This document shows positions 1 through 64,000 of a stretch of 64,000 bases of DNA, one piece after another; position 1 is the stretch's first letter, and the number at the start of each line of letters is the position of its first letter. The position numbers and the translations under genes were made by a program. The notes beneath the pieces were generated by a model that was not told the origin of the DNA, made no database searches, and was given only the letters and a program-made list of their open reading frames with translations. The stretch is taken from the NCBI GenBank assembly GCA_963821875.1, contig CAWGFE010000002.1:739643-803642 (forward strand), in the 5' to 3' direction. The stretch is from an uncultured Alphaproteobacteria bacterium (GTDB lineage Bacteria > Pseudomonadota > Alphaproteobacteria > CAVTAV01).

Positions 1-400
1 CCAGGGCCACAAGGTCACCTATCCGCTGATCGGCGATCCCGAGCTGAAGGTCGCCAAGCTGTATGACATGCTGCCGGCGGAAGAAGGGGACTCGTCGGAA
101 GGCCGCACGGCGGCGGACAATGCGACGGTCCGCTCGGTCTTCATCATCGGGCCGGACAAGAAGATCAAGGCGAGCCTCACCTATCCGATGAGCTCGGGCC
201 GCAATTTCGACGAGGTGCTGCGGCTCCTGGATTCCATGCAGCTCACGGCGAAGTTCCAGGTCGCCACGCCGGTCAACTGGAAGAACGGCCAGGACGTCAT
301 CATCGCGCCGTCGGTGTCGGACGAGGAAGCCAAGACCAAATTTCCGTCCGGTTGGCGCTCGCCCAAGCCCTATATCCGGCTCACCAAACAGCCGAGCTAA
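1..400 (+). CDS. peroxiredoxin (Prx6/1-Cys-like, AhpC/TSA family); 5' end lies outside the window
   Basis: Frame from position 2 translates as ...HKVTYPLIGDPELKVAKLYDMLP...VRSVFIIGPDKKIKASLTYPMSSGRNFDEVLRLLDSMQL, the typical C-terminal part of Prx6-type peroxiredoxins. Stop at 398-400. Confidence 0.85.
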   Translation, partial: QGHKVTYPLIGDPELKVAKLYDMLPAEEGDSSEGRTAADNATVRSVFIIGPDKKIKASLTYPMSSGRNFDEVLRLLDSMQLTAKFQVATPVNWKNGQDVIIAPSVSDEEAKTKFPSGWRSPKPYIRLTKQPS

Positions 401-518
401 GGCCGGGAGCAAGAGGTCCGTTCGGACTGAGCCCGTCGAAGCCCGTCTTGCTCAGGCCTGAGCGTGAACGACATGGATCCCGGCTCTTCGGCCGGGACGG
501 CGACGGGTGGCGGCGTAT

Positions 519-2574
519 CTACGTCGCCCGTTCCTCCACCAGCTTGATGATGTCGCTCATGATCTCGTCGAGCTGGTAGTCCTTCGGCGTATAGACGCCG
601 GCGACGCCCAGGGATTTGAGTTTGGCTTCGTCCTCGACCGGGATGATGCCGCCGGCGACGACCGGAACGTCGTCGAGGCCGGCCTTATGCAGGCGTGTCG
701 TCACGTCGCCGATCAGGCCCACATGGCTGCCCGACAGGATCGACAGGCCGATGACATGCACCTTTTCTTCCAGCGCCGCGTTGACGATCTGGGCCGGCGT
801 CAGGCGGATGCCGTCATAGACGACGTCCATGCCGCAATCCCGGGCCCTCACGGCGATCTGTTCCGCGCCGTTCGAATGGCCGTCGAGCCCTGGTTTGCCG
901 ATCAGGATCTTCAAACGCCGTCCGAGTTTTTCAGAGAGCGCGTCGACGCGCTCGCGAAGCGCCGTGATGTCGGTGACGCCCGCCGCGCTGGCTGCCCCCG
1001 ACGCCCCGCCGATCCCGGTGGGCGCGCGATATTCGCCGAAGACGTCCCGCAGCACACCGGCCCATTCGCCGGTGGTCACGCCCGCCTCCGCCGCCTCGAT
1101 CGATGCCGGCATGATGTTGCGGCCTTCTGATGCCGCCGCTTTGAGCGCCGCCAGCGCCGTCTCGACGGCCTCCGGATCGCGCGCCGCGCGCCAGATCTTC
1201 AGGCTGTCGATCTGGTTGGTTTCGGCGGTCTCGTCGACGGTCAGAAACTGCTCGTTGATGCCGGTGGTGAGCGGCGAGAGCTCGGTTTCGGTGAAGGCAT
1301 TGACGCCGACCACGGTCTGTTCGCCGGATTCGACGGCCGCCAGCCGGGCGGCGTTGGCGGCGACGAGCCGCTCCTTCATATAGCTCGAGTTCGATCGCCG
1401 CAACCGCGCCGCCCATCGCCTCGATCCGCTCCAGCTCCGCGCGGGTCTCGGCTTTGAGCTGTTCTACCTTTTCCGCAATCACGGCCGAGCCGGCGAAGAT
1501 GTCGTCATAGTCCAGCAGGTCCGTCTCGTGGGCGACGATCTGCTGAAGCCGCAGGCTCCATTGCTGGTCCCATGGACGCGGCAGGCCGAGCGCCTCGTTC
1601 CAGGCGGGAAGCTGCACCGAGCGGGCGCGGGCGTCTTTCGAGAGCACCACCGCCAGCATTTCCAGGAGAATCCGGTAGACATTGTTCTCCGGTTGCTGCT
1701 CGGTGAGGCCGAGACTGTTCACCTGAACGCCGTAGCGGAACCGGCGATATTTCGGATCCGTAATGCCGTAGCGCTCGCCGGTGATCTCGTCCCACAGCTC
1801 GACGAAGGCGCGCATCTTGCACATCTCGGTGATGAATTTGAGCCCGGCATTCACGAAGAAGCTGATCCGGCCGACGACCTTCGGAAAATCTTCTGCGCCG
1901 ACCTGACCGGAGTCGCGCACGGCGTCCAGCACGGCGATCGCCGTCGTCAGCGAGAAGGCAAGCTCCTGCACCGGAGTCGCGCCTGCTTCCTGCAAGTGAT
2001 AGGAACAGACATTCATCGGATTCCATTTCGGAATCTCGCTATAGGTGTAGGACGCGATATCGGTGATGAGCCGCAGGCTCGGGCCGGGCGGAAAGATATA
2101 GGTCCCCCGGCTCAGATATTCCTTCATGATGTCGTTCTGCACCGTACCGGAAAGCGCCGAGGGCGAGACGCCCTGTTCCTTGGCGAGCGCGACATAAAGT
2201 GCGAGCAGCCAGGCGGCGGTCGCATTGATCGTCATGGAGGTGTTCATGCGATCCAGGGGAATGCCGTCGAACAGCGCCCGCATATCGCCGAGATGGCAGA
2301 TCGGCACGCCGACCTTGCCGACCTCGCCGCGCGCCAGCTCGTGGTCGCTGTCATAGCCGGTCTGGGTCGGAAGATCGAAGGCGACCGAGAGGCCGGTCTG
2401 GCCTTTTTCCAGATTCATCCGGTAGAGCGCGTTGGACGCGGCGGCGGAGGAGTGGCCCGAATAGGTGCGGATCAGCCACGGGCGATCCCGCTCGCGCCCG
2501 GCTTTCGTTCCCGCCTTGTCGCCGCCGTTTTGCACTTGCGTAATCGCTCCCGCGCGGCTGACGATGCGCCGCAC
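519..2574 (-). CDS. ecm: methylmalonyl-CoA mutase family, single-chain B12-dependent acyl-CoA mutase, most likely ethylmalonyl-CoA mutase; reading frame broken by an apparent 1-nt indel around 1383-1392
   Basis: ORF 931..2574 carries the catalytic TIM-barrel part (RDRPWLIRTYSGHSSAAASNALYRMNLEKGQTGLSVAFDLPTQTGYDSDH...). ORF 519..1403 carries the linker and B12-binding domain (GLDGHSNGA, the DxHxxG motif). The two frames join between ...GGAVAAIE and SSYMKERLVAANAARL..., and the tail of the first ORF is Arg-rich out-of-frame nonsense. Divergent from ccr. Confidence 0.75.
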
Positions 2575-2859
2575 AAAAAGTCCAAGCCGACTATTTTCTA
2601 TCGAACACCAAACTTGCCGAAATATCGAGGATTATTCTCGCTTCCGCAGGCTCGGCCATTTGAGTTTGGACCTGCAATCACACTATCCTGTAAAATGGTG
2701 CAGCGCAAAAATACTTGCTACGAGGATCGGAACTGAGCAGTCGATCCGTTCCAGGTCGCCTGTTCAGGGGTGGCGCGAGATCCACCAAAGCCTGACGAAC
2801 TTCTGCCGAACCGCTTGGCCAAATGACCGGTCGCGGCACGGAAGGATAGGGGCAGCGAC

Positions 2860-4164
2860 ATGGTGAAATCGGCCGATGCGAAACGTGATCCGGACGATGC
2901 GGCCTCCGCCGCCGCAGAGAAGGGTCTCTATGATCTCGGCGAGATCCCGCCCCTTGGCTATGTGCCGAAATCCATGCATGCCTGGGCAATCCGCCGCGAG
3001 CGCCACGGCCCGCCCGAACAGGCCATGCAGCTCGAAGTCGTGCCCACGCCGGCGATCGACTCGGACGAGGTGCTGGTGCTCGTGATGGCGGCGGGCGTCA
3101 ATTACAACGGTGTCTGGGCGGGCCTGGGCATTCCTGTTTCCCCCTTCGATATTCACAAGGCCGACTATCATATCGCCGGCTCCGACGCCTCGGGCATCGT
3201 CTGGGCGGTCGGCCGCCGGGTCAAACGCTGGAAGGTCGGCGACGAGGTCGTGGTCCATTGCAATCAGGACGACGGCGACGACGAGGAATGCAATGGCGGC
3301 GATCCGATGAATTCGCCGTCCCAGCGGATCTGGGGTTATGAAACGCCGGATGGATCCTTCGCCCAGTTTGCCCGCGTCCAGTCGCGCCAGCTCATGCCGC
3401 GCCCGAAACACCTCACCTGGGAAGAAAGCGCCTGTTACACCCTGACGCTGGCGACCGCCTACCGCATGCTGTTCGGCCATCGCCCGCATATCCTGCGTCC
3501 CGGCGATCACGTCCTGGTCTGGGGCGCGTCCGGAGGTCTGGGCTCGATGGCGATACAGCTCTGCGCGACCGCCGGCGCCCATGCGATCGGCGTGATCTCG
3601 GACGAGTCGAAACGCGATTATGTCCTCTCGCTCGGCGCCAAGGGCGTGATCAACCGCAAGAATTTCGATTGCTGGGGCCAGCTGCCGCCGGTCGGCGACG
3701 CCAAAGGCTATGCGGACTACATGAAAAGATGCCGCGAATTCGGCAAGGCGATCTGGGCGATCACGGGCAAGGGCAACGATGTGGATTTCGTCTTCGAGCA
3801 TCCCGGCGAGCAGACCTTCCCGGTCTCCTGTTTCGTCGTGAAACGCGGCGGCATGGTGGTGATCTGCGCCGGGACGACCGGCTATAATCTCACGCTCGAC
3901 GCGCGGTTTCTCTGGATGCGGCAGAAGCGGGTGCAGGGCAGCCATTTCGCCAATCTCAAACAGGCCAGCGAGGCGAACCGGCTGGTCATCGAGCGGCGCA
4001 TCGATCCGCGCATGTCGGAAGTCTTCGCCTGGGAGGATATTCCCCGCGCCCACACCATGATGTGGAAGAATCAGCACAAGCCCGGCAATATGGCGGTGCT
4101 CGTCTCCGCCAAATATCCAGGGCTTCGCACCCTTGAGGATGTGATCGCCGCAAACGGCCAATAG
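2860..4164 (+). CDS. ccr: crotonyl-CoA carboxylase/reductase
   Basis: 434 aa with near-colinear identity to characterised Ccr: WAIRRERHG, VLVLVMAAGVNYNGVWAGLG, HCNQDDGDDEECNGGDPM, GASGGLGS Rossmann motif. Length is typical of Ccr. Confidence 0.9.
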   Translation: MVKSADAKRDPDDAASAAAEKGLYDLGEIPPLGYVPKSMHAWAIRRERHGPPEQAMQLEVVPTPAIDSDEVLVLVMAAGVNYNGVWAGLGIPVSPFDIHKADYHIAGSDASGIVWAVGRRVKRWKVGDEVVVHCNQDDGDDEECNGGDPMNSPSQRIWGYETPDGSFAQFARVQSRQLMPRPKHLTWEESACYTLTLATAYRMLFGHRPHILRPGDHVLVWGASGGLGSMAIQLCATAGAHAIGVISDESKRDYVLSLGAKGVINRKNFDCWGQLPPVGDAKGYADYMKRCREFGKAIWAITGKGNDVDFVFEHPGEQTFPVSCFVVKRGGMVVICAGTTGYNLTLDARFLWMRQKRVQGSHFANLKQASEANRLVIERRIDPRMSEVFAWEDIPRAHTMMWKNQHKPGNMAVLVSAKYPGLRTLEDVIAANGQ

Positions 4165-4198
4165 GCGCAATTCAACAGGATCGAGGGACCACCGGGCC

Positions 4199-5899
4199 AT
4201 GACAGCGATGCCTTCAGAAACCGGGCAAACGGCCGGGTCCGACAGCCCGATCGCCCGCGCCCGGGACGCGCTCGACAGCGCGGAGTCTTTGCTTGCCGCC
4301 GCGAAGGATGGTGTCGCGGCCATGGTCGTGAGGAACGGCAAGATTGACCGTTCCCTCATGGAGGAAAATCAGTTTCCGGTTCATGGCTTCGCCTGGATGG
4401 CGACCTATGTCGAGGCGCTGCGCGAAGCTCTTGGCTGGGCCGGGCGGCTCGAGGACGAGGGCAAGTTCGGCCGCCTGGAGAAGCTCATCCTCCAAGCCGG
4501 TTTCGGCGAATATCTGGCGCAGCTCAAGGGCGGCATCCCGATGAGCCAGGGCGAAATCATCCGGCTCGAAGCCCTTGGGCTTGACGCGGAAGATCTGGCG
4601 GCTTTCGAAACGGAGACCGTCAGGTCGCTGATCGCGGAGGGCACGGGAACGACGCTGCGGGCCGAGCTTGCCGAGGTGATCGAGCACACGAATTCCAACG
4701 GGCATTTCGGCGAAGCCGGGCTCGACGACATGCTGGAGATGATCCGGGATCAGTTCCGCCGATTCGCCGACGACAAGGTCATCCCCGAGGCGCCCGGCTG
4801 GCATCATGACGACACGCTGATCCCGATGGAGATCGTCGAGGAGATGGCGGGACTCGGCGTGTTCGGCCTGACGATCCCGGAAGAGTTTGGCGGCGCGGGG
4901 CTCGGCAAGCTCGCCATGTGCGTCGTCTCGGAAGAGCTTTCGCGCGGCTATATCGGCACCGGCTCGCTCGGCACCCGCTCTGAGATCGCCGCCGAACTGA
5001 TCCTCTCCGGCGGAACACCCGGGCAGAAAGTGAAATGGCTGCCCCGGCTCGCCTCCGGCGAGATCCTGCCAACGGCGGTTTTCACAGAACCGAATACCGG
5101 CTCCGATCTCGGCTCGCTGCGCACCCGGGCGGTCAAGGATATGACCGACGAGGGCGATCCGGTCTACAAAATCTCCGGCAACAAGACCTGGATCACCCAT
5201 GGCGCGCGGAGCGACCTGATGACGCTGCTGGCGCGCACCGATCCGAAAGAGACCGGCTATCGCGGCCTCAGCATGTTCATCGCGGAAAAGCCGCGCGGCA
5301 CCGACGAGGATCCGTTTCCCGCCGAGGGCATGACCGGCGGCGAGATCGAGGTGCTCGGTTATCGCGGCATGAAGGAATACGAACTCGGCTTCGACGGCTT
5401 CGAGGTGCCGTCGGAAAATCTGCTGGGCGGCGTCGAGGGCCAGGGCTTCAAGCAGCTCATGGCGACCTTCGAGGCGGCGCGGATCCAGACGGCGGCGCGA
5501 GCGCTCGGCGTGGCGCAATGCGCACTGGAACTCGGTCTCGCCTATGCGCTGGATCGTGTGCAGTTCGGCAAGCCGATCTACGCCTTCCCCCGCGTCTCGG
5601 GCAAAATCGCTTGGATGGTCACCGAGATCATGCTCGCCCGCCAGCTCACCTATTTCGCCGCCCGGCGCAAGGATGAAGGCGAGCGCTGCGATCTCGAAGC
5701 CGGCATGGCGAAACTGCTCGCCGCGCGCGTCGCCTGGGCCGCCGCCGACAACGCGCTGCAGATCCATGGCGGCAACGGCTATGCGCTGGAATATCCGATC
5801 AGCCGTGTGCTGTGCGACGCGCGTATCCTCAATATTTTCGAAGGCGCCGCCGAGATTCAGGCGGAAGTCATCGCCCGGCGGCTGCTGGAGAGCGGCTAG
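4199..5899 (+). CDS. mcd: acyl-CoA dehydrogenase with N-terminal extension, probably (2S)-methylsuccinyl-CoA dehydrogenase
   Basis: 566 aa. ACAD middle and C-terminal domains (TEPNTGSDLGSLRTRA, QIHGGNGYALEYPISRVLCDARIL) preceded by about 170 extra N-terminal residues, as in Mcd. Sits next to ecm and ccr. Confidence 0.75.
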   Translation: MTAMPSETGQTAGSDSPIARARDALDSAESLLAAAKDGVAAMVVRNGKIDRSLMEENQFPVHGFAWMATYVEALREALGWAGRLEDEGKFGRLEKLILQAGFGEYLAQLKGGIPMSQGEIIRLEALGLDAEDLAAFETETVRSLIAEGTGTTLRAELAEVIEHTNSNGHFGEAGLDDMLEMIRDQFRRFADDKVIPEAPGWHHDDTLIPMEIVEEMAGLGVFGLTIPEEFGGAGLGKLAMCVVSEELSRGYIGTGSLGTRSEIAAELILSGGTPGQKVKWLPRLASGEILPTAVFTEPNTGSDLGSLRTRAVKDMTDEGDPVYKISGNKTWITHGARSDLMTLLARTDPKETGYRGLSMFIAEKPRGTDEDPFPAEGMTGGEIEVLGYRGMKEYELGFDGFEVPSENLLGGVEGQGFKQLMATFEAARIQTAARALGVAQCALELGLAYALDRVQFGKPIYAFPRVSGKIAWMVTEIMLARQLTYFAARRKDEGERCDLEAGMAKLLAARVAWAAADNALQIHGGNGYALEYPISRVLCDARILNIFEGAAEIQAEVIARRLLESG

Positions 5900-5907
5900 G
5901 CGGAAAC

Positions 5908-5946
5908 GAAAAAGGCCGCGTCATCGACACGGCCTTTCGTTCTTTG
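5908..5946. terminator. bidirectional rho-independent terminator between convergent mcd and the lectin gene
   Basis: GAAAAAGGCCGcgtcatcgacaCGGCCTTTcgttctttg: an 8-bp GC-rich stem with an A-tract on one side and a T-tract on the other. Confidence 0.5.
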
Positions 5947-5973
5947 CAATAGATACTCGCGACGTAGCGCTGA

Positions 5974-6708
5974 TTATTCCGTCGCGGCCTTCTTGGCGCC
6001 GGTCTTGGCGGCAGCCGATGCGTCCTTTTCCTTCTTCGCCGGGGCGGGATATTCGGCGATATACCAGATGAAGCCTTTCTTGCGGCCCCAGGCCAGCCAC
6101 CGGAAATTATAGTCCGGCGATATCGTGACGCCGAGATTGGGGCCGTCCTCGGTGCAATCCTCGCCGTGATCGTCGCGGGTCCACTGAGCGCCCCAATTGG
6201 CGTAATCGCCGACCTTGAATGTCGTGCCGTTGACCCAGTCGAGTTGCCGGGCGTCGCAGAAATACTGCAGGCCGATCCAGGCTTCCTGGGTCTGATCGAC
6301 ATACAGGTTCTTGTACAGGTTCAGCATCGTCTTCGGCGACTTGATGATCGCAAGACGGCCCTGCCGGCCTTTGTATTTATGACGCTTGGCATCGACCTCG
6401 GCGCCTTCCCAGCTGACGGTCTTGTGCGGCGTCACCAGCTGGAAGTAGCTGCCCGATGCCGGATCGTAGAACGGCGCGTAGAAGCGGCTATCCGGCGGAC
6501 CGTCGCCGAAGGCATGGGAAATGCCCTGCGGGACGTCCGAATCAGATTGCGCTGTGGCTGTCTGGATCGCGCTGAACGTCAGAACGGTCACAAAGGCGCC
6601 CGCCATGATGGGGCCGACACCCGGCACAAGTGCGCGCAGCCGGAGCGGCCGCTTCGTCTCCGCGCGGTTTTCGCGGACTCGCAGAAATCGTCTCATTCCG
6701 ATGAACAT
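5974..6708 (-). CDS. secreted C-type lectin-like domain protein (start uncertain: 6708, 6696 or 6606)
   Basis: Hydrophobic signal-like segment MAGAFVTVLTFSAIQTATAQS. The mature region has the C-type lectin signature WIGLQYFCDARQLDWVNGTTFKVGDYANWGAQWTRDDHGEDC (WIGL, W.NG, conserved Cys) and a Lys/Ala-rich C-terminal tail. Confidence 0.55.
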   Translation of the reverse strand: MFIGMRRFLRVRENRAETKRPLRLRALVPGVGPIMAGAFVTVLTFSAIQTATAQSDSDVPQGISHAFGDGPPDSRFYAPFYDPASGSYFQLVTPHKTVSWEGAEVDAKRHKYKGRQGRLAIIKSPKTMLNLYKNLYVDQTQEAWIGLQYFCDARQLDWVNGTTFKVGDYANWGAQWTRDDHGEDCTEDGPNLGVTISPDYNFRWLAWGRKKGFIWYIAEYPAPAKKEKDASAAAKTGAKKAATE

Positions 6709-6974
6709 GAAAAACAGCCCTCACGCCACAAAAGGTCACACGGCTCGTCTTGGGGTTAATTCCTACGCTGTGATGACCGGTGACCTGACTACACACACAA
6801 CCATGACATTTAATGCGTTAGGATTGTGTGAATAGTCTGCCACACCCCCACCGAAAATGCCAGAAATCCGCCATTTATGGTTAATTTCAGGTCCATCAAA
6901 GTTAACGCCTCTTCTCAATGACGCCCTGTCTGTCCTAGTGTTTGAGAACAGATCCCAGGAGGCGTTCCGGACAT

Positions 6975-7166
6975 ATGGATTTCCTGACCGTTCTAATTAT
7001 TCTCGCACTGCTCGCCGTACTCGGTGTGTTGATCACCGGCATCGTCTCGATGTTTGTGGGGGGCGAGTTCAATCGCAAATACGGCAACAAGCTGATGCAG
7101 ACGCGTGTGTTCATCCAGCTCATCGCCGTTATCCTGATCGGACTGGCATTCCTTTTCCGGCGTTAG
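6975..7166 (+). CDS. HIG1-domain (hypoxia-induced protein conserved region) small membrane protein with two transmembrane helices
   Basis: MDFLTVLIILALLAVLGVLITGIVSMFVGGEFNRKYGNKLMQTRVFIQLIAVILIGLAFLF has two TM helices and the ...GGE...R... loop typical of HIG_1_N. AGGAGG lies 12 nt upstream of the ATG at 6975. Confidence 0.6.
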   Translation: MDFLTVLIILALLAVLGVLITGIVSMFVGGEFNRKYGNKLMQTRVFIQLIAVILIGLAFLFRR

Positions 7167-7187
7167 ATCCGGCGGCGCGGGGCGGCG

Positions 7188-7751
7188 ATGGTCAAGCTCA
7201 ACAAGATCTATACCCGCACGGGAGATTCAGGCGACACCGCCCTCGTTTCCGGCAGGCGCCGGGTCAAGCATGATCTGCGGGTCGACGCCTATGGCACCGT
7301 GGACGAAGCCAATGCGGTTATCGGCCTGGCGCGGCTGGAGTCCGAGGGCGCGATAGACGCGATCCTGTTTCGTGTCCAAAACGATCTTTTCGATCTCGGT
7401 GCGGATCTGGCGAACCCGGCTGATCCGGAAGCGTCGGATAGCGCGCTGCGGATCCTGTCTGCCCAGGTCGACCGGCTGGAACGGGAGATCGACGAGATCA
7501 ACGACACTCTCTCGCCTCTGACCTCCTTCGTGCTGCCCGGCGGCACGTCTCTCGCCGCCAGGCTTCATCTCGCCCGGACCGTCGTGCGCCGGGCCGAACG
7601 GCGCATGACCGCACTGGCGGCAAGCGAAGCGGTCAATCCCGAAGCAATCAAATATGTTAACCGTCTTTCGGACCTTCTCTTTGTCATGGCGCGGCACTGC
7701 AATGACGGCGGCGCCCGGGACGTTCTCTGGGTGCCCGGCGCAAATCGTTGA
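7188..7751 (+). CDS. ATP:cob(I)alamin adenosyltransferase, PduO type
   Basis: MVKLNKIYTRTGDSGDTAL...VDAYGTVDEANAVIGLAR...FVLPGG is the hallmark N-terminus of the PduO/MMAB family. 187 aa. Confidence 0.85.
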   Translation: MVKLNKIYTRTGDSGDTALVSGRRRVKHDLRVDAYGTVDEANAVIGLARLESEGAIDAILFRVQNDLFDLGADLANPADPEASDSALRILSAQVDRLEREIDEINDTLSPLTSFVLPGGTSLAARLHLARTVVRRAERRMTALAASEAVNPEAIKYVNRLSDLLFVMARHCNDGGARDVLWVPGANR

Positions 7752-7801
7752 AACTGCTGGCGATTGGGTTTTGGGCGGGGCGTAGAGGCCGGTTGCCTTC
7801 G

Positions 7802-7830
7802 TTGACAGCTTTGTGACCATCGTTTAATCA
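7802..7830 (+). promoter_or_regulatory. sigma70-like promoter candidate upstream of etfBA (TTGACA-N17-TAATCA)
   Basis: TTGACA at 7802-7807, a 17-nt spacer, then TAATCA at 7825-7830. An inverted repeat GGATTC-N6-GAATCC follows at about 7882-7899. Confidence 0.3.
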
Positions 7831-7979
7831 TGCGGTAATTGTGCAATGCGATAAAGATGAGGCGGCCTTTAACCTAACGCCGTGGGATTCGGCAAAGAAT
7901 CCGATTTCCGCACACGCGAGGGCAGGGCCTTGGGGTCGCCTGGAGTGATGGGGAAGGAATCGTTGGAAATGGGCGCTCG

Positions 7980-8729
7980 ATGAAGATCCTCGTGCCTGTC
8001 AAACGCGTGGTCGACTACAACGTCAAGATCCGCGTCAAGCAAGACAATACGGGCGTCGACCTCGCCAATGTGAAGATGTCGATGAATCCGTTCGACGAAA
8101 TTGCCGTCGAGGAAGCGCTTCGCATCAAGGAAGCGGGCACGGCCGACGAGGTGGTCGTGGTTTCCATCGGCGTGGCGCAGGTGCAGGAAACCATCCGCAC
8201 CGGCCTCGCCATGGGGGCCGATCGCGGCATCCTGGTGAAGACCGACACCGCGCCCGAACCCCTCGCCGTCGCCAAGATCCTCAAAGCCATCGTCGACGCC
8301 GAACAGCCGGGCATCGTGCTCATGGGCAAGCAGGCGATCGACGACGATTGCAACCAGACCGGCCAGATGCTGGGCGCGCTTCTGGGCTGGCCGCAGGGCA
8401 CGTTCGCCTCGAAGGTCACCGTAGAATCCGACAAGGTCGAGGTCACGCGCGAGATCGATGGCGGTCTTGAGACGGTTTCTCTGAACCTGCCCGCGATCGT
8501 CACCACCGATCTGCGCCTGAACGAGCCGCGTTACGCGTCGCTGCCCAATATCATGAAAGCCAAGAAAAAGCCGATCGACGAGAAGACGCCAGCCGATTTC
8601 GGCGTCGATGTCGCGCCGCGCCTCGAGACGCTCAGGGTCGAGAGTCCGGAGGGCCGCAAGGCGGGCGTCAAGGTTGGCTCCGTCGCCGAGCTTGTCGACA
8701 AGCTCAAGAACGAAGCTGGTGTTATCTGA
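7980..8729 (+). CDS. etfB: electron transfer flavoprotein beta subunit
   Basis: [20 protein letters not shown]...[15 protein letters not shown]..., 249 aa, canonical EtfB. Confidence 0.9.
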
Positions 8730-8745
8730 GGGCCGGAACAGAGTC

Positions 8746-9672
8746 ATGACAAGTCTCGTCATCGCCGAACATGACAACGCATCGCTGAAGGATGCGACGC
8801 TCAACACGGTCACGGCCGCTCAAAAGCTCGGCACGGACGTTCATATGCTGGTCGCCGGCTCGGACTGCGGCGCGGTGGCCGAGGCGGCCGCCGGGGTCGC
8901 CGGCGTCTCGAAGGTCCTCGTCGCCGACGCGCCGGACTACGCCCATCCCCTGGCCGAGGCGATCGCGCCGCTGATCGTCACGCTGGCGGGTGATTACGAT
9001 GCGGTTCTGGCGCCGTCCACGACGACCGGCAAGAACATCATGCCGCGTGTCGCGGCCTTGCTGGACGTCGCGCAGATCTCTGACATCATCGAGGTCATCT
9101 CGCCCGATACCTTCAAGCGGCCGATCTATGCCGGCAACGCCATCGCGACGGTCAAGACCAGCGATCCCAAAAAAGTGATCACCGTGCGCGCCACGGCGTT
9201 CGACAAGGCGGGTGACGGCGGTTCGGGCGAAATCCAGGCGATCGAGGGGGCGGCCGATCCCGGCATTTCCCGCTTCGTCGGTCAGGAATTGTCGAAATCC
9301 GAGCGGCCGGAATTGACCTCGGCGCGGATCATCGTCTCGGGCGGGCGCGGCATGGGCAGCGGCGAAAATTTCGCGTTGCTTGAAAAGGTTGCGGACAAAC
9401 TCAACGCGGCGATCGGCGCCAGCCGGGCCGCCGTGGACGCCGGTTTCGTGCCCAACGACTATCAGGTCGGCCAGACCGGAAAGATCGTTGCGCCGGAGCT
9501 TTATATCGCGGTCGGAATTTCCGGTGCGATCCAGCATCTCGCCGGGATGAAGGACAGTAAAGTCATCGTAGCGATCAACAAGGACGAGGAAGCGCCTATC
9601 TTCCAGGTTGCGGATTACGGTCTGGTGGCCGATCTTTTTAAGGCGCTGCCCGAATTGGCGGATGCACTGTAA
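8746..9672 (+). CDS. etfA: electron transfer flavoprotein alpha subunit
   Basis: [29 protein letters not shown]... and C-terminal FAD-binding region ([10 protein letters not shown]..., [37 protein letters not shown]). ATG at 8746 is in frame with ORF 8608..9672. Confidence 0.9.
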
Positions 9673-10598
9673 TGACCGACACAATGACGCTTGAACGGGG
9701 TGACAGCAAAAACGGAACGAAGCCTATGATCAAGACGATCGGAATCATCGGCGCCGGGCAAATGGGGAACGGCATCGCGCATGTCTGTGCCCTGGCTGGT
9801 TTCAAGGTCATTCTGTACGACATCGAACCCGAGGCCGTGAACAACGCGATCGAGCGGATCGACCACAATATGGAGCGGCAGGTCTCGCGCGGGATGATCC
9901 AGGAGGCCGATCACAAGGCGGCGATGGATCTGATCAGCGGCGGCGACAGCATGGAAGCCTTCGCCGACGCCGATCTCGTCGTCGAGGCCGCGGTCGAGAA
10001 CGAAGAGGTCAAGCGGCGGATCTTCCGGGAGCTCTGCCCGCATCTCAAACCCTCGGCGATCGTCGCGTCGAATACCTCTTCGATTTCCATCACTCGTCTC
10101 GCATCCACGACCGACCGGCCCGAAAAATTCATCGGCATGCATTTCATGAATCCGGTGCCGCTGATGCAGCTGGTGGAACTGATCCGCGGCATCGCAACGG
10201 GCGAGGACACCTTCAAGGTCATTCGCGAGGTCGTGATCAAGCTCGGCAAGACACCGGCCAACGCCGAAGACTTCCCGGCCTTTATCGTCAACCGCATCCT
10301 GCTGCCGATGATCAACGAAGCGATCTACACGCTCTATGAGGGCGTCGGCACGGTCGAGGCGATCGACACGGCCATGCGTCTCGGCGCCAATCATCCCATG
10401 GGACCGCTGCAACTCGCGGATTTCATCGGGCTGGACACCTGCCTGTCGGTGATGCAGGTGCTCTATGAGGGGCTCGCCGATTCCAAATACCGGCCCTGCC
10501 CGCTGCTGGTGAAATATGTCGAAGCCGGCTGGATCGGCCGCAAGGTCGGCCGCGGCTTCTACGATTATACGGGCGACGAACCGGTTCCGACGCGCTGA
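9672..10598 (+). CDS. hbd: 3-hydroxybutyryl-CoA dehydrogenase (3-hydroxyacyl-CoA dehydrogenase family)
   Basis: IGIIGAGQMGNGIAHVCALAGF NAD-binding motif plus 3HCDH C-domain. The ATG at 9672 overlaps the etfA stop (TAATG); an alternative start is at 9726 (MIKTIGIIGAG). Confidence 0.85.
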   Translation: MTDTMTLERGDSKNGTKPMIKTIGIIGAGQMGNGIAHVCALAGFKVILYDIEPEAVNNAIERIDHNMERQVSRGMIQEADHKAAMDLISGGDSMEAFADADLVVEAAVENEEVKRRIFRELCPHLKPSAIVASNTSSISITRLASTTDRPEKFIGMHFMNPVPLMQLVELIRGIATGEDTFKVIREVVIKLGKTPANAEDFPAFIVNRILLPMINEAIYTLYEGVGTVEAIDTAMRLGANHPMGPLQLADFIGLDTCLSVMQVLYEGLADSKYRPCPLLVKYVEAGWIGRKVGRGFYDYTGDEPVPTR

Positions 10599-10656
10599 TC
10601 AGCGGGTTCTAACATCATTTGTTCGCGAACGTTGGACGACGTCGCGGACCGTCCCT

Positions 10657-11220
10657 CTAGCTGACGGTGGGCGTGGCCGCCGCTGCTTCGGGCGTCCGGT
10701 AAACGTCTAACGTATCGATCGGCGGCCGCGCCAAAAGCCCGTCAACATAAGTTGCGAACCCCGGCAAAAAGTAGTTCCGCCGCTGCCGCCAGTACCGCTG
10801 CAGTCCGGGCAGATCCTTCACCGCCATGATTGGCACCGTCATGGCCTCGCGAAGATCGGTGTCGATCGTCCGCTCGGTCGCGAGAAAATAGCTGTTCTGA
10901 AAAGCCAGCATCAGGGCGTGGGTCAGGACGATGAACTGGAATTCCTCCTCTTTCGCGAGGGGCTCGTCCGACGTCATGGCCTTTATATAAAGGTCGCTGG
11001 CCTGTTGGTTCGCGCCAAGCTCCAGATACCAGCTCTGCACGGCGACATTCGCGGCATTGCCGGAGCCCGACCGGACGGCGATCGAATTACTTTTGACCTG
11101 AATGGCGACGTAAACGAGCGAAACGATGACGGCGACCGCACCGACGATCTGGGCGATGCTCGCCAGATCCGTGAGAGTAAATTGCATAACGGCCCCCTGC
11201 CGAAGTGGTGACGCGGTCAC
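10657..11220 (-). CDS. hypothetical membrane-anchored protein
   Basis: Single N-terminal TM helix (LASIAQIVGAVAVIVSLVYVAIQV) followed by a soluble domain with no recognisable motifs. The start may be the internal MQFTLTDL. Confidence 0.45.
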   Translation of the reverse strand: MTASPLRQGAVMQFTLTDLASIAQIVGAVAVIVSLVYVAIQVKSNSIAVRSGSGNAANVAVQSWYLELGANQQASDLYIKAMTSDEPLAKEEEFQFIVLTHALMLAFQNSYFLATERTIDTDLREAMTVPIMAVKDLPGLQRYWRQRRNYFLPGFATYVDGLLARPPIDTLDVYRTPEAAAATPTVS

Positions 11221-11299
11221 AAGTTATCACAGCAAAGGCCGTGCGCTGGCTATGCTGATGATACCCGGCCAAACATGAGTGACGCTGCTGGAGCGGTTG

Positions 11300-11899
11300 T
11301 CAGCCCTTGGCGATAATTTTTTTCAGCTGGGCGACCGCGCTGGGCTCGTCCCATTTCGTACCACCGACATGACGGCCGATCACGCTTGAATCGGGGTCGA
11401 TCAACACCGTGGTCGGCAGCGCGTTGGCGCCGAGCGCAATCGAGAGGTCCAGCGAGGGATCGGTATAGGAATCGAGTGACGTAAGCCCGTTCTGCGCGAG
11501 ATATTTGGCCGCGATGGCCGGGCTCTTGTCGACCGAGATCGTGATCACCTTGAGTTGATTGCCGGAGAATTTCGATTTCAGCGCCGCAAGCGACGGCAGT
11601 TCCAGCTTGCAGGGCGCGCACCAGGTTGCCCAGAAATTCACCAGAACATAGCTGCCCTTGTAGTCGGTCAGCCTGTGCGTGCCGCCGGCATCGTCCGTGA
11701 ACGTCTTGTCCGGCACTGGTTTCGGCTGCTGGGAAACGATAATATCCGAGGCGGCCGCGGCGGGCGACTCTTGTGGCGGGACCGCAGATGGCGTATTGCC
11801 TGCCAACCATTGAAAGGCGCTGTATCCGAGGACGGCGAGCGCGATCACGATCAGCAGACCGAACAGCGCGGCGCCATAATTGATTTTTCGTGCGGCCAT
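11300..11899 (-). CDS. tlpA: TlpA/ResA-family periplasmic thiol:disulfide oxidoreductase (thioredoxin fold)
   Basis: N-terminal membrane anchor followed by a thioredoxin domain with the WCAPC active site (YVLVNFWATWCAPCKLELP). Confidence 0.75.
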   Translation of the reverse strand: MAARKINYGAALFGLLIVIALAVLGYSAFQWLAGNTPSAVPPQESPAAAASDIIVSQQPKPVPDKTFTDDAGGTHRLTDYKGSYVLVNFWATWCAPCKLELPSLAALKSKFSGNQLKVITISVDKSPAIAAKYLAQNGLTSLDSYTDPSLDLSIALGANALPTTVLIDPDSSVIGRHVGGTKWDEPSAVAQLKKIIAKG

Positions 11900-11966
11900 G
11901 TGCTCTCGACCTGGTTCGTGACCTGTGCTGCAGGATCCTGACGTTGGACCTTAGTGGACCCTGGCG

Positions 11967-13436
11967 ATGACTCAACAAATCCGCAAAGGCGGTGCTTCTT
12001 CCGATAATGCCACCCCCGCGCAAGCCTCACAAGGAAGCGCGGGTGCGACGGATGGCGCGGCCAATTCCATGTGGGGCGGCCGCTTCGCCGCCGGGCCTGC
12101 CGAGATCATGGAAAAGATCAACGCGTCGATCAGCTTCGATATCCGGCTGTTCGCCCAGGATATCCGGGCGTCGAAGGCCCATGCCGCCATGCTGACGGAG
12201 CAGGGAATCATCCCGGACGAGGACGGTGCGGCGATTCAGCACGGTCTCGATCAGGTCCTCGGCGAGATCGAGGCGGGCAAGATGGCGATCGATCCCGCCC
12301 TCGAAGACATTCACATGCATGTCGAGGCACGGCTCGCCGAAATCGTCGGCCCGTCCGCCGGACGGCTGCATACGGCGCGGTCGCGCAACGATCAGGTCGC
12401 GACCGATTTCCGGATGTGGGTGCGCGACGCGATCGACGGCCTGGATGCGGCGTTGAAGGATCTACTCGCAGCCCTTCTCGATCAGGCGGACGCCCATGCC
12501 GGGACGATCATGCCGGGCTTTACGCATTTGCAGGCCGCCCAGCCGGTGACTTTCGGTCATCATCTGATGGCCTATGCCGAGATGATCTCGCGGGACCGTG
12601 GCCGGTTGCGCGACTGCCGGAAGCGGCTGAACGAAAGCCCGCTCGGCGCGGCGGCGCTCGCCGGCACGTCTTTCCCGATCGACCGGAACAAGACCGCTGC
12701 AGCGCTCGGCTTCGATGCGCCGATGCGCAATTCGATCGATGCGGTGTCGGATAGGGATTTCGCGCTTGAATTCCTGAGCGTCGCCTCGATCGCCGCGATG
12801 CATCTCTCGCGGCTCGCCGAGGAGATCGTGATCTGGTCGAGCGCGCAATTCGCCTTCGTCCGGCTGTCAGACTCCTTCTCGACCGGATCGTCCATCATGC
12901 CGCAGAAGCGCAATCCGGATGCTGCCGAGCTGACCCGCGCCAAGGCGGGCCGGATCTTCGGCGCGCTGCACACGCTGCTGGTGGTGATGAAGGGTCTGCC
13001 GCTCGCCTATTCGAAGGACATGCAGGAGGACAAGGAACCGGTGTTCGACGCCGCCGAGTCCATCGGCCTGTGCGTTGCCGCCATGACCGGCATGATCGCC
13101 GATCTCAAGGTCGACAAGGCGCGAATGGAGAAGGCCGCGGCGGCGGGCTACACCACGGCGACCGATCTCGCCGACTGGCTGGTGCGCACGCTCGGCATGC
13201 CGTTCCGCCAGGCCCATCACGTGACGGGTCGGATCGTTGCGCTGGCCGAAAGCAAGGGTGTCGGAATCGAGGAACTGTCGCTCGACGATATGCAGTCGGT
13301 CGAGCGGTTGATCCGCAAGGACGTGTTCGATGTGCTGGGCGTGGCCAATTCCGTCACCAGCCGGACGAGCCTCGGGGGCACGGCGCCGGAGAGGGTGCGC
13401 GAGGCGGTCGCGCGGGCCCGCAGCGAGTTGGAATAG
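11967..13436 (+). CDS. argH: argininosuccinate lyase
   Basis: [24 protein letters not shown]..., fumarate-lyase signature [12 protein letters not shown]. The true start may be the internal MWGGRF at about 12069. Confidence 0.9.
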
Positions 13437-13439
13437 ATC

Positions 13440-13589
13440 ATGAAGCGTGTGATTGCGATCTTTCTGTTGACCATGATGGCGGCCACGACGCTGGCTGCCT
13501 GCGGCAAGAAAGGCCCGCTCGAATTGCCGAACGGCCGCACCGCCAATCCCGGGCAGCAAAAGAAGGGCGAGAATCAGTCCGGCTTCTAG
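13440..13589 (+). CDS. small lipoprotein, LptM(YifL)-like, 49 aa (absent from the supplied ORF track)
   Basis: MKRVIAIFLLTMMAATTLAACGKKGPLELPNGRTANPGQQKKGENQSGF has a lipobox LAAC followed by the GKKGPLELP motif of LptM-family lipoproteins. Sits in the conserved position between argH and lysA. Confidence 0.55.
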   Translation: MKRVIAIFLLTMMAATTLAACGKKGPLELPNGRTANPGQQKKGENQSGF

Positions 13590-13626
13590 CGGCCAGTCTG
13601 AGCAACTGAGTTCATAAGGCGGATCG

Positions 13627-14937
13627 ATGGATCATTTCGAATATCGCGGCGGCCGGCTGTTTGCCGAGGACGTGCCTCTGGAGGAGATCGCGCGTGCGGT
13701 CGGCACGCCCTTCTATTGCTATTCCACCGCCACGCTCGAGCGGCATTACCGCGTCTTCGCCGGCGCGTTCGCCGACAACAATGTCGACGCCATGGTCTGC
13801 TATTCCATCAAGGCCAATGGCAATCTCGGCGTGGTCGCGACGCTCGCCCGGCTCGGCTGCGGCGCGGACGTCGTCTCGGGCGGCGAGTTGAAGCGGGCGA
13901 TGCTGGCCGGAATTCCGGCCGAGCGGATCGTCTTCTCGGGCGTCGGCAAGACACGCGAGGAAATGGCGGCTGCGCTCGAGGCCGGTATCCATCAGTTCAA
14001 TGTCGAATCCGAGGCGGAGCTTGTCGCGCTCGATGAGGTTGCGCGCTCGCGCAACACCGTCGCGCCGATCACGCTGCGGGTGAACCCGGATGTCGACGCC
14101 AGGACTCACGCCAAGATCTCCACGGGTCTCAAGGAAAACAAATTCGGCATCCCCTGGGATTGGGCCCGGGACATCTATCGCCGCGCCGGGGCCATGGCCG
14201 GCATCCGGATCGTCGGCATCGACGTTCATATCGGCTCGCAGCTCACCGAATTGTCGCCTTTCGAGGATGCGTTCCAGCGGGTCACCGAACTGGTGCATCA
14301 ATTGCGCGAGGACGGCCACACGATCGAACGGCTCGATCTTGGCGGCGGTCTCGGCATTCCTTATTCCGCCGAACTGCCGCCCTCGCCCGCCGACTACGCC
14401 AAGATGATCGCGCGGATGGCGAACCGGATGGTCGGCTGCCAGATCATTCTGGAGCCGGGCCGGCTGATCGCCGGCAATGCGGGCGTTCTGGTCTCGCGGG
14501 TCGTCTACATAAAGGATTCGGAGCATCGCACCTTCGCGATCCTCGACGCGGCGATGAACGACCTCATGCGTCCGGCCCTTTATGACGCCGTCCACCGGAT
14601 CGAGCCATTGAATGAAGCCCCGGCCGGTGCCACTCTTAAACATTATGACGTCGTTGGCCCGGTCTGCGAGACCACGGACACCTTCGCCCGCGCCCGCGAG
14701 CTGCCTGAGCTTCGTCAGGGCGATTATGTCGCGATTCGCTCGGCTGGGGCCTATGGGGCCGTGCTCTCCTCGACCTATAACGCGCGCCCGTTGGTCCCCG
14801 AGGTCCTTGTGCGCGGCGACCGGTATGATCAGGTGCGCCGGCGCCAGAGTTTTGAGGAAATGATCGAACTCGAATCCATACCGTCCTGGCTCGACCAAAG
14901 CGATGTCGGCGGTCGCCGAAAGAGGCAGGCGGGGTGA
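13627..14937 (+). CDS. lysA: diaminopimelate decarboxylase
   Basis: PFYCYSTATLERHYRVFAGAF, YSIKANGNLGVVATLARLGCGADVVSGGEL, EPGRLIAGNAGVL: PLP-dependent ornithine/DAP decarboxylase fold. Confidence 0.9.
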   Translation: MDHFEYRGGRLFAEDVPLEEIARAVGTPFYCYSTATLERHYRVFAGAFADNNVDAMVCYSIKANGNLGVVATLARLGCGADVVSGGELKRAMLAGIPAERIVFSGVGKTREEMAAALEAGIHQFNVESEAELVALDEVARSRNTVAPITLRVNPDVDARTHAKISTGLKENKFGIPWDWARDIYRRAGAMAGIRIVGIDVHIGSQLTELSPFEDAFQRVTELVHQLREDGHTIERLDLGGGLGIPYSAELPPSPADYAKMIARMANRMVGCQIILEPGRLIAGNAGVLVSRVVYIKDSEHRTFAILDAAMNDLMRPALYDAVHRIEPLNEAPAGATLKHYDVVGPVCETTDTFARARELPELRQGDYVAIRSAGAYGAVLSSTYNARPLVPEVLVRGDRYDQVRRRQSFEEMIELESIPSWLDQSDVGGRRKRQAG

Positions 14938-17459
14938 CCGACCGGAGGCCGCCGCGCTCGCCCGAGTCCGCGGAAGCGTTTGCGCGGCGCGATACCAGTG
15001 CGTTGTCTCCCGATCTCGAACGCCGCATAACGGTCACCCGCGCGGCTCTGCTGTGGGAAAATTTCGTCGGCGCCTTCTGGCCGGTCGTGGTCTATATCGG
15101 CGTGTTCGTCGCCGTTTCCCTGCTCGATTTCTGGCACGAAATGCCGGGCCTCCTGCATACCGGATTGTTCTGGTTCGCGGTGGCCGGCCTGCTGTTCTTT
15201 CTGCAACGGGCGGTGGCGCGGTTTTCCGTGCCGGACCGGGACGCGGCGATCGAGCGCCTTGAGGCCGGCAATCAGCTTGGTCACCATCCGATCGCGGCGC
15301 TTGACGATGTGATGGCCGAAGCGCCGGTTGCCGAAGAATCGGGAACGGCGAGTCGCTCCTTGTGGCGCGAACATATCCGCCGGGCGCGCGCCCGGATCGG
15401 CAAGCCGAGGGTCGGCTGGCCCTCGCCGGGATTGGCCCGGCGCGATCCCCGTGCGCTTCGCGCCGCCGCGCTGTTGCTCGTCGTGGTCGGATTCGCCGCC
15501 GCCGGGTCGGACTGGTCGGCGCGCCTGTTCAGCGGAATCGTCCCGAGTCTCGGTCTCGGCAGTTCGGGCCCGGTCTCGCTCGATGCCTGGATTGCGCCGC
15601 CGTCCTATACCGGCAAGGCCCCGATCTTTCTGCACTCCGGCGATATTACCGGTCACGAATCCGCCGCCCCAACCAAAACCTTGCATGTGCCGGTCGGCAG
15701 CAAGGTCCTCGCCCGGCGCTCCGGCGGCGGCGCCGACGTCCTGATCGACGGCAAGACGCACGACTTCCGGCCGGCCGGCGACAAGACCGAAGAGATCGCC
15801 TATCCGGTCGAAAAGAACGAGAGGCTGGCGATCAAAAGCCACGGCAAGACGATCGGCGCGTGGAATCTGGAGGTAATCCCGGACAATCCACCGGCGGCGT
15901 CCTTTATGGCCAAGCCAAAGCCAACGGTGGGCTATGCGCTGCATATTCAGTTCGGCGCGGCGGATGATTACGGGGTCGAATCGGTCAAGATGGCCCTGAG
16001 GCGGCCGAGCGACAAGGACGAAGTTCTTTATGTCGAGCTGCCGGCCGCACGCGGGCAGACCAGCATCTCAGGCGATCACTATCAGGATCTCACCTATAAC
16101 CCCTGGGCGGGCGAAAAGGTGATCGGCACGATCGAGGCGCGCGACGCGCTGGGTCAGGTCGGCGTCAGCGAGCCCGTGAAATTCGTCCTGCCCGAACGCA
16201 AATTCACCAATCCGGTGGCGAAAAAGCTGGTCGCGATGCGCAAGCACCTTGGCGACCATCCGAAGGATCGCGCCAGCGTCAAGGCCGGTCTCGCCCAGCT
16301 CATGGACAAGCCCGAGGCTTTCAATAACGACGTGACGACCGCGCTGGCCCTCGGTGATGCCTACTGGCGGCTTCAATACGACAAGAGCGACCAGGCGATC
16401 GACGCGGTGCGCGATACCCTCTGGAAAACGGCCGTCCATATCGAGAACGACGACGTCACCCGCGCCCGCAGCAATGTCCGATCGCTGACCGAGCAATTGC
16501 AGAAGGCGTTGGCCGAGGGTGCGTCCCAGCAGAAGATCGACCGGCTCATGAACGAGCTTCGGGCGGCGCTGGAGAAATATCTCAAGGCCATGCAGGCCCA
16601 GGCGCAAAAGAAGAACGGTAACACGTCACAGCAGGCCGGGCAGCAGGCGCAAGGACCCGGTCAGCGGGTGACGGCGGATCAGTTGCGCAAGATGCTGGAT
16701 CAGGCCCGCTCGATGAGCCAGACCGGCGCGCGCCAAGCGGCCTCGCAGCTGCTCTCGCAGATGCAGTCGATTCTGGAAAATCTCAGCGCCAAGCCGATGA
16801 ACGCTGCACGGGATCCCGGTCAGAAGGCGATGCAGTCGGCGATCTCGAATCTCGACAAGCTGGCGCGCGGCCAGCAGTCGCTGATGGACGAAACGTTCCA
16901 GAAGAGCGGCAAGAACGGCCGCAACGGACGGCAGGGCGAACGCGGCCGCGGTCAGTCCGGCGAGAAAGGGCAGGGCCGCCACGGCTCCAAGGGCAAGGGT
17001 GATTCCGGCTCGCTTTCCGGCCTGGCCGGCCGGCAGGGCGGGCTGCAGAAAGAGCTGCAGACAATTCTCCAAAGCCTCGGTGGCAAGGGCGTCAAGACGC
17101 CCGAAAGCCTGTCTCAGGCCGGATCTTCCATGGGTCAGGCCGAGTCGGCCTTGCGCCATTCCGACAGCGATGACGCCCTCGACAATCAGGGACAGGCGTT
17201 GCAGGCTCTCCGCAACGGCATCGGCGAACTCGTGAACAACGCCAATAAGCAGATGGGGCAGAAAGGCCAACAGGCCGGCAGTCAGGGCAACCGGCCGGGC
17301 AACAAAGGCGGCTTCGCGACCGATCATATCGATCTGCCCTCCGGCTCCGATGTCCAGCGCTCGCGGGAGATCCTGCAGGAATTGCGCAAGCGGTCCGGCG
17401 AATGGCAGCGCCCGCGCGAGGAGCGCGACTACATCAATCGCCTTCTCGACGTTTTCTGA
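14934..17459 (+). CDS. DUF4175/TIGR02302-family alphaproteobacterial protein with N-terminal TM helices and a low-complexity Gln/Gly/Lys-rich C-terminal region
   Basis: 841 aa. The GTG start overlaps the lysA stop (GTGA). Two N-terminal TM segments, then a long low-complexity and coiled-coil tail (QAQKKNGNTSQQAGQQAQGPGQ..., GRNGRQGERGRGQSGEKGQGRHGSKGKGDSG). Confidence 0.65.
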   Translation: MTDRRPPRSPESAEAFARRDTSALSPDLERRITVTRAALLWENFVGAFWPVVVYIGVFVAVSLLDFWHEMPGLLHTGLFWFAVAGLLFFLQRAVARFSVPDRDAAIERLEAGNQLGHHPIAALDDVMAEAPVAEESGTASRSLWREHIRRARARIGKPRVGWPSPGLARRDPRALRAAALLLVVVGFAAAGSDWSARLFSGIVPSLGLGSSGPVSLDAWIAPPSYTGKAPIFLHSGDITGHESAAPTKTLHVPVGSKVLARRSGGGADVLIDGKTHDFRPAGDKTEEIAYPVEKNERLAIKSHGKTIGAWNLEVIPDNPPAASFMAKPKPTVGYALHIQFGAADDYGVESVKMALRRPSDKDEVLYVELPAARGQTSISGDHYQDLTYNPWAGEKVIGTIEARDALGQVGVSEPVKFVLPERKFTNPVAKKLVAMRKHLGDHPKDRASVKAGLAQLMDKPEAFNNDVTTALALGDAYWRLQYDKSDQAIDAVRDTLWKTAVHIENDDVTRARSNVRSLTEQLQKALAEGASQQKIDRLMNELRAALEKYLKAMQAQAQKKNGNTSQQAGQQAQGPGQRVTADQLRKMLDQARSMSQTGARQAASQLLSQMQSILENLSAKPMNAARDPGQKAMQSAISNLDKLARGQQSLMDETFQKSGKNGRNGRQGERGRGQSGEKGQGRHGSKGKGDSGSLSGLAGRQGGLQKELQTILQSLGGKGVKTPESLSQAGSSMGQAESALRHSDSDDALDNQGQALQALRNGIGELVNNANKQMGQKGQQAGSQGNRPGNKGGFATDHIDLPSGSDVQRSREILQELRKRSGEWQRPREERDYINRLLDVF

Positions 17460-17497
17460 ACGTCACACATTGAACCGATTGGTATCGGAAGCCGGGC

Positions 17498-18448
17498 TTA
17501 TTGCTGGGTGGAAACCGTATCGACTTCAAGGTAGCGCGCGTCCGCCGGTGGACTGGCGATCTTGATCGAGAAGGTCATTGTTTCGCCGGGCTGCAGGACC
17601 CGCTCCGGCAATTTATGAACCGTCTCGCTGAGCACCTTGTGATCGTCCCCGCTGAGCCGGGTGCGGACCTCCGGCACGGCAGCGGCGACCGTTCCCGAAT
17701 TGACCACCGTGCCGTTTACGACGCGGTAATCCGTGCCATCGATCGTTTCGGTCGAGGTGGTCACGGATTTGGTCTGGAACTGGGGTTTTACCTTGGCTTG
17801 CGGGGCCGGTTTCGGCGCTTCCGCGGAAGACATCGCCGGTTTCTCGATCGAGAGGCCAAGCGCGTTATAGAGCCGGGCGGCGGCCGGCCAGCCATCCACG
17901 ATCGATTGGCGGAAGAAAATAACGCCGCCGATGACGGCGACGACCAGAATACCGAGCACAGCCCAGCCGACGATCAGACCCGTAGAGGTTTTCTCTTCCT
18001 CGATCGGCTCCCTCTTGATCGCTGGACGGACCGGCGCTTCCTCGTCGCGCTTCGCGGTTATGTCCGGCGCGCTTCCCGGCTCGACCGGCGCTTCGTCCTT
18101 GTCGTCCGTCGATACGTCGATATCCGGCAGGGCCGGCCCCGCCGCATCCTCCGGCTCGGCGGTCTCTTCCGCCGTTTCGTCCGCACCGGCCTCGGGTTCG
18201 GCGGTCCATGGCGGCGTAGCGGCTTCGGCGGCGTCCGCCTGTTCCTCAACCGCCTCGGCGGGCGCCGCTTCCGGCTCGGGAGCCGGTTCGGGCGCGGCGG
18301 CGGTTTCCGCCGCGGTTTCCAGAGGAGTTTCGTCCGGATGACGCCATTTCGTGCCGCATTTTGAGCAGCGCACAGTTCGACCGGTCGCCGGTATGGCGGC
18401 GTCGGGAATCGTAAACCGCGTGGAACAGTTTGGACAGGAAATGATCAT
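17498..18448 (-). CDS. MJ0042-type zinc-ribbon domain protein with Pro/Glu/Ala-rich linker, TM helix and C-terminal DUF3426-like domain
   Basis: MIISCPNCSTRFTIPDAAIPATGRTVRCSKCGTKW has two CxxC pairs, followed by an acidic PEA-rich linker, a TM helix (LIVGWAVLGILVVAVIGGVIFF) and a C-terminal beta-rich domain. Divergent from ftsEX, as is common in alphaproteobacteria. Confidence 0.7.
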   Translation of the reverse strand: MIISCPNCSTRFTIPDAAIPATGRTVRCSKCGTKWRHPDETPLETAAETAAAPEPAPEPEAAPAEAVEEQADAAEAATPPWTAEPEAGADETAEETAEPEDAAGPALPDIDVSTDDKDEAPVEPGSAPDITAKRDEEAPVRPAIKREPIEEEKTSTGLIVGWAVLGILVVAVIGGVIFFRQSIVDGWPAAARLYNALGLSIEKPAMSSAEAPKPAPQAKVKPQFQTKSVTTSTETIDGTDYRVVNGTVVNSGTVAAAVPEVRTRLSGDDHKVLSETVHKLPERVLQPGETMTFSIKIASPPADARYLEVDTVSTQQ

Positions 18449-18679
18449 TCGGAGAGCCTATGATTAACGCCACTCTATAGAGCGATCCAGACCAAGGCAA
18501 GCCTTTCAAATGCCTAGTATTATTCGGTTTGCGAAGATGTCCCGAAATGGGATTTTCGCCGATCATGGTCTAGACGCGAGGGCGCGCCCTATGCGATTCT
18601 TTACGTCTTGGGAGCGGAACCGGCCGGGCCTCGTCGATGCCGGGAGCAAAACCGCGGCCGCAAATGAGGGCCAGACACC

Positions 18680-19489
18680 GTGATACGCTTCGAAAATGTG
18701 GGTGTGCGCTATGGCATGGGCGCCGAGGTTCTGCGCGACATCAATTTCGATCTGGAGCCCGGGTCCTTCCATTTTCTCACCGGGCCGAGCGGCGCCGGCA
18801 AGTCTTCCCTCCTCAAACTGATGTATCTCGCGATCAAGCCGTCGCGCGGCCTCATTTCCATGTTCGAGCGCGACGTGACCAAGGCCGAGCGTAAGGATTT
18901 GCCCGCGCTCCGGCGGCGCATCGGCGTGGTGTTTCAGGATTTCCGCCTGTTGCCGCATCTGACCGCGCTCGAAAATGTCGCGCTGCCGTTGCGGATCGCC
19001 GGCGCGCGGGAGGACCAGATTCGCGAGCACGTGGCAGAGCTTCTCGCCTGGGTCGGTCTCGCCGACCGGATCAATGCCCGGCCGCCGACCTTGTCCGGCG
19101 GCGAGCAGCAGCGGGTCGCCATCGCGCGGGCCGTCATCGCCCGGCCGAGCATCCTTCTGGCCGACGAGCCGACAGGAAACATCGATCCGAAAATGGGCGA
19201 ACGTCTTCTGCACCTCTTTGTCGAACTGAACAAGATCGGCACGACGATCGTGATCGCGACCCATGATTCCGGCCTCGCCGAACGGGTGAACGCGCCATTG
19301 CTGCAGATTGACAACGGCCGGCTCAATCACCTTCCCGCGCCCGCGCCGCATGAGCCAAAATTGCGGGTCGCCTACGGCAAGGGAGAGCGCCGCGCTCCGG
19401 CCCCGGAAAGCGCCAGCCCGGTCGAATCGGAAGAAGATCTGCTCGAAGAAACCGACGCCGGGTCCGGCGACAAGTCTCAACCGGATTGA
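18680..19489 (+). CDS. ftsE: cell division ABC transporter ATP-binding protein FtsE, with an acidic C-terminal extension of about 45 aa
   Basis: GTG start. MIRFENVGVRYGMGAEVLRDINFDLEPGSFHFLTGPSGAGKSSLLKL, LSGGEQQRVAIARA. The tail ...ESASPVESEEDLLEETDAGSGDKSQPD extends beyond the usual FtsE length. Confidence 0.9.
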   Translation: MIRFENVGVRYGMGAEVLRDINFDLEPGSFHFLTGPSGAGKSSLLKLMYLAIKPSRGLISMFERDVTKAERKDLPALRRRIGVVFQDFRLLPHLTALENVALPLRIAGAREDQIREHVAELLAWVGLADRINARPPTLSGGEQQRVAIARAVIARPSILLADEPTGNIDPKMGERLLHLFVELNKIGTTIVIATHDSGLAERVNAPLLQIDNGRLNHLPAPAPHEPKLRVAYGKGERRAPAPESASPVESEEDLLEETDAGSGDKSQPD

Positions 19490-19502
19490 CGGAACGGATG
19501 TC

Positions 19503-20384
19503 ATGAGCTTTTTGCGCGGCCCGATCGTTTACCTGGCGGACCATCCTTCGGGCCGGTTACTGCCTTGGGTGATCGCCGTCATGGCCTATCTCGCCGCGCT
19601 TGGCGTGGCGGGCGTGATCACGCTGGATCAGTCGGTCGCAAGTTGGCGCGCGTCCTTGTCTCACACAGTCACCGTTCAGATCACGGCGGGTGCGGAAACC
19701 GCGCGCGACACCGAGCGCGACGCCGTTGTGAAGCTGCTCAACAACACGCCCGGAATCGAAAGCGCCCTGCCGCTCAGCAAGGCCGAGGTCAAGAAACTGC
19801 TGGAGCCCTGGCTCGGCGCCGGGAATGTGACCGACGACCTGCCCATCCCGGCCCTCGTCGATGTGGTGCTCTCGCGCGACCGGGATGTCGATCTCGACGC
19901 CCTGTCGAAGAAAGTCACGGAAGTGGCGCCCGACGCCGTGCTCGATGATCACGGCGGCTGGCTCCAGCGCTTCATCGATCTGGCGCAGAATGTCCAGTAT
20001 CTGGCTGCGGGAATCGTGACCCTTGTCGGGCTTGCAACGGTCGCCATCGTCATCTTCGCGACGCGCGCGGGCATGGCGATCCATCACAACACGATCGAGA
20101 TCTTGCACCTCATCGGCGCGAAAGACAGTTTTATCGCTAGCCAGTTCCAGCGGCATTTCCTGTTGCTCGGCCTGAAGGGCGGCCTGATCGGTGTCAGCGT
20201 GGCCGTGCTCTCGCTTCTCGGCATTTCGCGCTTGTCGATCGGCATGGAGGATGCGTTCATTCCGAAATTCGGGTTTTCCCTCACGCTCGTGGCCGCGCTG
20301 GTGGCGCTGCCGCTTCTGGCAAGTCTGCTAACGATGCTGACGGCGCGCCGTACTGTGACCTCCGCGCTGGGCCGGATGGTCTGA
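19503..20384 (+). CDS. ftsX: cell division permease-like protein FtsX
   Basis: ATG at 19503, 14 nt after the ftsE stop. Four TM segments with a periplasmic loop after TM1 and the C-terminal FtsX topology (LTLVAALVALPLLASLLTML). Confidence 0.85.
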   Translation: MSFLRGPIVYLADHPSGRLLPWVIAVMAYLAALGVAGVITLDQSVASWRASLSHTVTVQITAGAETARDTERDAVVKLLNNTPGIESALPLSKAEVKKLLEPWLGAGNVTDDLPIPALVDVVLSRDRDVDLDALSKKVTEVAPDAVLDDHGGWLQRFIDLAQNVQYLAAGIVTLVGLATVAIVIFATRAGMAIHHNTIEILHLIGAKDSFIASQFQRHFLLLGLKGGLIGVSVAVLSLLGISRLSIGMEDAFIPKFGFSLTLVAALVALPLLASLLTMLTARRTVTSALGRMV

Positions 20385-20454
20385 CGATGGCGCGACTGGG
20401 GGGCGCAGCAGGGGCCGCAAGCGCCGGATCATCATCTGGACTCTGGCGCTGCTC

Positions 20455-21021
20455 GTGATCGCCTGGCTCGGCGGCTTTGTCTGGTTCACCGGCGCCCTGC
20501 CACGCAGCGAGCCGAACATCACCGACACCGATGGCGGCATCGTGGTGCTGACCGGCGGCGACCAGCGCTTGACGGCGGCGATGAGCCTGCTGGATCGCGG
20601 CTATGGCAAGCGGCTGCTCGTCACCGGCGTCAATCGCAAGATTGCGCGGGCCAAGCTCAAATCCTTCATGGGCAAGAGCGCGCCCGGTCTGTTCGACTGC
20701 TGCGTCGATCTCGGGCGTGAGGCCCAGGATACCATCGGAAATGCGCAGGAAACCGCGTCCTGGGTGGTCAGCCACGGCTACAAGTCGATCATCGTCGTCA
20801 CCGCCAGCTATCACATGCCGCGCGCGCTGGTCGAACTCAACTACGCGCTGCCCAACTGCAAATTCATTCCCTATCCGGTCTTTCCCGACAGCGTGCGGAT
20901 TTCCGATTGGTGGCGCTGGTCCGGCACCACCCGGCTCCTCGCCGTCGAATACACGAAATTCCTTGCGAGCAAGGCGCGGGTTACACTACTGCACGCCATT
21001 CTCGCAATTTCCGGATCCTGA
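20455..21021 (+). CDS. YdcF/DUF218 (ElyC/SanA-like) family protein; N-terminus probably extends upstream (see findings)
   Basis: GGIVVLTGGDQRLTAAMSLLDRGYGKRLLVTGVN...IIVVTASYHMPRA is the DUF218 core. The ORF-track start is a GTG inside a hydrophobic segment, and the same frame upstream reads RSRGRKRRIIIWTLALLVIAWLGG with no canonical start. Confidence 0.7.
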   Translation: MIAWLGGFVWFTGALPRSEPNITDTDGGIVVLTGGDQRLTAAMSLLDRGYGKRLLVTGVNRKIARAKLKSFMGKSAPGLFDCCVDLGREAQDTIGNAQETASWVVSHGYKSIIVVTASYHMPRALVELNYALPNCKFIPYPVFPDSVRISDWWRWSGTTRLLAVEYTKFLASKARVTLLHAILAISGS

Positions 21022-21026
21022 CGGGC

Positions 21027-21752
21027 ATGCTGCCGCTCCGCTCCGCGCTGTTCAATATCGCCTTCTATCTTTGGACCACCGTCATGGCGATCCTTTGGCT
21101 GCCCGCAATGTTCGGTCCCGCGATCTGGACCGTGCGCGGCCAGACGATCTGGGCGAAAGGCGTCATGGGGCTGTTGCGCGTTTTGACCGGCATCCACATC
21201 GAAATCCGCGGCCGGGAAAACCTGCCCGAGGGCGCGGCGCTCGTCGCGTCCAAGCATCAGTCCGCCTGGGACACGATCATCTTTCATATTCTGCTCGAGA
21301 ATCCGGCGGTCGTGCTCAAACAGGAGCTGCTCTGGATCCCGGTCTATGGCTGGTATGCCCGCAAGGTCCGGATGATCCCGATCGATCGCAGAGGCGGCTC
21401 GAGCGCGGTGCGCGGCATGATCCGCAGCGCGCGCGCTGCGGTCGAGGACAACCGGCCGATCGTGATCTTTCCCGAAGGCACGCGGGTGACGCCCGGCCAA
21501 CGCGCGCCGTATCGCCCGGGCATCGGCGGCCTCTACAGCCAGCTGGGCGTCGATGTGATCCCGGTGGCGTTGAATTCGGGGCTGTTCTGGCCGCGCCGGA
21601 GATTCATCCGCCGGCCCGGCACCATCGTTCTCGAATTTCTCCCCGCCATCGCGCCCGGCATGAAGCGGGCGGAATTCGTCGGCGCGCTCGAAGCCCGTCT
21701 GGAGCCGGCGACCGATGCTCTGATCGCCGAAGCGCAACGCGCCGGGAAATAA
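21027..21752 (+). CDS. plsC: 1-acyl-sn-glycerol-3-phosphate acyltransferase
   Basis: HQSAWDTIIF (HxxxxD acyltransferase motif), VIFPEGTR, and N-terminal TM MLPLRSALFNIAFYLWTTVMAILWL. ATG at 21027 follows the ydcF stop. Confidence 0.85.
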   Translation: MLPLRSALFNIAFYLWTTVMAILWLPAMFGPAIWTVRGQTIWAKGVMGLLRVLTGIHIEIRGRENLPEGAALVASKHQSAWDTIIFHILLENPAVVLKQELLWIPVYGWYARKVRMIPIDRRGGSSAVRGMIRSARAAVEDNRPIVIFPEGTRVTPGQRAPYRPGIGGLYSQLGVDVIPVALNSGLFWPRRRFIRRPGTIVLEFLPAIAPGMKRAEFVGALEARLEPATDALIAEAQRAGK

Positions 21753-21760
21753 CAATTTTC

Positions 21761-21868
21761 TGTGGATAATCGATCTATCCGGCCGATATTGAGGATAACT
21801 GTGGCTCACTCCCTTGTGGATTCTGGGGATAACTCGGATAAAGTTGTATATTCAAGGCCCTATCCATC
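21761..21868. promoter_or_regulatory. cluster of about 8 DnaA-box-like motifs (TGTGGATAA / GGATAA family) upstream of nrdJ
   Basis: TGTGGATAA at 21761-21769 is a perfect reverse complement of TTATCCACA. Other copies: ctatcc, gaGGATAAc, TGTGGctca, TGTGGATtc, gGGGATAAc, cGGATAAag, cTATCCAtc, all within about 110 bp of unusually AT-rich sequence. Confidence 0.4.
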
Positions 21869-21913
21869 ACGAACTGGTGTATGCTATAGGGAAACATATA
21901 GAGAACAAATACT

Positions 21914-21942
21914 TTGCGTCTGGGGCCTCTGCGGCGTAAAAT
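21914..21942 (+). promoter_or_regulatory. sigma70-like promoter candidate for nrdJ (TTGCGT-N17-TAAAAT)
   Basis: TTGCGT at 21914-21919, a 17-nt spacer, then TAAAAT at 21937-21942, about 70 nt upstream of the nrdJ ATG. Confidence 0.3.
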
Positions 21943-22010
21943 TTGCGCCCCCAGGACAATGCGGACCAGCTGGCCGCGTGACGTAAGAACCGATTTTCGG
22001 GACCTGTTTC

Positions 22011-24335
22011 ATGTCGAGTTTGACGACCATATCCCAGCAGATCTGGGACATGAAATATCGCCTCAAAGGCGCCGACGGTACGCCGGTCGACGGAACGATC
22101 GACGATAGCTGGCGCCGGGTGGCGGCCGCGCTGGCGGAGCCCGAGGACGAGTCGGTGCGCGCCGGGTGGCAAGAGAAGTTCTACGAGGCCATGGCCGATT
22201 TCCGGTTTCTACCGGCCGGGCGGATTCTGGCCGGCGCGGGCACCGGCCGTCAGGTCACGCTGTTCAACTGCTTCGTCATGGGCACGGTCCCGGACGATAT
22301 GTCGGGAATTTTCGAGAATCTCAAGGAAGCCGCGCTGACCATGCAGCAGGGCGGCGGCATCGGTTACGATTTCTCGACGCTCAGGCCCAAGGGCGCGACG
22401 GTGAAAGGCGTCGGCGCGGACGCGTCGGGGCCTTTGTCCTTCATGGATGTGTGGGATGCGATGTGCCGCACCATCATGAGCGCGGGCCATCGCCGGGGCG
22501 CCATGATGGCGACGATGCGCTGCGACCATCCCGACATCGAGGCCTTTATCGAGGCCAAGCGGGATCCCGGCCGGCTGCGCATGTTCAATCTGTCGGTGCT
22601 GGTGACCGACGCTTTCATCGAGGCGGTGAAGGCGGACGAATCGTGGCAACTCGAATTCGGCGGCACGGTTTACAGGACCATGCAGGCGCGCGAGTTGTGG
22701 GACAAGATCATGCGCGCGACCTACGCCTATGCCGAACCGGGCGTGATCTTCATCGATCGCATCAACGAGCAGAACAATCTCCATTACTGCGAGACGATCA
22801 ACGCCACCAATCCGTGCGGCGAACAGCCCCTGCCGCCCTATGGGGCATGCCTGCTGGGCTCGATCAATCTCGCCCGACTCGTCACGTCGCCGTTCACGGA
22901 GGACGCGGCGATCGATGAAGCGGAACTTGCCGATCTGGTCCGCGTCGCCGTCCGCATGATGGACAATGTGATCGACGTCTCGCGCTTCCCGCTCGACGCT
23001 CAGGCTCAGGAGGCGCAGGCCAAGCGGCGTATCGGGCTCGGCGTGACCGGGCTGGCGGATGCTTTGATTCTGTGCCGGTTGCGCTACGGCAGCGCGCCCG
23101 CGCTGAAAAAGACCGAGGAGTGGATGGAAGCGATCCGCCGCGCGGCCTATCTGGCCTCGGCCGAGATCGCGCGCGAAAAAGGCGCGTTCCCGCTTTACGA
23201 TGCCGACGCCTATCTCGCAGCGCCGATGGTCGCGTCCCTTGGGGAGGACGCGAAAACCGCGATCCGCGAGCACGGCATCCGCAATTCCCTGCTCACCTCG
23301 ATCGCGCCGACCGGCACGATTTCGCTTCTCGCCGACAACGTCTCATCCGGCCTCGAGCCCGTCTTCAGCTTCACCTATACCCGCAAGGTATTGATGCCCG
23401 ACGGCGCCCGTCGGGAGGAAGAGGTCTCGGATTACGCCTATCGGCTCTATAAGAAGAAATTCGGCGAGAATGCCGAGCTACCGGATTACTTCGTCTCGGC
23501 CATGACGCTCGCGCCGGAGGATCATGTGCTGATGCAGGCCGCCGTGCAGAAGCATATCGACAGTTCGATCTCCAAGACCATCAACTGCCCCGAAGACATT
23601 ACCTTCGAGGATTTCAGCAATGTCTATCTCCTCGCCTATGAGAAGGGCTGCAAGGGCTGCACGACCTATCGTCCGAACGAGGTAACGGGCTCGGTGCTGG
23701 AGGCGAAACCGGAACGCGCGGAAGCCGAGCCGGAGCTGCCGCTGGATTCGCCGAAGGCGAAGCCCGAGGATGTCTACGAGGCGGGCGGCGTGGTTTATCT
23801 CACCCAGCCGCTCGACCGGCCGGGCGTGCTGCCGGGCAAGACCTACAAGGTCCGCTGGCCGGATTCCGATCACGCCATGTATATCACCATCAACGACGTG
23901 ATTCAGGACGGCCGCCGCCGGCCCTTCGAGGTGTTCATCAACTCGAAGAACATGGAGCATTTCGCCTGGACGGTCGCGCTCACCCGCATGATCAGCGCGG
24001 TGTTCCGGCGCGGCGGCGACGTGTCCTTCGTGGTCGAGGAATTGAAGGCGGTGTTCGATCCGCGCGGCGGACGCTGGGTGGACGGCCATTACGTGCCGTC
24101 GATCCTGGCGGCGATCGGCGAGGTGATCGAAAAGCATCTGATCGAGATCGGCTTCGTCGCCGATCCGGAAGAAGACATGCCGCTGGCCGAGACGCGTCGG
24201 AAGATTGTGGTCGGCGACGACCGCGAGGTCGGCGATCCCCGGCTGCGCGCCTGCCCGAAATGCAGCGCGCCGGCGCTGGTGCGTCAGGAGGGTTGCGACA
24301 CCTGCATCAATTGCGGCTATTCGAAGTGCGGATAA
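22011..24335 (+). CDS. nrdJ: class II (adenosylcobalamin-dependent) ribonucleotide reductase
   Basis: 774 aa. NPCGEQPLPPYGACLLGSINLARLV active-site motif, and C-terminal CPKCSAPALVRQEGCDTCINCGYSKCG zinc-ribbon typical of NrdJ. Confidence 0.9.
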   Translation: MSSLTTISQQIWDMKYRLKGADGTPVDGTIDDSWRRVAAALAEPEDESVRAGWQEKFYEAMADFRFLPAGRILAGAGTGRQVTLFNCFVMGTVPDDMSGIFENLKEAALTMQQGGGIGYDFSTLRPKGATVKGVGADASGPLSFMDVWDAMCRTIMSAGHRRGAMMATMRCDHPDIEAFIEAKRDPGRLRMFNLSVLVTDAFIEAVKADESWQLEFGGTVYRTMQARELWDKIMRATYAYAEPGVIFIDRINEQNNLHYCETINATNPCGEQPLPPYGACLLGSINLARLVTSPFTEDAAIDEAELADLVRVAVRMMDNVIDVSRFPLDAQAQEAQAKRRIGLGVTGLADALILCRLRYGSAPALKKTEEWMEAIRRAAYLASAEIAREKGAFPLYDADAYLAAPMVASLGEDAKTAIREHGIRNSLLTSIAPTGTISLLADNVSSGLEPVFSFTYTRKVLMPDGARREEEVSDYAYRLYKKKFGENAELPDYFVSAMTLAPEDHVLMQAAVQKHIDSSISKTINCPEDITFEDFSNVYLLAYEKGCKGCTTYRPNEVTGSVLEAKPERAEAEPELPLDSPKAKPEDVYEAGGVVYLTQPLDRPGVLPGKTYKVRWPDSDHAMYITINDVIQDGRRRPFEVFINSKNMEHFAWTVALTRMISAVFRRGGDVSFVVEELKAVFDPRGGRWVDGHYVPSILAAIGEVIEKHLIEIGFVADPEEDMPLAETRRKIVVGDDREVGDPRLRACPKCSAPALVRQEGCDTCINCGYSKCG

Positions 24336-24441
24336 TTGCCGCATGACGGCGCAGTGTTAGCGCTTCTTTAAAGGCCGGTCGGGCAAAAGAGAGGTTGCAC
24401 TTTATACGCACCACCCCTTCTGCCAAGGATCCATAATAAAA

Positions 24442-25779
24442 ATGAGTGACTCGACCTCCGGTATGAAATCCCGGCTGGATTTCTTCGGTCTCGACAGCGC
24501 GTCCAAACCCGGTCTTCAACGATTCGGATCAACGCTTGGCCCGCATCTTCCTGAAATTCTTGACGGCTTCTATCGCCATGTCACGAGCCGCCCCGATCTT
24601 GCCGCCAAGATCGGCGATCAGACCGACCGGCTGAAACGCGCCCAGATTTCCCATTGGGAAACGCTCATGTCCGGTGCCCTCGATGATGATTATTACGAGC
24701 GCGCCCGGAAGGTCGGCCAGGCGCATCAGCGCATCGGGCTGGAGCCCGGCCTGTTCATCGGCGGCTATGCCTATGTCGTCGACCGGATGCTGAAGGTGGC
24801 TCTGAGCGAGGATCCCGCCATGGCGGACATGCTGTCCTCGGCCATGAAGGCGATCATGCTGGATATCGATCTCTCGATCTCGGTCTATCTCGAGGAGGCC
24901 GAGCAGGTCCGCGAGACGGAGCATCGCGAGATCGCCGACAGGCTCGAAAGCCGGATCGGCAACGTCACCGACGCCGTCGTCAAGCAGAGCGCGTTGATGA
25001 ATGACGTCGTCGCCGCGCTCGACAAGGCGGTTGCGGCGGTCGGCACAAAGTCGACGTCGGTCGCCGGCGCGTCGGATCAGGCGACGCAGAATGTCGAGGC
25101 GGTCTCAGCCGCCGTCGAGGAGTTGAGCGCGTCGGTCCGCGAAATCGGCCGGCGGGCCGAACAGTCGTCGCAGATCGCGCGGACCGCGGTCGATGCCGCC
25201 GATCACTCCAACACGGTCATTCAGGGCCTGTCGCAATATGCCGGCGAGGTCGACGCCATCGTCAAGACGATTTCCGAAATCGCCGCCCAGACCAATCTTC
25301 TGGCGCTTAACGCGACGATCGAGGCGGCGCGGGCCGGCGAGCTCGGCAAGGGCTTCGCCGTCGTGGCCTCCGAGGTCAAGGCGCTCGCCAATCAGACCTC
25401 CAAGGCGACCAAGACGATCGGCGACCAGATCGGCAAGATCACCAATTCCGTCGAAGAGGCCGCCAAGGCGATCGACATGATCGGCGTCGTCATCAAGGAA
25501 ACGGAGAAGAACTCCACGGCCGCCAGCGAAGCCGTCGACGAACAGGCCATGGCCACCAACGAGATCAGCACCAATATCAGCCAGACAGCGGAACGCGTGC
25601 GCGGCGTGCGCGACGATATCAGCGCGGTCGCGACCGAGACGCAGGGCATGAGCGAGATGTCCAACCGCGTCCGGTCGTCCTGTGATGAGCTGGCCAAGAT
25701 CTCCGATCAACTCGACGCCGCCGTGAAGGACGTCGTGTCGTCCCTGCGCGGATCCGGCAAGGCGAAGACCGCAGCCTGA
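24442..25779 (+). CDS. soluble globin-coupled sensor with methyl-accepting chemotaxis signalling domain (HemAT-like)
   Basis: N-terminal protoglobin/sensor-globin domain (RLDFFGLDSASKPGLQRFGSTLGPHLPEILDGFYRHVT..., AHQRIGLEPGLFIGGY) with no TM helices. C-terminal MCP signalling domain (QTNLLALNATIEAARAGELGKGFAVVASEVKALANQT). Confidence 0.8.
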   Translation: MSDSTSGMKSRLDFFGLDSASKPGLQRFGSTLGPHLPEILDGFYRHVTSRPDLAAKIGDQTDRLKRAQISHWETLMSGALDDDYYERARKVGQAHQRIGLEPGLFIGGYAYVVDRMLKVALSEDPAMADMLSSAMKAIMLDIDLSISVYLEEAEQVRETEHREIADRLESRIGNVTDAVVKQSALMNDVVAALDKAVAAVGTKSTSVAGASDQATQNVEAVSAAVEELSASVREIGRRAEQSSQIARTAVDAADHSNTVIQGLSQYAGEVDAIVKTISEIAAQTNLLALNATIEAARAGELGKGFAVVASEVKALANQTSKATKTIGDQIGKITNSVEEAAKAIDMIGVVIKETEKNSTAASEAVDEQAMATNEISTNISQTAERVRGVRDDISAVATETQGMSEMSNRVRSSCDELAKISDQLDAAVKDVVSSLRGSGKAKTAA

Positions 25780-25794
25780 CGCCTCCCGAGGCTA

Positions 25795-26400
25795 TTATAT
25801 CGGCCGGCGGGCCTTGAGCGCGGCGGCGATGGTGCCGTCGTCGAGATAATCGAGTTCGCCGCCGACGGGAACGCCATGTGCGATCCCCGAGACCTTCACC
25901 GCGTCATTGGCGAGATGGTCCATGATGTAATGGGCGGTGGTCTGACCCTCGACCGTAGCATTGGTGGCCAGCACGATTTCCTTGACCTCGCCGTTTCGCG
26001 CCCGCTCGATGAGTTTCGGAATGTTGAGATCGCCGGGCCCGACGCCGTCGAGCGCCGAGAGCGTGCCGCCAAGAACGTGATAACGGCCCGCGAAAGCGCC
26101 GGTACGTTCCAGCGCCCACAGATCCGCGACTTCCTCGACCACGCAGATCAGGCCCGCATCGCGCCGGGGATCGGTGCAGATCGTGCAAGGGTCCGTGGTG
26201 TCGAGATTGCCGCAGGTGCTGCAGGCATGAACCGTGCGGGCGGTTTCCGTCAGCGCGCGGGCCAGAGGCTCCATCACGGAATCCCGGCGCTTGAGCAGAT
26301 GCAGAACGGCGCGGCGCGCCGATCGCGGTCCCAGCCCCGGCAGTTTCGCCAGAAGCTGGATCAGGCGTTCGATCTCCGTGCCCGTTCCCCGGGTGGTCAT
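25795..26400 (-). CDS. recR: recombination protein RecR
   Basis: 201 aa from [31 protein letters not shown]4 zinc finger [18 protein letters not shown], Toprim domain. The ORF-track entry 25795..26760 fuses it with the downstream ybaB frame region. Confidence 0.9.
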
Positions 26401-26423
26401 TGTCTGGTGAAAATCCCGCCGGC

Positions 26424-26747
26424 CTAGAACGGCAGCGACATGCCCGGCGGCAGTTGCAGCCCGCCGGTGACCTTCGCCATCTCGTCCTGAACAAAGGCTT
26501 CGAGCTTGACCTTGGCGTCGTGATGGGCGGCGACGATGAGGTCTTCCAGGATCTCTGCGTCCTTCGGGTCGATCAGTGAGGGATCGATCTTGATCCCCTT
26601 CATCTCGCCCTTGCCGTTCAACGTGCATGTCACCATGCCGCCGCCGGATACTCCCGAGATCTCGGATTCGCCCAGGCGCTCCTGCATCTCGGCCATCTTG
26701 GACTGGAATTCCTGTGCCTGTTTGAGCATCTGACCAATATTTTTCAT
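26424..26747 (-). CDS. ybaB: nucleoid-associated protein YbaB/EbfC
   Basis: 107 aa: [25 protein letters not shown]...[40 protein letters not shown]. Conserved dnaX-ybaB-recR order. Confidence 0.9.
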
Positions 26748-26823
26748 ACGCGCTCTTCAACTCCTCTCGAATTCGGCGATATGTCGGTACGGCACGGCGG
26801 ACGGCGCGTCCAGGGGGTGCGTA

Positions 26824-28512
26824 TCACTCCTTGCGGACCGCCGTGATCTCCGCACCCGGAAAATTCTCGAGCACCGTCTTGACCAGCGGATCGCGCAGCG
26901 CCTGCTCGCGGATCTCGTTTTCCCGGGCCAGTTGTCGCTCGCGCAGGGTAGGCTCGCCGAGGTCCTGCGTCACGCTCACCACCCAGCGCTCGCCGGTCCA
27001 GGCCTTCATCTTGTCCCCGATCTGGAACGCCAGATTCGCCGGCGCCTTGTCCTCGATCCGAACTTCCAGCTGACCGTGGGAGAACCGCACCAGATGCACA
27101 TGGTCGATCAGGTGGGTGTGGAGAATCATCTCGCGCTTTTCCTCGAACAGCGCGACCAGTTCGGCGAAGCTCGTCGGCGCGGATGCGAGTTCCTCGTCCG
27201 TCGCCGGCTGAGGCGAGGCCATCGCGCGGGCCGTGCCGGCCGAGCCGCTCGCCGTGCTGAAGCTCGACCGCGCCACCGGTTCGCGGGCGGCGCTGGCGGG
27301 CGCATCCCGGCGCGGCGGTGTGGCGGACGCGTCGCGCTGCTCGTCCAGCTTCCGCACCAGATCGGCGGGATCGGGAAGTTCGGCGGAGAAGGCGAGTCGC
27401 ACCAACGCCATTTCCGCCGCCGCATCGGGCGAGGGCGCGCGGCGCGCTTCATCGAGCCCCTTGAGCAGGATCTGCCAGCTGCGGGTCAGCACCGGCATCG
27501 ACAGTTTGGCGGCAAAGTCGCGGCCCTTCACGCGCTCGGTTTCGCCCATAGCCATGTCCTCGCCGGCATCCGGCGCGAGTTTCAGGCGGGTCAGCCAATG
27601 GGTGAGATTCAAGAGATCCTCGAGGATCACGGTGGGATCCGCGCCGAGCCGGTATTGCTCGCGCATGATTTCCAGCGCCGATGCGATCTCGCCGGACATC
27701 ACGGCTTCGAACAGATCGAACATGCGTGCCCGGTCGGCCAGGCCCAGCATGTCGCGCACGCGCTCCTCGGTCACCTCGCCCGCGCCGTGGGCCAGCGCCT
27801 GCTCCAGCAGCGACTGCGCGTCGCGCACTGAGCCGTCGGCGGCGCGTGCGATCAGGCCGAAGGCGGCGTCCTCCACCGAGACGTTTTCCTTCTCGGTGAT
27901 CATGCGCAGATTGTCGATCAGCACGGGGATCTCGACGCGCCGCAGGTCGAATCGCTGGCAGCGCGAGAGCACCGTCACCGGCACCTTGCGGATTTCCGTG
28001 GTGGCGAAGATGAAGCGGACATGTTCCGGCGGCTCTTCGAGCGTTTTGAGAAGCGCGTTGAACGCGTTCTTCGAGAGCATATGCACTTCGTCGACGATGT
28101 AGATCTTCTCGCGTGCGGCGACCGGCGCATAGCGTACGCCGTCGATGATCTCGCGGATATCGTCGACACCGGTGCGGCTCGCGGCGTCCATTTCCATCAC
28201 ATCGACATGGCGCGACTCTGCGATCGCCACGCAATGGGTGCAGACGCCGCAGGGCTCGATCGTGGGGCCACCCTTGCCGTCCGGGCCGATGCAATTGAGG
28301 GCGCGGGCGATCAGACGCGCGGTCGTCGTCTTGCCGACGCCGCGCACGCCGGTGAGGATGAAAGCATGGGCCAGCCGCCCCGAACGGATCGCGTTCGACA
28401 GCGTGCGCACCATGGCGTCCTGGCCATAAAGCTCGGCGAAGGTCGTCGGCCGGTATTTGCGCGCGATAACGCGATAGCCACCGGCCGCTTTCTCCGTCCC
28501 GGCGTCGGTCAT
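26824..28512 (-). CDS. dnaX: DNA polymerase III subunits gamma/tau
   Basis: YRVIARKYRPTTFAELYGQDAMVRTLSNAIRSGRLAHAFILTGVRGVGKTTTARLIARALNC..., AAA+ clamp-loader motifs, and C4 zinc module CGVCTHC. Confidence 0.9.
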   Translation of the reverse strand: MTDAGTEKAAGGYRVIARKYRPTTFAELYGQDAMVRTLSNAIRSGRLAHAFILTGVRGVGKTTTARLIARALNCIGPDGKGGPTIEPCGVCTHCVAIAESRHVDVMEMDAASRTGVDDIREIIDGVRYAPVAAREKIYIVDEVHMLSKNAFNALLKTLEEPPEHVRFIFATTEIRKVPVTVLSRCQRFDLRRVEIPVLIDNLRMITEKENVSVEDAAFGLIARAADGSVRDAQSLLEQALAHGAGEVTEERVRDMLGLADRARMFDLFEAVMSGEIASALEIMREQYRLGADPTVILEDLLNLTHWLTRLKLAPDAGEDMAMGETERVKGRDFAAKLSMPVLTRSWQILLKGLDEARRAPSPDAAAEMALVRLAFSAELPDPADLVRKLDEQRDASATPPRRDAPASAAREPVARSSFSTASGSAGTARAMASPQPATDEELASAPTSFAELVALFEEKREMILHTHLIDHVHLVRFSHGQLEVRIEDKAPANLAFQIGDKMKAWTGERWVVSVTQDLGEPTLRERQLARENEIREQALRDPLVKTVLENFPGAEITAVRKE

Positions 28513-28581
28513 CGTGTTACCCCTTTTGGGTTTCGCTGTCCCTTTCGGGTTCCCATAAGCCTCCGAACTGTCCGGCCCATT

Positions 28582-28641
28582 GAACGATCACGATGCAAAC
28601 GATCACGATGCGAACGGTCACGACGTGAACGACAACGACTT
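28582..28641. repeat. imperfect 15-bp tandem repeat, four copies, between the ffs 3' end and the dnaX start
   Basis: gaacgatcacgatgc / aaacgatcacgatgc / gaacggtcacgacgt / gaacgacaacgactt, contiguous. The + strand ORF 28580..28789 (DHDANDHDANGHDVND) is the translation artefact of this repeat. Confidence 0.6.
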
Positions 28642-28665
28642 GCCGGCGGCCGATCGAGCGAAGAT

Positions 28666-28772
28666 CGGTGGGAGGTTGGACAGGCGACCCGAGCAGAACT
28701 CGTTACGGCTGCTTCCTTCCGGATCTGACCGGGTTGGCGAGGGGCTCGTCCGCCGCCAACCTCCCGGCCCTA
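28666..28772 (-). ncRNA. ffs: signal recognition particle RNA (4.5S / SRP RNA, small bacterial type)
   Basis: The minus strand reads GGGCCGGGAGGUUGGCGGCGGACGAGCCCCUCGCCAACCCGGUCAGAUCCGGAAGGAAGCAGCCGUAACGAG...CCAACCUCCCACC. It contains the universally conserved domain IV motif GGUCAGAUCCGGAAGGAAGCAGCC, and the 5' GGGAGGUUGG pairs with the 3' CCAACCUCCC. ffs sits immediately upstream of dnaX, as in many bacteria. Ends are approximate to within 5 nt. Confidence 0.75.
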
Positions 28773-28908
28773 GTATATCGGCTATTTGACCGGGAGGGGC
28801 AAGGGGGCGATCCCGCGTGACGCCGCACCGGGCGGCGTGCCGGGCTTCGCGCGTTGCGGCTCTCCGCCCGGTGTGGCAGGCTCTGGCCTCCAATCGAAGG
28901 AATCGCGG

Positions 28909-29847
28909 ATGTCCGACACAGATTATCGCCCCAATCCCATGGCTTATGTCGGCAATCCGTTGGACCGGACCGGCAATCTCCGCCTGAACGAAGATTGGGT
29001 TCATGCGCGGCTCGCCGATCCGCGGACCCATTTCCTGCCCATCTGGCGATTGCACCCGCTGGTCAGGGGCGACGAGACAAAGAGTCCCGCCTGGGTGAGC
29101 CTGGACGTCGCCAAGCCGTTCCTCAAGGACTCGCTCACCGTCATTCTCGGCATGGTCGGCGACATCGCGCATTTCGCGCTCGATGTTTCGAGCCTTGAGG
29201 CGGAAGAGGCGCAGACTCTGTTCGACGGCCACGGCGATTTCGCGGATCTCTGGACGATCCATGCGCATGTTCCCGCCGGCGAGGCGGCGATCCTGGCCAC
29301 GGCCCGCGCCATGACCGACTGGCATCGCCGGCATGGTTTTTGCGCCGTGTGCGGCTCGCCCACTTTGGTCAAGCAGGCCGGATTTGTCCGGCGTTGCTCC
29401 AACGAGGACTGCAATTCCCAGCATTTTCCGCGCACCGACCCGGTGGTGATCATGCTGATCCACAAGGGTGACCAGTGTCTGCTCGGCCGTCAGGAACGTT
29501 TCCCGCCCGGCTGGTTTTCCACGCTCGCCGGATTCATCGAGCCGGGCGAGACCATCGAGGAGGCGGTGCGCCGGGAAGTGATGGAGGAAACCGGAATCCG
29601 GGTCGGGGACGTCGCCTACAGACACAGCCAGCCCTGGCCGTTTCCCTCGTCCCTGATGATCGGCTGCATCGGCGAGGCAAAGTCCGACGAGATTACCGTC
29701 GATTTCCATGAACTGGCGGACGCACAGTGGTTCGATCGCGCCGCCGTGCTCGCGGCCCTAAAAAGCGAGGAAGACGCCGGGCTCCGCGTGCCGCCGTCCC
29801 ACGCCGTCGCCCATCACCTCATCGCCCATTGGGCGACCGGACGATAG
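28909..29847 (+). CDS. nudC: NAD+ diphosphatase (NADH pyrophosphatase), Nudix family with zinc ribbon
   Basis: CAVCGSPTLVKQAGFVRRCSNEDCNSQHFPRTDP zinc ribbon and Nudix box GFIEPGETIEEAVRREVMEETGI. ATG at 28909 is in frame with ORF 28786..29847. Confidence 0.8.
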   Translation: MSDTDYRPNPMAYVGNPLDRTGNLRLNEDWVHARLADPRTHFLPIWRLHPLVRGDETKSPAWVSLDVAKPFLKDSLTVILGMVGDIAHFALDVSSLEAEEAQTLFDGHGDFADLWTIHAHVPAGEAAILATARAMTDWHRRHGFCAVCGSPTLVKQAGFVRRCSNEDCNSQHFPRTDPVVIMLIHKGDQCLLGRQERFPPGWFSTLAGFIEPGETIEEAVRREVMEETGIRVGDVAYRHSQPWPFPSSLMIGCIGEAKSDEITVDFHELADAQWFDRAAVLAALKSEEDAGLRVPPSHAVAHHLIAHWATGR

Positions 29848-29950
29848 AAAAAGCCGGTCGCCCTGAGCTTGTCGAAGGGCGCGCAACATCTCCGGCGCCT
29901 GAAATAACGGGCGTCGACAGGCTCAGCCCGAACGGCGATTGGCTTTAGAC

Positions 29951-30829
29951 TTATTTCCCGAACCGCGTGGCCGGATAAACGCCCAGAATTCTCACGTGAT
30001 TGGTGAAGAAGTCGAGCTCCTCGAAGGCGAGCTTCACGGCCCGCTCGGACGGGTGGCCGACGATATCGGCGTAGAACTGCGTGGCGTTGAACGAGCCGCC
30101 GAGCTGATAGCTCTCCAGCTTGGTCATATTGACGCCGTTGGTGGCGAACCCGCCCAGGGCCTTGTAGAGCGCCGCCGGCACGTTCCGGACCTCGAAGACG
30201 AAGGTCATCATGGTCGGCCCGTCTCCGGGCTTCGGCACCTTGGCATCGCGCGCCATGATCACGAAACGGGTCGTATTGTGCTCGGCATCCTCGATATCGC
30301 TGGCGAGGATCTTCAGGTCGTAGGTCTTCGCGGCCAGCTTGGACGCGATCGCCGCCACGCCAGGATCGTTCAGCGCCGCCACCTCGTGGGCCGCGCCGGC
30401 CGTATCGGCGTGCACTTCGCCCCTGTAGCGGTGCTTGCGCAGGAATTTACGGCACTGGCCGAGGGCGTGAATATGACTGCGTACGACCTTGACGCTTTTC
30501 AAACTCGCGCCGTCGCAGCCCATGAGCTGATGATTCACCGGCCGGAAATGCTCCGCGATGATATGCAGCTTCAATTCAGGCAGAAGGTGGTGATTGTCCG
30601 CGACGCGTCCGGCGACCGAATTGTCGATCGGGATCATGGCGTATTTCGCCTCGCCCTTTTCAACCGCCGCGAAAGTATCCTCGAAGGTGCGGCAGGGCAG
30701 CGGCTCCATCTTGGGGAAGACCTCGAGACAGGCGGCATGGGAATAGGCGCCCGGCTCGCCCTGAAAGGCGATCAGGCGGTCGGCAGCGCTCTTCGTTCCT
30801 GATTTCGCTTTGGTTTTCCGTGTCGCCAT
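29951..30829 (-). CDS. pheA: prephenate dehydratase
   Basis: IAFQGEPGAYSHAACLEVFP..., PDT domain ...TRFVIMARD..., ESRP signature within the C-terminal ACT domain. The likely start is MATRKTKAK at 30829. Confidence 0.85.
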   Translation of the reverse strand: MATRKTKAKSGTKSAADRLIAFQGEPGAYSHAACLEVFPKMEPLPCRTFEDTFAAVEKGEAKYAMIPIDNSVAGRVADNHHLLPELKLHIIAEHFRPVNHQLMGCDGASLKSVKVVRSHIHALGQCRKFLRKHRYRGEVHADTAGAAHEVAALNDPGVAAIASKLAAKTYDLKILASDIEDAEHNTTRFVIMARDAKVPKPGDGPTMMTFVFEVRNVPAALYKALGGFATNGVNMTKLESYQLGGSFNATQFYADIVGHPSERAVKLAFEELDFFTNHVRILGVYPATRFGK

Positions 30830-31086
30830 GGCTTCAGCCCCGCTCGCCGCGCCTGCTTGCGGCCGGCGGAGTATCCGGGCCGGACCGGGCCGTGTCAATT
30901 GCGCCGTCCGCGACGGCCGGCCCCGCGAAAAGGGCCTTGCGATTGCCTCTCATTTTCCGCGATGCAGCAAGGGCTGGCTTTTACCGGCTTTACGGCTTGC
31001 ACGAGCCCAAAAGAGACACTAATCTCCGCCCAAATTCCCCGACCCGTCCTAGGCAATCTAGAGGCAGTATCTTGTACACAATCGAA

Positions 31087-31791
31087 ATGAATAAGATCGC
31101 TGGTGCGGTCTTGGCCAGTCTGTTGTTCGTCAAAGTCCTCGGTATCGCCGGCGAACATTTCTTCGAACCGGAGCAGCAGGCAAAGATAGCTTTTCCTGTC
31201 GTCGTCAAGGAGGCGAGCACCTCCTCCTCCAAGAAGGAAGAAAAGAAAGGCCCCTCCTTCGAGTATCTGCTGGCCCATGCGGATCCCGCCAAAGGCGCCA
31301 AGGTATTCCGCAAATGTCAGGCCTGCCACGATGCCAAAAAGGACATGAAAAACATGACCGGTCCACATCTCTACGATGTGATCGGTCGCAACATCGCCTC
31401 GGTGTCGGATTACAATTACAGCGACGCCCTGAAGAAGCAGAAGGGCGTGTGGACCTATGACAAGCTGAATAAGTGGCTCACGGATCCGCGCACCGACGTG
31501 CCGGGCACCAAGATGTCGTTTGCCGGCCTGCCCAAGACGAAGGACCGGGCCGAAGTGATCGCCTATCTGCGCCAGCAGAACGACAACCCGCCGCCGCTGC
31601 CCAAGGTCCCCGAGGACCAGGCCGGCGCGAAGTCGGGTGATCAGGGCGCGGCCGCTTCCGGCGATTCCGCGGCGAAGCCCGCCGCCAAGGGCGATGCCGC
31701 CGCGAAGCCTGCGGCCAATGGTGGCGAGTTCAAGAGCGGCGAGTCAAAGGGCGACGCGGCCAAGCCGGAGTCGGGCGCGAAGGCCCAGTAA
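31087..31791 (+). CDS. membrane-anchored class I cytochrome c (CycM-like) with Ala/Lys-rich C-terminal tail
   Basis: N-terminal TM anchor MNKIAGAVLASLLFVKVLGIAG, heme-binding CQACH, ...GTKMSFAGL (Met ligand region), then a low-complexity AAKPAAKGDAAAKP tail. Confidence 0.75.
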   Translation: MNKIAGAVLASLLFVKVLGIAGEHFFEPEQQAKIAFPVVVKEASTSSSKKEEKKGPSFEYLLAHADPAKGAKVFRKCQACHDAKKDMKNMTGPHLYDVIGRNIASVSDYNYSDALKKQKGVWTYDKLNKWLTDPRTDVPGTKMSFAGLPKTKDRAEVIAYLRQQNDNPPPLPKVPEDQAGAKSGDQGAAASGDSAAKPAAKGDAAAKPAANGGEFKSGESKGDAAKPESGAKAQ

Positions 31792-32011
31792 TCCCGCGTT
31801 TCGCTGAGCGCTCATACAGTGATTGAATTGGCCGGCCTCACAGGGCCGGCCGTTTTCGTTAGGGCGAGGCAGATTGCCGCATGTCCGCGCCATTTCTTCC
31901 TTTTTCCGGTCGAATCCGGTTGCATCCCAAACGCCGAGTGTTGTTACCTAAGAGCCTCTTGGGTCCCCGGAGGTGATATGGAATGACGGAAACATCGAGG
32001 ACGGCTGTGGC

Positions 32012-33961
32012 ATGCCTTGGCGTGAAAATGGCGTTTGTTTTCGATGGAGGCTCGGCCTTGGGCCGATCGGAACCGGGACTTCAATAGTGCGTAATTTCTG
32101 TGCGGCAATAGCCTGCCTTCTGGTCGTAGGCGCGACGGCGTTTTCGGCCCCTGGATCCGCTGCCGAGAAAAAGACCGAGCATGTGACCGTCTCGCATGGC
32201 TGGTCGATCTACGGTCCGCAGGACCTGAAATACCCTCCCGGATTCAAGCATTTCGATTACGTCAATCCAGACGCGCCCAAGGGCGGTACGCTGCATCTGG
32301 ACGCGTCGGGCGCGTTCGACAGCCTCAACCCCTTCATCGTCAAGGGGCAGTGGGCCGGGTCGGTGTATTACACGCTCGATAGCCTGATGGTGGACGCTCA
32401 CGACGAGCCGTTTTCGAAATACGGCTTGCTGGTCGACAAGGTCGAGTTGCCGGACGACATCTCGTGGGTCATTTTTGACCTCCGGCCCGAAGCGCGCTGG
32501 CACGACGGCGTGCCCATCACGGCCGATGACGTCGTCTACACCTTCAATAAACTGGTCAAGGAAGGCAAGCCGCTCTACCGCTTCTATTACGCGAATGTCG
32601 CCAAGGTGGAGGCGCTCGGCCCGCATCGGGTCAAGTTCACCTTCAATCAGAAGAACAATCGCGAATTGCCGGGCATCGTCTCCCAGATGATGGTGATCCC
32701 CAAGCACTATTGGGAAAAGCACAATTTCGCCGATACGACACTCGATCCGCCGCTTGGCAGCGGCCCCTACAAGATCACCAAGGTCGACCCCGGCCGTGAA
32801 ATTACGCTGGAGCGGGTGAAGGACTATTGGGGCAAGGATCTGCCGGTCAATCGCGGCATGTATAATTTCGACAAGATCGTCATCGACTATTACCGCGACG
32901 ATAATGTGGCCTTCGAGGCGTTCAAGGCCGGCAAGGTCGATCTGCGCCAGGAAACCTCCAAGAATTGGGCCACGGCCTACAATTTCCCGGCCTACAAGCA
33001 AGGCCGGGTGAAAAAGCTCGAGCTGCCGAAGAACGACGAAAACACCATGTTGGGCTTTGCGTTCAACATCCGGCGAGACAAGTTCAAGGATCCGCGGGTT
33101 CGCGAAGCCTTGAGCGACGCTTTCGATTTCGAATGGCTCAACAAGAATATCTTCTACGGGCTTTACACTCGTACGCGCAGCTACTTCCGGGATTCGGAAC
33201 TCTCCGCGCGCGGCCTGCCGTCGCCGGCAGAGTTGAAGCTTCTGGAGCCGTTCAGGGATCAGCTCGATCCGAGAGTCTTTACCAAGGCCTATGAGCCGCC
33301 CTCCACCAAGCCGCCGAGCAGTCTGCGCCAGAATCTTCGAAAGGCCGTTACGCTGCTCAAGGAAGCCGGCTGGGAGATCAAGAACGGTAAGTTGACGCAG
33401 GTGTCGACCGGCAAGGTGATGACGATCAACTTCATCTATGTCCAGCCGGATTCGGAGCGGGTCATCGCACCTTTCGCCGACAATCTGAAGAAGATCGGCG
33501 TTCAGACCTCGATGCGTCAGATCGATGCATCTCAGGCGATCCAGCTTCTGAATACCCGTCAGTTCGATATGTATATCCACGCGTTTCGACAATCCCACAG
33601 TCCCGGCAACGAACAGCGGGAATATTTCGGATCAAAGTCTGCCGGTGTGGAGGGCAGCGAGAACTGGGTCGGGATCAAAAATCCCGCCGTCGACGCGATG
33701 ATCAACAAGATCATCTTCGCGCAGAGCCGCCAGCAGCTCATAACGGCCTGCCGGGCGATGGATCGCATTCTGCAGTGGAGTTTCTACGCGATTCCCATGT
33801 ATCACTCCGATTATTTCAGGCTCGGCGTGTGGGATAAATTCGGCCGGCCGAAGCATATGGCGAAATTTGCGCTCGGACCCGACTATATCGACAATTTCCT
33901 CTACACCTGGTGGATCGATCCGGCCAAGGAGCGCGCGCTTTTGAAGCGTGGAGGCGAGTAA
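32012..33961 (+). CDS. yejA: ABC transporter substrate-binding protein, family 5 (YejA-like peptide/microcin C uptake); start uncertain (ATG 32012 or GTG 32087)
   Basis: About 620-aa mature SBP_bac_5 protein with signal-like CAAIACLLVVGATAFSAPGSAAEKK. Followed by the two permeases and a fused double ATPase typical of yejABEF. Confidence 0.8.
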   Translation: MPWRENGVCFRWRLGLGPIGTGTSIVRNFCAAIACLLVVGATAFSAPGSAAEKKTEHVTVSHGWSIYGPQDLKYPPGFKHFDYVNPDAPKGGTLHLDASGAFDSLNPFIVKGQWAGSVYYTLDSLMVDAHDEPFSKYGLLVDKVELPDDISWVIFDLRPEARWHDGVPITADDVVYTFNKLVKEGKPLYRFYYANVAKVEALGPHRVKFTFNQKNNRELPGIVSQMMVIPKHYWEKHNFADTTLDPPLGSGPYKITKVDPGREITLERVKDYWGKDLPVNRGMYNFDKIVIDYYRDDNVAFEAFKAGKVDLRQETSKNWATAYNFPAYKQGRVKKLELPKNDENTMLGFAFNIRRDKFKDPRVREALSDAFDFEWLNKNIFYGLYTRTRSYFRDSELSARGLPSPAELKLLEPFRDQLDPRVFTKAYEPPSTKPPSSLRQNLRKAVTLLKEAGWEIKNGKLTQVSTGKVMTINFIYVQPDSERVIAPFADNLKKIGVQTSMRQIDASQAIQLLNTRQFDMYIHAFRQSHSPGNEQREYFGSKSAGVEGSENWVGIKNPAVDAMINKIIFAQSRQQLITACRAMDRILQWSFYAIPMYHSDYFRLGVWDKFGRPKHMAKFALGPDYIDNFLYTWWIDPAKERALLKRGGE

Positions 33962-35051
33962 TTTGCTCGCCTATATCATCCGACGTTTGATGCTGATGAT
34001 CCCGACGCTGTTCGGCGTCATGGTGATCAATTTCGTGATCGTGCAGTTCGCGCCGGGCGGGCCGGTCGAACGCGTGATCGCTCAGATGCAGGGCATGGAC
34101 GTCACCGGTACCGCGCGCCTGGGCAGCACCGGCGGCGAGGTCAACTCGGGAGCGAACCAGGTCGACGCCAAATATCGCGGCGCGCAGGGCCTCGATCCCA
34201 AATTCATCAAACAGCTGGAAAAGCAATTCGGCTTCGACAAGCCGCCGGCGACGCGGTTCTGGCTGATGATGAAGAACTACGCGACCTTCAATTTCGGCAA
34301 GAGCTTCTACCGCGACACGTCGGTGGTTGATCTCATATGGCAGAAGCTGCCGGTCTCCATATCGCTCGGCGTGTGGACCGTTCTGATCACCTATTTCATA
34401 TCGATCCCGCTCGGAATCCGTAAAGCCGTCAGGGACGGCTCGAAATTCGATGTCTGGACCAGTACGGTCATCATTATCGGCTATTCGGTGCCGAGTTTCC
34501 TGTTCGCAATTCTGCTGATCGTCCTGTTCGCCGGCGGCTCCTACTGGCAGATCTTTCCCTTGCGCGGTCTCGTCTCGGATAATTGGCACCAGCTTTCCTG
34601 GGGCGCGCGGATTCTCGATTATTTCTGGCACCTCGTCTTGCCGATCTCCGCCATGGTGATCGGCTCCTTCGCCACGCTCACCATGCTGGTGAAGAACTCC
34701 TTCCTGGACGAGATCCACAAGCTGTATGTCACGACGGCGCGCGCCAAGGGCCTGACCGAGAGGCGTGTGCTCTACGGACATGTTTTCCGTAACGCGATTC
34801 TGATCGTCGTCGCCGGATTTCCCTCGGCCTTCATCACGATTCTCTTTACCCAGAACCTGCTGATCGAAATGATCTTCTCTCTCGATGGGCTCGGGCTGCT
34901 GAGCTACGAATCTATCGTGAACCGGGACTATCCCGTGGTGTTCGGCACCCTCTATATCTTCACGCTTCTGGGCCTCGTGCTCAATCTCGTCGGCGACTTG
35001 GCCTACACGGTCGTCGATCCCCGGATCGATTTCGAAAAGCGGGAGGCCTGA
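33948..35051 (+). CDS. yejB: ABC transporter permease (YejB/OppB-like)
   Basis: LLAYIIRRLMLMIPTLFGVMVINFVIVQFAPGGP..., and the BPD_transp_1 EAA-like region ...TTARAKGLTERRVLYGHVFRNA. Confidence 0.85.
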   Translation: MEASNLLAYIIRRLMLMIPTLFGVMVINFVIVQFAPGGPVERVIAQMQGMDVTGTARLGSTGGEVNSGANQVDAKYRGAQGLDPKFIKQLEKQFGFDKPPATRFWLMMKNYATFNFGKSFYRDTSVVDLIWQKLPVSISLGVWTVLITYFISIPLGIRKAVRDGSKFDVWTSTVIIIGYSVPSFLFAILLIVLFAGGSYWQIFPLRGLVSDNWHQLSWGARILDYFWHLVLPISAMVIGSFATLTMLVKNSFLDEIHKLYVTTARAKGLTERRVLYGHVFRNAILIVVAGFPSAFITILFTQNLLIEMIFSLDGLGLLSYESIVNRDYPVVFGTLYIFTLLGLVLNLVGDLAYTVVDPRIDFEKREA

Positions 35052-35054
35052 GGC

Positions 35055-36094
35055 ATGTTCTTCGGGCTCCGGAAAAAGCCGCTGTCGCCGATCACGCTGC
35101 GCCGCTGGCGCAACTTCAAGGCCAACAGGCGAGGCTATTGGAGCCTGTGGATCTTCATCGTGCTTTTGGCGTTCACCCTGCCGGCCGAATTCATCTCCAA
35201 CGACAGACCCCTGCTGGTCGACTACAAGGGCGGTTACTACTTCCCGATCTTCAAGAACTATCCGGAATCGACCTTCGGCGGGTTTCTTGCAGAAACCGAT
35301 TACCGCGACGATTTCATCAAGAAGGAAATCGATTCCCATGGCTGGATGATCTGGCCGCCGTTCCATTACAGCTACGACACCGTCAACATGAATCCGCCGA
35401 CGCCGGCGCCCTCGCCGCCGTCGCTCGAGAATCCGCTCGGCACCGACGATCAGTCGCGCGACGTGCTTGCCCGGGTGATCTACGGGTTCCGTATCTCCGT
35501 TCTGTTCGGCGTCACGCTGACCTTCTTTTCCACCATTATCGGGGTGTTGGCCGGTGCGGTTCAGGGCTATTTCGGGGGCTGGACCGATCTGCTGTTCCAG
35601 CGCTTTATCGAGATCTGGTCCAATCTGCCGATCCTCTACATCCTGATCATTCTCGCGAGCGTTGTGGAGCCGAATTTCTGGTGGCTGCTGATCATCCTGC
35701 TGCTGTTCCAGTGGATGTCGCTGACAGCCGTGGTGCGCGCGGAATTCCTGCGCGCGCGCAATTTCGATTATGTCCGTGCGGCCCGCGCGCTCGGTGTCGG
35801 GAACATGTCGATCATCCTGCGCCACGTGTTGCCGAACGCCATGGTCGCCACCCTCACCTTCGTGCCGTTCCTCTTGAACGGTTCGATCACTGTGCTGACC
35901 GCGCTCGACTTCCTCGGCTTTGGCCTGCCGCCCGGCTCGGCCTCGCTCGGCGAGCTTTTGGCGCAGGGCAAGAACAATGTGCAGGCGCCGTGGCTCGGCA
36001 TCACCGGCTTCGTGGTGCTCTCAGTCATGCTGAGCCTGCTGATCTTTATCGGTGAAGCCGTGCGCGACGCCTTCGATCCGAAGAAGACCGGACT

Positions 36095-36098
<4 letters not shown>
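35055..36098 (+). CDS. yejE: ABC transporter permease (YejE/OppC-like)
   Basis: N-terminal ...RRWRNFKANRRGYWSLWIFIVLL, OppC-type permease, ...PLGTDDQSRDVLARVIYG. Confidence 0.85.
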
Positions 36099-37720
<1,622 letters not shown>

Positions 37721-37730
37721 CGGTCTGACG

Positions 37731-38681
37731 TTAGACGGCCATCGTCTCGAACTGACCCTTGGGGCGGAAGCGCCACAGATAGGACGGCACGGTCGCCTCG
37801 ACGGTCGTCGGTTTGATGCCGAGCGCCTTGAAGCCCTTGGCGCCCTCCGAAACGACATTGTCATAGGCCAGAAGCCGGACCTGATCGACGGTCAGCATCG
37901 GGTTGGGCGCCATCTGAAGGAACGCGGCCTGGAATTTCGCCAGTCCCGCCGGAATCTTGATGAGCGGGCGGCGGCGATCGGTCTCGCGCAGCACGATCTC
38001 CATCAGTTCCCGGAACGTATAGACGCGCGGGCCGCCGAGTTCGAAGGTTTTGCCGGCGGCCGAATCGTCCTCGAGCGTCGCCATGATCGCTTCCGCCACG
38101 TCGCCGACATAGACCGGCTGGAATTTCGTCTCGCCGCCGCCGATCAGCGGCAGGAACGGAAACATGCGGGCCAGCGAAGCGAAGCGGTTGAAGAAATCGT
38201 CCTCGGGCCCGAATACGATACTCGGACGCAGGATCGTCGCATTCGGGAAGGCTCCCTTGATGGCGTCTTCGCCGGCGGCCTTGCTCCGTGCGTATTTCGC
38301 GTCGGACTCCGCATTCGCGCCGATCGCCGAGATGTGCACTACGCGCTTCACGCCGGCGGCCTTCGCCGCCGCGCCGATCCGCCCCGGTGCGTCGCCCTGA
38401 ACCGCACCGAATTTCTGCTTGCCGGATTCGAACAGGATGCCGACCAGATTGACCACCATGGTGGACCCGGCCACCGACGCCGCGACCGAGCGGTCGTCCC
38501 GGATATTGGCCTGGACGAGCTGGACCTGACCGACATCGCCCATCGGCTTCAGGAACAGCGCCTCGTTGGGCCGGCGCACCGCGACGCGCACCCGGTAGCC
38601 CTTCGCGCACAGCCGGCGGATGAGATGGCGGCCGATAAAGCCCGAGCCCCCGAAAACGGTTACGAGGGGTTGTGAGATCAT
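37731..38681 (-). CDS. NAD(P)H-binding complex I NDUFA9-like / NmrA-like short-chain dehydrogenase family protein
   Basis: VTVFGGSGFIGRHLIRRLCAKGYRVRVAVRRP Rossmann motif. The likely start MISQPLVTVFGGSGFIG is at 38681. Confidence 0.75.
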   Translation of the reverse strand: MISQPLVTVFGGSGFIGRHLIRRLCAKGYRVRVAVRRPNEALFLKPMGDVGQVQLVQANIRDDRSVAASVAGSTMVVNLVGILFESGKQKFGAVQGDAPGRIGAAAKAAGVKRVVHISAIGANAESDAKYARSKAAGEDAIKGAFPNATILRPSIVFGPEDDFFNRFASLARMFPFLPLIGGGETKFQPVYVGDVAEAIMATLEDDSAAGKTFELGGPRVYTFRELMEIVLRETDRRRPLIKIPAGLAKFQAAFLQMAPNPMLTVDQVRLLAYDNVVSEGAKGFKALGIKPTTVEATVPSYLWRFRPKGQFETMAV

Positions 38682-38781
38682 GTCTGATTCCTTCCGCGTC
38701 CTGCCGGGCGCCCGTGTCCCGGGCGCCGTCTTCAAGCGGCGCGCATCATAACCCCGCAGGCGCGTCGGGCAAAGTCTTCCG

Positions 38782-39438
38782 TCACGGCGCCGTCGACGAT
38801 GTTTCGGCGCCGGAAAGAAAGTGCTCCGTCAGCGCCGGGAAGCTGTCGAAACGCCGGTGATCGCCCGCGAGATCGAAATAGCCGTAGGTGACGTGAATGA
38901 AGGGAATCCCGCAGGACTGCGCCGCCTGCCGGTCTCCCTCGGCGTCCCCTATCATCACCGGCCGGACGAGCCCGTTTCGCGCGACGAGACCGCGCAGATT
39001 GTCACCCTTAGGGCGCTTCGTGTTGCCCCAGCACTCGAAATCCCGGATCGTCCGGCCCAGCCCGGTCTCGTCGAGAAACATCTCGATATAGCCGGCCTGG
39101 CAATTACTGACGATGAACAGCGGAAAGCGGTCCGCCAGCCGTTCGAGTCCTGCTTCGACGCCGTCATAGAGCACGCCGCCGAGATCCCGTATAAAGCGCA
39201 GATCCGCTTCCGATGTCTCCGTGATCAAGGTCTGGATGTGGTGTTCGGGCAGCCCGTCGAAGGCTTCCCGGATGGCGTCTTCATGCGGCCTTCCGGCGAC
39301 GGCCTGCACGTCCGGCGTGGTGATCTCGCGAAACGTGATACCGTTGCGCGCCAGCACATGGTTCCACGCCACCGCGCAGGCCGGGCAACTGTCCCACAAG
39401 GTGCCGTCGAGATCGAAGACGATCGAATCAGGGGTCAT
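38782..39438 (-). CDS. HAD-superfamily hydrolase (phosphoglycolate phosphatase-like)
   Basis: FDLDGTLWDS motif I DxDGT, ...FIVSNCQ (motif II), ...MIGDAEGDRQAAQSCGIPFI (motif IV). Confidence 0.7.
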   Translation of the reverse strand: MTPDSIVFDLDGTLWDSCPACAVAWNHVLARNGITFREITTPDVQAVAGRPHEDAIREAFDGLPEHHIQTLITETSEADLRFIRDLGGVLYDGVEAGLERLADRFPLFIVSNCQAGYIEMFLDETGLGRTIRDFECWGNTKRPKGDNLRGLVARNGLVRPVMIGDAEGDRQAAQSCGIPFIHVTYGYFDLAGDHRRFDSFPALTEHFLSGAETSSTAP

Positions 39439-39579
39439 GACATCCGAAGCTTTGAATTCCGAAGATCTTGCGAGGGTGTTTTACAAAACAATCGTTGGCA
39501 AGGGCACGGCAATGATTGTCTTTGTTGACTTTCTGTTTGTTGGGCGATATCGACAAGCCCGACTTCGGCGGAAGTCCTT

Positions 39580-39666
39580 GCCCAGGTGGCGGAATTGGTA
39601 GACGCGCTAGCTTCAGGTGCTAGTGGCCGTAAGGTCGTGGAAGTTCGAGTCTTCTCCTGGGCACCA
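39580..39666 (+). tRNA. tRNA-Leu (anticodon CAG), with long variable arm and encoded CCA
   Basis: GCCCAGGTGGCGGAATTGGTAGACGCGCTAGCTTCAGGTGCTAGTGGCCGTAAGGTCGTGGAAGTTCGAGTCTTCTCCTGGGCACCA. Acceptor stem GCCCAGG/CCTGGGC, anticodon loop cuUCAGGug, T-loop GTTCGAGTC. Confidence 0.9.
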
Positions 39667-39700
39667 TCACTCCTCGTTTCAATATCCGCCGGGACGCTGG

Positions 39701-40312
39701 ATGACCATATCCCTGCATAAAGGCGACTTGCCACAAGGCCTCGATTTCGGCGACAGCGTCGCCGTCGATACCGAGACCATGGGGCTCGATCCCTCGCGCG
39801 ACCGTTTGTGCGTGGTGCAGCTCTCGGCGGGCGACGGCAATGCCCATCTCGTGCAGCTCGAGCAGGGCAAGTACGACGCGCCCAATCTGAAGGCGCTGAT
39901 GGCGGATCCCGGAGTCACCAAGCTGTTTCATTTCGCGCGCTTCGACGTGGCGATGATGAAGCGCTATCTCGGCGTCGATGTCGCGCCGGTCTATTGCACC
40001 AAGATCGCCTCCAAGCTGGTGCGCACCTATACCGACCGGCATGGCCTCAAGGATCTCTGCCGCGAACTCCTGGGCGTCGATCTCTCGAAGCAGCAGCAAA
40101 GCTCCGACTGGGGCGCGGCGGAGCTGACCGAGGCTCAACTCGCCTATGCGGCGTCGGATGTCCTGCATCTCCATGAGCTCCGGCGCGGGCTCGATGCGAT
40201 GCTGGAGCGGGAAGGGCGCACGGACCTCGCGCGCCGCTGTTTCGCGTTTCTCCCGACCCGCGTCGAACTCGATCTCTCCGGCTGGGCCGAACAGGATATT
40301 TTCGAGCATTAA
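39701..40312 (+). CDS. rnd: ribonuclease D-like 3'-5' exonuclease (short alphaproteobacterial form)
   Basis: DEDDy exonuclease motifs: VAVDTETMGLD (Exo I), LFHFARFDVAMM (Exo II), AYAASDVLHLHEL (Exo III). 203 aa from the ATG at 39701. Confidence 0.8.
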   Translation: MTISLHKGDLPQGLDFGDSVAVDTETMGLDPSRDRLCVVQLSAGDGNAHLVQLEQGKYDAPNLKALMADPGVTKLFHFARFDVAMMKRYLGVDVAPVYCTKIASKLVRTYTDRHGLKDLCRELLGVDLSKQQQSSDWGAAELTEAQLAYAASDVLHLHELRRGLDAMLEREGRTDLARRCFAFLPTRVELDLSGWAEQDIFEH

Positions 40313-40487
40313 GCCATACCAGCGTCGATCCGGGGCGCCGGTTTCGGCTTATGGCTCGACATTTCTTCGCGCATTTCCCATATTTGGCATAGACTTTGCT
40401 GTAGAGGCGCCCCCAAAGCCGATCCCCCGGCGTGCTGGCGTGGATTCGTAAGATGGTGCGGGGCGGGCGAGACGGTTTTGTAACTGG

Positions 40488-41192
40488 ATGACCGAGAAAC
40501 ACGAGCTTGGGACCGTGACGTCGAGTGACGTGTCGACCGCACGGGCGGCTGACGCATTCGCGCGCCGGCATCGCTGGGCCAACACCCGTCATTCCGCGCT
40601 CATCCGCTATCTGAAATTCGGCATCCCGCTCGTATCAGCGATCATTATCGCGCTGGTCCTCGTCTGGCCGCGCTTCAATCACAAGGAAAGCGGCTTCACG
40701 CTCGCCTTTCACGAACTGGCCGACTATTCCGGCACGCTGAAGATGGAAAAGCCCCGCATTACCGGCACCGATCCCCATAACCGGCCCTTCGTCATCACCG
40801 CGGAAAAAGCGATTCAACCGAGCGTCGATTCCGACGACATCACGCTCGACGCCATCAATGCGGATATCACCTTCCCCAATTCCCGCTGGCTTTCCCTGAG
40901 CGCGGCGACCGGCACCTATCGCCCGAAGAAGATGACGATCGCTCTGACCGGCCGGGTTACCTTGTTTTCCGATCTCGGCTATGAAGTCCACAGCCGCGCG
41001 GTGGATGTCGATCTGAAGGCCAGCACGGCCACCAGTAATCAGCCGGTCGAGGCTCAGGGTCCGATCGGTCACTTCACGGCCGCCGGATTCGACTTCAATC
41101 TCGACCAGGACGACGTCGTGTTTCACGGCCCCGTCAAGATGGAGCTGATCCCGGGCACCAAGATCCCCGTCACCTCCCGGACAGCCGGATGA
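40488..41192 (+). CDS. lptC: LPS export system protein LptC
   Basis: N-terminal TM anchor IRYLKFGIPLVSAIIIALVLVW followed by a beta-jellyroll periplasmic domain. Immediately upstream of lptA-lptB-rpoN. Confidence 0.7.
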   Translation: MTEKHELGTVTSSDVSTARAADAFARRHRWANTRHSALIRYLKFGIPLVSAIIIALVLVWPRFNHKESGFTLAFHELADYSGTLKMEKPRITGTDPHNRPFVITAEKAIQPSVDSDDITLDAINADITFPNSRWLSLSAATGTYRPKKMTIALTGRVTLFSDLGYEVHSRAVDVDLKASTATSNQPVEAQGPIGHFTAAGFDFNLDQDDVVFHGPVKMELIPGTKIPVTSRTAG

Positions 41193-41279
41193 TGCCCGGA
41201 AGATGGTATGCGCGACGATCATGTCGGACGATGGGGCCGCCGCGATGAAATCCGCGCGATCACGACCAGGAAAGACGCC

Positions 41280-41879
41280 ATGAGAGTTTTGTTGTCGTCC
41301 CGCCCGATTTTAGCCCGGGCCTCGCCGTCCATGCGCCGTCTGGCCGTGCTGGGCTCGACCCTGACGCTTATGGCGAGCGCCGGGGGCGCCATGGCCGCCC
41401 AGTCGCTCGGCCTCAATCACGACGCCAAGCAGAAGATCAATATTTCCGCCGACAGCATGGAAGTCCGCCAGTCGCAGAAGGTGGCCAATTTCAAGGGCAA
41501 TGTGGTGGCCGTCCAGGGCGATCTGACCATGAAGGCGGATAGCGTCAAGGTGTTCTACAGCCTGCAAAAACAGGATTCGGGCACGACCCGGATCGACCGG
41601 ATCGACGCGTCGGGCGATGTCCATATCGAATCGCCCAACGAGAGCGCGAGCGGCAATTGGGGCGTCTACGACGTCGGCCGGGAGCTGTTGACGCTCGGTG
41701 GCGCGGTCAAGCTGAAGCGCGGCGAAACCGTGGTGCAGGGCAGCCGGCTGGAACTCGATCTCAAGACCGGCAAGAGCCGCATGGTCAGCGGCTCCTCCGA
41801 CGACCAGTCGGGGCGGGTGCACGGCGTCTTCGCGCCGCCCGAATCCGACCAGAAAAGCGGCGGAAAGACGGGCCAGTAG
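41280..41879 (+). CDS. lptA: LPS export periplasmic protein LptA (OstA-like)
   Basis: Signal peptide MRRLAVLGSTLTLMASAGGAMAAQS, OstA-like repeats (INISADSMEVRQSQKVANFKGNVVAVQGDLTMKADSVKVFY...). AGGAAAG RBS upstream of the ATG at 41280; an alternative start is at 41331. Confidence 0.75.
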   Translation: MRVLLSSRPILARASPSMRRLAVLGSTLTLMASAGGAMAAQSLGLNHDAKQKINISADSMEVRQSQKVANFKGNVVAVQGDLTMKADSVKVFYSLQKQDSGTTRIDRIDASGDVHIESPNESASGNWGVYDVGRELLTLGGAVKLKRGETVVQGSRLELDLKTGKSRMVSGSSDDQSGRVHGVFAPPESDQKSGGKTGQ

Positions 41880-41932
41880 ACGCGATGGCGATGATACACA
41901 TTGTTAATCGGCAAGAGGTTTAATGATCTGAG

Positions 41933-42715
41933 ATGGCTGCCGACGTGCAACAGATAAGCCAGGCGGCCGGAGAGCCGCGTCCCGCGAACGAAAGTTCTGG
42001 CATTTTCGTCAATACGATCGGGAAGAACTTCAAGAAACGCCCGGTGTTGCGCGGCATTAGCTTGCGGCTCGATCGGGGCGAGGTCGTCGGCCTGTTGGGG
42101 CCGAATGGTGCAGGAAAAACGACGTGTTTCTATATCGTGACGGGGCTTATCGCCCCCGACTATGGCTGGATCATGCTGGACGGCGTTGATATCACCGAGC
42201 GCCCGATGTACCAGCGCGCGCGGCTCGGCATCGGCTACCTGCCGCAGGAAGCCTCGATCTTTCGCGGCCTCAATGTCGAGCAAAACATCCGCGCCGTTCT
42301 CGAAGTGGCGGAACCCGACCGCGAGCGCCGTGAGGCGACCCTCGACAGCCTTCTCAACGAGTTTTCCATTACCCATCTGCGACGTACGCCCTCCGTCGCC
42401 TTGTCGGGCGGCGAACGCCGCCGCGTCGAGATCGCGCGGGCGCTGGCCACTCATCCGAGCTTCATGCTGCTCGATGAGCCCTTCGCCGGCATCGATCCCA
42501 TCGCCGTGAATGATATCCGTGAGCTCGTCATGCATCTCAAGGACCGGGGGCTCGGTGTGCTGATCACCGATCACAATGTCCGTGAGACGCTGGATATCAT
42601 CGATCGCGCCTACATCATCCATGACGGCACGGTTCTCATGGAGGGCACACCCTCCGAGATCGTGGCGAACAATGATGTGCGGCGGGTCTATCTCGGCGAG
42701 AAGTTCAGCCTTTAG
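41933..42715 (+). CDS. lptB: LPS export ABC transporter ATP-binding protein LptB
   Basis: [20 protein letters not shown] Walker [16 protein letters not shown] signature, 260 aa. Confidence 0.9.
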
Positions 42716-42729
42716 GCCCTCGTCCCACC

Positions 42730-44295
42730 ATGGCTTTGTCTCCCAGACTGGAGCTCCGTCAGAGCCAGACGCTCGTGATGACGCCGCAGTTGCAGCAGGC
42801 GATCAAAATGCTGCAGCTGTCCAATCTCGAGCTCAACGAATATGTCGAGCGCGAGGTCGAGCGCAATCCGCTTCTCGAGCTGGGAGAGCCCTCGGAAGGG
42901 CCGACCGAGCGGAGCGATCCGATGGAGCGCGAGCGGTCGCGCGCCACCGAGCGCGCCGAAGCGGATGACGGCATGCCCTCCGCCAATTCGAGACTTTCCG
43001 AGCCCGGCGATATCTCGTCCGGGAAAGAGGCCCCGCTCGACGCCGATTACGAAAATGTGTTCGACAGCGACGCACCCTCTGTCTCGCCGTCCCCGAACGC
43101 GGGTGAGCCGACGGTCGACCCCAAGCTTGGCTCCGCCAACTGGCAGGAGGGCCGCGGTGGCGGCGGACGCGGCGACGGCGGTCCCGATTTGGAACAGACC
43201 CTCTCGGAAAGTGTGTCGCTTCATGACCATCTGGAAGCCCAGCTGACGCTGGCGCTCAGGGATCCGACCGATCTGATGATCGGCCATTACCTGATCGATC
43301 TGGTCAACGAGGCCGGTTACCTGACCGATACGCTCGAATCCGCCGCCGATCGCCTCGGATGCTCGATCGAGGATGCCGAACGGGTGCTCGGGGTTCTGCA
43401 GACCTTCGATCCGGCCGGCGTGTTCGCGCGCGACCTCAAGGAATGTCTGGCGATCCAGCTCCGCGAGAAGGATCGCTACGATCCGATCATGGCCGTGTTC
43501 CTCGACAATCTGGAGCTTCTGGGACGCCGTGATTTTGCTGGTTTGCGGCGCGTGTGCAGTGTCGACGCCGAGGATCTCGCCGAGATGATCTCCGATATCC
43601 AGAGCCTCAATCCCAAGCCGGGCCTCGCGTTCGGTTTCGATCAGATCCAGGCCGTCGTGCCGGATGTCTATATCCGGGAAGGCGCGGATGGCGGCTGGCT
43701 CGTCGAGCTGAACGCCGACACGCTGCCCAAGGTGCTGGTCAATTCGCGCTATTACGCGGAACTCGGCCGCAAGGCCAGGGACAGCAAGGCCAAGGCCTAT
43801 GTCACAGACTGCCTGCATTCGGCCAACTGGCTGGTGAAATCGCTCGATCAGCGCGCCAGGACGATCCTCAAGGTCGCCACCGAGATCGTGCGCCAGCAGG
43901 ACGGCTTCTTCGTCCACGGCGTCACCCATTTGCGGCCGCTCAATCTGCGCGCCATCGCCGAGGCGATCGAGATGCATGAGAGCACCGTGAGCCGCGTGAC
44001 CGCCAACAAATATCTCGCCTGCTCGCGCGGCCTGTTCGAGATGAAGTATTTCTTCACCTCGGCGATCCCGTCGAGCGGCACAGGCGACGCGCATTCGTCC
44101 GAAGCGGTGCGGTTCCGGATTCGGGAGCTGATCGATGCCGAAAATCCCAAGGCGATCCTTTCGGACGATCAACTTGTCGAGATCCTTCGCAAGTCTGGCA
44201 TCGAAATTGCTCGACGTACGGTTGCAAAATATCGCGAAGCCATGAACATCCCGTCGTCGGTCCAGCGCCGGCGGGCAAAGGCCATGTCGTCCTAA
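42730..44295 (+). CDS. rpoN: RNA polymerase sigma-54 factor
   Basis: MALSPRLELRQSQTLVMTPQLQQAIKMLQLSNLEL (region I), RpoN box ARRTVAKYRE and HTH at the C-terminus. Confidence 0.95.
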   Translation: MALSPRLELRQSQTLVMTPQLQQAIKMLQLSNLELNEYVEREVERNPLLELGEPSEGPTERSDPMERERSRATERAEADDGMPSANSRLSEPGDISSGKEAPLDADYENVFDSDAPSVSPSPNAGEPTVDPKLGSANWQEGRGGGGRGDGGPDLEQTLSESVSLHDHLEAQLTLALRDPTDLMIGHYLIDLVNEAGYLTDTLESAADRLGCSIEDAERVLGVLQTFDPAGVFARDLKECLAIQLREKDRYDPIMAVFLDNLELLGRRDFAGLRRVCSVDAEDLAEMISDIQSLNPKPGLAFGFDQIQAVVPDVYIREGADGGWLVELNADTLPKVLVNSRYYAELGRKARDSKAKAYVTDCLHSANWLVKSLDQRARTILKVATEIVRQQDGFFVHGVTHLRPLNLRAIAEAIEMHESTVSRVTANKYLACSRGLFEMKYFFTSAIPSSGTGDAHSSEAVRFRIRELIDAENPKAILSDDQLVEILRKSGIEIARRTVAKYREAMNIPSSVQRRRAKAMSS

Positions 44296-44512
44296 CGCTC
44301 GATGCGGAAAGGGAAAAACATTGGCATTATGCAATCGTCAGTCCGGCGGGGTCGTCGCGACCGCCGCTGATCCCGTCAAGGCCGACTTGATGTTGACACG
44401 GGGTGTGAGGGGCACTATACGGGGCCGCGTTTCAGGGGGCGGGCCGCATTGCGCCGCCGAGCGCGTGGGGCTAGGCTATTATTCCAGTACTCGTCGACGG
44501 ACCAGCTTTCTG

Positions 44513-45121
44513 ATGGACGTGCTCGTCACCGGCAAACAAATCGACGTAGGCGACTCCTTGCGTGATTACGTTCGAGACAAATTTACTGCCGGAATCGCCA
44601 AATATTTCGATCACCCCGTAGAAGCGGCGGTGACGTTCTCGCGGGAATCGCAGCAGTACCGTGTCGACTGCACGGTGCATCTGGCGCAGAACCTGTTTTT
44701 GCGCTCGCATGCGGTCGCGGGCGAAATCTATGGTTGCTTCGACCTTGCGGAAGAGCGCATGGAGAAGCGGCTGCGGCGCTACAAGGGACGCTTCAAGCGC
44801 CATCGCGGGCCACAGCGCGAGGTGCCCGCTGAAGATATGCTGTCGGCGCGCGACATCGTGCTCTCGGCGGAGGATGAGCAGGAGATCGCGCCCGACTCCT
44901 TTCAACCGGTCACTATCGCCGAGACGACCACCGAAATTCCGGCGGTTACGGTCGGCGAAGCGGTGATGAAACTCGATCTTGAGGAACGGACGGCTCTGAT
45001 GTTTCGAAACGTCGCTCACGGCGAGCTTAATGTCGTTTTCCGCCGCCCCGACGGGAATATCGGATGGATCGATCCGGCCGGAAAAGCCGGAGTGGCGGCG
45101 CGAAGGACGCCGGGCCGATGA
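44513..45121 (+). CDS. hpf: ribosome hibernation promoting factor (long HPF, sigma-54 modulation protein family)
   Basis: MDVLVTGKQIDVGDSLRDYVRDKF...AAVTFSRE... YfiA/HPF N-domain plus C-terminal dimerisation domain (ITIAETTTEIPAVTVGEAVMKLDL...). Conserved position after rpoN. Confidence 0.85.
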   Translation: MDVLVTGKQIDVGDSLRDYVRDKFTAGIAKYFDHPVEAAVTFSRESQQYRVDCTVHLAQNLFLRSHAVAGEIYGCFDLAEERMEKRLRRYKGRFKRHRGPQREVPAEDMLSARDIVLSAEDEQEIAPDSFQPVTIAETTTEIPAVTVGEAVMKLDLEERTALMFRNVAHGELNVVFRRPDGNIGWIDPAGKAGVAARRTPGR

Positions 45122-45582
45122 GTTTGTCGGAGATCATTACGGCCGACGCCATCATTCCGAAACTGAAGGCGGCGAGCAAGAAGCAGGCACTTCAGGAAAT
45201 GTCGGAAATCGCGTCGAAGCTGACCGGCATTCCCGATCGCCAGATTTTCGAGGTATTGCTGGAGCGCGAGCGGCTCGGCACCACGGGCGTGGGCCAGGGC
45301 ATCGCGATCCCGCATGGCAAGCTTGCCAAGCTCAATCGTCTTTACGGCGTCTTCGCCCGTCTCGAGCAGCCGGTGGATTTCGATTCGATCGACGAGCGGC
45401 CGGTCGATCTGATCTTCCTGTTGCTGGCACCCGAATCGGCCGGGGCGGATCACTTGAAGGCGCTGGCGAAGGTGTCCCGTCTGCTGCGCGACCGGAAGGT
45501 CTGCGAGAAGCTCCGGGGCACGGATTCGGCCGAGGCGATCTACGCCCTCCTCACGGAATCCATTACACATCACGCCGCCTGA
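45118..45582 (+). CDS. ptsN: PTS IIA-like nitrogen regulatory protein PtsN (EIIA-Ntr)
   Basis: MSLSEIITADAIIPKLKAASKKQALQEMSEI...GQGIAIPHGKL (phosphorylatable His), 154 aa. Its start overlaps the hpf stop (ATGA). Confidence 0.85.
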   Translation: MSLSEIITADAIIPKLKAASKKQALQEMSEIASKLTGIPDRQIFEVLLERERLGTTGVGQGIAIPHGKLAKLNRLYGVFARLEQPVDFDSIDERPVDLIFLLLAPESAGADHLKALAKVSRLLRDRKVCEKLRGTDSAEAIYALLTESITHHAA

Positions 45583-45625
45583 GGCGAAGCCCCGGCGCAC
45601 TGTCCCGAAACAGGACAAAACAGAA

Positions 45626-45700
45626 CTCCCTCATCCTTGCCTTTGTCCCCTTTGAGGGAAAAGGTGGCGCGTTAACGCCGGATGAGGGAGCTGTTTGTTG
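45626..45700. terminator. complex inverted repeat, candidate bidirectional terminator between convergent ptsN and the DUF1150/hsp20 operon
   Basis: ctccctcatcc (45626-45636) pairs with ggatgagggag (45680-45690), with internal sub-palindromes (ccctttgaggg, ggcgcgttaacgcc) and a following tgtttgttg. Confidence 0.3.
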
Positions 45701-45733
45701 ATTCAGGCCGGAGCGTTCCGGCTCCGGTGATTG

Positions 45734-45955
45734 TTAGTGGACGCTGACGGGCTCCACGCCGTTCTGGACCGCGAGCGCGAAGGCGACCTCTCTGGTCGGC
45801 GCGGCGGCGATCTGGGAGCCACCGGCGGAGAAGATCCCGAATTGCGGCTGTCCGTCGATCAGCATGGGCTTGATATAGACCAGATGATCCGCACCCAGGC
45901 TGGCGAGGATTTCGGTGGTGATCGCAGCCTCTGTCTGTTCACTTTTTTCGTACAT
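45734..45955 (-). CDS. DUF1150-family small protein (co-operonic with hsp20)
   Basis: 73 aa: ...LGADHLVYIKPMLIDGQPQFGIFSAGGSQIA.... This family is routinely found next to Hsp20 genes in Rhizobiales-type genomes. Confidence 0.6.
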   Translation of the reverse strand: MYEKSEQTEAAITTEILASLGADHLVYIKPMLIDGQPQFGIFSAGGSQIAAAPTREVAFALAVQNGVEPVSVH

Positions 45956-45995
45956 GGCACACTTCCTTACTCGGCCGGCTGTTCGGCCGTGTGGC

Positions 45996-46475
45996 TTAAC
46001 GAACCCTCGCGACGGAAACTTCTTCCGCTTCTTCGGGCGTGGCCGTCTCGGGCTTGTCCGCCTTGCCGGCGGTAATCTTCACCTGACGGACGACGGTGCT
46101 GGGTTCCGGGCGAACCAGGTCTATTTCGAGAAGCCCGTTGTGCAGATGGGCGGCCGAGACCTCGATGCCCTCGGCGAGCACGAAGGATTTCTGGAACTGC
46201 CGCGCGGCGATGCCGCGATGGAGATACTCCCGGCTGTTGTCTTCCTCCGGCTGTTTGCCCCGAATGACGAGTTGATCGGCCTCCACGGTCGCTGAAAGCG
46301 CCTCGTTGGAGAAGCCGGCCACCGCGAGCGTAATTCGCAGCGTCGAATCGCCAAGCCGTTCGATATTGTAAGGGGGATAGCCGTCGCTCGATGACTTCGC
46401 GACCGAATCGAGCAACCGCTCGACACGCTCAAATCCGAGCAAGAGTGGGCTGTTGAATAGGGAAACACGCGACAT
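45996..46475 (-). CDS. Hsp20-family small heat shock protein
   Basis: Alpha-crystallin domain: YPPYNIERLGDSTLRITLAVAGFSNEALSATVEADQLVIRGK...GLLEIDL. Confidence 0.85.
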   Translation of the reverse strand: MSRVSLFNSPLLLGFERVERLLDSVAKSSSDGYPPYNIERLGDSTLRITLAVAGFSNEALSATVEADQLVIRGKQPEEDNSREYLHRGIAARQFQKSFVLAEGIEVSAAHLHNGLLEIDLVRPEPSTVVRQVKITAGKADKPETATPEEAEEVSVARVR

Positions 46476-46579
46476 AAGGCCTTCTCCTCCATCTGAGCGA
46501 GTTCGCCGCTCGGGGCCCGTTTCGGCGCCCCTGTTGGTCCATGCGGCGGTCCTCGAAAGGCCCCGCCGCGTCAGCCGTT
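46476..46579 (-). promoter_or_regulatory. ROSE-like RNA-thermometer candidate in the hsp20 5' leader (about 100 nt)
   Basis: Leader (minus strand) ...ACGGGCCCCGAGCGGCGAACUCGCUCAGAUGGAGGAGAAGGCCUUAUG. The SD GGAGGAG can pair with the upstream CUC(G)CUC, leaving a single bulged G, which is the hallmark geometry of ROSE elements. Hairpin at plus coordinates 46484-46501. Confidence 0.35.
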
Positions 46580-46607
46580 ATGTATGGTCGCGACGGCAAA
46601 ATTCAAG
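46580..46607 (-). promoter_or_regulatory. sigma32 (RpoH)-type heat-shock promoter candidate for hsp20
   Basis: Minus strand cCTTGAAt - 13 nt - CCATACAT, compared with the sigma32 consensus CTTGAA-N13-15-CCCCATNT. The -35 element overlaps the descending arm of the upstream terminator hairpin. Confidence 0.35.
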
Positions 46608-46626
46608 GGGCCGGCGGCCCCTTGAA
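46595..46626 (-). terminator. rho-independent terminator of the TPR/SPOR lipoprotein gene
   Basis: Perfect palindrome TTCAAGGGGCCG|CGGCCCCTTGAA (plus 46602-46626), followed on the minus strand by UUUUG. Confidence 0.45.
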
Positions 46627-46656
46627 TGACGGTGTGAAATGCTGCGGATTCCGCTT

Positions 46657-48345
46657 CTACTGCGGTGTTTCGGTATTTTCCGGCGGTGGGGCGTTACCGC
46701 CCTGATCCGGGGCAGAACCGGCGTTGGCGTCGCCGTTCTGAGGCGCCTGGTCTGGCTGTTGCTGGGCCCCGTCTTGCGCCTCGGGGCCGCCGACCTGTTC
46801 CCAGACCGTCGTCGAAGCGGACCGCGCCGGCTTTGCGGTCTCATCCTTGACCAGCGCATCGATGTCCAGTTTCGCCTTGCCCGGCTGTTTCGCGGCGGGT
46901 GCGGTCTTGGCCGAGGCGGAGCGGGTCATATCGGCAGGCTTGTCGGTCGGCACATGGCCTTCGCTCGGCTCCGGCGAGCGGACCCAGCACGGGCCGCCGC
47001 GCTTGAGGATCTCGTCGCAGATGTCCTTGGCTTCCTTGTAGGTCGTCAACGGACCGGCGTTAAGACGATAGAAGAATCCCTCGGGATCCTTGTGGCGCTT
47101 GCCGAAATCGACCTCGGACCGGCGCGGGCTCAGCGTGCCGATCAGGTCGGCATAGCGCTTGTGCAGAATGTTCCAGCCGGAAATCAGCTGATGGGCCTTG
47201 CGATACGCCGCGATCTGTACGGCATAGCCTTCCGCGCCGAGCAGCGGCGGGACTTCGGTGATCGGTGCGGTCTGGACCGCGGGCTCGACCTTCGGCCTGT
47301 CCGCCGCCTCGGCCCTGGCGGGCTGGATCGGTTTCTCGGTAATTTCGATCGATGCGGGTTCGATCGGTTTTTCCACCGGCTCGATCGTGGCGGAGGGTTT
47401 GCCGACAAGCCTGTCGATCGTCACCTTGGCTTGCGCCTCTTCGGCGCCGTACCGGAAATTCGCCGGCTCCTCGGTATTTTCCTTCGGTGCGCGGGTGCCG
47501 TTCAGCATCATCCGCGTGCGGGTATCCGGGTTCATGGCCTTGATCTCGTCGTAATAGGCGAGATTGCTGTCGACCGTCACCGGATCGAAATCGATGGAGG
47601 CGACTTTCGATGCCTTGTCATCGTGACCGGCCAACGCGTAGGCGAGCGCCAGATTTTGCCGTTCATTCGGTCCGGCCCGGGGGTCGGTGGCCGCATCCTC
47701 CAGCATCTGGATGCTTTCGTTCGCCTTGCCGTTCAGGGCCATCGACAGGCCGAGATTGCTTTCGATCTTGAGATTGTCGGGATCGGCGGCAAGGCCGGCT
47801 TCATATGCGTTCCGGGCGCTTTGATGGTCGCCCGTCGCGTCGAGCGCGAGCGCCTTGCCGTTCAGCGCGGACACGTCCCTCGGATTCTCGGTCAGCACCT
47901 GGGAGTAAAGCGGCAGCGCCAGTTCCGGCCGGTTGATCGCCAGATAGACATCGGCGAGCTTCACCGCGATCTCCGGATTGTCGTCGTCCCGGTCATGGGC
48001 GGCCTTCAGCGCCTCGATGGCCTCCGAATTCGCGCCCATCGCGGCGAGCGACGTGCCGAGCCCGAGCAATGGCCCGGCGTCATGGGGATGCAGGGCATGA
48101 GCCCGGCGGTAGAGCGGAATGGCGGCGTCGTATTTGCCCTCTTTCGCCATCGCGTCGGCCAGGAACTGAAGCGAGCTGCCTTCATGGGATTCGACGACAT
48201 GGGTCGAGGCGGCCGGACGGGCGGCGCTCACTTCGGTCGACGTCGTGCAACCGCCGACAAGCAGGGCGCCGGTCACGATCATCGTTGCCACGGGCAGCGA
48301 GGAAGCCAAAAGGCGTCGCACCGTCTTGGGAGTCATCTGGGACAT
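46657..48345 (-). CDS. TPR-repeat lipoprotein with C-terminal SPOR (septal peptidoglycan-binding) domain
   Basis: Lipoprotein signal MSQMTPKTVRRLLASSLPVATMIVTGALLVGGC. Multiple TPR repeats (AIPLYRRAHALHPHDAGPLLGLGTSLAAMG...). C-terminal SPOR domain (GYAVQIAAYRKAHQLISGWNILHKRY...FFYRLNAGPLTTYKEAKDICDEL). The ORF-track N-terminal extension to 48753 is Arg-rich and non-coding-like. Confidence 0.7.
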   Translation of the reverse strand: MSQMTPKTVRRLLASSLPVATMIVTGALLVGGCTTSTEVSAARPAASTHVVESHEGSSLQFLADAMAKEGKYDAAIPLYRRAHALHPHDAGPLLGLGTSLAAMGANSEAIEALKAAHDRDDDNPEIAVKLADVYLAINRPELALPLYSQVLTENPRDVSALNGKALALDATGDHQSARNAYEAGLAADPDNLKIESNLGLSMALNGKANESIQMLEDAATDPRAGPNERQNLALAYALAGHDDKASKVASIDFDPVTVDSNLAYYDEIKAMNPDTRTRMMLNGTRAPKENTEEPANFRYGAEEAQAKVTIDRLVGKPSATIEPVEKPIEPASIEITEKPIQPARAEAADRPKVEPAVQTAPITEVPPLLGAEGYAVQIAAYRKAHQLISGWNILHKRYADLIGTLSPRRSEVDFGKRHKDPEGFFYRLNAGPLTTYKEAKDICDEILKRGGPCWVRSPEPSEGHVPTDKPADMTRSASAKTAPAAKQPGKAKLDIDALVKDETAKPARSASTTVWEQVGGPEAQDGAQQQPDQAPQNGDANAGSAPDQGGNAPPPENTETPQ

Positions 48346-48359
48346 GCTTTCTCTACCTA

Positions 48360-48950
48360 CTAGCTGTGGCTCTCTACACTCTCGATCAGGCCGGCTATGG
48401 AAACAGTTACGCCCTGCGGATTCATTAACGGCACGACAGTGCAGGAATATTCGAGACTGCCCGTGCTCACGGGAAAACTTTCGCGTTCGAAAATCGGCGC
48501 GCGCGCCTGGAAGCACTTGCCCGCCATGACCCGCACCCAGTCGACCAGCATCGCGGCCAGTTCGGGCGAGCGGCGCATGACGTCGTTCTGCCCGCTGTCG
48601 GCGTCGGTTTCGGCAAGCCCCGCCACGCTCTCGAGAACTCGGCCGATCCGCACGATCCGGACGTTTCGCGATCCGGCTTCCGGCTCGAATTCGAAGCAGT
48701 GATTCCAGATCCCGTTGAGCTCGTTCGTGCCGAAATCCGCCGCGTGGACCCACCCTTTTTCCGACTTGGTGGCCTTCCAGTGGTCCAGCAGCTTTTCCGA
48801 AAGTGTCTTGGGCCGCGCCACCGCGGAGGCAAGACGCTTGTTTTTGATGTTGATGGACAACAGCGACCCGGCGCCCGACAGATCACCGTCGTCGCCCTCG
48901 CCAAATTCATCATCCATGTCAGGCACGTATTCTTTGGGTGCCACGGTCAC
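48360..48950 (-). CDS. hypothetical protein with acidic N-terminus (possibly PAS-like fold), last gene of the parA-like/RHH operon
   Basis: 196 aa, MTVAPKEYVPDMDDEFGEGDDGDLSGAG... then a globular region with no motif I can name. Gaps of only 14-23 nt to the neighbouring genes, same strand. Confidence 0.45.
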   Translation of the reverse strand: MTVAPKEYVPDMDDEFGEGDDGDLSGAGSLLSINIKNKRLASAVARPKTLSEKLLDHWKATKSEKGWVHAADFGTNELNGIWNHCFEFEPEAGSRNVRIVRIGRVLESVAGLAETDADSGQNDVMRRSPELAAMLVDWVRVMAGKCFQARAPIFERESFPVSTGSLEYSCTVVPLMNPQGVTVSIAGLIESVESHS

Positions 48951-48966
48951 GCCCTTTTGCGTTGCC

Positions 48967-49392
48967 TCACTCTGCCGACGGAGGGTTGGCGAGGCACGCG
49001 CAACCGACCCCGGAAATCCTTGCCGCGACCTGTTTCATGTAGTTTTCCAGAGCTTCGGTGAAGATGTCCTGGCTGCTTTTATTGGTATGCGCCGAGAGAA
49101 GCCGCAGCCGGCGATGGGTCTCGTGATCGAGCCTCACCGTCATGGCGATACGGGGACCATCGCCCACCGGTTTCTTGGCGTGCGCCGCGTCGTCCGTCTC
49201 ATCGGCATGATGATGGACGATCAGATCATCGTCGTCCGCACGAAGGCGCTCACCGCCGCGTTCATTCGTATTTGCGGCCGCCTGCGGAAATTTGGCGGGT
49301 ATGCTCGAATAGCGTCCGCCGGGAGAGGGTAGTGCTTGGCCCTTGCGGGCGAGCAGTGAACTGCTGATTTTAGCAGGACCTTTCGTCTGCAT
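48967..49392 (-). CDS. ribbon-helix-helix protein with long disordered N-terminal tail (ParG-like architecture)
   Basis: C-terminal RHH ...GDGPRIAMTVRLDHETHRRLRLLSAHTNKSSQDIFTEALENYM, preceded by about 85 low-complexity residues. GAGGAG RBS 11 nt upstream of the ATG. Lies 23 nt downstream of the parA-like gene. Confidence 0.55.
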   Translation of the reverse strand: MQTKGPAKISSSLLARKGQALPSPGGRYSSIPAKFPQAAANTNERGGERLRADDDDLIVHHHADETDDAAHAKKPVGDGPRIAMTVRLDHETHRRLRLLSAHTNKSSQDIFTEALENYMKQVAARISGVGCACLANPPSAE

Positions 49393-49415
49393 TTGGCGCC
49401 AGTCTCCTCTAGCAC

Positions 49416-50126
49416 TTAAACAGCTTGGCGGCGGCCGAAGCCGGCGCCCGTCGCGGGAGCGCTGCGCGGCTTGATCGAATTCGACTGGAACACCGTGCGC
49501 CGGAAATTGCGCTCCAGACGGTCGCCGAGATAGGCCCAGAGCGTCTGGATTTCCTCGGCCGACTTGCAGCCCGGATCGAGTTCCATGACGGTGCGCCCGT
49601 CGATCATGCTGGCCGCGAAATCGGTGCGCTGGTGAATCGTCAGCGGCGCGACGGTGCCATGCTGCGACAGGGCGATCGCGGCGTCGGATGTAATCCGCGC
49701 GCGCATCGCGGCGCCGTTCACCACGAAAACGAGCGGCTTGCCGGCGCGCTCGACGAGTTCGACGGTAGCGCCGGCGGCGCGCAGGTCATGCGGGCTCGGC
49801 CGGGTGGGAATTACGATGAGTTCGGCGACGGCGATGACATTCTGGATCGCCATGGTAATGGCCGGCGGGGTGTCGATGACCGCCAGTTTGAAGCCGCGTG
49901 CGCGCAACTCCTCGATATCGGTCGCGAGCCGGGAAACCGTGGTGTGGGCGAAGGCCGGCGCCTGAGCGCGGCGCTCGTTCCACCAGTCGGAAAGGCTGCC
50001 CTGTGGATCGGTATCGATCAGGACCACCGGCCCCGCGCCGGCCAATTGGGCCTGAACGCCGATATGTCCTGCAAGCGTGGTCTTGCCCGAGCCGCCTTTT
50101 TGCGAGGCTACCGCCAATACACGCAT
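49416..50126 (-). CDS. ParA/MinD-superfamily deviant Walker A ATPase (small ParF-like type), orphan, not next to parB
   Basis: MRVLAVASQKGGSGKTTLAGHIG (KGGxGKT deviant Walker A), VLIDTDPQGS, ...AVIDTPPA..., 236 aa. Confidence 0.8.
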   Translation of the reverse strand: MRVLAVASQKGGSGKTTLAGHIGVQAQLAGAGPVVLIDTDPQGSLSDWWNERRAQAPAFAHTTVSRLATDIEELRARGFKLAVIDTPPAITMAIQNVIAVAELIVIPTRPSPHDLRAAGATVELVERAGKPLVFVVNGAAMRARITSDAAIALSQHGTVAPLTIHQRTDFAASMIDGRTVMELDPGCKSAEEIQTLWAYLGDRLERNFRRTVFQSNSIKPRSAPATGAGFGRRQAV

Positions 50127-50293
50127 CTAAACGAAATCCTTTCCGGTGGGCGTCTGGGCCAGTCGGGCCAATGGGCTCGTCGGGGCCCGTCGATGGCGTC
50201 GCACCCCCGCGGCGCGCCGATCCGGATCGATGGACCTTATTCCCCTCCATTCAATGCGAAACGTCTTAACATTCTGTAAAATGAAGCGGCTCT

Positions 50294-50447
50294 GCGGGGT
50301 CAGTTTCTCCTTTCTAACTTACCGATTTTATTAAATCTTTCGCGATATTCCGTGCTCCAGATTCGCGCCGGCGTCCCTGACGCGTCCGAGATGCCCGAGG
50401 CGTCTTGAAGTCCGTGGCAATTTGGGGATTCTCGGCGGGGTCAGTTT
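50294..50447. repeat. two copies of a 13-bp exact direct repeat (GCGGGGTCAGTTT; about 17 bp including flanks) 141 bp apart in the divergent parA-like / Sel1-SPOR intergenic region
   Basis: gctctGCGGGGTCAGTTTctcc at 50294-50306 and ttctcgGCGGGGTCAGTTTtgct at 50435-50447. The surrounding 50250-50340 stretch is unusually AT-rich. Confidence 0.4.
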
Positions 50448-50518
50448 TGCTACTATGGTTAAGACGAGGGAAAGCCGCGTGACGGTTCGGTTCCCCTGCC
50501 CTCGTTACGGAGAGGCCA

Positions 50519-51568
50519 ATGATAAAGACGGGCATTGCGGTGCTGGCCGCGGCGTGCTGGCTCGCGGCGGTTCCGGCCCTGGCGGATGTTCAGGCCGGCG
50601 TCGACGCATACAAAGCCGGTGATTACAAACGCGCGATCGATGAATGGATGCCCGCCGCGGCGAAGAACGATCCGGCCGCGCTGTTCAATCTCGGCCAGGT
50701 CTATCGCCTCGGCAAGGGCGTCAAACCCGACCTGCGAGTGGCTGAATCCTATTACAAGCGCGCCGCCGCGCTCGGCCATGTCATGGCCGAAGGGAACCTT
50801 GCCTCGCTTTATCTCGACCGCAACGGCTCGCTTTTCGACGCCAAGAAGGGCGTGGAATGGCTGAAAAAGGCGTCATATGGCGGCAATACCCTGTCGCGTT
50901 ACATGCTGGGCGTCGTCTATTTCAACGGCGACTTCGTGCCGACCGACTATGTCGAAGCCTATGCCTGGATCTCGCTCGCCGCCGCCAAGGGCTTTCCCGA
51001 CGCGGTGAAGGCGGAGCAGACAGTGGTCTCCCAGATGTCTGTGCAGCAAATCGCCCAGGCGAAGAAGCGCGCCGAGGTTATCGAGCAAAAGAGTGACGCT
51101 CTGGTGGCGAATGCGGCGGATCAAGCGTCGAAGCCATCCGCCAAACCGGCTGATGCCGTTAAGATCGCCGACGCCGATCCGGCATCTCCCGATAAGGCGA
51201 AGCCATGGGTCAATCCGGACGCCGCGCCGAAGCCCGAACGCGCCGCGCCCGCCGCCGCCCCGACGCCAACCCCGGAACCCGCACCGGCGACGACGGAGCG
51301 CCCGACTCCGTCACCGGCGGGCGACTACGGCATTCAGATCGCCGCGGTCCGGGACGAGAGCGGCGCGCGGTCGGCTTGGAAAAGTCTTGTCGCCGCCCAT
51401 CCGGACCTCCTCGGCGGACTGACCCTGAACATCGAACGGGCGGATCTTGGAGAGAAAGGCGTGTTCTACCGGATTCAGGCCGGATCGCTCGCCAGCCTCG
51501 ATGACGCGCGGTCGCTTTGCGCGAAGCTCAAGGCGCAGAACGTCGGCTGCCTGCCGGTTCGCCGTTAG
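50519..51568 (+). CDS. secreted Sel1-repeat protein with C-terminal SPOR domain
   Basis: Signal peptide MIKTGIAVLAAACWLAAVPALA. Sel1 repeats (AALFNLGQVYRLGKGVKPD..., LGHVMAEGNLASLYL..., YMLGVVYFNGDFVPTDYVEAYAWISLAAAKG). Pro/Ala-rich linker, then SPOR domain (DYGIQIAAVRDESGARSAWKSLVAAHPDLL...VFYRIQAGSLASLDDARSLCAKLK). Confidence 0.7.
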   Translation: MIKTGIAVLAAACWLAAVPALADVQAGVDAYKAGDYKRAIDEWMPAAAKNDPAALFNLGQVYRLGKGVKPDLRVAESYYKRAAALGHVMAEGNLASLYLDRNGSLFDAKKGVEWLKKASYGGNTLSRYMLGVVYFNGDFVPTDYVEAYAWISLAAAKGFPDAVKAEQTVVSQMSVQQIAQAKKRAEVIEQKSDALVANAADQASKPSAKPADAVKIADADPASPDKAKPWVNPDAAPKPERAAPAAAPTPTPEPAPATTERPTPSPAGDYGIQIAAVRDESGARSAWKSLVAAHPDLLGGLTLNIERADLGEKGVFYRIQAGSLASLDDARSLCAKLKAQNVGCLPVRR

Positions 51569-53613
51569 CGTTTCTTCGGTAATCTGATCGGCGCCGTCGC
51601 GGCGCGCAGCCAGCGGGCGGTTTCGCGGTCGAGCAATGGCGCGAGACGCTTCTTGACGTCGGCGTGATAGGCATTGAGCCAGGCCAATTCGTCCGCGCTC
51701 AGCAGCGTCGGCTCGATCAGGTTGCGGTCGATCGGCGCGAGCGTGATGGTCTCGAAGCCGAGCATTTCTCGTTCGGCGTTCGTCGTTTTGACCGGCGGCG
51801 TCACGACAACGAGGTTTTCGATCCGGATGCCGTAAGCGCCGGTCTTGTAGTAGCCGGGCTCGTTGGAAACGATCATGCCCGGCGTCAGCGCGGCCGTGTC
51901 CGCGCGTTTGCTGATGCCTTGCGGGCCTTCGTGAACGCAGAGATAACTTCCCACCCCGTGGCCGGTGCCGTGGTCGTAGTCGAGCCCCGCTTGCCAAAGG
52001 AATTGGCGGGCGAAGGCGTCGAGTTGCGCGCCGGTCGTGCCGGCCGGAAAACGCGCCGAGGCGATGGCGATATGGCCTTTGAGCACGCGCGTGAAGCGGT
52101 CGCGCTCTTCAGCACCGGCCTTGCCGATGGCGACGGTGCGGGTGACGTCGGTCGTGCCGTCGGCATATTGTCCGCCGGAATCCACGAGATAGAGCATGCC
52201 CGGCTTGATCTTGCGGTTGGACCTCGGTGTGGCGCGGTAGTGCACGATGGCGCCGTTCGGTCCCGCGCCCGTAATGGTCGGGAAGGAGAGATCGCGGAAC
52301 AGGCTGTCTTCGGCGCGAAACGCTTCGAGCTGCGCCGCCGCACCCAATTCGTCGATCTTGCCGGTCGGACCGTGGCGATCGAGCCAGGCGAGAAAACGCG
52401 TGAGCGCCGCGCCGTCCCGCTCATGGGCGGCGCGCATGCCGGCCACCTCGACATCGTTCTTGCACGCTTTCGGCATCAGGCAGGGGTCTTCCCCGCGCAT
52501 GACCTTGATGCCGGCCTTGTCGAGCTGCTGAATGACCCAGTAGGGCGCCTTGGCCGGATCGACCAGAATGCCGCCCGACGATTTTTTGTAGCGCGGCAGG
52601 CTGTCGGCGAGAGCGAAGACGGGGTGCATTCTGGTTTTCGCGCCGAGCCGCTTCGACGCGCCGTTGACCAGCTTGCGGGAGTCGACGAACCAGTCGATCG
52701 CGCCGTCGGCATCGATGACGGCGAAGGAATTCGGCAACGGCGTGTGCGGTGCGTCGCTGCCCCGCACATTCAACAGCCAGGCGATCGAGTCCGGCGAGCT
52801 CAACACGGCGGCGGCGAGCCCGCGTTCGCGCAGGCTCCTGGCGATCCGCGTGCGTTTATGCGCCGGCGTCTCGCCAGCATATTTCGTCTCCTGCACGACG
52901 ATACGGCCCAAGGGCGGCGGCGGCTGGTCGTCCCAGATCTCGTCGATCGGATTACGCTCGACCGGGATGAGTTTGGCGCCGCGTTTCTCGCAAACCTGCT
53001 TCAGCGCCGCGACCTGCCGGTCGGTGTGAAGCCAGGGGTCGTAGCCGAGCCGCGCGCCTTTCGGCAGGTTCTCCGAGAGCCAGCCGCCGGGCAGCCGATC
53101 GGCGATATGGATTGGCTTGAACAGCCTGGAATCGACCTGCTTCTTGACCTGCAGCACATAGCGGCCGTCGACGAAGATCGCCGCCTTGGTCGCCAAAACG
53201 ATCGCCTGGCCCGCCGAGCCGGCGAATCCCGTCAGCCAGGCCAGCCTTGCGGCGTGCCAGGAGACATATTCGCTCTGATGCTCGTCGGCGAGCGGCACGA
53301 TAAAGCCGTCGAGTTTGCGCGCCTTCATGACTTTCCGCAGTGCGGCGAGGCGCTTGGCGCGGTCGCCCGGCTCTAGCGCCTTGGCGAAGCCCGCTGCGAT
53401 GCTGGTGATGGCGCTGCGCAGTTTGTCGGCCAGTGGCCCGCCGTCAAGTTTCGGGGACAGGACGTCGAGAGGGACCGGCCGGGCGGCGGGCATCGCGGCG
53501 GCGGCGATGCCATAGATCCGCGCCTTGATCTCCGTCGCCGGAAGGTCGAGCCCGGCCGCTTCCAATTCGCTTACAAGGCCGGCGATCCGGCGGTCCACAC
53601 TCGCTGTCGTCAT
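51565..53613 (-). CDS. pepP: Xaa-Pro aminopeptidase (aminopeptidase P, M24B family, long form); start uncertain (53613, 53493 or 53328)
   Basis: Creatinase_N plus M24 metal-binding residues (...VDSGGQYADGTTDVTRT..., HGTGHGVGSYLCVHE, ...NEPGYY..., ...IENLV...). AAGGGA RBS before the ATG at 53613. Confidence 0.8.
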   Translation of the reverse strand: MTTASVDRRIAGLVSELEAAGLDLPATEIKARIYGIAAAAMPAARPVPLDVLSPKLDGGPLADKLRSAITSIAAGFAKALEPGDRAKRLAALRKVMKARKLDGFIVPLADEHQSEYVSWHAARLAWLTGFAGSAGQAIVLATKAAIFVDGRYVLQVKKQVDSRLFKPIHIADRLPGGWLSENLPKGARLGYDPWLHTDRQVAALKQVCEKRGAKLIPVERNPIDEIWDDQPPPPLGRIVVQETKYAGETPAHKRTRIARSLRERGLAAAVLSSPDSIAWLLNVRGSDAPHTPLPNSFAVIDADGAIDWFVDSRKLVNGASKRLGAKTRMHPVFALADSLPRYKKSSGGILVDPAKAPYWVIQQLDKAGIKVMRGEDPCLMPKACKNDVEVAGMRAAHERDGAALTRFLAWLDRHGPTGKIDELGAAAQLEAFRAEDSLFRDLSFPTITGAGPNGAIVHYRATPRSNRKIKPGMLYLVDSGGQYADGTTDVTRTVAIGKAGAEERDRFTRVLKGHIAIASARFPAGTTGAQLDAFARQFLWQAGLDYDHGTGHGVGSYLCVHEGPQGISKRADTAALTPGMIVSNEPGYYKTGAYGIRIENLVVVTPPVKTTNAEREMLGFETITLAPIDRNLIEPTLLSADELAWLNAYHADVKKRLAPLLDRETARWLRAATAPIRLPKKR

Positions 53614-53796
53614 CTCGATTCCCTTATCGGCGACCGTAAAGCCGTTCATCGCACAGTGTACGGGTTTGGGCACAATGTAAGGGGTTGGGGGGTGTCGGCA
53701 AGCGGGAATCGGGCCTGGATGGGGAAACGACGGCCGCTTTAGGGGCCGCCGCCGGAGACATCGGGGGGATGCGTCTCTTTCAGAAGACCGTCGGCT

Positions 53797-54633
53797 TTAC
53801 CGCGCGTCGACGGCGTTCGGCAGCGCCGGCATGTCGAGCCGGACCGGAATCTGGCCTTGGCGGGGCCGATGCAAATCCTTGGAAAGCGCCGGCGCGGAGA
53901 ATTGCTCGAGGCCCGCGACGCCGGATGACAGTGGCGCGAGGGCGCGTCCGGCATCGGTGACATCGTCATTTGCGATGTCGTTGCTGGCGACGGCGCCGTC
54001 TTGTGCGTCTTCCGCCTCGGCGATGCGGTTTTCCAGATCCTGCCGCGCTTCGAGCAGGCGAACGCGCGTCGGACGCTGCTCTTCGCGCAGAGCCAGCCGC
54101 TGTTCGCGCAATGCGTCACGTTGCGCTTTCTGGCGATCGAGCAGGGTCAGCAATGCGTCCTTCATATGTTCGCGGATCGGCCGCTGGCGATCTTTGAGCG
54201 TTTGCAGCGCCGCCCGCATGCCGGCGCGGTCGGCCTCGCTGGCGTCGGGATGGAGGTGGAGATAGGCCGCCTGCTCGCCGCGCAGCGCCTGAAGCTGGGA
54301 CGCAAGCGCGTCTCTCGTATCCCGCTGCGACTTAAGCAGGGCGTGAACCTCGCCGTTGAGGCGGTCGAGGGTCGGCTGCTGGCGCTCTCTAAGCGTCTTG
54401 TCCTCGGCTCTGAGCGCTTCGAGCGACGGCGCCTGGGCCTGGATCAGATCCATGAGCTGGGATTGGAGCGCGTCCACCGAGACTTGGTCGGAGGACGGCG
54501 TCCGCACGACATATTCGGTGTAACGTCCGCTGCCGGATGACGACGGCGTGTCGCCGGCAAGGGCGGTTAACGGGGCGACGATCAGGCAGAGGCTGACGCC
54601 CAGAAAGGCGGATCGACACATACTCGCCGACAT
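53797..54633 (-). CDS. secreted coiled-coil protein of unknown function
   Basis: Signal peptide MSASMCRSAFLGVSLCLIVAPLTALAG, then an Arg/Glu/Gln-rich heptad-like region (LREQRLALREEQRPTRVRLLEARQDLENRIAEAE). Confidence 0.5.
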   Translation of the reverse strand: MSASMCRSAFLGVSLCLIVAPLTALAGDTPSSSGSGRYTEYVVRTPSSDQVSVDALQSQLMDLIQAQAPSLEALRAEDKTLRERQQPTLDRLNGEVHALLKSQRDTRDALASQLQALRGEQAAYLHLHPDASEADRAGMRAALQTLKDRQRPIREHMKDALLTLLDRQKAQRDALREQRLALREEQRPTRVRLLEARQDLENRIAEAEDAQDGAVASNDIANDDVTDAGRALAPLSSGVAGLEQFSAPALSKDLHRPRQGQIPVRLDMPALPNAVDAR

Positions 54634-54811
54634 AACAGAACCCCTCGTAACAAATCGGTCCGGGCGCGCCGCTTCCGGCATTCACCGGGCCTGCGAGTGA
54701 CGCTCTCCGTGCGGTACGACGAAATTCTGTCTGTCGATTATTTATGTGGGATTTTTTCCCACGTTCAGATAAGATACGGAAAATGCTCCTCCAAAGTCAA
54801 GAAAATTCGCC

Positions 54812-55699
54812 ATGACGCGTGCGTCGCCACAGGAAAACCCGATCCAGCCTCCCGGCCCCCTGATCGCGGCCTTGCGCGTGCTGTTCCGGCCTCTGGTCCG
54901 AACCCTGATCGCACAGGGTGTCGCCTTTCCCTATCTCGCGGCGCTGCTCAAAAGCATTTACGTCGACGTAGCCGAGGCCGAGTTTTCCGAGGATGGCAAA
55001 CGCGCCACCGATAGCCGGATCAGCCTGATGACGGGGGTGCACCGCAAGGACGTCCGGCGTCTGCGGACCGCTCCCGAGAATGGCGAGCAGACGCCGCCCG
55101 TCGTCGGCTTAGGCGGACAGCTCGTGCTGCTCTGGACCGGCAACAGGGCCTATCTGGACCAGATGGGCCGGCCGCTGCCTTTGCCGCGCAGCGCGGAAAT
55201 CTGCGGCGCGCCGAGCTTTGATCGTCTGGTCGAAAGTGTCAGCACGGATGTGCGCCCGCGCGCCGTGCTGGACGAATGGCTGCGGCTCGGCATCGCGCGG
55301 CTCGATGGCGCCGGCCGGGTCTGCCTGAATTACGATGCCTTCGTGCCGGAAAAGGGCTTCGAGGAGAAAGCCTATTTCTTCGGCCGCAATCTCCGCGACC
55401 ACATCGCGGCGGCCAGTGAAAATCTCTCCGGCCGTGTTCCGCCCTTTCTGGAACGGACCGTTTTCTACGATCACTTGAGCGCCGGCTCGAGCGAGGCGCT
55501 CGCCGAGACGGCGCGAAAGATCGGCATGGATGCGCTGCTGGCGATAAATCGCGAGGCTTTGGCGCGCTCGGATGTCGACGAAGCCAAACCGGAGTCGCGT
55601 CACCGCATGACCTTCGGCGTCTATTTCTACAGCGCCGAAGAGGACGAGCGCGGCGGCGCGCTGGAGCCGGGTGACGATCTCAGTGCGAGCGAAACGTGA
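54812..55699 (+). CDS. hypothetical protein (possible HTH-containing regulator)
   Basis: 295 aa, coding-like composition with no clear family assignment. The segment RISLMTGVHRKDVRRLR is HTH-like. Confidence 0.45.
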   Translation: MTRASPQENPIQPPGPLIAALRVLFRPLVRTLIAQGVAFPYLAALLKSIYVDVAEAEFSEDGKRATDSRISLMTGVHRKDVRRLRTAPENGEQTPPVVGLGGQLVLLWTGNRAYLDQMGRPLPLPRSAEICGAPSFDRLVESVSTDVRPRAVLDEWLRLGIARLDGAGRVCLNYDAFVPEKGFEEKAYFFGRNLRDHIAAASENLSGRVPPFLERTVFYDHLSAGSSEALAETARKIGMDALLAINREALARSDVDEAKPESRHRMTFGVYFYSAEEDERGGALEPGDDLSASET

Positions 55700-56465
55700 T
55701 CTGCATGCCGCCTGCGGCGCCGGGGCTGCCGTCGGAGAGGCCGGCGATACCGTATAGATCGAGCGACCATTTCGGGCCCACCGCGATCGTTACGTAACCG
55801 AAAAGCTCCTGAGGATCGGCGCTGAGATCGGACGCGGACTGGCGATAGTCGAAGGACAGTCCGGCGCCGACTTTCCGGCTGATCCGGTATTGCAGGCCGA
55901 CCGAACCGTTCCAGGCATTGTGAAGGCGATAGGCGGCGGGCCGGCCGATCACCCGGTAGGCGATCGTCGCGAAGGGCGTGATCCTCCCCCAGGTCTGCGT
56001 GACGTCGATCTGGCCCGTAAAATCGGTCTTGCCCGTCCCGAGGCCCTTGGCGGCGCTGGCGGTCGGCAGTTTCACCTTGCCCGTGAGATCGATCGAAAGC
56101 CCGCGATCCCAGAATTTGTCGATGCTGTAGGTGAGGCCCAGCAGCACGTCTCCCGGGCCCTCGCGCGAGACATCGCCGACGGGGTTGATATTGGCGACGA
56201 ATGTCTGCCCCGTTCCGCCGCCTACGACATTCGCCGGGCCGCGGATATGGATATAGGCGCTGGTGGCGCGCAGCGTCCAAAGCCCGGTCTCGTATTTCAC
56301 CGTCAGCGGGAAATAGAGAATGTCGGTGTTCGATGTCTCGCCGTATTTGCCCGAACTGTAATCGAAACCACTGAACACCTCGACGGAATGCCAATCATCG
56401 GCCAGAGCCGGACCTGTGGTCAGGAACGCCGCCGCGAGCCCGGCCGCGAAAAAGAGTTTGTTCAT
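55680..56465 (-). CDS. outer-membrane beta-barrel protein (MetA-pathway/transporter-like OMP family)
   Basis: Signal peptide MNKLFFAAGLAAAFLTTGPALA, alternating amphipathic beta-strand pattern throughout, 261 aa. Confidence 0.55.
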   Translation of the reverse strand: MNKLFFAAGLAAAFLTTGPALADDWHSVEVFSGFDYSSGKYGETSNTDILYFPLTVKYETGLWTLRATSAYIHIRGPANVVGGGTGQTFVANINPVGDVSREGPGDVLLGLTYSIDKFWDRGLSIDLTGKVKLPTASAAKGLGTGKTDFTGQIDVTQTWGRITPFATIAYRVIGRPAAYRLHNAWNGSVGLQYRISRKVGAGLSFDYRQSASDLSADPQELFGYVTIAVGPKWSLDLYGIAGLSDGSPGAAGGMQITFRSH

Positions 56466-56471
56466 GGAAGG

Positions 56472-56891
56472 TCAGGCGGGCGGTAGGAGGAACTCGGTCA
56501 TGCGCTCCCTGACGGCGTCCGGGATCGGAACCGATTTCTTCTGGTCCAGTTCGACGAAGGCGTGAACGGCTTTCATCTTCAGGCGCACTTCGTCGCCGAG
56601 CCGTCCTTCGTAGTTCAGCGTGAAGGAGGAGTTGCCGATCTTCTCGACCGAAAGCCGGAATTCGACGATGTCGTTCAGGAAACTCGGGCGAATGAAGTCG
56701 GCTTCGATGTGAAGCAGGGGAATGCCAACCCGGTCCTTTTCGTTGAGCAGGCCGAAATCATGCTCCAGGCCGTCGCGGAACCAGTCCTCCAGAACCGAAT
56801 TGATGATCTCGAAATAACGCGCATAGAACACGATCCCCGCCGGATCGACATGGGCGAAACGGATGCGGACGTGATCGATGAAAGCGGGCAT
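56472..56891 (-). CDS. acyl-CoA thioesterase, 4HBT/YbgC-like hotdog fold
   Basis: MPAFIDHVRIRFAHVDPAGIVFYARYFEIINSVLEDWF matches the YbgC/FadM family N-terminus. Confidence 0.7.
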   Translation of the reverse strand: MPAFIDHVRIRFAHVDPAGIVFYARYFEIINSVLEDWFRDGLEHDFGLLNEKDRVGIPLLHIEADFIRPSFLNDIVEFRLSVEKIGNSSFTLNYEGRLGDEVRLKMKAVHAFVELDQKKSVPIPDAVRERMTEFLLPPA

Positions 56892-57037
56892 GGACGAGCG
56901 GCTCCTGTCAGCATGGCGGGAGCCAGAGGGTAGCGCGTCGGCGGATGGCAAGAAAGACGTCCGGCGCTGATGCTCTGTCCTTCGGCGGGCTCAGAGCCGG
57001 CCTGTCGAAGCCCGAGCCGCCGCGCCCTGGCTAAAAT

Positions 57038-58087
57038 TCAGTGCGAAGCCGCCGTTTCCGTCTGGCGGCGGGTTTCCATCATGCGGTCGAACTTGGTCCA
57101 GGCGCTTTCTTCGCCGTGCCAGGAGCCGCGGGTGGCGGCCTTGGAATATTCGGTCGCGCGAGCCTCGAAGAAATTCGCGTGCTCGACGCCGTTCAGGATT
57201 TCGGTCAGCCACGGCAGCGGATGGGTCTTCACATCGTAGATCGTCGGCAGTTCGAGCTGGTTCAGCCGCCAGTCGGCGACATAACGGATGTAGTTCTTGA
57301 TGTCGTCCGGCGTCATGCCCTCGACGGGGCCGAGGCCGAAAGCAAGATCGATGAACTTGTCCTCCAGGCCGACGACCGTCTTGCAGCAATCGATGATGTC
57401 GTCCTTGACAGACTGGCTGAGCGCACCGGTCTCCTTGGCGAAAGTGTGGAACAGCTTGATCATGCCTTCGCAGTGCATGCTCTCGTCGCGCACCGACCAG
57501 GACACGATCTGACCCATGCCCTTCATCTTGTTGTGGCGCGGGAAATTCAGGAGCATCGCGAAGCTCGCGAATAGCTGCAGGCCTTCCGTGAAGCCGCCGA
57601 ACATGGCGAGCGTGCGCAGGATATCGGCGTGAGAATCGACGCCGAATTCCTGCATATAGGAATGCTTGTCCGCCATTTCCTTGTATTCGAGGAAGGCGAC
57701 GAATTCGGAATCCGGCATGCCGATGGTCTCGAGCAGAAGCGCATAGGCGGCGATATGGATTGTCTCGATATTCGAGAACGCCGCCAGCATCATCTTCACT
57801 TCGGTGGGTTTGAAGACGCGGGCATAGCGCTCCATGTAGTTGTCGTTCACCTCGACATCGGACTGGGTGAAGAAGCGGAAGATCTGGGTGAGCAGATTGC
57901 GCTCGGAATCGCTCAGGCGTCCCGCCCAGTCCTTGCAGTCATCGCCCAGCGGCACCTCTTCCGGCAGCCAGTGCACCTGCTGCTGGCGTTTCCAGAGGTC
58001 ATAGGCCCAGGGATAGCGGAACGGCTTGTAGCTGTGCCGCGGCGTGAGAAGGCCGATGGTTCCGGGAGGGTCGATGAGGGCGTTCAT
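57038..58087 (-). CDS. nrdB: class I ribonucleotide reductase beta (R2) subunit
   Basis: Di-iron ligands and tyrosyl radical region (EVNDNYMERY..., ...ETIHIAAYALL..., SVRDESMHCEGM), 349 aa. Confidence 0.9.
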   Translation of the reverse strand: MNALIDPPGTIGLLTPRHSYKPFRYPWAYDLWKRQQQVHWLPEEVPLGDDCKDWAGRLSDSERNLLTQIFRFFTQSDVEVNDNYMERYARVFKPTEVKMMLAAFSNIETIHIAAYALLLETIGMPDSEFVAFLEYKEMADKHSYMQEFGVDSHADILRTLAMFGGFTEGLQLFASFAMLLNFPRHNKMKGMGQIVSWSVRDESMHCEGMIKLFHTFAKETGALSQSVKDDIIDCCKTVVGLEDKFIDLAFGLGPVEGMTPDDIKNYIRYVADWRLNQLELPTIYDVKTHPLPWLTEILNGVEHANFFEARATEYSKAATRGSWHGEESAWTKFDRMMETRRQTETAASH

Positions 58088-58128
58088 GAGTCTCTCTGAG
58101 GCTGGAGCGGCGGCTTACTGGCAGGCCC

Positions 58129-60027
58129 CTATTGGCAGGCCAGGCATTCTTCGTAGTCGGTCGGCGCGGAGACCAGCGGCTTGGTCGGCAGCACCCGGGT
58201 GTTGTCTGCCTCCACGCCCGCGAAGGACGCGCGCTGCACCGATTTGGAGCGGCAGTAATAGAGGCTCTTTACGCCGAGCTCCCAAGCCTTCCAATGCAGC
58301 ATCATCAGGTCCCATTTGTCGACGTCGCCGGGCAGGAACAGGTTGATCGACTGGCCCTGGCAGACATAGGGCGTGCGGTCGGCGGCCAATTCGACGATCC
58401 AGCGCTGGTCGATTTCGAAAGCCGTGCGATAGCAGGCCTTCTCGTCGTCCGAAAGGCCGTCGAGATGCTGGACCGAGCCCTCGTGCTGAAGGACCGAATG
58501 CCAGATCTCCGGCGTGTCCATGCCCTTTTCGGCCAGCAGGTTCTGGAGATGCGGGTTCTTCACCGTGAACGAGCCCGACAGAGTCTTGTGCGTATAGACA
58601 TTGGCCGGGATCGGCTCGACGCAGGGGCTGGTGCCGCCGCAGATGATGCTGATCGAGGCGGTCGGCGCGATCGCCATTTTGTGGCTGAACCGGGCCTTCA
58701 CGCCGCGTTCCTCGGCGTCGGGGCACGGGCCACGCTCTTCGGCCAGCGTGACCGAGGCGGCATCCGCGCCGGCGCGGATATGCTTGAACAGCCGGATGTT
58801 CCAGGCCTTGGCGACGGCGCTCTCGAACGGAATGCCCTGGCTTTGCAGGAAGGAATGGAAGCCCATGAGACCGAGACCCACCGAGCGCTCCCGCGTTGCC
58901 GAATAGACCGCGTTGGCCATGCTCTCCGGCGCGGTGTCGATGAAGGACTGGAGCACGTTGTCGAGGAACCGCATGATGTCCTCGACGAACATCGGGTCGT
59001 CCTTCCACTCGAAATATTTCTCGGCGTTGATCGAGGACAGGCAGCACACGGCGGTGCGCCTGTGGCCCAGATGATCCTTGCCGGTATGCAGCATGATCTC
59101 GCTGCAGAGATTGGAGGTGGTGACCTTCAGGCCGAGATCGCGCTGATGCTTGGCCATGCGGCTGTTCACCGTATCGGCGAAGATCAGATAAGGCTCGCCG
59201 GTCTGCAGCCGGGTCTCGAGAATCTTCTGCCACAGCTCGCGGGCATTCACATAACGCCGGATCTCGCCGTTCTTGGGGCTCTTGAGCGCGAACGGCTTGT
59301 CGTCGCGCACGGCCTCCATGAATTCGTCGGTAATGTTGATGCCGTGATGGAGATTGAGGCTCTTGCGGTTGAAATCGCCGGACGGCTTGCGGATCTCGAG
59401 GAATTCCTCGATCTCGGGATGATAGACATCGAGATAGACCGCCGCCGAGCCGCGCCGCAGCGAGCCCTGGCTGATCGCCAGCGTGAGGGAATCCATCACG
59501 CGCACGAAGGGAATGATGCCGGAGGTTTCGCCGGCCCCCTTCACCTTCTCGCCGATCGAGCGGACCTGGCCCCAATAGGTGCCGATGCCGCCGCCGTTCG
59601 AGGCGAGCCAGACATTTTCGTTCCAGGTGCCGACGATGCCGTCGAGATCGTCCGACACCGCATTGAGGAAGCAGGAGATCGGCAGGCCGCGCTTGGTGCC
59701 GCCATTGGAGAGCACCGGCGTCGCCGGCATGAACCACAGCCGGGACATGTAATCGTAAATACGCTGCGCATGAGCCTGATCGTCCGCATAGGCCTTGGCG
59801 ACGCGGGCGAACATGTCCTGATAGGATTCGTCCGGCAGCAGATAGCGGTCTCGCAGCGTCGTCTTGCCGAATTCGGTCAGCAGCGCGTCGCGCCGCCGGT
59901 CGATGCGGACCTCTCGCGGCACCACCTTGACGGGTGCGGGCTTCTGAACTGGCTGGGTTGTTTTTGGTTGGATATCCGCGACGGTAGCCGTCGGGTGAAG
60001 AGTAAGCGACTCACTCGCAGTGGCCAT
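58129..60027 (-). CDS. nrdA: class I ribonucleotide reductase alpha (R1) subunit, short form without ATP-cone
   Basis: ...PISCFLNAVSDDLDG..., NLCSEIML (active-site Cys), C-terminal YEECLACQ redox tail. The ATG at 60027 (MATASESL) is taken as the start; the upstream portion of the ORF track is probably leader. Confidence 0.9.
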   Translation of the reverse strand: MATASESLTLHPTATVADIQPKTTQPVQKPAPVKVVPREVRIDRRRDALLTEFGKTTLRDRYLLPDESYQDMFARVAKAYADDQAHAQRIYDYMSRLWFMPATPVLSNGGTKRGLPISCFLNAVSDDLDGIVGTWNENVWLASNGGGIGTYWGQVRSIGEKVKGAGETSGIIPFVRVMDSLTLAISQGSLRRGSAAVYLDVYHPEIEEFLEIRKPSGDFNRKSLNLHHGINITDEFMEAVRDDKPFALKSPKNGEIRRYVNARELWQKILETRLQTGEPYLIFADTVNSRMAKHQRDLGLKVTTSNLCSEIMLHTGKDHLGHRRTAVCCLSSINAEKYFEWKDDPMFVEDIMRFLDNVLQSFIDTAPESMANAVYSATRERSVGLGLMGFHSFLQSQGIPFESAVAKAWNIRLFKHIRAGADAASVTLAEERGPCPDAEERGVKARFSHKMAIAPTASISIICGGTSPCVEPIPANVYTHKTLSGSFTVKNPHLQNLLAEKGMDTPEIWHSVLQHEGSVQHLDGLSDDEKACYRTAFEIDQRWIVELAADRTPYVCQGQSINLFLPGDVDKWDLMMLHWKAWELGVKSLYYCRSKSVQRASFAGVEADNTRVLPTKPLVSAPTDYEECLACQ

Positions 60028-60241
60028 GACGAAACTTTCCCGTTCCTCCGCCCGAACCGCTCTCATACCGGTCCGATTTGTTGCCCTCGCGCCGCCCCCG
60101 GCGCATTCTCTCCCCAAACTCCAGGCAAAACTTCCCCGTCCGGCCGGAGCCGGTTTTTCGCCTTAAAATTGTGGGTTTCAGCCCGTTTTGGAGTTTAGTC
60201 CCTTGTCCACCGCCCACATGTAGAATGCCCAATAGCGGTGA

Positions 60242-60257
60242 ACACAAGATATAGTGT
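60242..60257 (-). promoter_or_regulatory. NrdR box upstream of nrdAB
   Basis: Minus strand ACACTATATCTTGTGT, compared with the NrdR consensus acaCwAtATaTwGtgt. About 215 nt upstream of the nrdA ATG. A degenerate second box, cCACATgTAgAaTGcc, lies about 28 bp away at 60214-60229. Confidence 0.5.
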
Positions 60258-60679
60258 CGTTAGACGGGGGCTCTGTCAATCAGATCTCGTAAAAAATTTG
60301 TTAAGTCAAAAAGACTAGCAAATTCAATAAGATCGGACGGAGGCTTCGGGGGAGGATTGAGGCTGCCGGCTGGTGCTTCTGAAGGATCCGACAGCGACGC
60401 GACGTCGGGTGATTTGCTTTCTGACGTCATAACGCGGCCGAACAGCCGCGTCGAGACCGCAAATGCGCTAAATCCACCGGCAAGTTGCGCAATGACGAAA
60501 TCAGGCGCGTCGATTGGCCGGATTCCCGCGAAAGTGTCCGAGACTGCCCGCGCCGAACAGCTCAGCCGGATTGAAGGCGTCCTCCACCCCTTTTATCCGT
60601 GTCCAGCGTTATACGGGCCTCTGTCCGTACACGGCTGCATGGTCATCAATTCTCTCGGCGTGTACTTCGTATTCCAGCA

Positions 60680-61795
60680 TCATGCGTGGCCGCGGCCGTT
60701 TCGCTTCACAGCCGCGCCGCTTTCGTACCAGCCTTTCGTGCTGTTCACGATCTTGACAACGCTCAACATCACGGGAACCTCGATAAGCACCCCGACCACA
60801 GTCGCAAGCGCCGCGCCGGAAGAGAACCCGAACAGGCTGATTGCCGCCGCAACCGCCAGTTCGAAGAAGTTGCTCGCGCCGATCAGCGCCGAGGGTGCGG
60901 CCACGCAATGGGTCTCGCCTGTCGCGCGGTTCAGGAGATAGGCCAGGCCGGCGTTGAAATAGACCTGTATCAGGATCGGCACGGCCAGCAATCCGATGAT
61001 GATCGGCTGGGCGATAATCTGCTCGCCCTGAAAGCCGAACAGCAGCACGAGCGTGGACAGCAGCGCGACAAGAGAGAGCGGCTGCAATGTTCCAAGCAGG
61101 GCCTGTAGCCGCGCCTCACCTCCGGACGATAATGCCCGCCACCGGATAAACTGCGACAGAATAACCGGCACGACGATATAGAGCCCGACCGAAAGCAGCA
61201 GGGTTTCCCAAGGTACGGTGATCGCCGATAGCCCAAGCAGCAAGCCCACGATGGGCGCGAAGGCGAAGACCATGATGACGTCATTCAGCGCGACCTGGCT
61301 GAGCGTGAAACGCGGTTCGCCGTCCGACAGGTTGCTCCAGACAAACACCATTGCCGTACAGGGCGCTGCCGCCAGCAGGATCAGCCCGGCGATATAGGAG
61401 TTGATCTGGTCTGCGGGCAGATAGGGCCTGAACAGGAAACCGATGAAGAGCCAGCCCAGAAGCGCCATGGAGAACGGCTTGACGGCCCAGTTGATAAACA
61501 GCGTCACGCCGATGCCGCGCCAGTGCTCCCTGACCTTGGACAAGGCGCCGAAGTCGATCTTTATCAGCATGGGGATAATCATCAGCCAGATCAGCACGGC
61601 CACCGGCAGGTTGACCTGTGCAAGCGCCATCCCGCCGATGGCATGGAAAACGCCGGGAAGAACATGGCCGAGGCCGATCCCGGCCACAATGCACAGTGCC
61701 ACCCACAAGGTCAGGTAGCGCTCGAAGACATTCATCGCCGGCTTGTCTGGTAAGGCTGGCTTATCTGGCTGGGCGGCCGGAGCGTCACTATTCAT
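60680..61795 (-). CDS. acr3: arsenite efflux transporter, ACR3 family
   Basis: MNVFERYLTLWVALCIVAGIGLG... 10-TM ACR3 topology, 350-370 aa. Alternative starts are TTG 61801 and ATG 61735. Confidence 0.85.
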   Translation of the reverse strand: MNSDAPAAQPDKPALPDKPAMNVFERYLTLWVALCIVAGIGLGHVLPGVFHAIGGMALAQVNLPVAVLIWLMIIPMLIKIDFGALSKVREHWRGIGVTLFINWAVKPFSMALLGWLFIGFLFRPYLPADQINSYIAGLILLAAAPCTAMVFVWSNLSDGEPRFTLSQVALNDVIMVFAFAPIVGLLLGLSAITVPWETLLLSVGLYIVVPVILSQFIRWRALSSGGEARLQALLGTLQPLSLVALLSTLVLLFGFQGEQIIAQPIIIGLLAVPILIQVYFNAGLAYLLNRATGETHCVAAPSALIGASNFFELAVAAAISLFGFSSGAALATVVGVLIEVPVMLSVVKIVNSTKGWYESGAAVKRNGRGHA

Positions 61796-62042
61796 CTTCA
61801 ATTACCGAGGGTCACGGGATTGTGGTCGGTCATGCGCTTTTGGGCAAGGACTGACCAATCTCGTTCAGCTGGCGGCGCGCCGCCGTCTCATCGTTGGTAT
61901 CCAGTGTCCGATCGAGGAACATACCGATATGCGCGCGCAAGGCCTCGTATGCCGCGCGTTTCCCATAGCCGATGACGGTGGCGAGCAGGGAGGCCGTGCC
62001 GATGAATTCCGCACCGGGTCGCCGGGAGAGGTCCATGGTCTC

Positions 62043-62558
62043 TCAGTCCTTGTGCTTGCCGATGTCGCGCAGGCGTTTTTGGAGAGTCAGTTGGTCGAGG
62101 CTCTTCAGCGGCAGGCTGACCAGGATCGAGATCCGGTTGTTCAGCATGCGGTAGGCGTCGGCGAAAGCGAGCCGGCGCTCGGCTTCGGTGCCCCCGGCGG
62201 CGGCCGGATCCGGCACGCCCCAATGGGCCGTCATGGGCTGGCCGGGCCATATGGGGCAGACCTCGTTGGCTGCGTCGTCGCATACCGTGAAGACGAAATC
62301 CATCGCCGGCGTGTCCGCGCGGGCGAACTCGTCCCAGCTTTTCGAGCGCAGCCCGTCCGTCGCATAGCTCAGGGACTTCAGGAGGTTGAGCGCGAAGGGG
62401 TGAACCGCTCCCTTGGGATGGGAGCCGGCCGAATAGGCCTTGAACCGTCCGCCGCCTTCCCGGTTCAGGATGCATTCGGCCATGATCGACCGCGCCGAAT
62501 TGCCGGTGCAGAGGAACAGGACGTTGTAAACGGCATCGGCGGGCGCGTTATCGGCCAT
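62043..62558 (-). CDS. arsC: arsenate reductase, LMW-PTP/thioredoxin-coupled type
   Basis: VLFLCTGNSARSIMAE (CX5R P-loop). The start MADNAPADAVYNVLFLC is at 62558. Confidence 0.85.
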   Translation of the reverse strand: MADNAPADAVYNVLFLCTGNSARSIMAECILNREGGGRFKAYSAGSHPKGAVHPFALNLLKSLSYATDGLRSKSWDEFARADTPAMDFVFTVCDDAANEVCPIWPGQPMTAHWGVPDPAAAGGTEAERRLAFADAYRMLNNRISILVSLPLKSLDQLTLQKRLRDIGKHKD

Positions 62559-62925
62559 GGCCTGTTTCCTTGAGATCGGTTTCCGCAAAGTCGACATCGC
62601 CGACGTCCAGTTCGGCGATTACTGGCAGACAGATCTGCGGATGGCCGGCGCAGCAGTCCTTCATGAGATATTCCAGGAGGTCGCGGGTCGTCTCGAGATC
62701 GATCCGGTAGCGCACCATGCGGCCCTGGCGCATGCCGATCGCCAGTCCGGCATGGGCGAGAATGGCCAGATGCGTCGACGCCGTGTTCTGCGGCGCCCCG
62801 ACCGCCGTCGCGATTTCGCCCGCCGGCAGGCCTTCCGTCCCGGCCTTGATGAGAAGCCGGAAGATCGTGAGCCGCGTCGGCTGTGCCAGCGCCGAGAGAA
62901 TGGACGTCGCCTGTTCAATTTCCAT
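62548..62925 (-). CDS. arsR: ArsR-family metalloregulatory transcriptional repressor
   Basis: MEIEQATSILSALAQPTRLTIFRLL (winged HTH) ... C-terminal CCAGHP metal-binding cysteines. Overlaps the arsC start by 11 nt. Confidence 0.8.
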   Translation of the reverse strand: MEIEQATSILSALAQPTRLTIFRLLIKAGTEGLPAGEIATAVGAPQNTASTHLAILAHAGLAIGMRQGRMVRYRIDLETTRDLLEYLMKDCCAGHPQICLPVIAELDVGDVDFAETDLKETGHGR

Positions 62926-63334
62926 ATTTCCAGATATCCCGATATATGGAAGTAAGTCAACAGCAATCTTGCCGGCCCGGCCGATTGGAGAACGGATCGC
63001 TGGGGAAGACGAAACAGGCGCGGTTCCGCCGTGACATCCAACGAGGGAACGCGCGCCCAAATATTAACGATGTAATTTAACCGTATATATTAATCATGAT
63101 TCAAATAATCGAAAATCTATTGCCCTATATTAACAATAAATACGCGGAAATTAAGGACATATCATCGGAAATTTCCCAAAATAATCCACCAATATTGTGG
63201 TTTCTCCAATTATGAAATTGACCGTGTTTCATTTCGACCGGTATTATTTGGACGCAATTTAACACCGTCGGACGTGCGCGGGCCGCATCGCCTTCGGATC
63301 AAGAAAAAGTCCCCTCAAGAGGGAGAAGGTCATA

Positions 63335-63892
63335 ATGAACGCGCTCGTGAGGCTGGCTGCAGGGATGGTACTGGCGGCCGGATTGTCTTCTGCGGCCGAT
63401 GCGGCGACGGTCGGTCTGCCGTCTACCGGCGGCGGCACCGCCTGCTACGGCGATTGTACGGTGGACTTTACCTTGTCGGCATCGTCGACCGTGTCTGTCA
63501 CCGGCGACCCGGTGGCCACCGTGAGCAGTTTCAGTCTCGCGCCGATGACCATGAGTTTCATGAGCTTTGGCTACGGCGGTTTCGGCGGCAGCCATTCCAA
63601 TCATTACAGCTGGAATCTGTATGACGGGTTCGGTCATCAGGTCGGCCATGGCGACGGCTATTCCTCCACCGATCCCAGTCCCTCGTCGTTCCTGACCCAA
63701 TTTCTTGGCAGAGGGCGTTACAGCTTTCACATCACGTTCGACGACCCCACCAAGGGCTGCGACATCAGGGTTCACATTCCCGACGCGCCGATCCCGGGCT
63801 CCGCGCTTCTGTTCGGTTCGGGACTCGCCGGACTCGGCTTTGCCTGCCGCCGTAAGTCCAGCAAGTCTCGCGCGAGTGCCGCCAAAGCTTGA
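63335..63892 (+). CDS. secreted protein with C-terminal VPLPA/PEP-CTERM-type sorting signal
   Basis: Signal peptide MNALVRLAAGMVLAAGLSSAADA. The C-terminus DAPIPGSALLFGSGLAGLGFACRRKSSK is a Pro-containing motif, then a TM helix, then an Arg/Lys cluster. Good RBS (GAGGGAGAAGG). Confidence 0.55.
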   Translation: MNALVRLAAGMVLAAGLSSAADAATVGLPSTGGGTACYGDCTVDFTLSASSTVSVTGDPVATVSSFSLAPMTMSFMSFGYGGFGGSHSNHYSWNLYDGFGHQVGHGDGYSSTDPSPSSFLTQFLGRGRYSFHITFDDPTKGCDIRVHIPDAPIPGSALLFGSGLAGLGFACRRKSSKSRASAAKA

Positions 63893-64000
63893 AGTCCCTG
63901 ACTGCCCCTAAATCATAGCGCCGCGTCCGGACCTGTCCCATTGTGACACGCCGCGCGCCTGACGCGCCCCGTCCAATTCTCGCCGCCGACGGTGCGAATC

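Follow-up and report, generated by a model that had tools for sequence, protein, structure and literature searches.

The (2R)-ethylmalonyl-CoA mutase (Ecm, or MeaA) of the ethylmalonyl-CoA pathway has been characterized in Rhodobacter sphaeroides and Methylobacterium extorquens. In both organisms, the enzyme is a single chain of about 660–685 amino acids, in which a barrel is followed by a linker and a C-terminal B12-binding domain. Other acyl-CoA mutases are naturally split, as with IcmA/IcmB and the archaeal Mcm subunits. Here, we describe an alphaproteobacterial ecm gene from a contiguous stretch of 64,000 nucleotides, hereafter “the window,” that is laid out like the characterized genes, except that a single base disrupts the frame at codon 395/396. 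The initial annotation left two explanations open, namely that the gene carries a genuine inactivating mutation, or that the break arose in assembly or base-calling. We favor the second, based on the GANTC context of the surplus base, the recurrence of the event in other assemblies, and the intact frame of a close relative.

As the initial annotation had recognized, the gene is represented by two minus-strand ORFs in different frames, 931..2574 (547 amino acids) and 519..1403 (294 amino acids). These are two frames of one ecm gene, separated by a single-base frameshift that we locate at 1389–1391, in agreement with the proposed location. Deleting one base there yields a protein of 684 amino acids (about 685 had been expected) and regains the SSYMK motif, whose residues S396, S397, Y398, M399, and K400 do not vary across the alignment. 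The minus strand across the break reads GCGATCGAACTCGAGCTATATGAAG. Frame A runs to ...GGAVAAIE and then into nonsense (LELYEGAARRRQRR...), while frame B reads ...SSYMKERLVAANAARL... across the same region. Consistent with this, matches to the Pfam MM_CoA_mutase model are divided between the ORFs, with model positions 36–409 in the first and positions 402–512, together with the B12-binding domain, in the second; a GC3 frame plot places the frame change at about 1420–1450. The N-terminal part is 92–93% identical to the proteins P0280 and P0001 and has a GC3 of 0.82. It ends at Ile394, directly followed by the Glu/Asp395 codon at 1390–1392. The C-terminal part has a GC3 of 0.86 and contains no further defects. 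Coordinates are listed in Table 1.

Table 1. Features of the ecm locus, with positions given in the window.
Feature	Position	Strand	Description
Surplus base	1389..1391	-	One A of coding-strand GAA (T1390/T1391 on the + strand) or C1389
GAGT[T]CGA	1387..1394	+	GANTC (CcrM-type) motif overlapping TCGA, interrupted by the extra T; proposed error-prone context
ecm/meaA, N-terminal in-frame part	1392..2574	-	Residues 1–394; substrate-binding (beta/alpha)8 barrel
ecm/meaA, C-terminal part	519..1388	-	Other frame; end of mutase domain, linker, B12-binding domain
ccr, crotonyl-CoA carboxylase/reductase	2860..4164	+	Intact; divergent from ecm; TIGR01751 equivalog, 612.9 bits (cut-off 378.55)
mcd-like acyl-CoA dehydrogenase	4199..5899	+	Intact; matches acyl-CoA dehydrogenase families; candidate methylsuccinyl-CoA dehydrogenase

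The identity of the gene as an ethylmalonyl-CoA mutase, suggested from the start, is well supported. The repaired protein is 86–89% identical to the closest full-length meaA proteins and 72–78% identical to many others; proteins across this range (72–89%) are named meaA or (2R)-ethylmalonyl-CoA mutase by their sources. It matches TIGR00641 over residues 22–519 (479 bits) and TIGR00640 over residues 552–682 (122 bits), i.e., the catalytic and B12-binding domains lie in one polypeptide once one base is removed, and in two frames as written. The DxHxxG cobalamin-binding motif is present as DGHSNG (GKPGLDGHSNGAEQ), with D564, H566, and G569 invariant in alignment A1. The methylmalonyl-CoA mutase equivalog NF006944 (563 bits; cut-off 876) and the IcmF model (192 bits; cut-off 1500) both score under their cut-offs. 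Percent identity and the general family models thus point to the MeaA clade rather than to methylmalonyl-CoA or isobutyryl-CoA mutase, and to an ordinary single-polypeptide Ecm of an alphaproteobacterium, with a predicted conversion of (2R)-ethylmalonyl-CoA to (2S)-methylsuccinyl-CoA. The gene is associated with ccr, and the mcd-like gene comes next after ccr. Family matches confirm that both of these neighbors are intact, as initially annotated. Indeed, the cluster is intact throughout, including genes for a PduO-type adenosyltransferase, etfBA, and a 3-hydroxyacyl-CoA dehydrogenase.

Alignment with orthologues, a check that the initial annotation had called for, reveals one indel at 1389–1391, and the orthologues continue past the break. 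The exact identity of the surplus base is ambiguous, depending on the relative used for comparison. The closest in-frame relative covering the site, L082 (GCA_035267625.1; 97.1% nucleotide identity), comes from an assembly that appears to be built from short reads. It reads ATC GAC TCG AGC, making the extra base a coding-strand A, or a T at 1390/1391 on the + strand. By contrast, the relatives L001, L020, L022, and L042 read GAA TCG AGC, and against such GAA TCG sequences C1389 is the extra base. Across the 1401 nt aligned with L082, the surplus base is the sole indel (GCGGCGATCG-ACTCGAG in L082, GCGGCGATCGAACTCGAG in the window). The sequence ATCGAACTCGAG represents the form with the extra base, and ATCGACTCGAG (or ATCGAATCGAG) the form without it. 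The extra base had been said to create a CTCGAG site; this need not be so, because the intact sequence of L082, GCGATCGA-CTCGAG, already has one. The same intact sequence includes a GANTC site (GACTC/GAGTC). The extra base lies outside any long homopolymer.

GANTC is the sequence methylated by the CcrM methyltransferase of Alphaproteobacteria, and it is scarcer in the window than expected (183 sites observed, 387 expected). By sequence, therefore, the surplus base falls inside a motif methylated in the taxon, and methylation of this site in this organism is predicted. We consider it likely, with a probability of about 0.88, that the extra base is a consensus error of long-read (nanopore-type) sequencing at a methylated motif, and that the gene is an ordinary ecm. 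In outline, the true sequence would be ...ATC GAC TCG AGC..., the GANTC site within it would be methylated by CcrM on both strands, and the methylated adenines would disturb the pore signal. Where GANTC is followed by GA, base-calling and one round of polishing would then tend to add a T, converting GAGTCGA to GAGTTCGA on the + strand, and this spurious T would split the ecm frame. The underlying reads would be expected to have a different base count at the site. Since a sequencing error is the most likely source of the frameshift, ecm is probably intact in the organism.

Similar events occur in other assemblies. When searched with the frameshifted product, long ENA/NCBI contigs yielded many ecm fragments whose tails are out of frame. 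We mapped 20 such fragments: the frame is lost at the Glu|Ser pair affected in the window (AVE|FELHE) in two of them and at the following Glu|Ser pair (LVE|FE) in eight, so that half carry an E-F-E signature at one of these pairs. The fragments were chosen by similarity to the out-of-frame tail of the window, which biases the sample toward nearby breaks, but not toward exactly two motif sites. DNA was compared for two fragments, L168 (GAAT[T]CGA) and L169 (GAGT[T]CGA), and both have the same extra T. The frameshifted contigs belong to other Alphaproteobacteria and fall in one run of ENA accessions (ERZ250394xx-5xx). One of these, ERZ25039549, contains contig_81353, which GenBank places in MFD05684.bin.2.104, a Microflora Danica genome; for ERZ25039500 (contig_43437) and ERZ25039495, membership of this set is suggested only by neighboring accessions and Flye-style contig names. 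The Microflora Danica long-read genomes are nanopore-only, produced with the LSK114 kit on PRO114M flow cells, and were processed by Guppy super-accurate base-calling, Flye assembly, and one round of Medaka 1.8.0 (PMC12313526). The window presumably derives from an assembly of this type.

Bacterial assemblies made from Oxford Nanopore data are known to contain consensus errors associated with methylation (Lohde et al. 2024, Genome Res, cited in PMC12392509). In Brucella, nanopore assembly errors linked to GANTC affect only some occurrences of the motif (PMC12392509). The event in the window resembles these errors in lying inside a methylated-type motif (GANTC) of which only some occurrences are hit, and in recurring at one motif across independent assemblies that presumably share their chemistry and software. 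However, the published errors are mostly substitutions, whereas here one nucleotide is inserted, typically a T within GANT^CGA.

A second assembly of the same species provides a more direct view of such errors. The contig_43437 (ENA ERZ25039500) was assembled independently and is 99.3–99.9% identical to the window over 54 kb; it has the identical extra base in ecm. It also has at least six private 1-nt indels, which truncate ccr, mcd, and a ribonucleotide reductase gene, alter the C-terminus of DnaX, and fuse ftsE to ftsX. These disruptions of core genes are very unlikely to be real, and we therefore regard contig_43437 as error-prone. The private insertion in its ccr gene falls in the same 8-mer, TCGA^CTCG (TCGACTCG), as the ecm site, an 8-mer with only two occurrences in the window. 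Another private indel is a deletion in GAGTC, a second GANTC site, and two more change CG^GGAA to CGCGGAA. The chance of at least three of eight indel events falling in GANTC slots is 3e-4. Counting against an error, a third site at position 3056 of the window, with 13 nt of common context (GGCGATCGACTCG), is error-free in both assemblies.

The window itself appears accurate elsewhere. Two same-species contigs that look short-read-built, L165 and L166, show no indel relative to the window over 3345–8931 and 3344–7395, respectively, so that the window is indel-free against them over 5.6 kb; both end inside ccr, short of ecm. An error at the ecm site would therefore have to be strongly systematic. 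Scans of metagenome DNA and protein, together with protein searches, found no same-species short-read contig covering the site: a DNA pattern scan of metagenomes (GGCGATCGAN{0,1}CTCGAGCTATATGAAGGAGC) gave no match, a lineage-specific 211-aa protein query of metagenomes was dominated by distant orthologues (≤63% identity), and protein queries consisting of 198 aa flanking the site or of the frameshift product (547 aa) retrieved no same-species protein spanning it.

The apparent accuracy of the window, together with the position of the extra base outside a long homopolymer, counts in favor of the alternative that a recent 1-nt insertion truly inactivated ecm, leaving a young pseudogene common to at least two closely related strains in which ccr and mcd have not yet decayed. 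The ethylmalonyl-CoA pathway would then be blocked at the mutase step. The presence of the same base in two assemblies from different ENA analyses, which differ by SNPs, fits this explanation, and so does the distribution of those SNPs: an 892-nt SNP-free tract (843–1735) surrounds the site within a locally divergent segment of 5.2 kb, as expected of a recently spread allele. On the other hand, the eight SNPs between the two copies of ecm comprise seven synonymous changes and one non-synonymous change in the repaired frames, and the gene has no other defect. We initially gave the 7:1 ratio much weight as an argument that the shared frameshift is not real. It now counts for less, given that the SNPs closest to the site are 345 and 547 nt away and the region is a recombination mosaic; the SNP-free tract, which would also be left by the recent spread of a real allele, weakens the argument further. 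Like frameshift pseudogenes of free-living bacteria, the locus has a single-base indel that turns a conserved gene into two overlapping ORFs, but unlike them it shows no secondary decay, its neighboring pathway genes are all intact, and the event recurs at one motif across unrelated assemblies. A real mutation would have to share, by coincidence, the form (GANTCGA +1) and in part the position of insertions in many unrelated assemblies, as well as resembling the insertion in ccr of contig_43437, while a relative that is 97% identical remains in frame. We consider it unlikely. Recurrence would be no coincidence if GANT^CGA +1 insertions were a genuine alphaproteobacterial event, e.g., a CcrM mutational hot spot that hits ecm or an unrecognized form of recoding, and the E-F-E junctions in environmental genomes would then reflect biology rather than base-calling; this we regard as highly improbable.

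It is similarly hard to credit that a real frameshift leaves the gene functional, whether as two polypeptides or through +1 ribosomal frameshifting at GAA-C-UCG. Both halves do look to be under purifying selection, given their GC3 values and the synonymous SNPs, and split acyl-CoA mutases have precedents. In the two-polypeptide version, a barrel fragment would be made alongside a linker/B12-domain fragment started at ATG 1379 or TTG 1403. However, the break falls within the Pfam mutase domain (at about position 402–409 of 512) and within an invariant motif rather than at the border between subunits, and no Shine-Dalgarno-like sequence lies upstream of ATG 1379. Moreover, the first frame continues for 152 nonsense codons after the shift, making termination-reinitiation impossible. 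Recoding lacks a slippery sequence or homopolymer to act on, and the shift is absent from L082 and from all 80 species-representative genomes examined, hence recoding at this site is not conserved; the best match in the genome-contig scan was L001, at 87% amino-acid identity. Three specific models were also considered and rejected: programmed frameshifting (prfB-type +1 or dnaX-type −1), since GAA CUC GAG offers neither a slippery run nor an in-frame stop; a naturally split mutase with large and small subunits, with an in-domain break, no ribosome-binding site, and fused relatives; and transcriptional slippage, with no slippery or homopolymer sequence and no conservation of the shift.

A methylation-associated consensus error thus remains the preferred explanation. 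Taken at face value, the sequence would indicate a bacterium that has lost the mutase step and, with it, assimilation of acetate or C1/C2 compounds via the ethylmalonyl-CoA pathway; loss of the pathway should not be concluded on this evidence. More broadly, Glu/Asp-Ser pairs encoded as GAN TCG A.. are GANTC methylation sites, and in nanopore-only alphaproteobacterial genomes such sites can gain a spurious base, so that an intact gene is mistaken for a pseudogene with an E-F-E junction. For assemblies of this kind, GANTC sites need to be checked when pseudogenes are counted or pathways called.

Across the 64 kb of the window, a GC3 frame plot and a Pfam check found no further split genes. Five same-strand ORF pairs looked suspicious as possible frameshifts, and all proved by Pfam to be separate, complete genes. 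The ftsE/ftsX pair, which is fused in contig_43437, was at first suspected of harboring another frameshift in the window; as FtsE and FtsX are ordinarily distinct proteins, we place that error in contig_43437. Lastly, judging from the starts of orthologues, translation of ecm probably begins about 13–20 codons downstream of the GTG at 2574, and an internal GTG about 13 codons past 2574 is probably the real start.

The gene for ethylmalonyl-CoA mutase (ecm or meaA, minus strand) is split between two frames, as the initial annotation had proposed: an ORF at 931..2574 (547 aa) and an ORF at 519..1403 (294 aa) overlap by ~470 nt. The first matches positions 36-409 of the Pfam MM_CoA_mutase model and the second matches positions 402-512 followed by a B12-binding domain, with the coding-type GC3 signal changing frame at ~1420-1450. 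At the break, the minus strand reads GCG ATC GAA CTC GAG CTA TAT GAA G. With one base removed, the two parts join into a single protein of 684 aa, in line with the ~685 aa anticipated, with an acyl-CoA mutase N-terminal domain at residues 22-519 and a C-terminal B12 domain at residues 552-682 (NCBIfam). Among full-length database proteins, the best matches to the repaired protein share 86-89% identity with it, and many entries whose sources call them meaA or (2R)-ethylmalonyl-CoA mutase share 72-78%. Repair also brings back ...AAIE-SSYMK..., whose residues S396, S397, Y398, M399, and K400 show no variation in the alignment. Both halves of the gene have coding-type GC3 (0.82 and 0.86), with no further defect. 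The neighboring ccr gene is intact, as had been claimed (TIGR01751, 613 bits), and is adjoined by a gene for an mcd-like acyl-CoA dehydrogenase. Together, the ORFs in two frames, the repair, and the intact neighbors confirm the frameshift.

Alignment with orthologues places the surplus base at 1389 or at T1390/T1391, depending on the relative. The C at 1389 is surplus when the window is compared with four relatives (L001, L020, L022, and L042) that read GAA TCG AGC TAY ATG AAG. The closest relative spanning this position, L082 (GCA_035267625.1, contig DATFLP010000686.1; 97.1% nucleotide identity over 1401 nt), reads GCGGCGATCGA-CTCGAGCTATATG (AAID SSYMK), in frame; its sole indel relative to the window is one A of GAAC (T1390/T1391 on the plus strand). 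The extra base had been thought to create a CTCGAG site, but this site is already present in L082. The intact sequence also holds GACTC/GAGTC, i.e., a GANTC site, which in Alphaproteobacteria is recognized by the adenine methylase CcrM. The plus strand of the window at 1387-1394 is GAGT[T]CGA (surplus base in brackets). The L082 contig begins just 10 nt upstream of the frameshift site.

An exact protein look-up with the C-terminal ecm fragment (MKERLV...) identified a near-identical twin on contig_43437 of a same-species ENA assembly, ERZ25039500. Pieces of this contig (L081, L083, L084, and L167) span window positions 1-54295 at 99.3-99.9% identity, and it carries the identical ATCGAACTCGAG at the ecm site. 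It also has indels of its own (see table). Genuine frameshifts in genes for replication, division, and nucleotide synthesis would be very unlikely; hence, contig_43437 is an error-prone assembly. Its errors are context-dependent, with two in CG^GGAA (“^” marks the insertion point) and two in GANTC sites. One of the latter hits precisely the 8-mer (TCGACTCG) found around the ecm site; the window has just two copies of this 8-mer (3056 and 3603), and each lies in ccr. The probability of at least three of eight indel events falling in GANTC slots is ~3e-4; that of the 8-mer coincidence is ~3e-7, for a coincidence defined post hoc, after the data had been seen. A third GAGTCGA site, at 3056, has 13 nt of context in common with the ecm site and is read without error in both assemblies; therefore, the error depends on more than the 8-mer. 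The CG^GGAA insertions, which give CGCGGAA, are private to contig_43437 and occur once each in mcd and in the ribonucleotide reductase gene. CGGGAA/TTCCCG occurs 50 times in the 54 kb compared, and may be a second error-prone, possibly methylated motif.

Indels of contig_43437 relative to the window, and window features downstream of mcd
Feature	Window position	Change	Context	Consequence or state
contig_43437 indel	3607	+T	TCGA^CTCG	truncated ccr call (172 aa)
contig_43437 indel	4645 (L167:1019)	+C	ACG^GGAAC	truncated mcd call (407 aa)
contig_43437 indel	19476	-C	GAGTC·TC	ftsE and ftsX fused (567 aa); normal separate genes in window
contig_43437 indel	20396	+T	GAC^TGGGGGG	start of DUF218 gene
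contig_43437 indel	22304 (L167:18679)	+C	TCG^GGAAT	774-aa ribonucleotide reductase cut to 664 aa
contig_43437 indel	27321	+G	GTGT^GGCGG	DnaX C-terminus altered
244-aa protein without Pfam domain; HIG_1_N protein	within 5974-10598
PduO-type cob(I)alamin adenosyltransferase	7188-7751			intact
etfB/etfA and 3-hydroxyacyl-CoA dehydrogenase	within 5974-10598			intact

Breaks of the same kind recur in unrelated assemblies. When the 547-aa frameshifted product was used as a query, the hits included no same-species protein but many ecm N-terminal fragments with out-of-frame tails from long ENA and NCBI contigs. The break point was mapped in 20 fragments (database proteins P0281-P0309 among them), and ten of these have an E-F-E junction: two break at the window's own codon pair (between ...AVE and FELHE...) and eight at the next Glu-Ser pair, ten codons downstream (between ...LVE and FE...), in a sample picked by similarity to the window's out-of-frame tail and hence biased toward nearby breaks, though not toward exactly two motif sites. 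Any conserved Glu/Asp-Ser pair whose codons read GAN TCG A.. necessarily contains GANTC, which explains why breaks recur at the same protein positions. At the DNA level, one example from each of these two break classes has one extra T inside GANT^CGA, the same form as in the window: L168 (2650-2700) reads GTCGAAT[T]CGAGCTACATGAAG, and L169 (2710-2760) reads GTCGAGT[T]CGAACAC. No ecm frameshift was found among the 80 species-representative genomes examined. The many split ecm genes look like false pseudogenes made by a systematic nanopore indel at CcrM sites. Across the whole window, there are 183 GANTC sites versus ~387 expected from a first-order Markov model, which fits the avoidance of CcrM sites known in Alphaproteobacteria; CTCGAG is near expectation (27 versus ~21 by a rough base-composition estimate).

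L168 and L169 come from ENA analyses ERZ25039549 and ERZ25039495, respectively. ERZ25039549 also contains contig_81353, which according to GenBank is part of the MAG MFD05684.bin.2.104; thus, at least this analysis belongs to the Microflora Danica long-read set. We assume the same of the neighboring accessions ERZ25039495 and ERZ25039500. Microflora Danica used the SQK-LSK114 kit, FLO-PRO114M flow cells, and Guppy super-accurate base-calling, followed by Flye assembly and one round of Medaka 1.8.0, without short-read polishing (PMC12313526). We infer that the window's own contig derives from the same kind of nanopore data. Benchmarking has associated methylated motifs, including GANTC in Brucella, with nanopore assembly errors that affect only particular occurrences of a motif (PMC12392509).

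The initial annotation offered two alternatives, an authentic inactivating mutation or an error in the record; recurrence of the same insertion at this motif in other assemblies favors error and counts against mutation. We consider it likely (probability of roughly 0.88) that the frameshift is a consensus error of nanopore data that recurs at presumably methylated GANTCGA sites, and that ecm is an ordinary intact gene. Speculatively, overlap of this GANTC with CTCGAG might allow additional methylation. A real, recent inactivating insertion in ecm is improbable: it is supported by the same base being common to two assemblies and by the window appearing accurate elsewhere, but a true mutation would by chance have to match, in form and motif, the errors demonstrated in other sequences. 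Far less plausible still is a functional split enzyme or programmed +1 frameshift, since the break interrupts both the mutase domain and an invariant motif, the first frame continues for 152 nonsense codons, ATG 1379 is preceded by no ribosome-binding site, there is no slippery sequence, and relatives are in frame. In practice, the case warns of spurious pseudogenes at GANTC sites in alphaproteobacterial MAGs built from nanopore reads alone.

In repaired frames, the window and contig_43437 differ in ecm by eight SNPs (synonymous to non-synonymous, 7:1); the ratios are 11:2 for ccr and 12:3 for mcd. The SNPs nearest to the frameshift are 345 and 547 nt away, leaving an identical tract of 892 nt (843-1735). 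The 5.2-kb ecm-ccr-mcd segment is ~8 times more divergent than the rest, mostly through synonymous SNPs, and from its sequence looks like a recombination mosaic. SNP density is ~0.7-0.8% in 413-5622 and ~0.1% in 5623-54295. The SNP ratios, GC3, and intact cluster fit a functional ecm, but are not decisive because the nearest SNPs are so distant and a mosaic also fits a recently spread real allele. Judging by gene content, the compact intact module downstream of mcd would provide Ecm with AdoCbl and Mcd with an electron acceptor.

The window assembly does not appear to be generally error-prone. Five same-strand ORF pairs looked suspicious in a GC3 frame plot of the full 64 kb, and Pfam showed each to be two complete, separate genes. 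Two other same-species contigs, L165 (JGI 3300009060) and L166 (ENA ERZ27257104), are 99.66-99.68% identical to window positions 3345-8931 and 3344-7395, with no indels over these ranges; ecm lies outside both. The L166 contig name (k141_...) is in a style that we take to be that of a short-read assembler. The two contigs are independent, and both start at 3344/3345, inside ccr; the contig breaks of L082, L165, and L166 may mark strain-level variation in the ecm-ccr-mcd cluster.

Upstream of dnaX (26824-28512), at intergenic position 28582, the 15-nt unit AACGATCACGATGCA occurs once in the window and twice in tandem in contig_43437, probably a real length polymorphism. At 41208-41212, the start of an LptA-like gene (41208-41879), the window has ATGCGCGAC and contig_43437 has ATGCGAC; this GC dinucleotide difference falls on the predicted start codon and takes the predicted length from 223 to 199 aa. 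At 45734-46577 (minus strand), a small DUF1150 gene comes after an Hsp20-family gene, and Pfam matches it at model positions 37-76 only; the corresponding call in contig_43437 is 73 aa long, and the product is probably a short, divergent protein.

Follow-up and report, generated by a model that had tools for sequence, protein, structure and literature searches.

The closest described systems are the ribonucleotide reductase (RNR) operons nrdAB and nrdDG of Escherichia coli. ChIP-seq and mutagenesis have shown that E. coli DnaA needs a double box, composed of two boxes in the same orientation and 2-3 bp apart (Stringer et al. 2024, PMC11317965). The protein was found bound upstream of nrdA, at such a double box, and upstream of nrdD (PMC11317965). 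According to the papers cited in PMC3193534, DnaA activates E. coli nrdAB at low occupancy and represses it at high DnaA-ATP; Olliver et al. 2010 and Gon et al. 2006 are the works cited there on DnaA at nrdAB and nrdDG. Among the alphaproteobacteria, DnaA of Caulobacter directly controls and activates nrdB (PMC3193534). The DnaA regulon of Caulobacter crescentus comprises nrdB, gcrA, ftsZ, podJ and hdaA, with one to six boxes at variable positions (PMC3193534). The alphaproteobacterial LexA operator is a direct repeat of the form GTTC-N7-GTTC / GAAC-N7-GAAC (PMC3323433, PMC4211646). In the literature searched, with some older key papers outside the search, we found no paper linking DnaA or LexA to nrdJ and no description of nrdJ as an SOS gene.

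In this study, we analyzed the spacer of 258 bp (21753-22010) between an acyltransferase gene and nrdJ in the window, which is the whole stretch of 64,000 nucleotides from an uncultured Alphaproteobacteria bacterium. We consider it likely, on the motif evidence set out below, that DnaA controls the promoter of nrdJ, to which LexA probably provides a further input. The predicted arrangement resembles E. coli nrdAB and nrdDG in having DnaA boxes upstream of an RNR promoter, by which the initiator would be coupled to dNTP synthesis, and the relatives of the nrdJ locus share with these operons the pairs of same-orientation boxes with a 3-bp gap. The differences are that the target here is a class II (B12-dependent) RNR, that the boxes lie ~70-150 bp upstream of the -35 element whereas they adjoin it in E. 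coli, that the boxes in the window are packed at 9-10 bp, that no NrdR box accompanies them, and that a LexA-format site is found at the promoter. The likeness to Caulobacter is that of an alphaproteobacterial DnaA serving as transcription factor on an RNR gene, here as a prediction; the target in Caulobacter is the class I gene nrdB, and here it is the class II gene nrdJ. The 11-bp direct repeat, the GAACA half-sites and a high score with a lexA matrix are shared with alphaproteobacterial LexA operators, and the site in the window falls within the 7-of-8 criterion used for Caulobacter LexA. It differs from LexA operators in that the left half-site at nrdJ is AAAC in most loci and that the site is located upstream of the -35 element.

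The assignment of the downstream gene as a B12-dependent nrdJ, made in the preliminary description, stands. The gene starts with the ATG at 22011, and its product is a class II RNR in which Pfam recognizes the all-alpha and barrel domains of RNR and a TSCPD domain; the source annotation of the NrdJ homologues is adenosylcobalamin-dependent RNR. Several close NrdJ homologues (P0021, P0029, P0034, P0042 and P0106) are ~1,145 aa long with intein/LAGLIDADG domains (PF14528, PF14890); the NrdJ of the window is without intein. The genes at 17498-28764 are arrayed in the order DUF3426 zinc-ribbon protein, ftsE, ftsX, DUF218, acyltransferase, nrdJ, protoglobin-MCP (HemAT-like), recR, ybaB, dnaX and SRP RNA. 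This order is also kept in two close relatives (L081 and L082), so that cell-division and replication genes surround nrdJ in a conserved gene order, and the part ftsE-ftsX-DUF218-acyltransferase-nrdJ is common among related loci. Two B12-linked genes are found near, one encoding the C-terminal, B12-binding part of methylmalonyl-CoA mutase (519-1403) and the other a PduO-type cobalamin adenosyltransferase (7188-7751). The dnaX gene of the window is a single ORF of 562 aa. In L081, a 90% relative, dnaX at 9572-10322 is present as two ORFs, one of 405 aa and one of 134 aa carrying DUF3646; a frameshift, a misassembly or a true split could account for this.

Table 1. Candidate regulatory sites of the nrdJ spacer and the flanking genes, with positions in the window.
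Feature	Coordinates	Strand	Sequence	Remarks
Acyltransferase gene	20907-21752	+		PF01553 (Pfam)
DnaA box 1	21761-21769	-	TTATCCACA (+ strand TGTGGATAA)	perfect, 0 mismatches
DnaA box 2	21790-21798	-	TTATCCTCA (+ strand TGAGGATAA)	1 mismatch
DnaA-like 9-mer (box 3)	21800-21808	-	TGAGCCACA (+ strand TGTGGCTCA)	2 mismatches
DnaA box 4	21815-21823	-	GAATCCACA (+ strand TGTGGATTC)	2 mismatches
DnaA box 5	21824-21832	-	TTATCCCCA (+ strand TGGGGATAA)	1 mismatch
Weak DnaA-like site	21834-21842	-	TTATCCGAG (+ strand CTCGGATAA)	3 mismatches, by eye
Weak DnaA-like site	21861-21869	opposite to the others	CTATCCATC (+ strand reading)	3 mismatches, by eye
Direct repeat	21892-21909	+	AAACATATAGAGAACA (21892-21907), scored as the 18-mer AAACATATAGAGAACAAA	alphaproteobacterial LexA-operator format
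Sigma-70-type promoter	21914-21942	+	TTGCGT (21914-21919), 17-bp spacer, TAAAAT (21937-21942)	conserved in close relatives
nrdJ	22011-24335	+		class II adenosylcobalamin-dependent ribonucleotide reductase, 774 aa; PF02867, PF00317, PF12637

Mismatches of the DnaA boxes were counted against the 9-mer consensus TTATCCACA. All five sites with ≤2 mismatches (21761-21832) have a single shared orientation. Box 1, which begins 9 bp past the stop codon of the acyltransferase gene, is the perfect box claimed beforehand, being an exact match on the minus strand. Box 4 abuts box 5 directly, and the start of the weak site at 21834-21842 is 10 bp downstream from that of box 5. The spacing of the boxes in the window is thus 9-10 bp start to start, with gaps of 0-1 bp, compared with 11-12 bp in canonical double boxes. 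The patch containing the cluster (21753-21870) has a G+C content of 44%, and 200-bp windows around it have 48-50% (minimum about 48%), against ~63% in the whole 64-kb window. The AT-rich setting was therefore correctly described, as was the position of the cluster at 141-250 bp upstream of the nrdJ ATG. The perfect box was said to be accompanied by about seven more variants; this number holds if the sites with 3 mismatches are counted, and otherwise it does not, and box 3 among them is probably a chance match.

A total of seven matches with ≤1 mismatch were found in 64 kb, three of them within a stretch of 72 bp in this array, which is the densest 120-bp cluster of boxes in the window. None of 20,000 dinucleotide-preserving shuffles of 21753-21870 contained the three boxes with ≤1 mismatch that are observed, and in the same shuffles the chance of five or more boxes with ≤2 mismatches was 5e-5, which bears out the dense DnaA-box cluster of the preliminary description. 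A second, weak cluster of boxes (61489-61578) falls within the ORF of a transporter and was discarded as chance.

We further collected 80 nrdJ loci of other alphaproteobacteria by means of the NrdJ protein (67-76% identity, one genome per species), mostly from Rhodospirillales-like MAGs and some from Rhodobacterales. Boxes with ≤1 mismatch numbered 77 in the 34.4 kb upstream of nrdJ and 56 in the remaining 681 kb, and the density in the 450 bp upstream of nrdJ is ~27-fold above the rest of the 80 loci. Between -300 and -50 of nrdJ, there are 3.6 boxes per kb, compared with 0.28 per kb in other stretches of ≤50% G+C from the same loci, which is ~13-fold higher; like the shuffles, this puts the box density far above AT-rich background. 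The 25.8 kb of lexA upstream DNA used as a control contain no box with ≤1 mismatch. At least one box is present in 48 of 76 loci, and a box with ≤1 mismatch is lacking from roughly one in three orthologous loci. The commonest 8-mers upstream of nrdJ, TGTGGATA, GTGGATAA and CTGTGGAT, occur in 28-30 regions, 70- to 124-fold above expectation, and the enrichment applies to the full 9-mer together with its usual preceding C, CTGTGGATAA. In the loci that also carry a promoter-proximal motif, the direct repeat described below, 53 of 60 boxes are oriented toward nrdJ, and most boxes are located 55-135 bp upstream of that motif. The candidate sites are thus real, above chance, and conserved in position and orientation across many alphaproteobacteria.

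Among the same-orientation pairs in these loci, a start-to-start distance of 12 bp stands out sharply: 19 pairs have it, and every other spacing has 1-4. This double-box geometry lends independent support to DnaA as the protein that would bind there. Exact 12-bp pairs (3-bp gap) are found in L004, L006, L009, L012, L013, L019, L023 and others, L029, L039, L041, L047 and L052 among them; in the lineage of the window the boxes stand at 9-10 bp instead. L013 is from Paramagnetospirillum marisnigri and L041 from Skermanella aerolata, and both combine the double box with the direct repeat described below. Most relatives have one or two boxes, and the window has five to six. Boxes persist in loci without the upstream acyltransferase gene (L003, L012, L020, L025 and L044), which indicates that the boxes belong to nrdJ. 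Three Rhodobacterales loci (L075, L077 and L080) possess boxes, including 11-12-bp pairs, upstream of nrdJ in the opposite orientation and without the LexA-format motif.

Sequence alignment of the window with five close relatives (L081-L085, 88-99% NrdJ identity) shows that the spacer has diverged, with a mean column identity of 69%. At 88-90% NrdJ identity, where the remaining spacer has diverged, the repeat motif and the promoter are kept together with boxes 2, 4 and 5. Conservation of the boxes is found upstream of nrdJ orthologues both distant and close. Boxes 2, 4 and 5 form the conserved core of the array, and two of the conserved boxes of the window deviate from the consensus. Four relatives have the block of box 2, TTGAGGATAA, without change, and L084 has TTGGGGAAAA in its place. 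For box 4, three relatives keep TTGTGGATT and the other two have TGTGAATT and TGTGAGTT, and box 5, GGGGATAA, is invariant in all six sequences. Box 1 is identical in L085, reads GGTGGATAT in L081 and L083, and is lost in L082 and L084. Box 3 shows no conservation outside the 99% relative in this alignment. The weak site at 21834-21842 is partly conserved, as TCGGA(A/T)A or TCGAATA.

Sites that manage DnaA on the chromosome include datA, DARS1 and DARS2 of E. coli and the DnaA-box clusters of B. subtilis. The array could be a site of this kind, acting by titration or by a change of nucleotide state, with its location at a promoter incidental. We regard this explanation as unlikely, since the boxes track nrdJ across orders and through changes of the upstream gene, and since the single or double box of most relatives is too few for titration. 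The five to six packed, same-orientation boxes of the window, against one or two in most relatives, would fit such a site, as would the long stretch that separates the array from the -35 element. The DARS sites of E. coli also lie upstream of repair genes, DARS1 at uvrB and DARS2 at mutH (PMC11317965). However, the DNA from the boxes to the promoter shows only mild AT-richness, and no element of the IHF or Fis type recurs there at a fixed position. A role in DnaA management is moreover compatible with a transcriptional role, and both may coexist.

It is very unlikely that the GGATAA and TGTGGAT words are sites of another transcription factor or have arisen by chance in AT-rich intergenic DNA. 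Several sites of the window share only the GGATAA core, and their assignment to DnaA is made from the sequence. Chance is excluded by the composition-matched shuffles and the AT-rich control DNA, and the enrichment of a full 9-mer with its preceding C, together with a pair spacing of 12 bp that matches a property measured for DnaA, argues against a different factor.

A second conserved operator, of LexA format and located between the boxes and the -35 element, was lacking from the preliminary description. It is a direct repeat with a period of 11 bp, lying 6 bp upstream of the -35 element, with GAACA-type half-sites and an A at the second spacer position. Its core AAAC-N7-GAAC agrees with GAAC-N7-GAAC at 7/8 bases, and no other RAACA-N6-RAACA occurs in the window. 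The repeat is kept in the close relatives. Across the 80 nrdJ loci and the window, 49 of 81 sequences carry the motif directly before the -35 element, with the consensus tGTGGAAACAtAaCrrGAACATTt followed by TTGACC-N17-CTAnAnT; elsewhere in ~780 kb there are two weak matches only. The left half-site is AAAC and not GAAC in most nrdJ loci, and a perfect GAACA-N6-GAACA is present in some relatives, e.g. L006, L033 and L038.

The repeat was compared with operators of lexA itself. A tblastn search of plasmids with E. coli LexA gave no useful matches to alphaproteobacterial lexA, and 80 lexA loci were obtained from metagenomes with another LexA sequence as the query (tblastn identities up to 81%). 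The operator cTTGCG-GAACAcAtAtgGAACAtATAG (TTGCG-GAACA-N6-GAACA) is present between -35 and -10 in all 77 lexA loci examined, and a matrix was constructed from 75 of these 77 autoregulatory operators. With this matrix, the site at 21892-21909 scores 18.1 bits, the highest in the 64 kb on both strands, the next best being 11.6. Forward matches of ≥12 bits upstream of nrdJ occur in 38 loci, where 0.0026 are expected per 300 bp. The repeat at nrdJ ends 1-6 bp upstream of the -35 element, whereas lexA operators sit between -35 and -10.

In many loci, the conserved tGTGG before the AAACA half-site creates TGTGGAAAC, which resembles a DnaA box and shares bases with the distal half-site of the LexA-format repeat. 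Such loci include L002, L014, L040, L042 and L064, where the box lies just upstream of the nrdJ -35 element; the window reads TAGGGAAAC at this position and has no overlapping DnaA-like box. The overlap with TGTGGAAAC might explain why AAAC and not GAAC is conserved.

The promoter candidate TTGCGT-N17-TAAAAT, already proposed in the first description at the same position, is conserved in the relatives and is the counterpart of TTGACC-N17-CTAnAnT, which distant loci have behind the repeat motif. This joint conservation of repeat motif and promoter supports the candidate. A consensus promoter scanner did not call it at 21914-21942, and conservation was used instead. We infer a transcription start near 21949. 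Neither an Rfam search over the whole window nor a permissive one of 21700-22100 revealed any riboswitch, such as one for cobalamin, or any leader RNA, even at an E-value of 1. A G+C-rich inverted repeat is present around the -10 element (21920-21957), with GGCG-TAAAATTTG-CGCC within CTGGGG...CCCCAG, and L081 has GGGG...CCCC at this position; it might be another operator or be meaningless.

The boxes could also serve as a DnaA roadblock against read-through from the ftsEX-DUF218-acyltransferase operon into nrdJ, with no part in promoter control. The + strand shows no intrinsic terminator behind the acyltransferase gene, box 1 begins 9 bp past the stop codon of that gene, and the orientation of the boxes is strongly conserved, all of which a roadblock would accommodate. 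We regard this as very unlikely, since the boxes persist where the upstream gene differs and a strong conserved promoter lies downstream; a roadblock could also coexist with promoter control.

Two further kinds of regulators were searched for and rejected. The 16-bp palindromic NrdR box has no match with ≤5 mismatches in 21753-22010, and across the 80 related loci only six matches, all weak, were found upstream of nrdJ. NrdR control of nrdJ was rejected because the leader is without a box and boxes are rare in relatives. The CtrA box TTAA-N7-TTAA is absent from the nrdJ spacer, which has no TTAA at all, and the single GANTC of the region, at 21819 inside box 4, is unconserved in close relatives; CtrA or GcrA-CcrM control was rejected for these reasons. 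The suggestion that DnaA or a GcrA/CtrA-type factor acts on nrdJ is retained in part: box density and conservation favor DnaA as the predicted factor, and GcrA or CtrA receive no support.

The window also encodes a class I RNR operon on the minus strand (57038-60257), with nrdA at 58129-60117 and nrdB at 57038-58087, 36 kb apart from nrdJ. An NrdR box with 1 mismatch, ACACAAGATATAGTGT, is located upstream of nrdAB at 60242-60257, and no second box was found there at the usual offset of 31-32 bp. NrdR-controlled RNR operons concern the same enzyme family, and since nrdAB of the window has an NrdR box and the nrdJ leader has none, the two RNR classes appear to use different regulators.

A replication origin at this place, chromosomal or secondary, is scarcely credible, even though same-orientation DnaA boxes cluster in a fairly AT-rich spacer, and was rejected, in agreement with the first reading, because there is no GC-skew switch around 21.8 kb, the flanking genes run co-directionally through the spacer (ftsE-ftsX-DUF218-acyltransferase, then nrdJ), the spacer of just 258 bp is mostly occupied by the conserved promoter and leader, neither a strongly AT-rich unwinding element nor a repeated 13-mer is seen near the boxes, a CtrA site is absent, no dnaA, hemE or other origin-linked gene is among the scanned ORFs (Pfam, about half of the likely genes of the window), and relatives keep one or two boxes only.

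Control of the nrdJ promoter by DnaA, with a probable LexA input, remains the preferred reading. The spacer is predicted to be the regulatory region of nrdJ, composed of three putative parts: the DnaA-box array, the LexA-format repeat and the sigma-70 promoter. DnaA and LexA are the predicted binding proteins, on the grounds of motif identity and geometry. DnaA would oligomerize on the upstream array (21761-21842), ~105-190 bp upstream of the putative transcription start, and DnaA-ATP would be the likelier form because several of the sites are weak and closely packed. The bound DnaA may then modulate initiation at the conserved sigma-70 promoter, and the synthesis of class II RNR would track the replication-initiation potential of the cell. 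A LexA-type protein beside the -35 element would probably add a DNA-damage (SOS) input. As for the sign of the DnaA control, activation at low occupancy is our guess by analogy. The array lies 72-153 bp upstream of the -35 element, so that contact with polymerase would need DNA bending or spreading of the oligomer. This distance and the 9-10 bp spacing are the features that fit the model least.

A broader joint reading, which we hold to be rather unlikely, is that class II RNR left the NrdR regulon in a large Rhodospirillales-like clade and was wired to a DnaA oligomer and to LexA at a non-canonical position. DnaA and LexA would then compete or cooperate on shared DNA in many lineages, which the overlap of the distal LexA half-site with the DnaA-like box TGTGGAAAC makes possible, and the array of five to six boxes in lineages like that of the window would also titrate or recycle DnaA. 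If this were true, the enlarged array would feed dNTP supply back onto initiation.

DnaA boxes before RNR genes are a known theme, and the main claim will not surprise a specialist. DnaA control of RNR is established for classes I and III in E. coli and for nrdB in Caulobacter, and the locus described here would extend it to class II; the probable LexA input at this class II RNR promoter, itself under putative DnaA control, is apparently undescribed. The link between DnaA and nrdJ seems to be old and widespread in the alphaproteobacteria, as dozens of mostly uncultured lineages display the same orientation and often the same double-box geometry. These findings favor a DnaA regulon in which the supply of nucleotides is a core and conserved part. 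Judging by the LexA-format operator, the SOS response of these bacteria may include class II RNR. Compared with nrdAB and its NrdR box, nrdJ would thus place two RNR classes of one genome under different regulatory logic.

Follow-up and report, generated by a model that had tools for sequence, protein, structure and literature searches.

ParA/MinD ATPases are a general placement device for chromosomes, plasmids, carboxysomes, chemoreceptor arrays and the division ring. In the plasmid-type partition pair ParF/ParG of TP228, a small ParA that lacks an N-terminal DNA-binding domain and carries a deviant Walker A motif is encoded immediately upstream of a ribbon-helix-helix (RHH) partner with a flexible N-terminal tail. 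The RHH partner of another pair, omega of the Firmicutes plasmid system pSM19035 delta/omega, is a centromere binder and a global repressor with heptad repeat operators. VirC1 of Ti plasmids is a ParA-like ATPase of ~230 aa, and its partner VirC2 (roughly 200 aa) has a C-terminus with an RHH DNA-binding fold. In Alphaproteobacteria, the ParA-family ATPase MipZ and its DNA-bound partner ParB act on the nucleoid to control division, and are themselves cell-cycle-controlled. Further ParA/MinD systems (McdA/McdB, PomXYZ, PpfA and ParC-type) position cargo other than DNA; according to the review PMC9178275, these are chromosomal, adjoin the genes of the process that they serve, and have a disordered partner with an ATPase-stimulating N-terminal peptide.

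A chromosomal ParA-RHH pair in a probable four-gene operon

The window analysed here is a stretch of 64,000 nucleotides from an uncultured alphaproteobacterium. It contains a ParA-like gene and an RHH gene in a compact block with the following features:

50519..51568, plus strand: divergent Sel1-repeat and SPOR secreted protein, 349 aa (Pfam Sel1 1.4e-19, SPOR 1e-11)
49416..50126, minus strand: ParA-like ATPase of ParF type (small, without N-terminal HTH), 236 aa (open reading frame; Pfam, NCBIfam)
50076..50102, minus strand: deviant Walker A motif QKGGSGKTT, residues 9-17, with signature lysine K10 (translation)
49419..49514, minus strand: C-terminal tail of the ATPase, residues ~205-236, RNFRRTVF...GFGRRQAV (alignment; clade-specific)
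48967..49392, minus strand: ParG-like RHH partner, 141 aa (open reading frame; weak Pfam RHH matches)
49324..49362, minus strand: N-terminal peptide SSSLLARKGQALP of the RHH protein, residues 11-23, putative ParA-stimulating tail (invariant in alignment)
49027..49152, minus strand: RHH DNA-binding core, residues ~81-122, RIAMTVRLDHETHRRL... (aligns with the ParG RHH domain)
48360..48950, minus strand: PAS_5-like accessory protein of 196 aa; 194 aa if translation starts at the GTG at 48944 (open reading frame)
48837..48875, minus strand: N-terminal peptide GAGSLLSINIKNK of the accessory protein, after an acidic stretch (invariant among close homologues)
46657..48345, minus strand: TPR and SPOR lipoprotein, 562 aa, fourth gene of the probable operon (Pfam TPR families, SPOR)

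The initial annotation had described a tightly spaced minus-strand triplet of ParA ATPase, RHH protein and 196-aa protein, with gaps of 14-23 nt. All three open reading frames were confirmed at their positions, and the coordinates give gaps of 23 nt between the ParA and RHH genes and 16 nt between the RHH and 196-aa genes. The 14-nt gap, however, is the junction between the 196-aa gene and the TPR/SPOR gene. As this gap is so short and both genes lie on the same strand, the ParA, RHH, 196-aa and TPR/SPOR genes probably form a four-gene operon, rather than a triplet flanked by the TPR/SPOR gene. No terminator-like sites were found on the minus strand inside the gene block.

The placement of the cassette amid core genes such as hsp20 and pepP, away from any obvious plasmid or ICE and without a parB, also held up. 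The context genes hsp20, DUF1150, ptsN, hpf, rpoN, lptB and pepP were confirmed, and the synteny of this core chromosomal context is conserved, on contigs of 0.36 Mb to more than 3 Mb. No ParB was seen within 10 kb on either side of the near-identical locus L001, and no rep, integrase or transfer genes lie near the module there or at the Sphingomonas, Emcibacter and Parapedomonas loci. The 64-kb window contains no further ParA, RHH or SPOR genes, and the GC content of the module is typical of its surroundings. Type Ib partition pairs are carried on plasmids or other extrachromosomal elements; the setting here is the core chromosome. PADLOC anti-phage models gave no match to the three proteins at E <= 0.01. 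The GC skew across the window is monotonic.

Comparison with ParF/ParG and other described systems

The 236-aa protein is a ParA-type ATPase with a deviant Walker A motif, as had been annotated: it matches the Pfam families CbiA, AAA_31 and, partially, VirC1, and the Walker A (SQKGGSGKTT in the window ParA) is invariant across the ParA alignment. Its best solved relative is TP228 ParF (4dzz, 5u1g; E 1.6e-16 over residues 1-193), and the alignment to ParF residues 1-194 starts at the first residue of the ATPase. A small Walker-type ParA of this kind, ~200-240 aa long, with KGGxxGK[ST] and no N-terminal HTH, is typical of type Ib systems. Against the NCBIfam equivalog ParA_partition (NF041546), the window ParA scores 167.9 bits, below the cut-off of 180. 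As the scores of its plasmid relatives and of other chromosomal ones (152-166 bits) are likewise too low, the ParA subfamily is a sister group of the equivalog. The scores for minD_bact (28.7 vs 212.9 bits) and cellulose_yhjQ (56.7 vs 157.85 bits) place the ATPase outside the MinD and BcsQ families. The likeness to VirC1 lies in the size and type of the ATPase and in the partial Pfam match, whereas the VirC1 profile NF010423 gives 39.3 bits against a cut-off of 313, and the locus has no T-DNA or relaxosome context. A comparison of the RHH profile with VirC2 among solved structures detected no similarity.

The initial annotation called the ATPase an orphan, but it has a ParB-equivalent partner in the RHH protein. 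The RHH gene lies immediately 3' of the ParA gene in every examined locus whose contig reaches upstream, the arrangement of type Ib pairs. That the protein has the architecture of ParG, as had been proposed, is borne out by remote homology: the best solved match of the family profile is ParG (1p94, E 6e-4), followed by omega (E 0.03-0.05), the RHH core follows a variable linker, and Pfam ParG was matched by 6 of 17 family members. Among 17 diverse homologues, residues L13, L14, R16, K17, G18, A20 and P22 of the N-terminal peptide are invariant, and the linker between peptide and core is poorly conserved and of variable length. Within the lineage of the window, the RHH beta-strand that reads DNA is nearly invariant. 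By analogy with the ParG tail, this LLARKGxAxP peptide would stimulate ParA. At locus L018, a peptide of the LLARKGxAxP type occurs in cis inside a response-regulator/MipZ-like fusion, ahead of the MipZ-like ATPase domain.

The window pair thus shares with TP228 ParF/ParG the small ATPase with deviant Walker A and the partner encoded directly downstream, with a tail that is predicted to be flexible. Unlike TP228, the pair is chromosomal and vertically inherited, its ATPase has an extra C-terminal tail, its genes have no adjacent centromere repeats, and its operon includes a SPOR lipoprotein; the sequences are only distantly related, and the ParG tail differs from the LLARKGxAxP peptide. The closest relatives outside the chromosomal clades are uncharacterised pairs on small plasmids (Comamonas pZM22-2, Xanthomonas pXCV19 and a Defluviicoccus plasmid). 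Their ParAs are 54-66% identical to that of the window and likewise score below the ParA_partition threshold, and their partners combine an N-terminal motif of the same type (SLSAGLIAKKGQAVP) with a C-terminal RHH. These pairs differ in lying beside replication genes, without SPOR neighbours and without the NFRRTVF...GFGRR tail, which is missing from the plasmid ParAs of L013 and L014. As such near relatives, with RHH partners that carry the same peptide, adjoin rep genes, ParG-like DNA binding is most likely retained here. The initial proposal of a positioning system "rather than a DNA partition system" therefore went too far, given ParAs up to 66% identical on plasmids with matching RHH partners.

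Other systems are more remote. The match to omega is the second-best among solved structures, but it comes from a Firmicutes plasmid system at a marginal E-value, and the heptad repeat operators of omega have no counterpart at the window module. The window partner is an RHH protein, not ParB, the Pfam MipZ match is confined to the P-loop region (residues 3-55), and the window ATPase is not known to affect FtsZ; MipZ-ParB serves as a functional analogy for the explanation favoured below. None of the cargo-positioning systems listed by PMC9178275 has an RHH partner or SPOR proteins, and no cytoplasmic cargo is evident for the window module. The initial annotation had stated that no characterised positioning system has this composition, and our literature searches found no published description of a ParA/RHH/SPOR module.

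The conserved module includes two SPOR genes

SPOR domains bind denuded septal glycan. Both SPOR proteins of the window pass the gathering threshold of PF05036 (21 bits), with 45.5 bits for Sel1-SPOR and 22.1 bits for TPR-SPOR, and glycan binding is predicted for both. Their lipoprotein and signal peptides were assigned by visual inspection, including the lipobox ...LLVGGC of the TPR/SPOR protein. We surveyed the gene neighbourhoods of 80 metagenomic loci and took counts over those that were informative. In the SPOR-linked clade (clade A), a TPR/SPOR gene lies 3' of the RHH gene, or of the RHH and PAS-like genes, in 36/36 loci, and a Sel1/SPOR gene is divergent from the ParA gene in 32/35. The ParA-RHH pair and the two SPOR genes recur together in the differing genomic contexts of Sphingomonas, Emcibacter and Parapedomonas. 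In Sphingomonas citri, the reading frames of the operon overlap at the TPR/SPOR gene, and the module lies ~4 kb from flagellar genes.

The window ParA is 74-94% identical to its chromosomal homologues in Sphingomonadales, Emcibacter, Parapedomonas and uncultured lineages, and the median ParA identity is 84% within the SPOR-linked clade, versus 61% to plasmid ParAs. Judged by these sequences, the chromosomal form of the pair is old and selected. All 56 clade A ParAs carry the NFRRTVF...GFGRR tail, and many chromosomal ParAs of the sister clade B share its FGRR end. The FGRRQAV end may be weakly reminiscent of the basic terminus of the C-terminal peptide of FtsZ, a likeness on which we do not rely. 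In clade B, the ParA-RHH pair occurs in a housekeeping context without any SPOR genes, and hence can function without them.

The cassette had been described as bracketed by two SPOR genes. The SPOR, TPR and Sel1 assignments were confirmed, and the linkage to SPOR genes proved stronger than a single sequence could reveal, but the TPR/SPOR gene belongs to the operon and the conserved unit consists of ParA, RHH and the two SPOR genes, not of the triplet. The initial annotation had suggested a septal or envelope cargo. As both SPOR proteins are exported, a cytoplasmic ATPase cannot have them as its direct cargo. Because they are periplasmic and the module encodes no membrane-spanning link to the cytoplasmic pair, any coupling between them would be indirect.

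The third gene of the triplet encodes, as annotated, a 196-aa protein with an acidic N-terminus. It was present in only 3/36 SPOR-linked loci, and is therefore a lineage accessory. Three further chromosomal contexts (L018, L045 and L062) also have it together with ParA-RHH. A scan of GTDB species found the protein in two MAGs only, so the family is narrow. The protein itself has no Pfam match, and a profile of its family found none among PDB sequences. An AF2 model had a pLDDT of 48 with close homologues only and improved when distant homologues were added. The protein may be a divergent member of PAS_5 (PF07310, DUF1457), a family on whose function our literature search found nothing relevant. 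Its peptide GAGSLLSINIKNK is recognisable in distant homologues as (G/A)SLLSIxIR; the resemblance to the N-terminal peptide of the RHH protein is suggestive only.

Promoter motifs and repeats in the divergent spacer

The spacer between the ParA and Sel1/SPOR genes contains the following elements:

50266..50280, minus strand: CtrA-box-like motif TTTACAGAATGTTAA (TTNA-N7-TTAA), 154 nt upstream of the ParA start (motif scan)
50290..50306, plus strand: direct repeat copy 1, CTCTGCGGGGTCAGTTT (repeat search; position variable in relatives)
50324..50340, minus strand: conserved AT-rich block AAAGATTTAATAAAATC (nearly invariant in an alignment of five lineages)
50427..50431, minus strand: GANTC site within AGAATCC(C) (AGAATCC invariant in five lineages)
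50431..50447, plus strand: direct repeat copy 2, CTCGGCGGGGTCAGTTT (overlaps a semi-conserved block; repeat core not conserved)
50455..50462, minus strand: TTAACCAT, identical to the CtrA half-site consensus (exact match)

The CtrA consensus comprises a full site, TTAA-N7-TTAAC, and a half-site, TTAACCAT (PMC3692519). The spacer motif has the general form TT(A/T)A-N7-TTA. A TTAA-N7-TTA or TTNA-N7-TTAA box lies on the forward strand at a fixed distance in 30/36 homologous spacers, as compared with 0.5 in shuffled controls and 3 on the reverse strand. Relative to the full site, TTTACAGAATGTTAA has two mismatches in the window and one in relatives, and the deviation is in one half-site. The half-site TTAACCAT is invariant in five lineages and present in 10/36 spacers; it occurs twice in the 64-kb window, versus 0.26 expected. 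Part of the recurrence of CtrA-like boxes is due to shared promoter ancestry. From these motifs we infer that CtrA may control the module. In some sphingomonads, CtrA mainly controls motility rather than division. GANTC is the methylation site of CcrM, and GAATCCC was found in 12/36 spacers.

Upstream direct repeats had been put forward as a possible operator or centromere. The repeat, CTC[T/G]GCGGGGTCAGTTT, is real: its two copies lie 141 bp apart and are identical at 16/17 positions, with 13 exact. By our own estimate, the chance of an exact 13-mer pair in the 392-bp spacer is ~2e-3 (~7e4 position pairs x 0.26^13). However, the repeat has only two copies, and both fall where the sequence varies among five related lineages that have the same RHH reading strand. 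As the repeats are absent from these relatives, they are unlikely to be an operator or centromere, and the direct repeat is probably outside the conserved mechanism. A second candidate operator, the 9-mer AAGGATTTC (10/36 spacers), was rejected as it sits at Shine-Dalgarno distance from start codons, that of ParA in one group and that of Sel1-SPOR in the other.

No iterons or tandem arrays were found near the genes in the window, and the 36 spacers have no repeated 6-7-mers and no palindromic or repeated operator in common. The centromere or operator of short repeats that adjoins type Ib genes was not found next to these genes. An Rfam scan of the region and the whole window found no RNA element in the long 5' leader, and a sigma-70 consensus scan gave no matches.

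A putative domesticated partition pair and its possible role

The module is probably an undescribed cell-division or positioning module, not a plasmid relic. As its mode of action we tentatively favour a ParF/ParG-type nucleoid ratchet that is timed by the cell cycle and acts with septal SPOR proteins, an explanation that is a little short of probable. It builds on homologies, gene order, conservation, motifs and promoter-motif statistics computed here, whereas the stimulation of the ATPase, the binding of DNA, control by CtrA and the parts given to the tail and to division are inferred. The pair would descend from a type Ib (ParF/ParG-like) partition pair of a plasmid and have become fixed in the chromosome. 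It would belong to a conserved four-gene module of divergent Sel1-SPOR followed by ParA, RHH and TPR-SPOR, into which the PAS_5-like gene would have been inserted in this lineage. An ATP-bound ParA dimer would sit on the nucleoid and an RHH dimer would bind DNA through its beta-ribbon, while the LLARKGxAxP peptide, on its flexible linker, would stimulate the ATPase of ParA and so create a ParF/ParG-type ratchet or gradient. The NFRRTVF...GFGRR tail that the chromosomal clade gained may be a handle to a host partner. Operon and divergent gene would be driven from the spacer with its CtrA-box-like and GANTC motifs, from which cell-cycle-timed expression would follow. In this way, the module may coordinate the processing of the septal wall with DNA, the nucleoid or a complex bound by the RHH protein; as SPOR domains bind denuded septal glycan, it would most likely act around cytokinesis or new-pole formation. 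The PAS-like protein, with its own conserved SLLSI peptide, could be a lineage-specific second client or regulator. The position of the SPOR proteins in the periplasm, with no encoded link, calls for caution about a division role, as any coupling would be indirect. Also against the explanation count the lack of a repeat array near the genes, the imperfect CtrA-like boxes with their partly shared ancestry, the motility role of CtrA in some sphingomonads and the SPOR-free pairs of clade B. A more specific version, a ParA/MinD-family system not recognised before in which a CtrA-timed domesticated ParF/ParG pair ties the nucleoid, or a chromosomal site bound by the RHH protein, in space to septal peptidoglycan marked by SPOR proteins, is possible but doubtful.

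Four alternatives were weighed against this explanation. The module could be a second chromosomal DNA-partition system, in which the RHH protein binds one or more distant centromere-like sites and the SPOR genes are co-regulated neighbours. Close homology to plasmid type Ib pairs, down to the partner peptide, the conserved RHH DNA-reading strand and the SPOR-free sister clade in its housekeeping context all agree with this, yet neither the window nor the 36 homologous spacers have repeat arrays or iterons near the genes. The near-absolute linkage to two SPOR genes across unrelated contexts is also hard to explain by co-regulation alone, and a C-terminal tail that plasmid ParAs lack suggests a new interaction. 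We consider such a system unlikely.

Somewhat less likely still is a mainly transcriptional circuit. Here the RHH protein would be a repressor of the divergent promoters and thereby control its own gene and both SPOR genes; the ATPase would serve as co-repressor or modulator, and nothing would be positioned. The spacers lack a common palindromic or repeated operator, and the 84% median identity of the ATPase, together with the conserved ATPase-directed peptide, exceeds what a repressor accessory needs, even though a single divergent spacer, in which some blocks are strongly conserved, serves all of these genes, and ParG and omega are centromere binders as well as autorepressors (PMC9178275).

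CtrA often drives flagellar and pilus genes. The CtrA-type promoter motifs might thus point to the positioning or assembly of a polar envelope organelle (such as a flagellum or pilus), as by FlhG, MotR or CpaE, with the SPOR proteins as a peptidoglycan-anchored periplasmic scaffold, and the Sphingomonas citri module does lie close to flagellar genes. We regard this as quite improbable. The NCBIfam similarities of Sel1-SPOR to MotX (3e-10) and of TPR-SPOR to FlcA and PilW are weak, generic Sel1/TPR repeat matches far under the cut-offs; the module has no flagellar or pilus genes as neighbours, either in the window or at the Emcibacter and Parapedomonas loci; and the ATPase is ParF-like, neither FlhG-like nor CpaE-like. 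Finally, although the closest non-chromosomal relatives are plasmid partition genes, a decaying, functionless remnant of an integrated plasmid or mobile element is effectively refuted by the conservation data: the reading frames are intact, the ATPase is highly conserved across orders, GC content is typical, and the core flanks have conserved synteny and no rep, integrase or transfer genes nearby.

Conclusions

New ParA/MinD partner sets have each revealed new cell biology. Here, the chromosomes of at least two named orders have retained a ParF/ParG pair of plasmid type, which is more strongly constrained than its relatives on plasmids, has gained a new tail and has become locked to two SPOR (septal-wall-binding) proteins and a cell-cycle promoter motif. 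If the link proves functional, the module would be the first case of a ParA system with ties to SPOR proteins, and would offer a handle on the coordination of DNA and septation in sphingomonads and their relatives. The module occurs in the cultivable genera Sphingomonas, Sphingopyxis and Emcibacter, which makes it directly testable. Should the module indeed link the nucleoid, or a site bound by the RHH protein, to septal peptidoglycan with SPOR marks, it would represent a new mechanism that coordinates the division site or new pole with DNA, common to Sphingomonadales, Emcibacterales and related uncultured Alphaproteobacteria, and the private GFGRR tail of the ATPase would be its link to the division machinery.

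A predicted SPOR-linked operon among core genes

The ParA-like ATPase and its ribbon-helix-helix (RHH) partner lie in a block of minus-strand ORFs that faces a divergent gene:

46657-48345, minus strand: ORF for a lipoprotein of 562 aa with TPR repeats and a SPOR domain
48360-48950, minus strand: ORF for the 196-aa PAS-like protein, with an acidic N-terminus
48967-49392, minus strand: ORF for the RHH protein of 141 aa, ribbon-helix-helix at the C-terminus
49416-50126, minus strand: ORF for the ParA-like ATPase of 236 aa
50519-51568, divergent from the ParA gene: ORF for a Sel1-repeat/SPOR secreted protein

From the ParA gene through the RHH, 196-aa and TPR/SPOR genes, the gaps measure 23, 16 and 14 nt, and a spacer of 392 bp separates the ParA gene from the divergent Sel1/SPOR gene. 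The initial annotation described an operon of three genes, ending with the 196-aa gene. The tight minus-strand packing holds, but the 14-nt gap separates the 196-aa gene from the TPR/SPOR gene and no terminator-like sites were found on the minus strand within the block, so a four-gene operon is most likely. All domain calls were backed by Pfam and NCBIfam, save for the 196-aa protein, which had no match in either. The GC content of the block is similar to its surroundings, and core genes occupy both flanks (pepP on one side; hsp20, DUF1150, ptsN, hpf, rpoN and lptB on the other), confirming the setting first described from hsp20 and pepP.

Directly downstream of the operon lie hsp20 and then the DUF1150 gene (45734-46475, minus strand). 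This arrangement is kept in the window's lineage (loci L001, L004-L007 and L016) and not in Sphingomonas or Parapedomonas; it is probably ordinary synteny and not module membership. The TPR/SPOR protein ends, after its SPOR domain, in a low-complexity tail of ~100 residues rich in Pro, Ala, Lys and Gln (46657-46960), and the Emcibacter orthologue carries a similar charged tail. Long antisense ORFs (e.g., 46639-48363, plus strand, 574 aa, opposite the TPR/SPOR gene, and one of 284 aa opposite the ParA gene) were rejected as the usual artefact of ~63% GC. Elsewhere in the window are an ordinary bacterial small SRP RNA (28668-28764, minus strand) and an equally ordinary tRNA-Leu(CAG) (39580-39666, plus strand).

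Kinship with plasmid partition pairs

Among solved structures, the ATPase has its best relative in TP228 ParF (E 1.6e-16, alignment starting at residue 1). A profile of 17 RHH homologues matched ParG best (E 6e-4), with omega of pSM19035 in second place, and six of the 17 touched Pfam ParG. By these matches the two proteins form a ParF/ParG-type pair, as had been proposed from the sequence. About 4,200 relatives of the ATPase were found in a plasmid collection, the closest being 58-66% identical and carried on small plasmids. On Comamonas pZM22-2, Xanthomonas pXCV19 and a Defluviicoccus plasmid, the gene next to ParA encodes a short protein with a like N-terminal peptide (e.g., MSKTKASSLSAGLIAKKGQAVP) and a C-terminal RHH, and replication genes adjoin the pair in two of the three. 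Judged from this shared layout, the window pair is therefore a clear relative of the plasmid type Ib partition cassette. The strict plasmid partition family requires a centromere and a replicon; no centromere-like repeats were found next to the window pair and it lies on the chromosome, so it is not a member in the strict sense.

The RHH homologues share an invariant N-terminal LLARKGxAxP, a linker of ~20 to ~130 residues and an RHH core RIAMTVRLDxExHxRL. Because the flexible tail of ParG stimulates ParF (Barilla et al. 2007, as cited in PMC9178275), the conserved peptide is, by analogy, likely an ATPase-stimulating element. A supporting detail comes from locus L018 (GCA_050728975.1, JBOHKJ010000206.1), where a fusion protein of 503 aa (2885-4396) joins a response-regulator receiver to a MipZ/ParA-like ATPase and bears SSLLARRGGA, a match to the RHH motif, in its linker just ahead of the ATPase domain. 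Its gene directly precedes a ParA(230)-RHH(177)-PAS-like(209) triplet, and the fusion protein might stimulate itself or act as a competing ATPase.

Near its C-terminus, the RHH protein carries a CxC motif (GCACLA, residues ~135-137, 48982-48990), which is present in ~12 of the 17 diverse homologues and absent from Sphingomonas citri. In the RHH dimer, four cysteines would thus be brought together, making a metal or redox input possible.

Conservation of the module across loci

Synteny extends over the whole neighbourhood in five related uncultured lineages, a finding of little weight taken alone. In Sphingomonas citri, Emcibacter nanhaiensis and Parapedomonas caeni the flanks differ, yet ParA, RHH and TPR(-SPOR) genes remain consecutive, with overlapping reading frames in S. 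citri and a divergent Sel1-SPOR gene in the other two. In metagenomes the RHH profile picked up 312 relatives; 80 loci were retained and annotated with HMMs from our own alignments. Wherever the contig reached far enough upstream, the RHH gene lay directly behind a ParA gene. In clade A, the SPOR-linked ParAs with a window-type ATPase, the TPR/SPOR gene came next in all 36 loci with enough downstream sequence, the Sel1/SPOR gene was divergent in 32 of 35 with enough upstream sequence, and the 196-aa gene was present in only 3 of 36. The core unit is therefore a divergent Sel1-SPOR gene followed by ParA, RHH and TPR-SPOR genes. This bears out the earlier observation that SPOR genes bracket the pair, whereas the proposed triplet is not the unit, being a lineage variant of the SPOR-linked core.

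The ParA-RHH pair also occurs in a second chromosomal clade, B, where it lies among housekeeping genes (e.g., those for oxoprolinase, ornithine cyclodeaminase and GNAT proteins); SPOR genes were present in 0 of 11 loci and a PAS-like gene in some members.

Clade B loci with an ATPase ~66% identical to that of the window
L023, L024, L031, L033, L039, L045, L060, L062, L064

The PAS-like gene stands between the RHH and TPR lipoprotein genes in locus L017, and follows ParA and RHH, without SPOR genes, in L018, L045 and L062. The 196-aa protein is therefore a recurrent accessory partner of the pair. One of its peptides loosely resembles that of the RHH protein (xSLL[AS]), which would make the protein a possible second ATPase client.

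Chromosomal homologues in Sphingomonas, Sphingobium, Sphingopyxis, Allosphingosinicella, Hephaestia, Pacificimonas, Parapedomonas, Emcibacter and many uncultured bacteria share 74-94% identity with the ATPase, and the median core identity is 84% within clade A versus 61% to plasmid forms. Cultivable carriers include Sphingomonas citri (ParA WP_219749376.1), Sphingopyxis (WP_257543179.1) and Emcibacter nanhaiensis (WP_139941758.1). All 56 clade A ParAs examined end in NFRRTVF, ~15 variable residues and GFGRR, a tail that spans residues ~205-236 of the window's ATPase. This tail is absent from plasmid ParAs; the FGRR end is common to many clade B members. That a domesticated ATPase has gained a new and conserved tail suggests a new interaction. 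Four clade B ParAs (L060, L064, L080 and L084) reach ~320 aa, their C-terminal region being longer and rich in Arg and Gly on both sides of the FGRR motif.

The divergent spacer

The direct repeat in the spacer, put forward as a possible operator or centromere-like site, does exist (50290-50306 and 50431-50447, 16 of 17 positions identical). However, both copies occupy variable positions in a five-lineage spacer alignment while the reading strand of the RHH protein is identical in those lineages, so the repeat is unlikely to be an RHH site, even though such a repeat is statistically unexpected in this single sequence. Conserved instead are TTAACCATAG, AGAATCC (which contains a GANTC site), AAAGATTTAATAAAATC and TCAyTTTACnGAwTsTTAAsAsGTTTCGCATTGAATG. 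No iteron arrays or shared repeated motifs were found in this spacer and 36 homologous spacers, and an Rfam scan of the region and whole window placed no RNA element in the spacer.

The CtrA half-site is TTAACCAT and the full site TTAA-N7-TTAAC (PMC3692519). The half-site occurs twice in the 64 kb versus 0.26 expected; the other exact copy is at 6877-6884 (minus strand), between ORFs 5974-6708 (minus) and 6857-7273 (plus). The CtrA-box-like motif of the spacer reads TTTACAGAATGTTAA; the sphingomonad equivalents of this motif and of the half-site are TTAAC-N6-CTTA. Of 36 non-redundant homologous spacers, 30 have a TTAA-N7-TTA or TTNA-N7-TTAA box on the forward strand, set at a fixed distance from the ParA start: -63 to -73 among sphingomonad-like loci and -111 to -154 in the group to which the window belongs. 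The count drops to 0.5 in shuffles and to 3 on the opposite strand, and the recurrence owes in part to shared ancestry. As the box bases survive while their neighbours drift, this points to a putative CtrA-type, cell-cycle or developmental promoter.

In the Emcibacter nanhaiensis spacer (L011, 6930-6960), a perfect 14-bp palindrome, GGAAAATATTTTCC, separates the ParA start from the CtrA-like box, and another copy of ATATTTTCCC stands upstream. For E. nanhaiensis the palindrome is a candidate operator; the window has no counterpart.

Proposed function

All functional statements on the module are read from sequence. By that reading it is a type Ib ParA/RHH pair, domesticated and set in a new context, with an appendage that is likewise new. 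A full-text literature search found no published description of a ParA/RHH/SPOR module, and none of the ParA-family systems that a review names (MinD, McdA, FleN/FlhG, ParI, BcsQ, PpfA and ParC; PMC9178275) has this composition. We propose that the pair would still work like ParF/ParG, with the ATP-bound ATPase on the nucleoid, the RHH dimer on DNA and the RHH N-terminal peptide triggering ATP hydrolysis. What the chromosomal lineage has added is the ATPase tail, an operon shared with a SPOR lipoprotein, a second SPOR partner encoded divergently and a putative CtrA-type promoter.

The ParF/ParG kinship could also reflect a true second chromosomal partition system, whose centromere would be distant from the iteron-free spacer; given the near-constant SPOR linkage in clade A, we consider this unlikely. 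Slightly less probable is a transcriptional circuit for the SPOR genes, and placement of a polar organelle is less probable still. A dead plasmid remnant is effectively excluded by the conservation of the ATPase among chromosomes.

SPOR domains bind denuded septal glycan, and a septal or new-pole role for the domesticated pair is for this reason the simplest reading. The SPOR proteins are exported and are therefore co-workers rather than cargo; any physical link between them and the ATPase would have to pass through other proteins, perhaps via the tail. The module would thus act at cytokinesis or the new pole, tying the DNA or nucleoid to septal wall processing.
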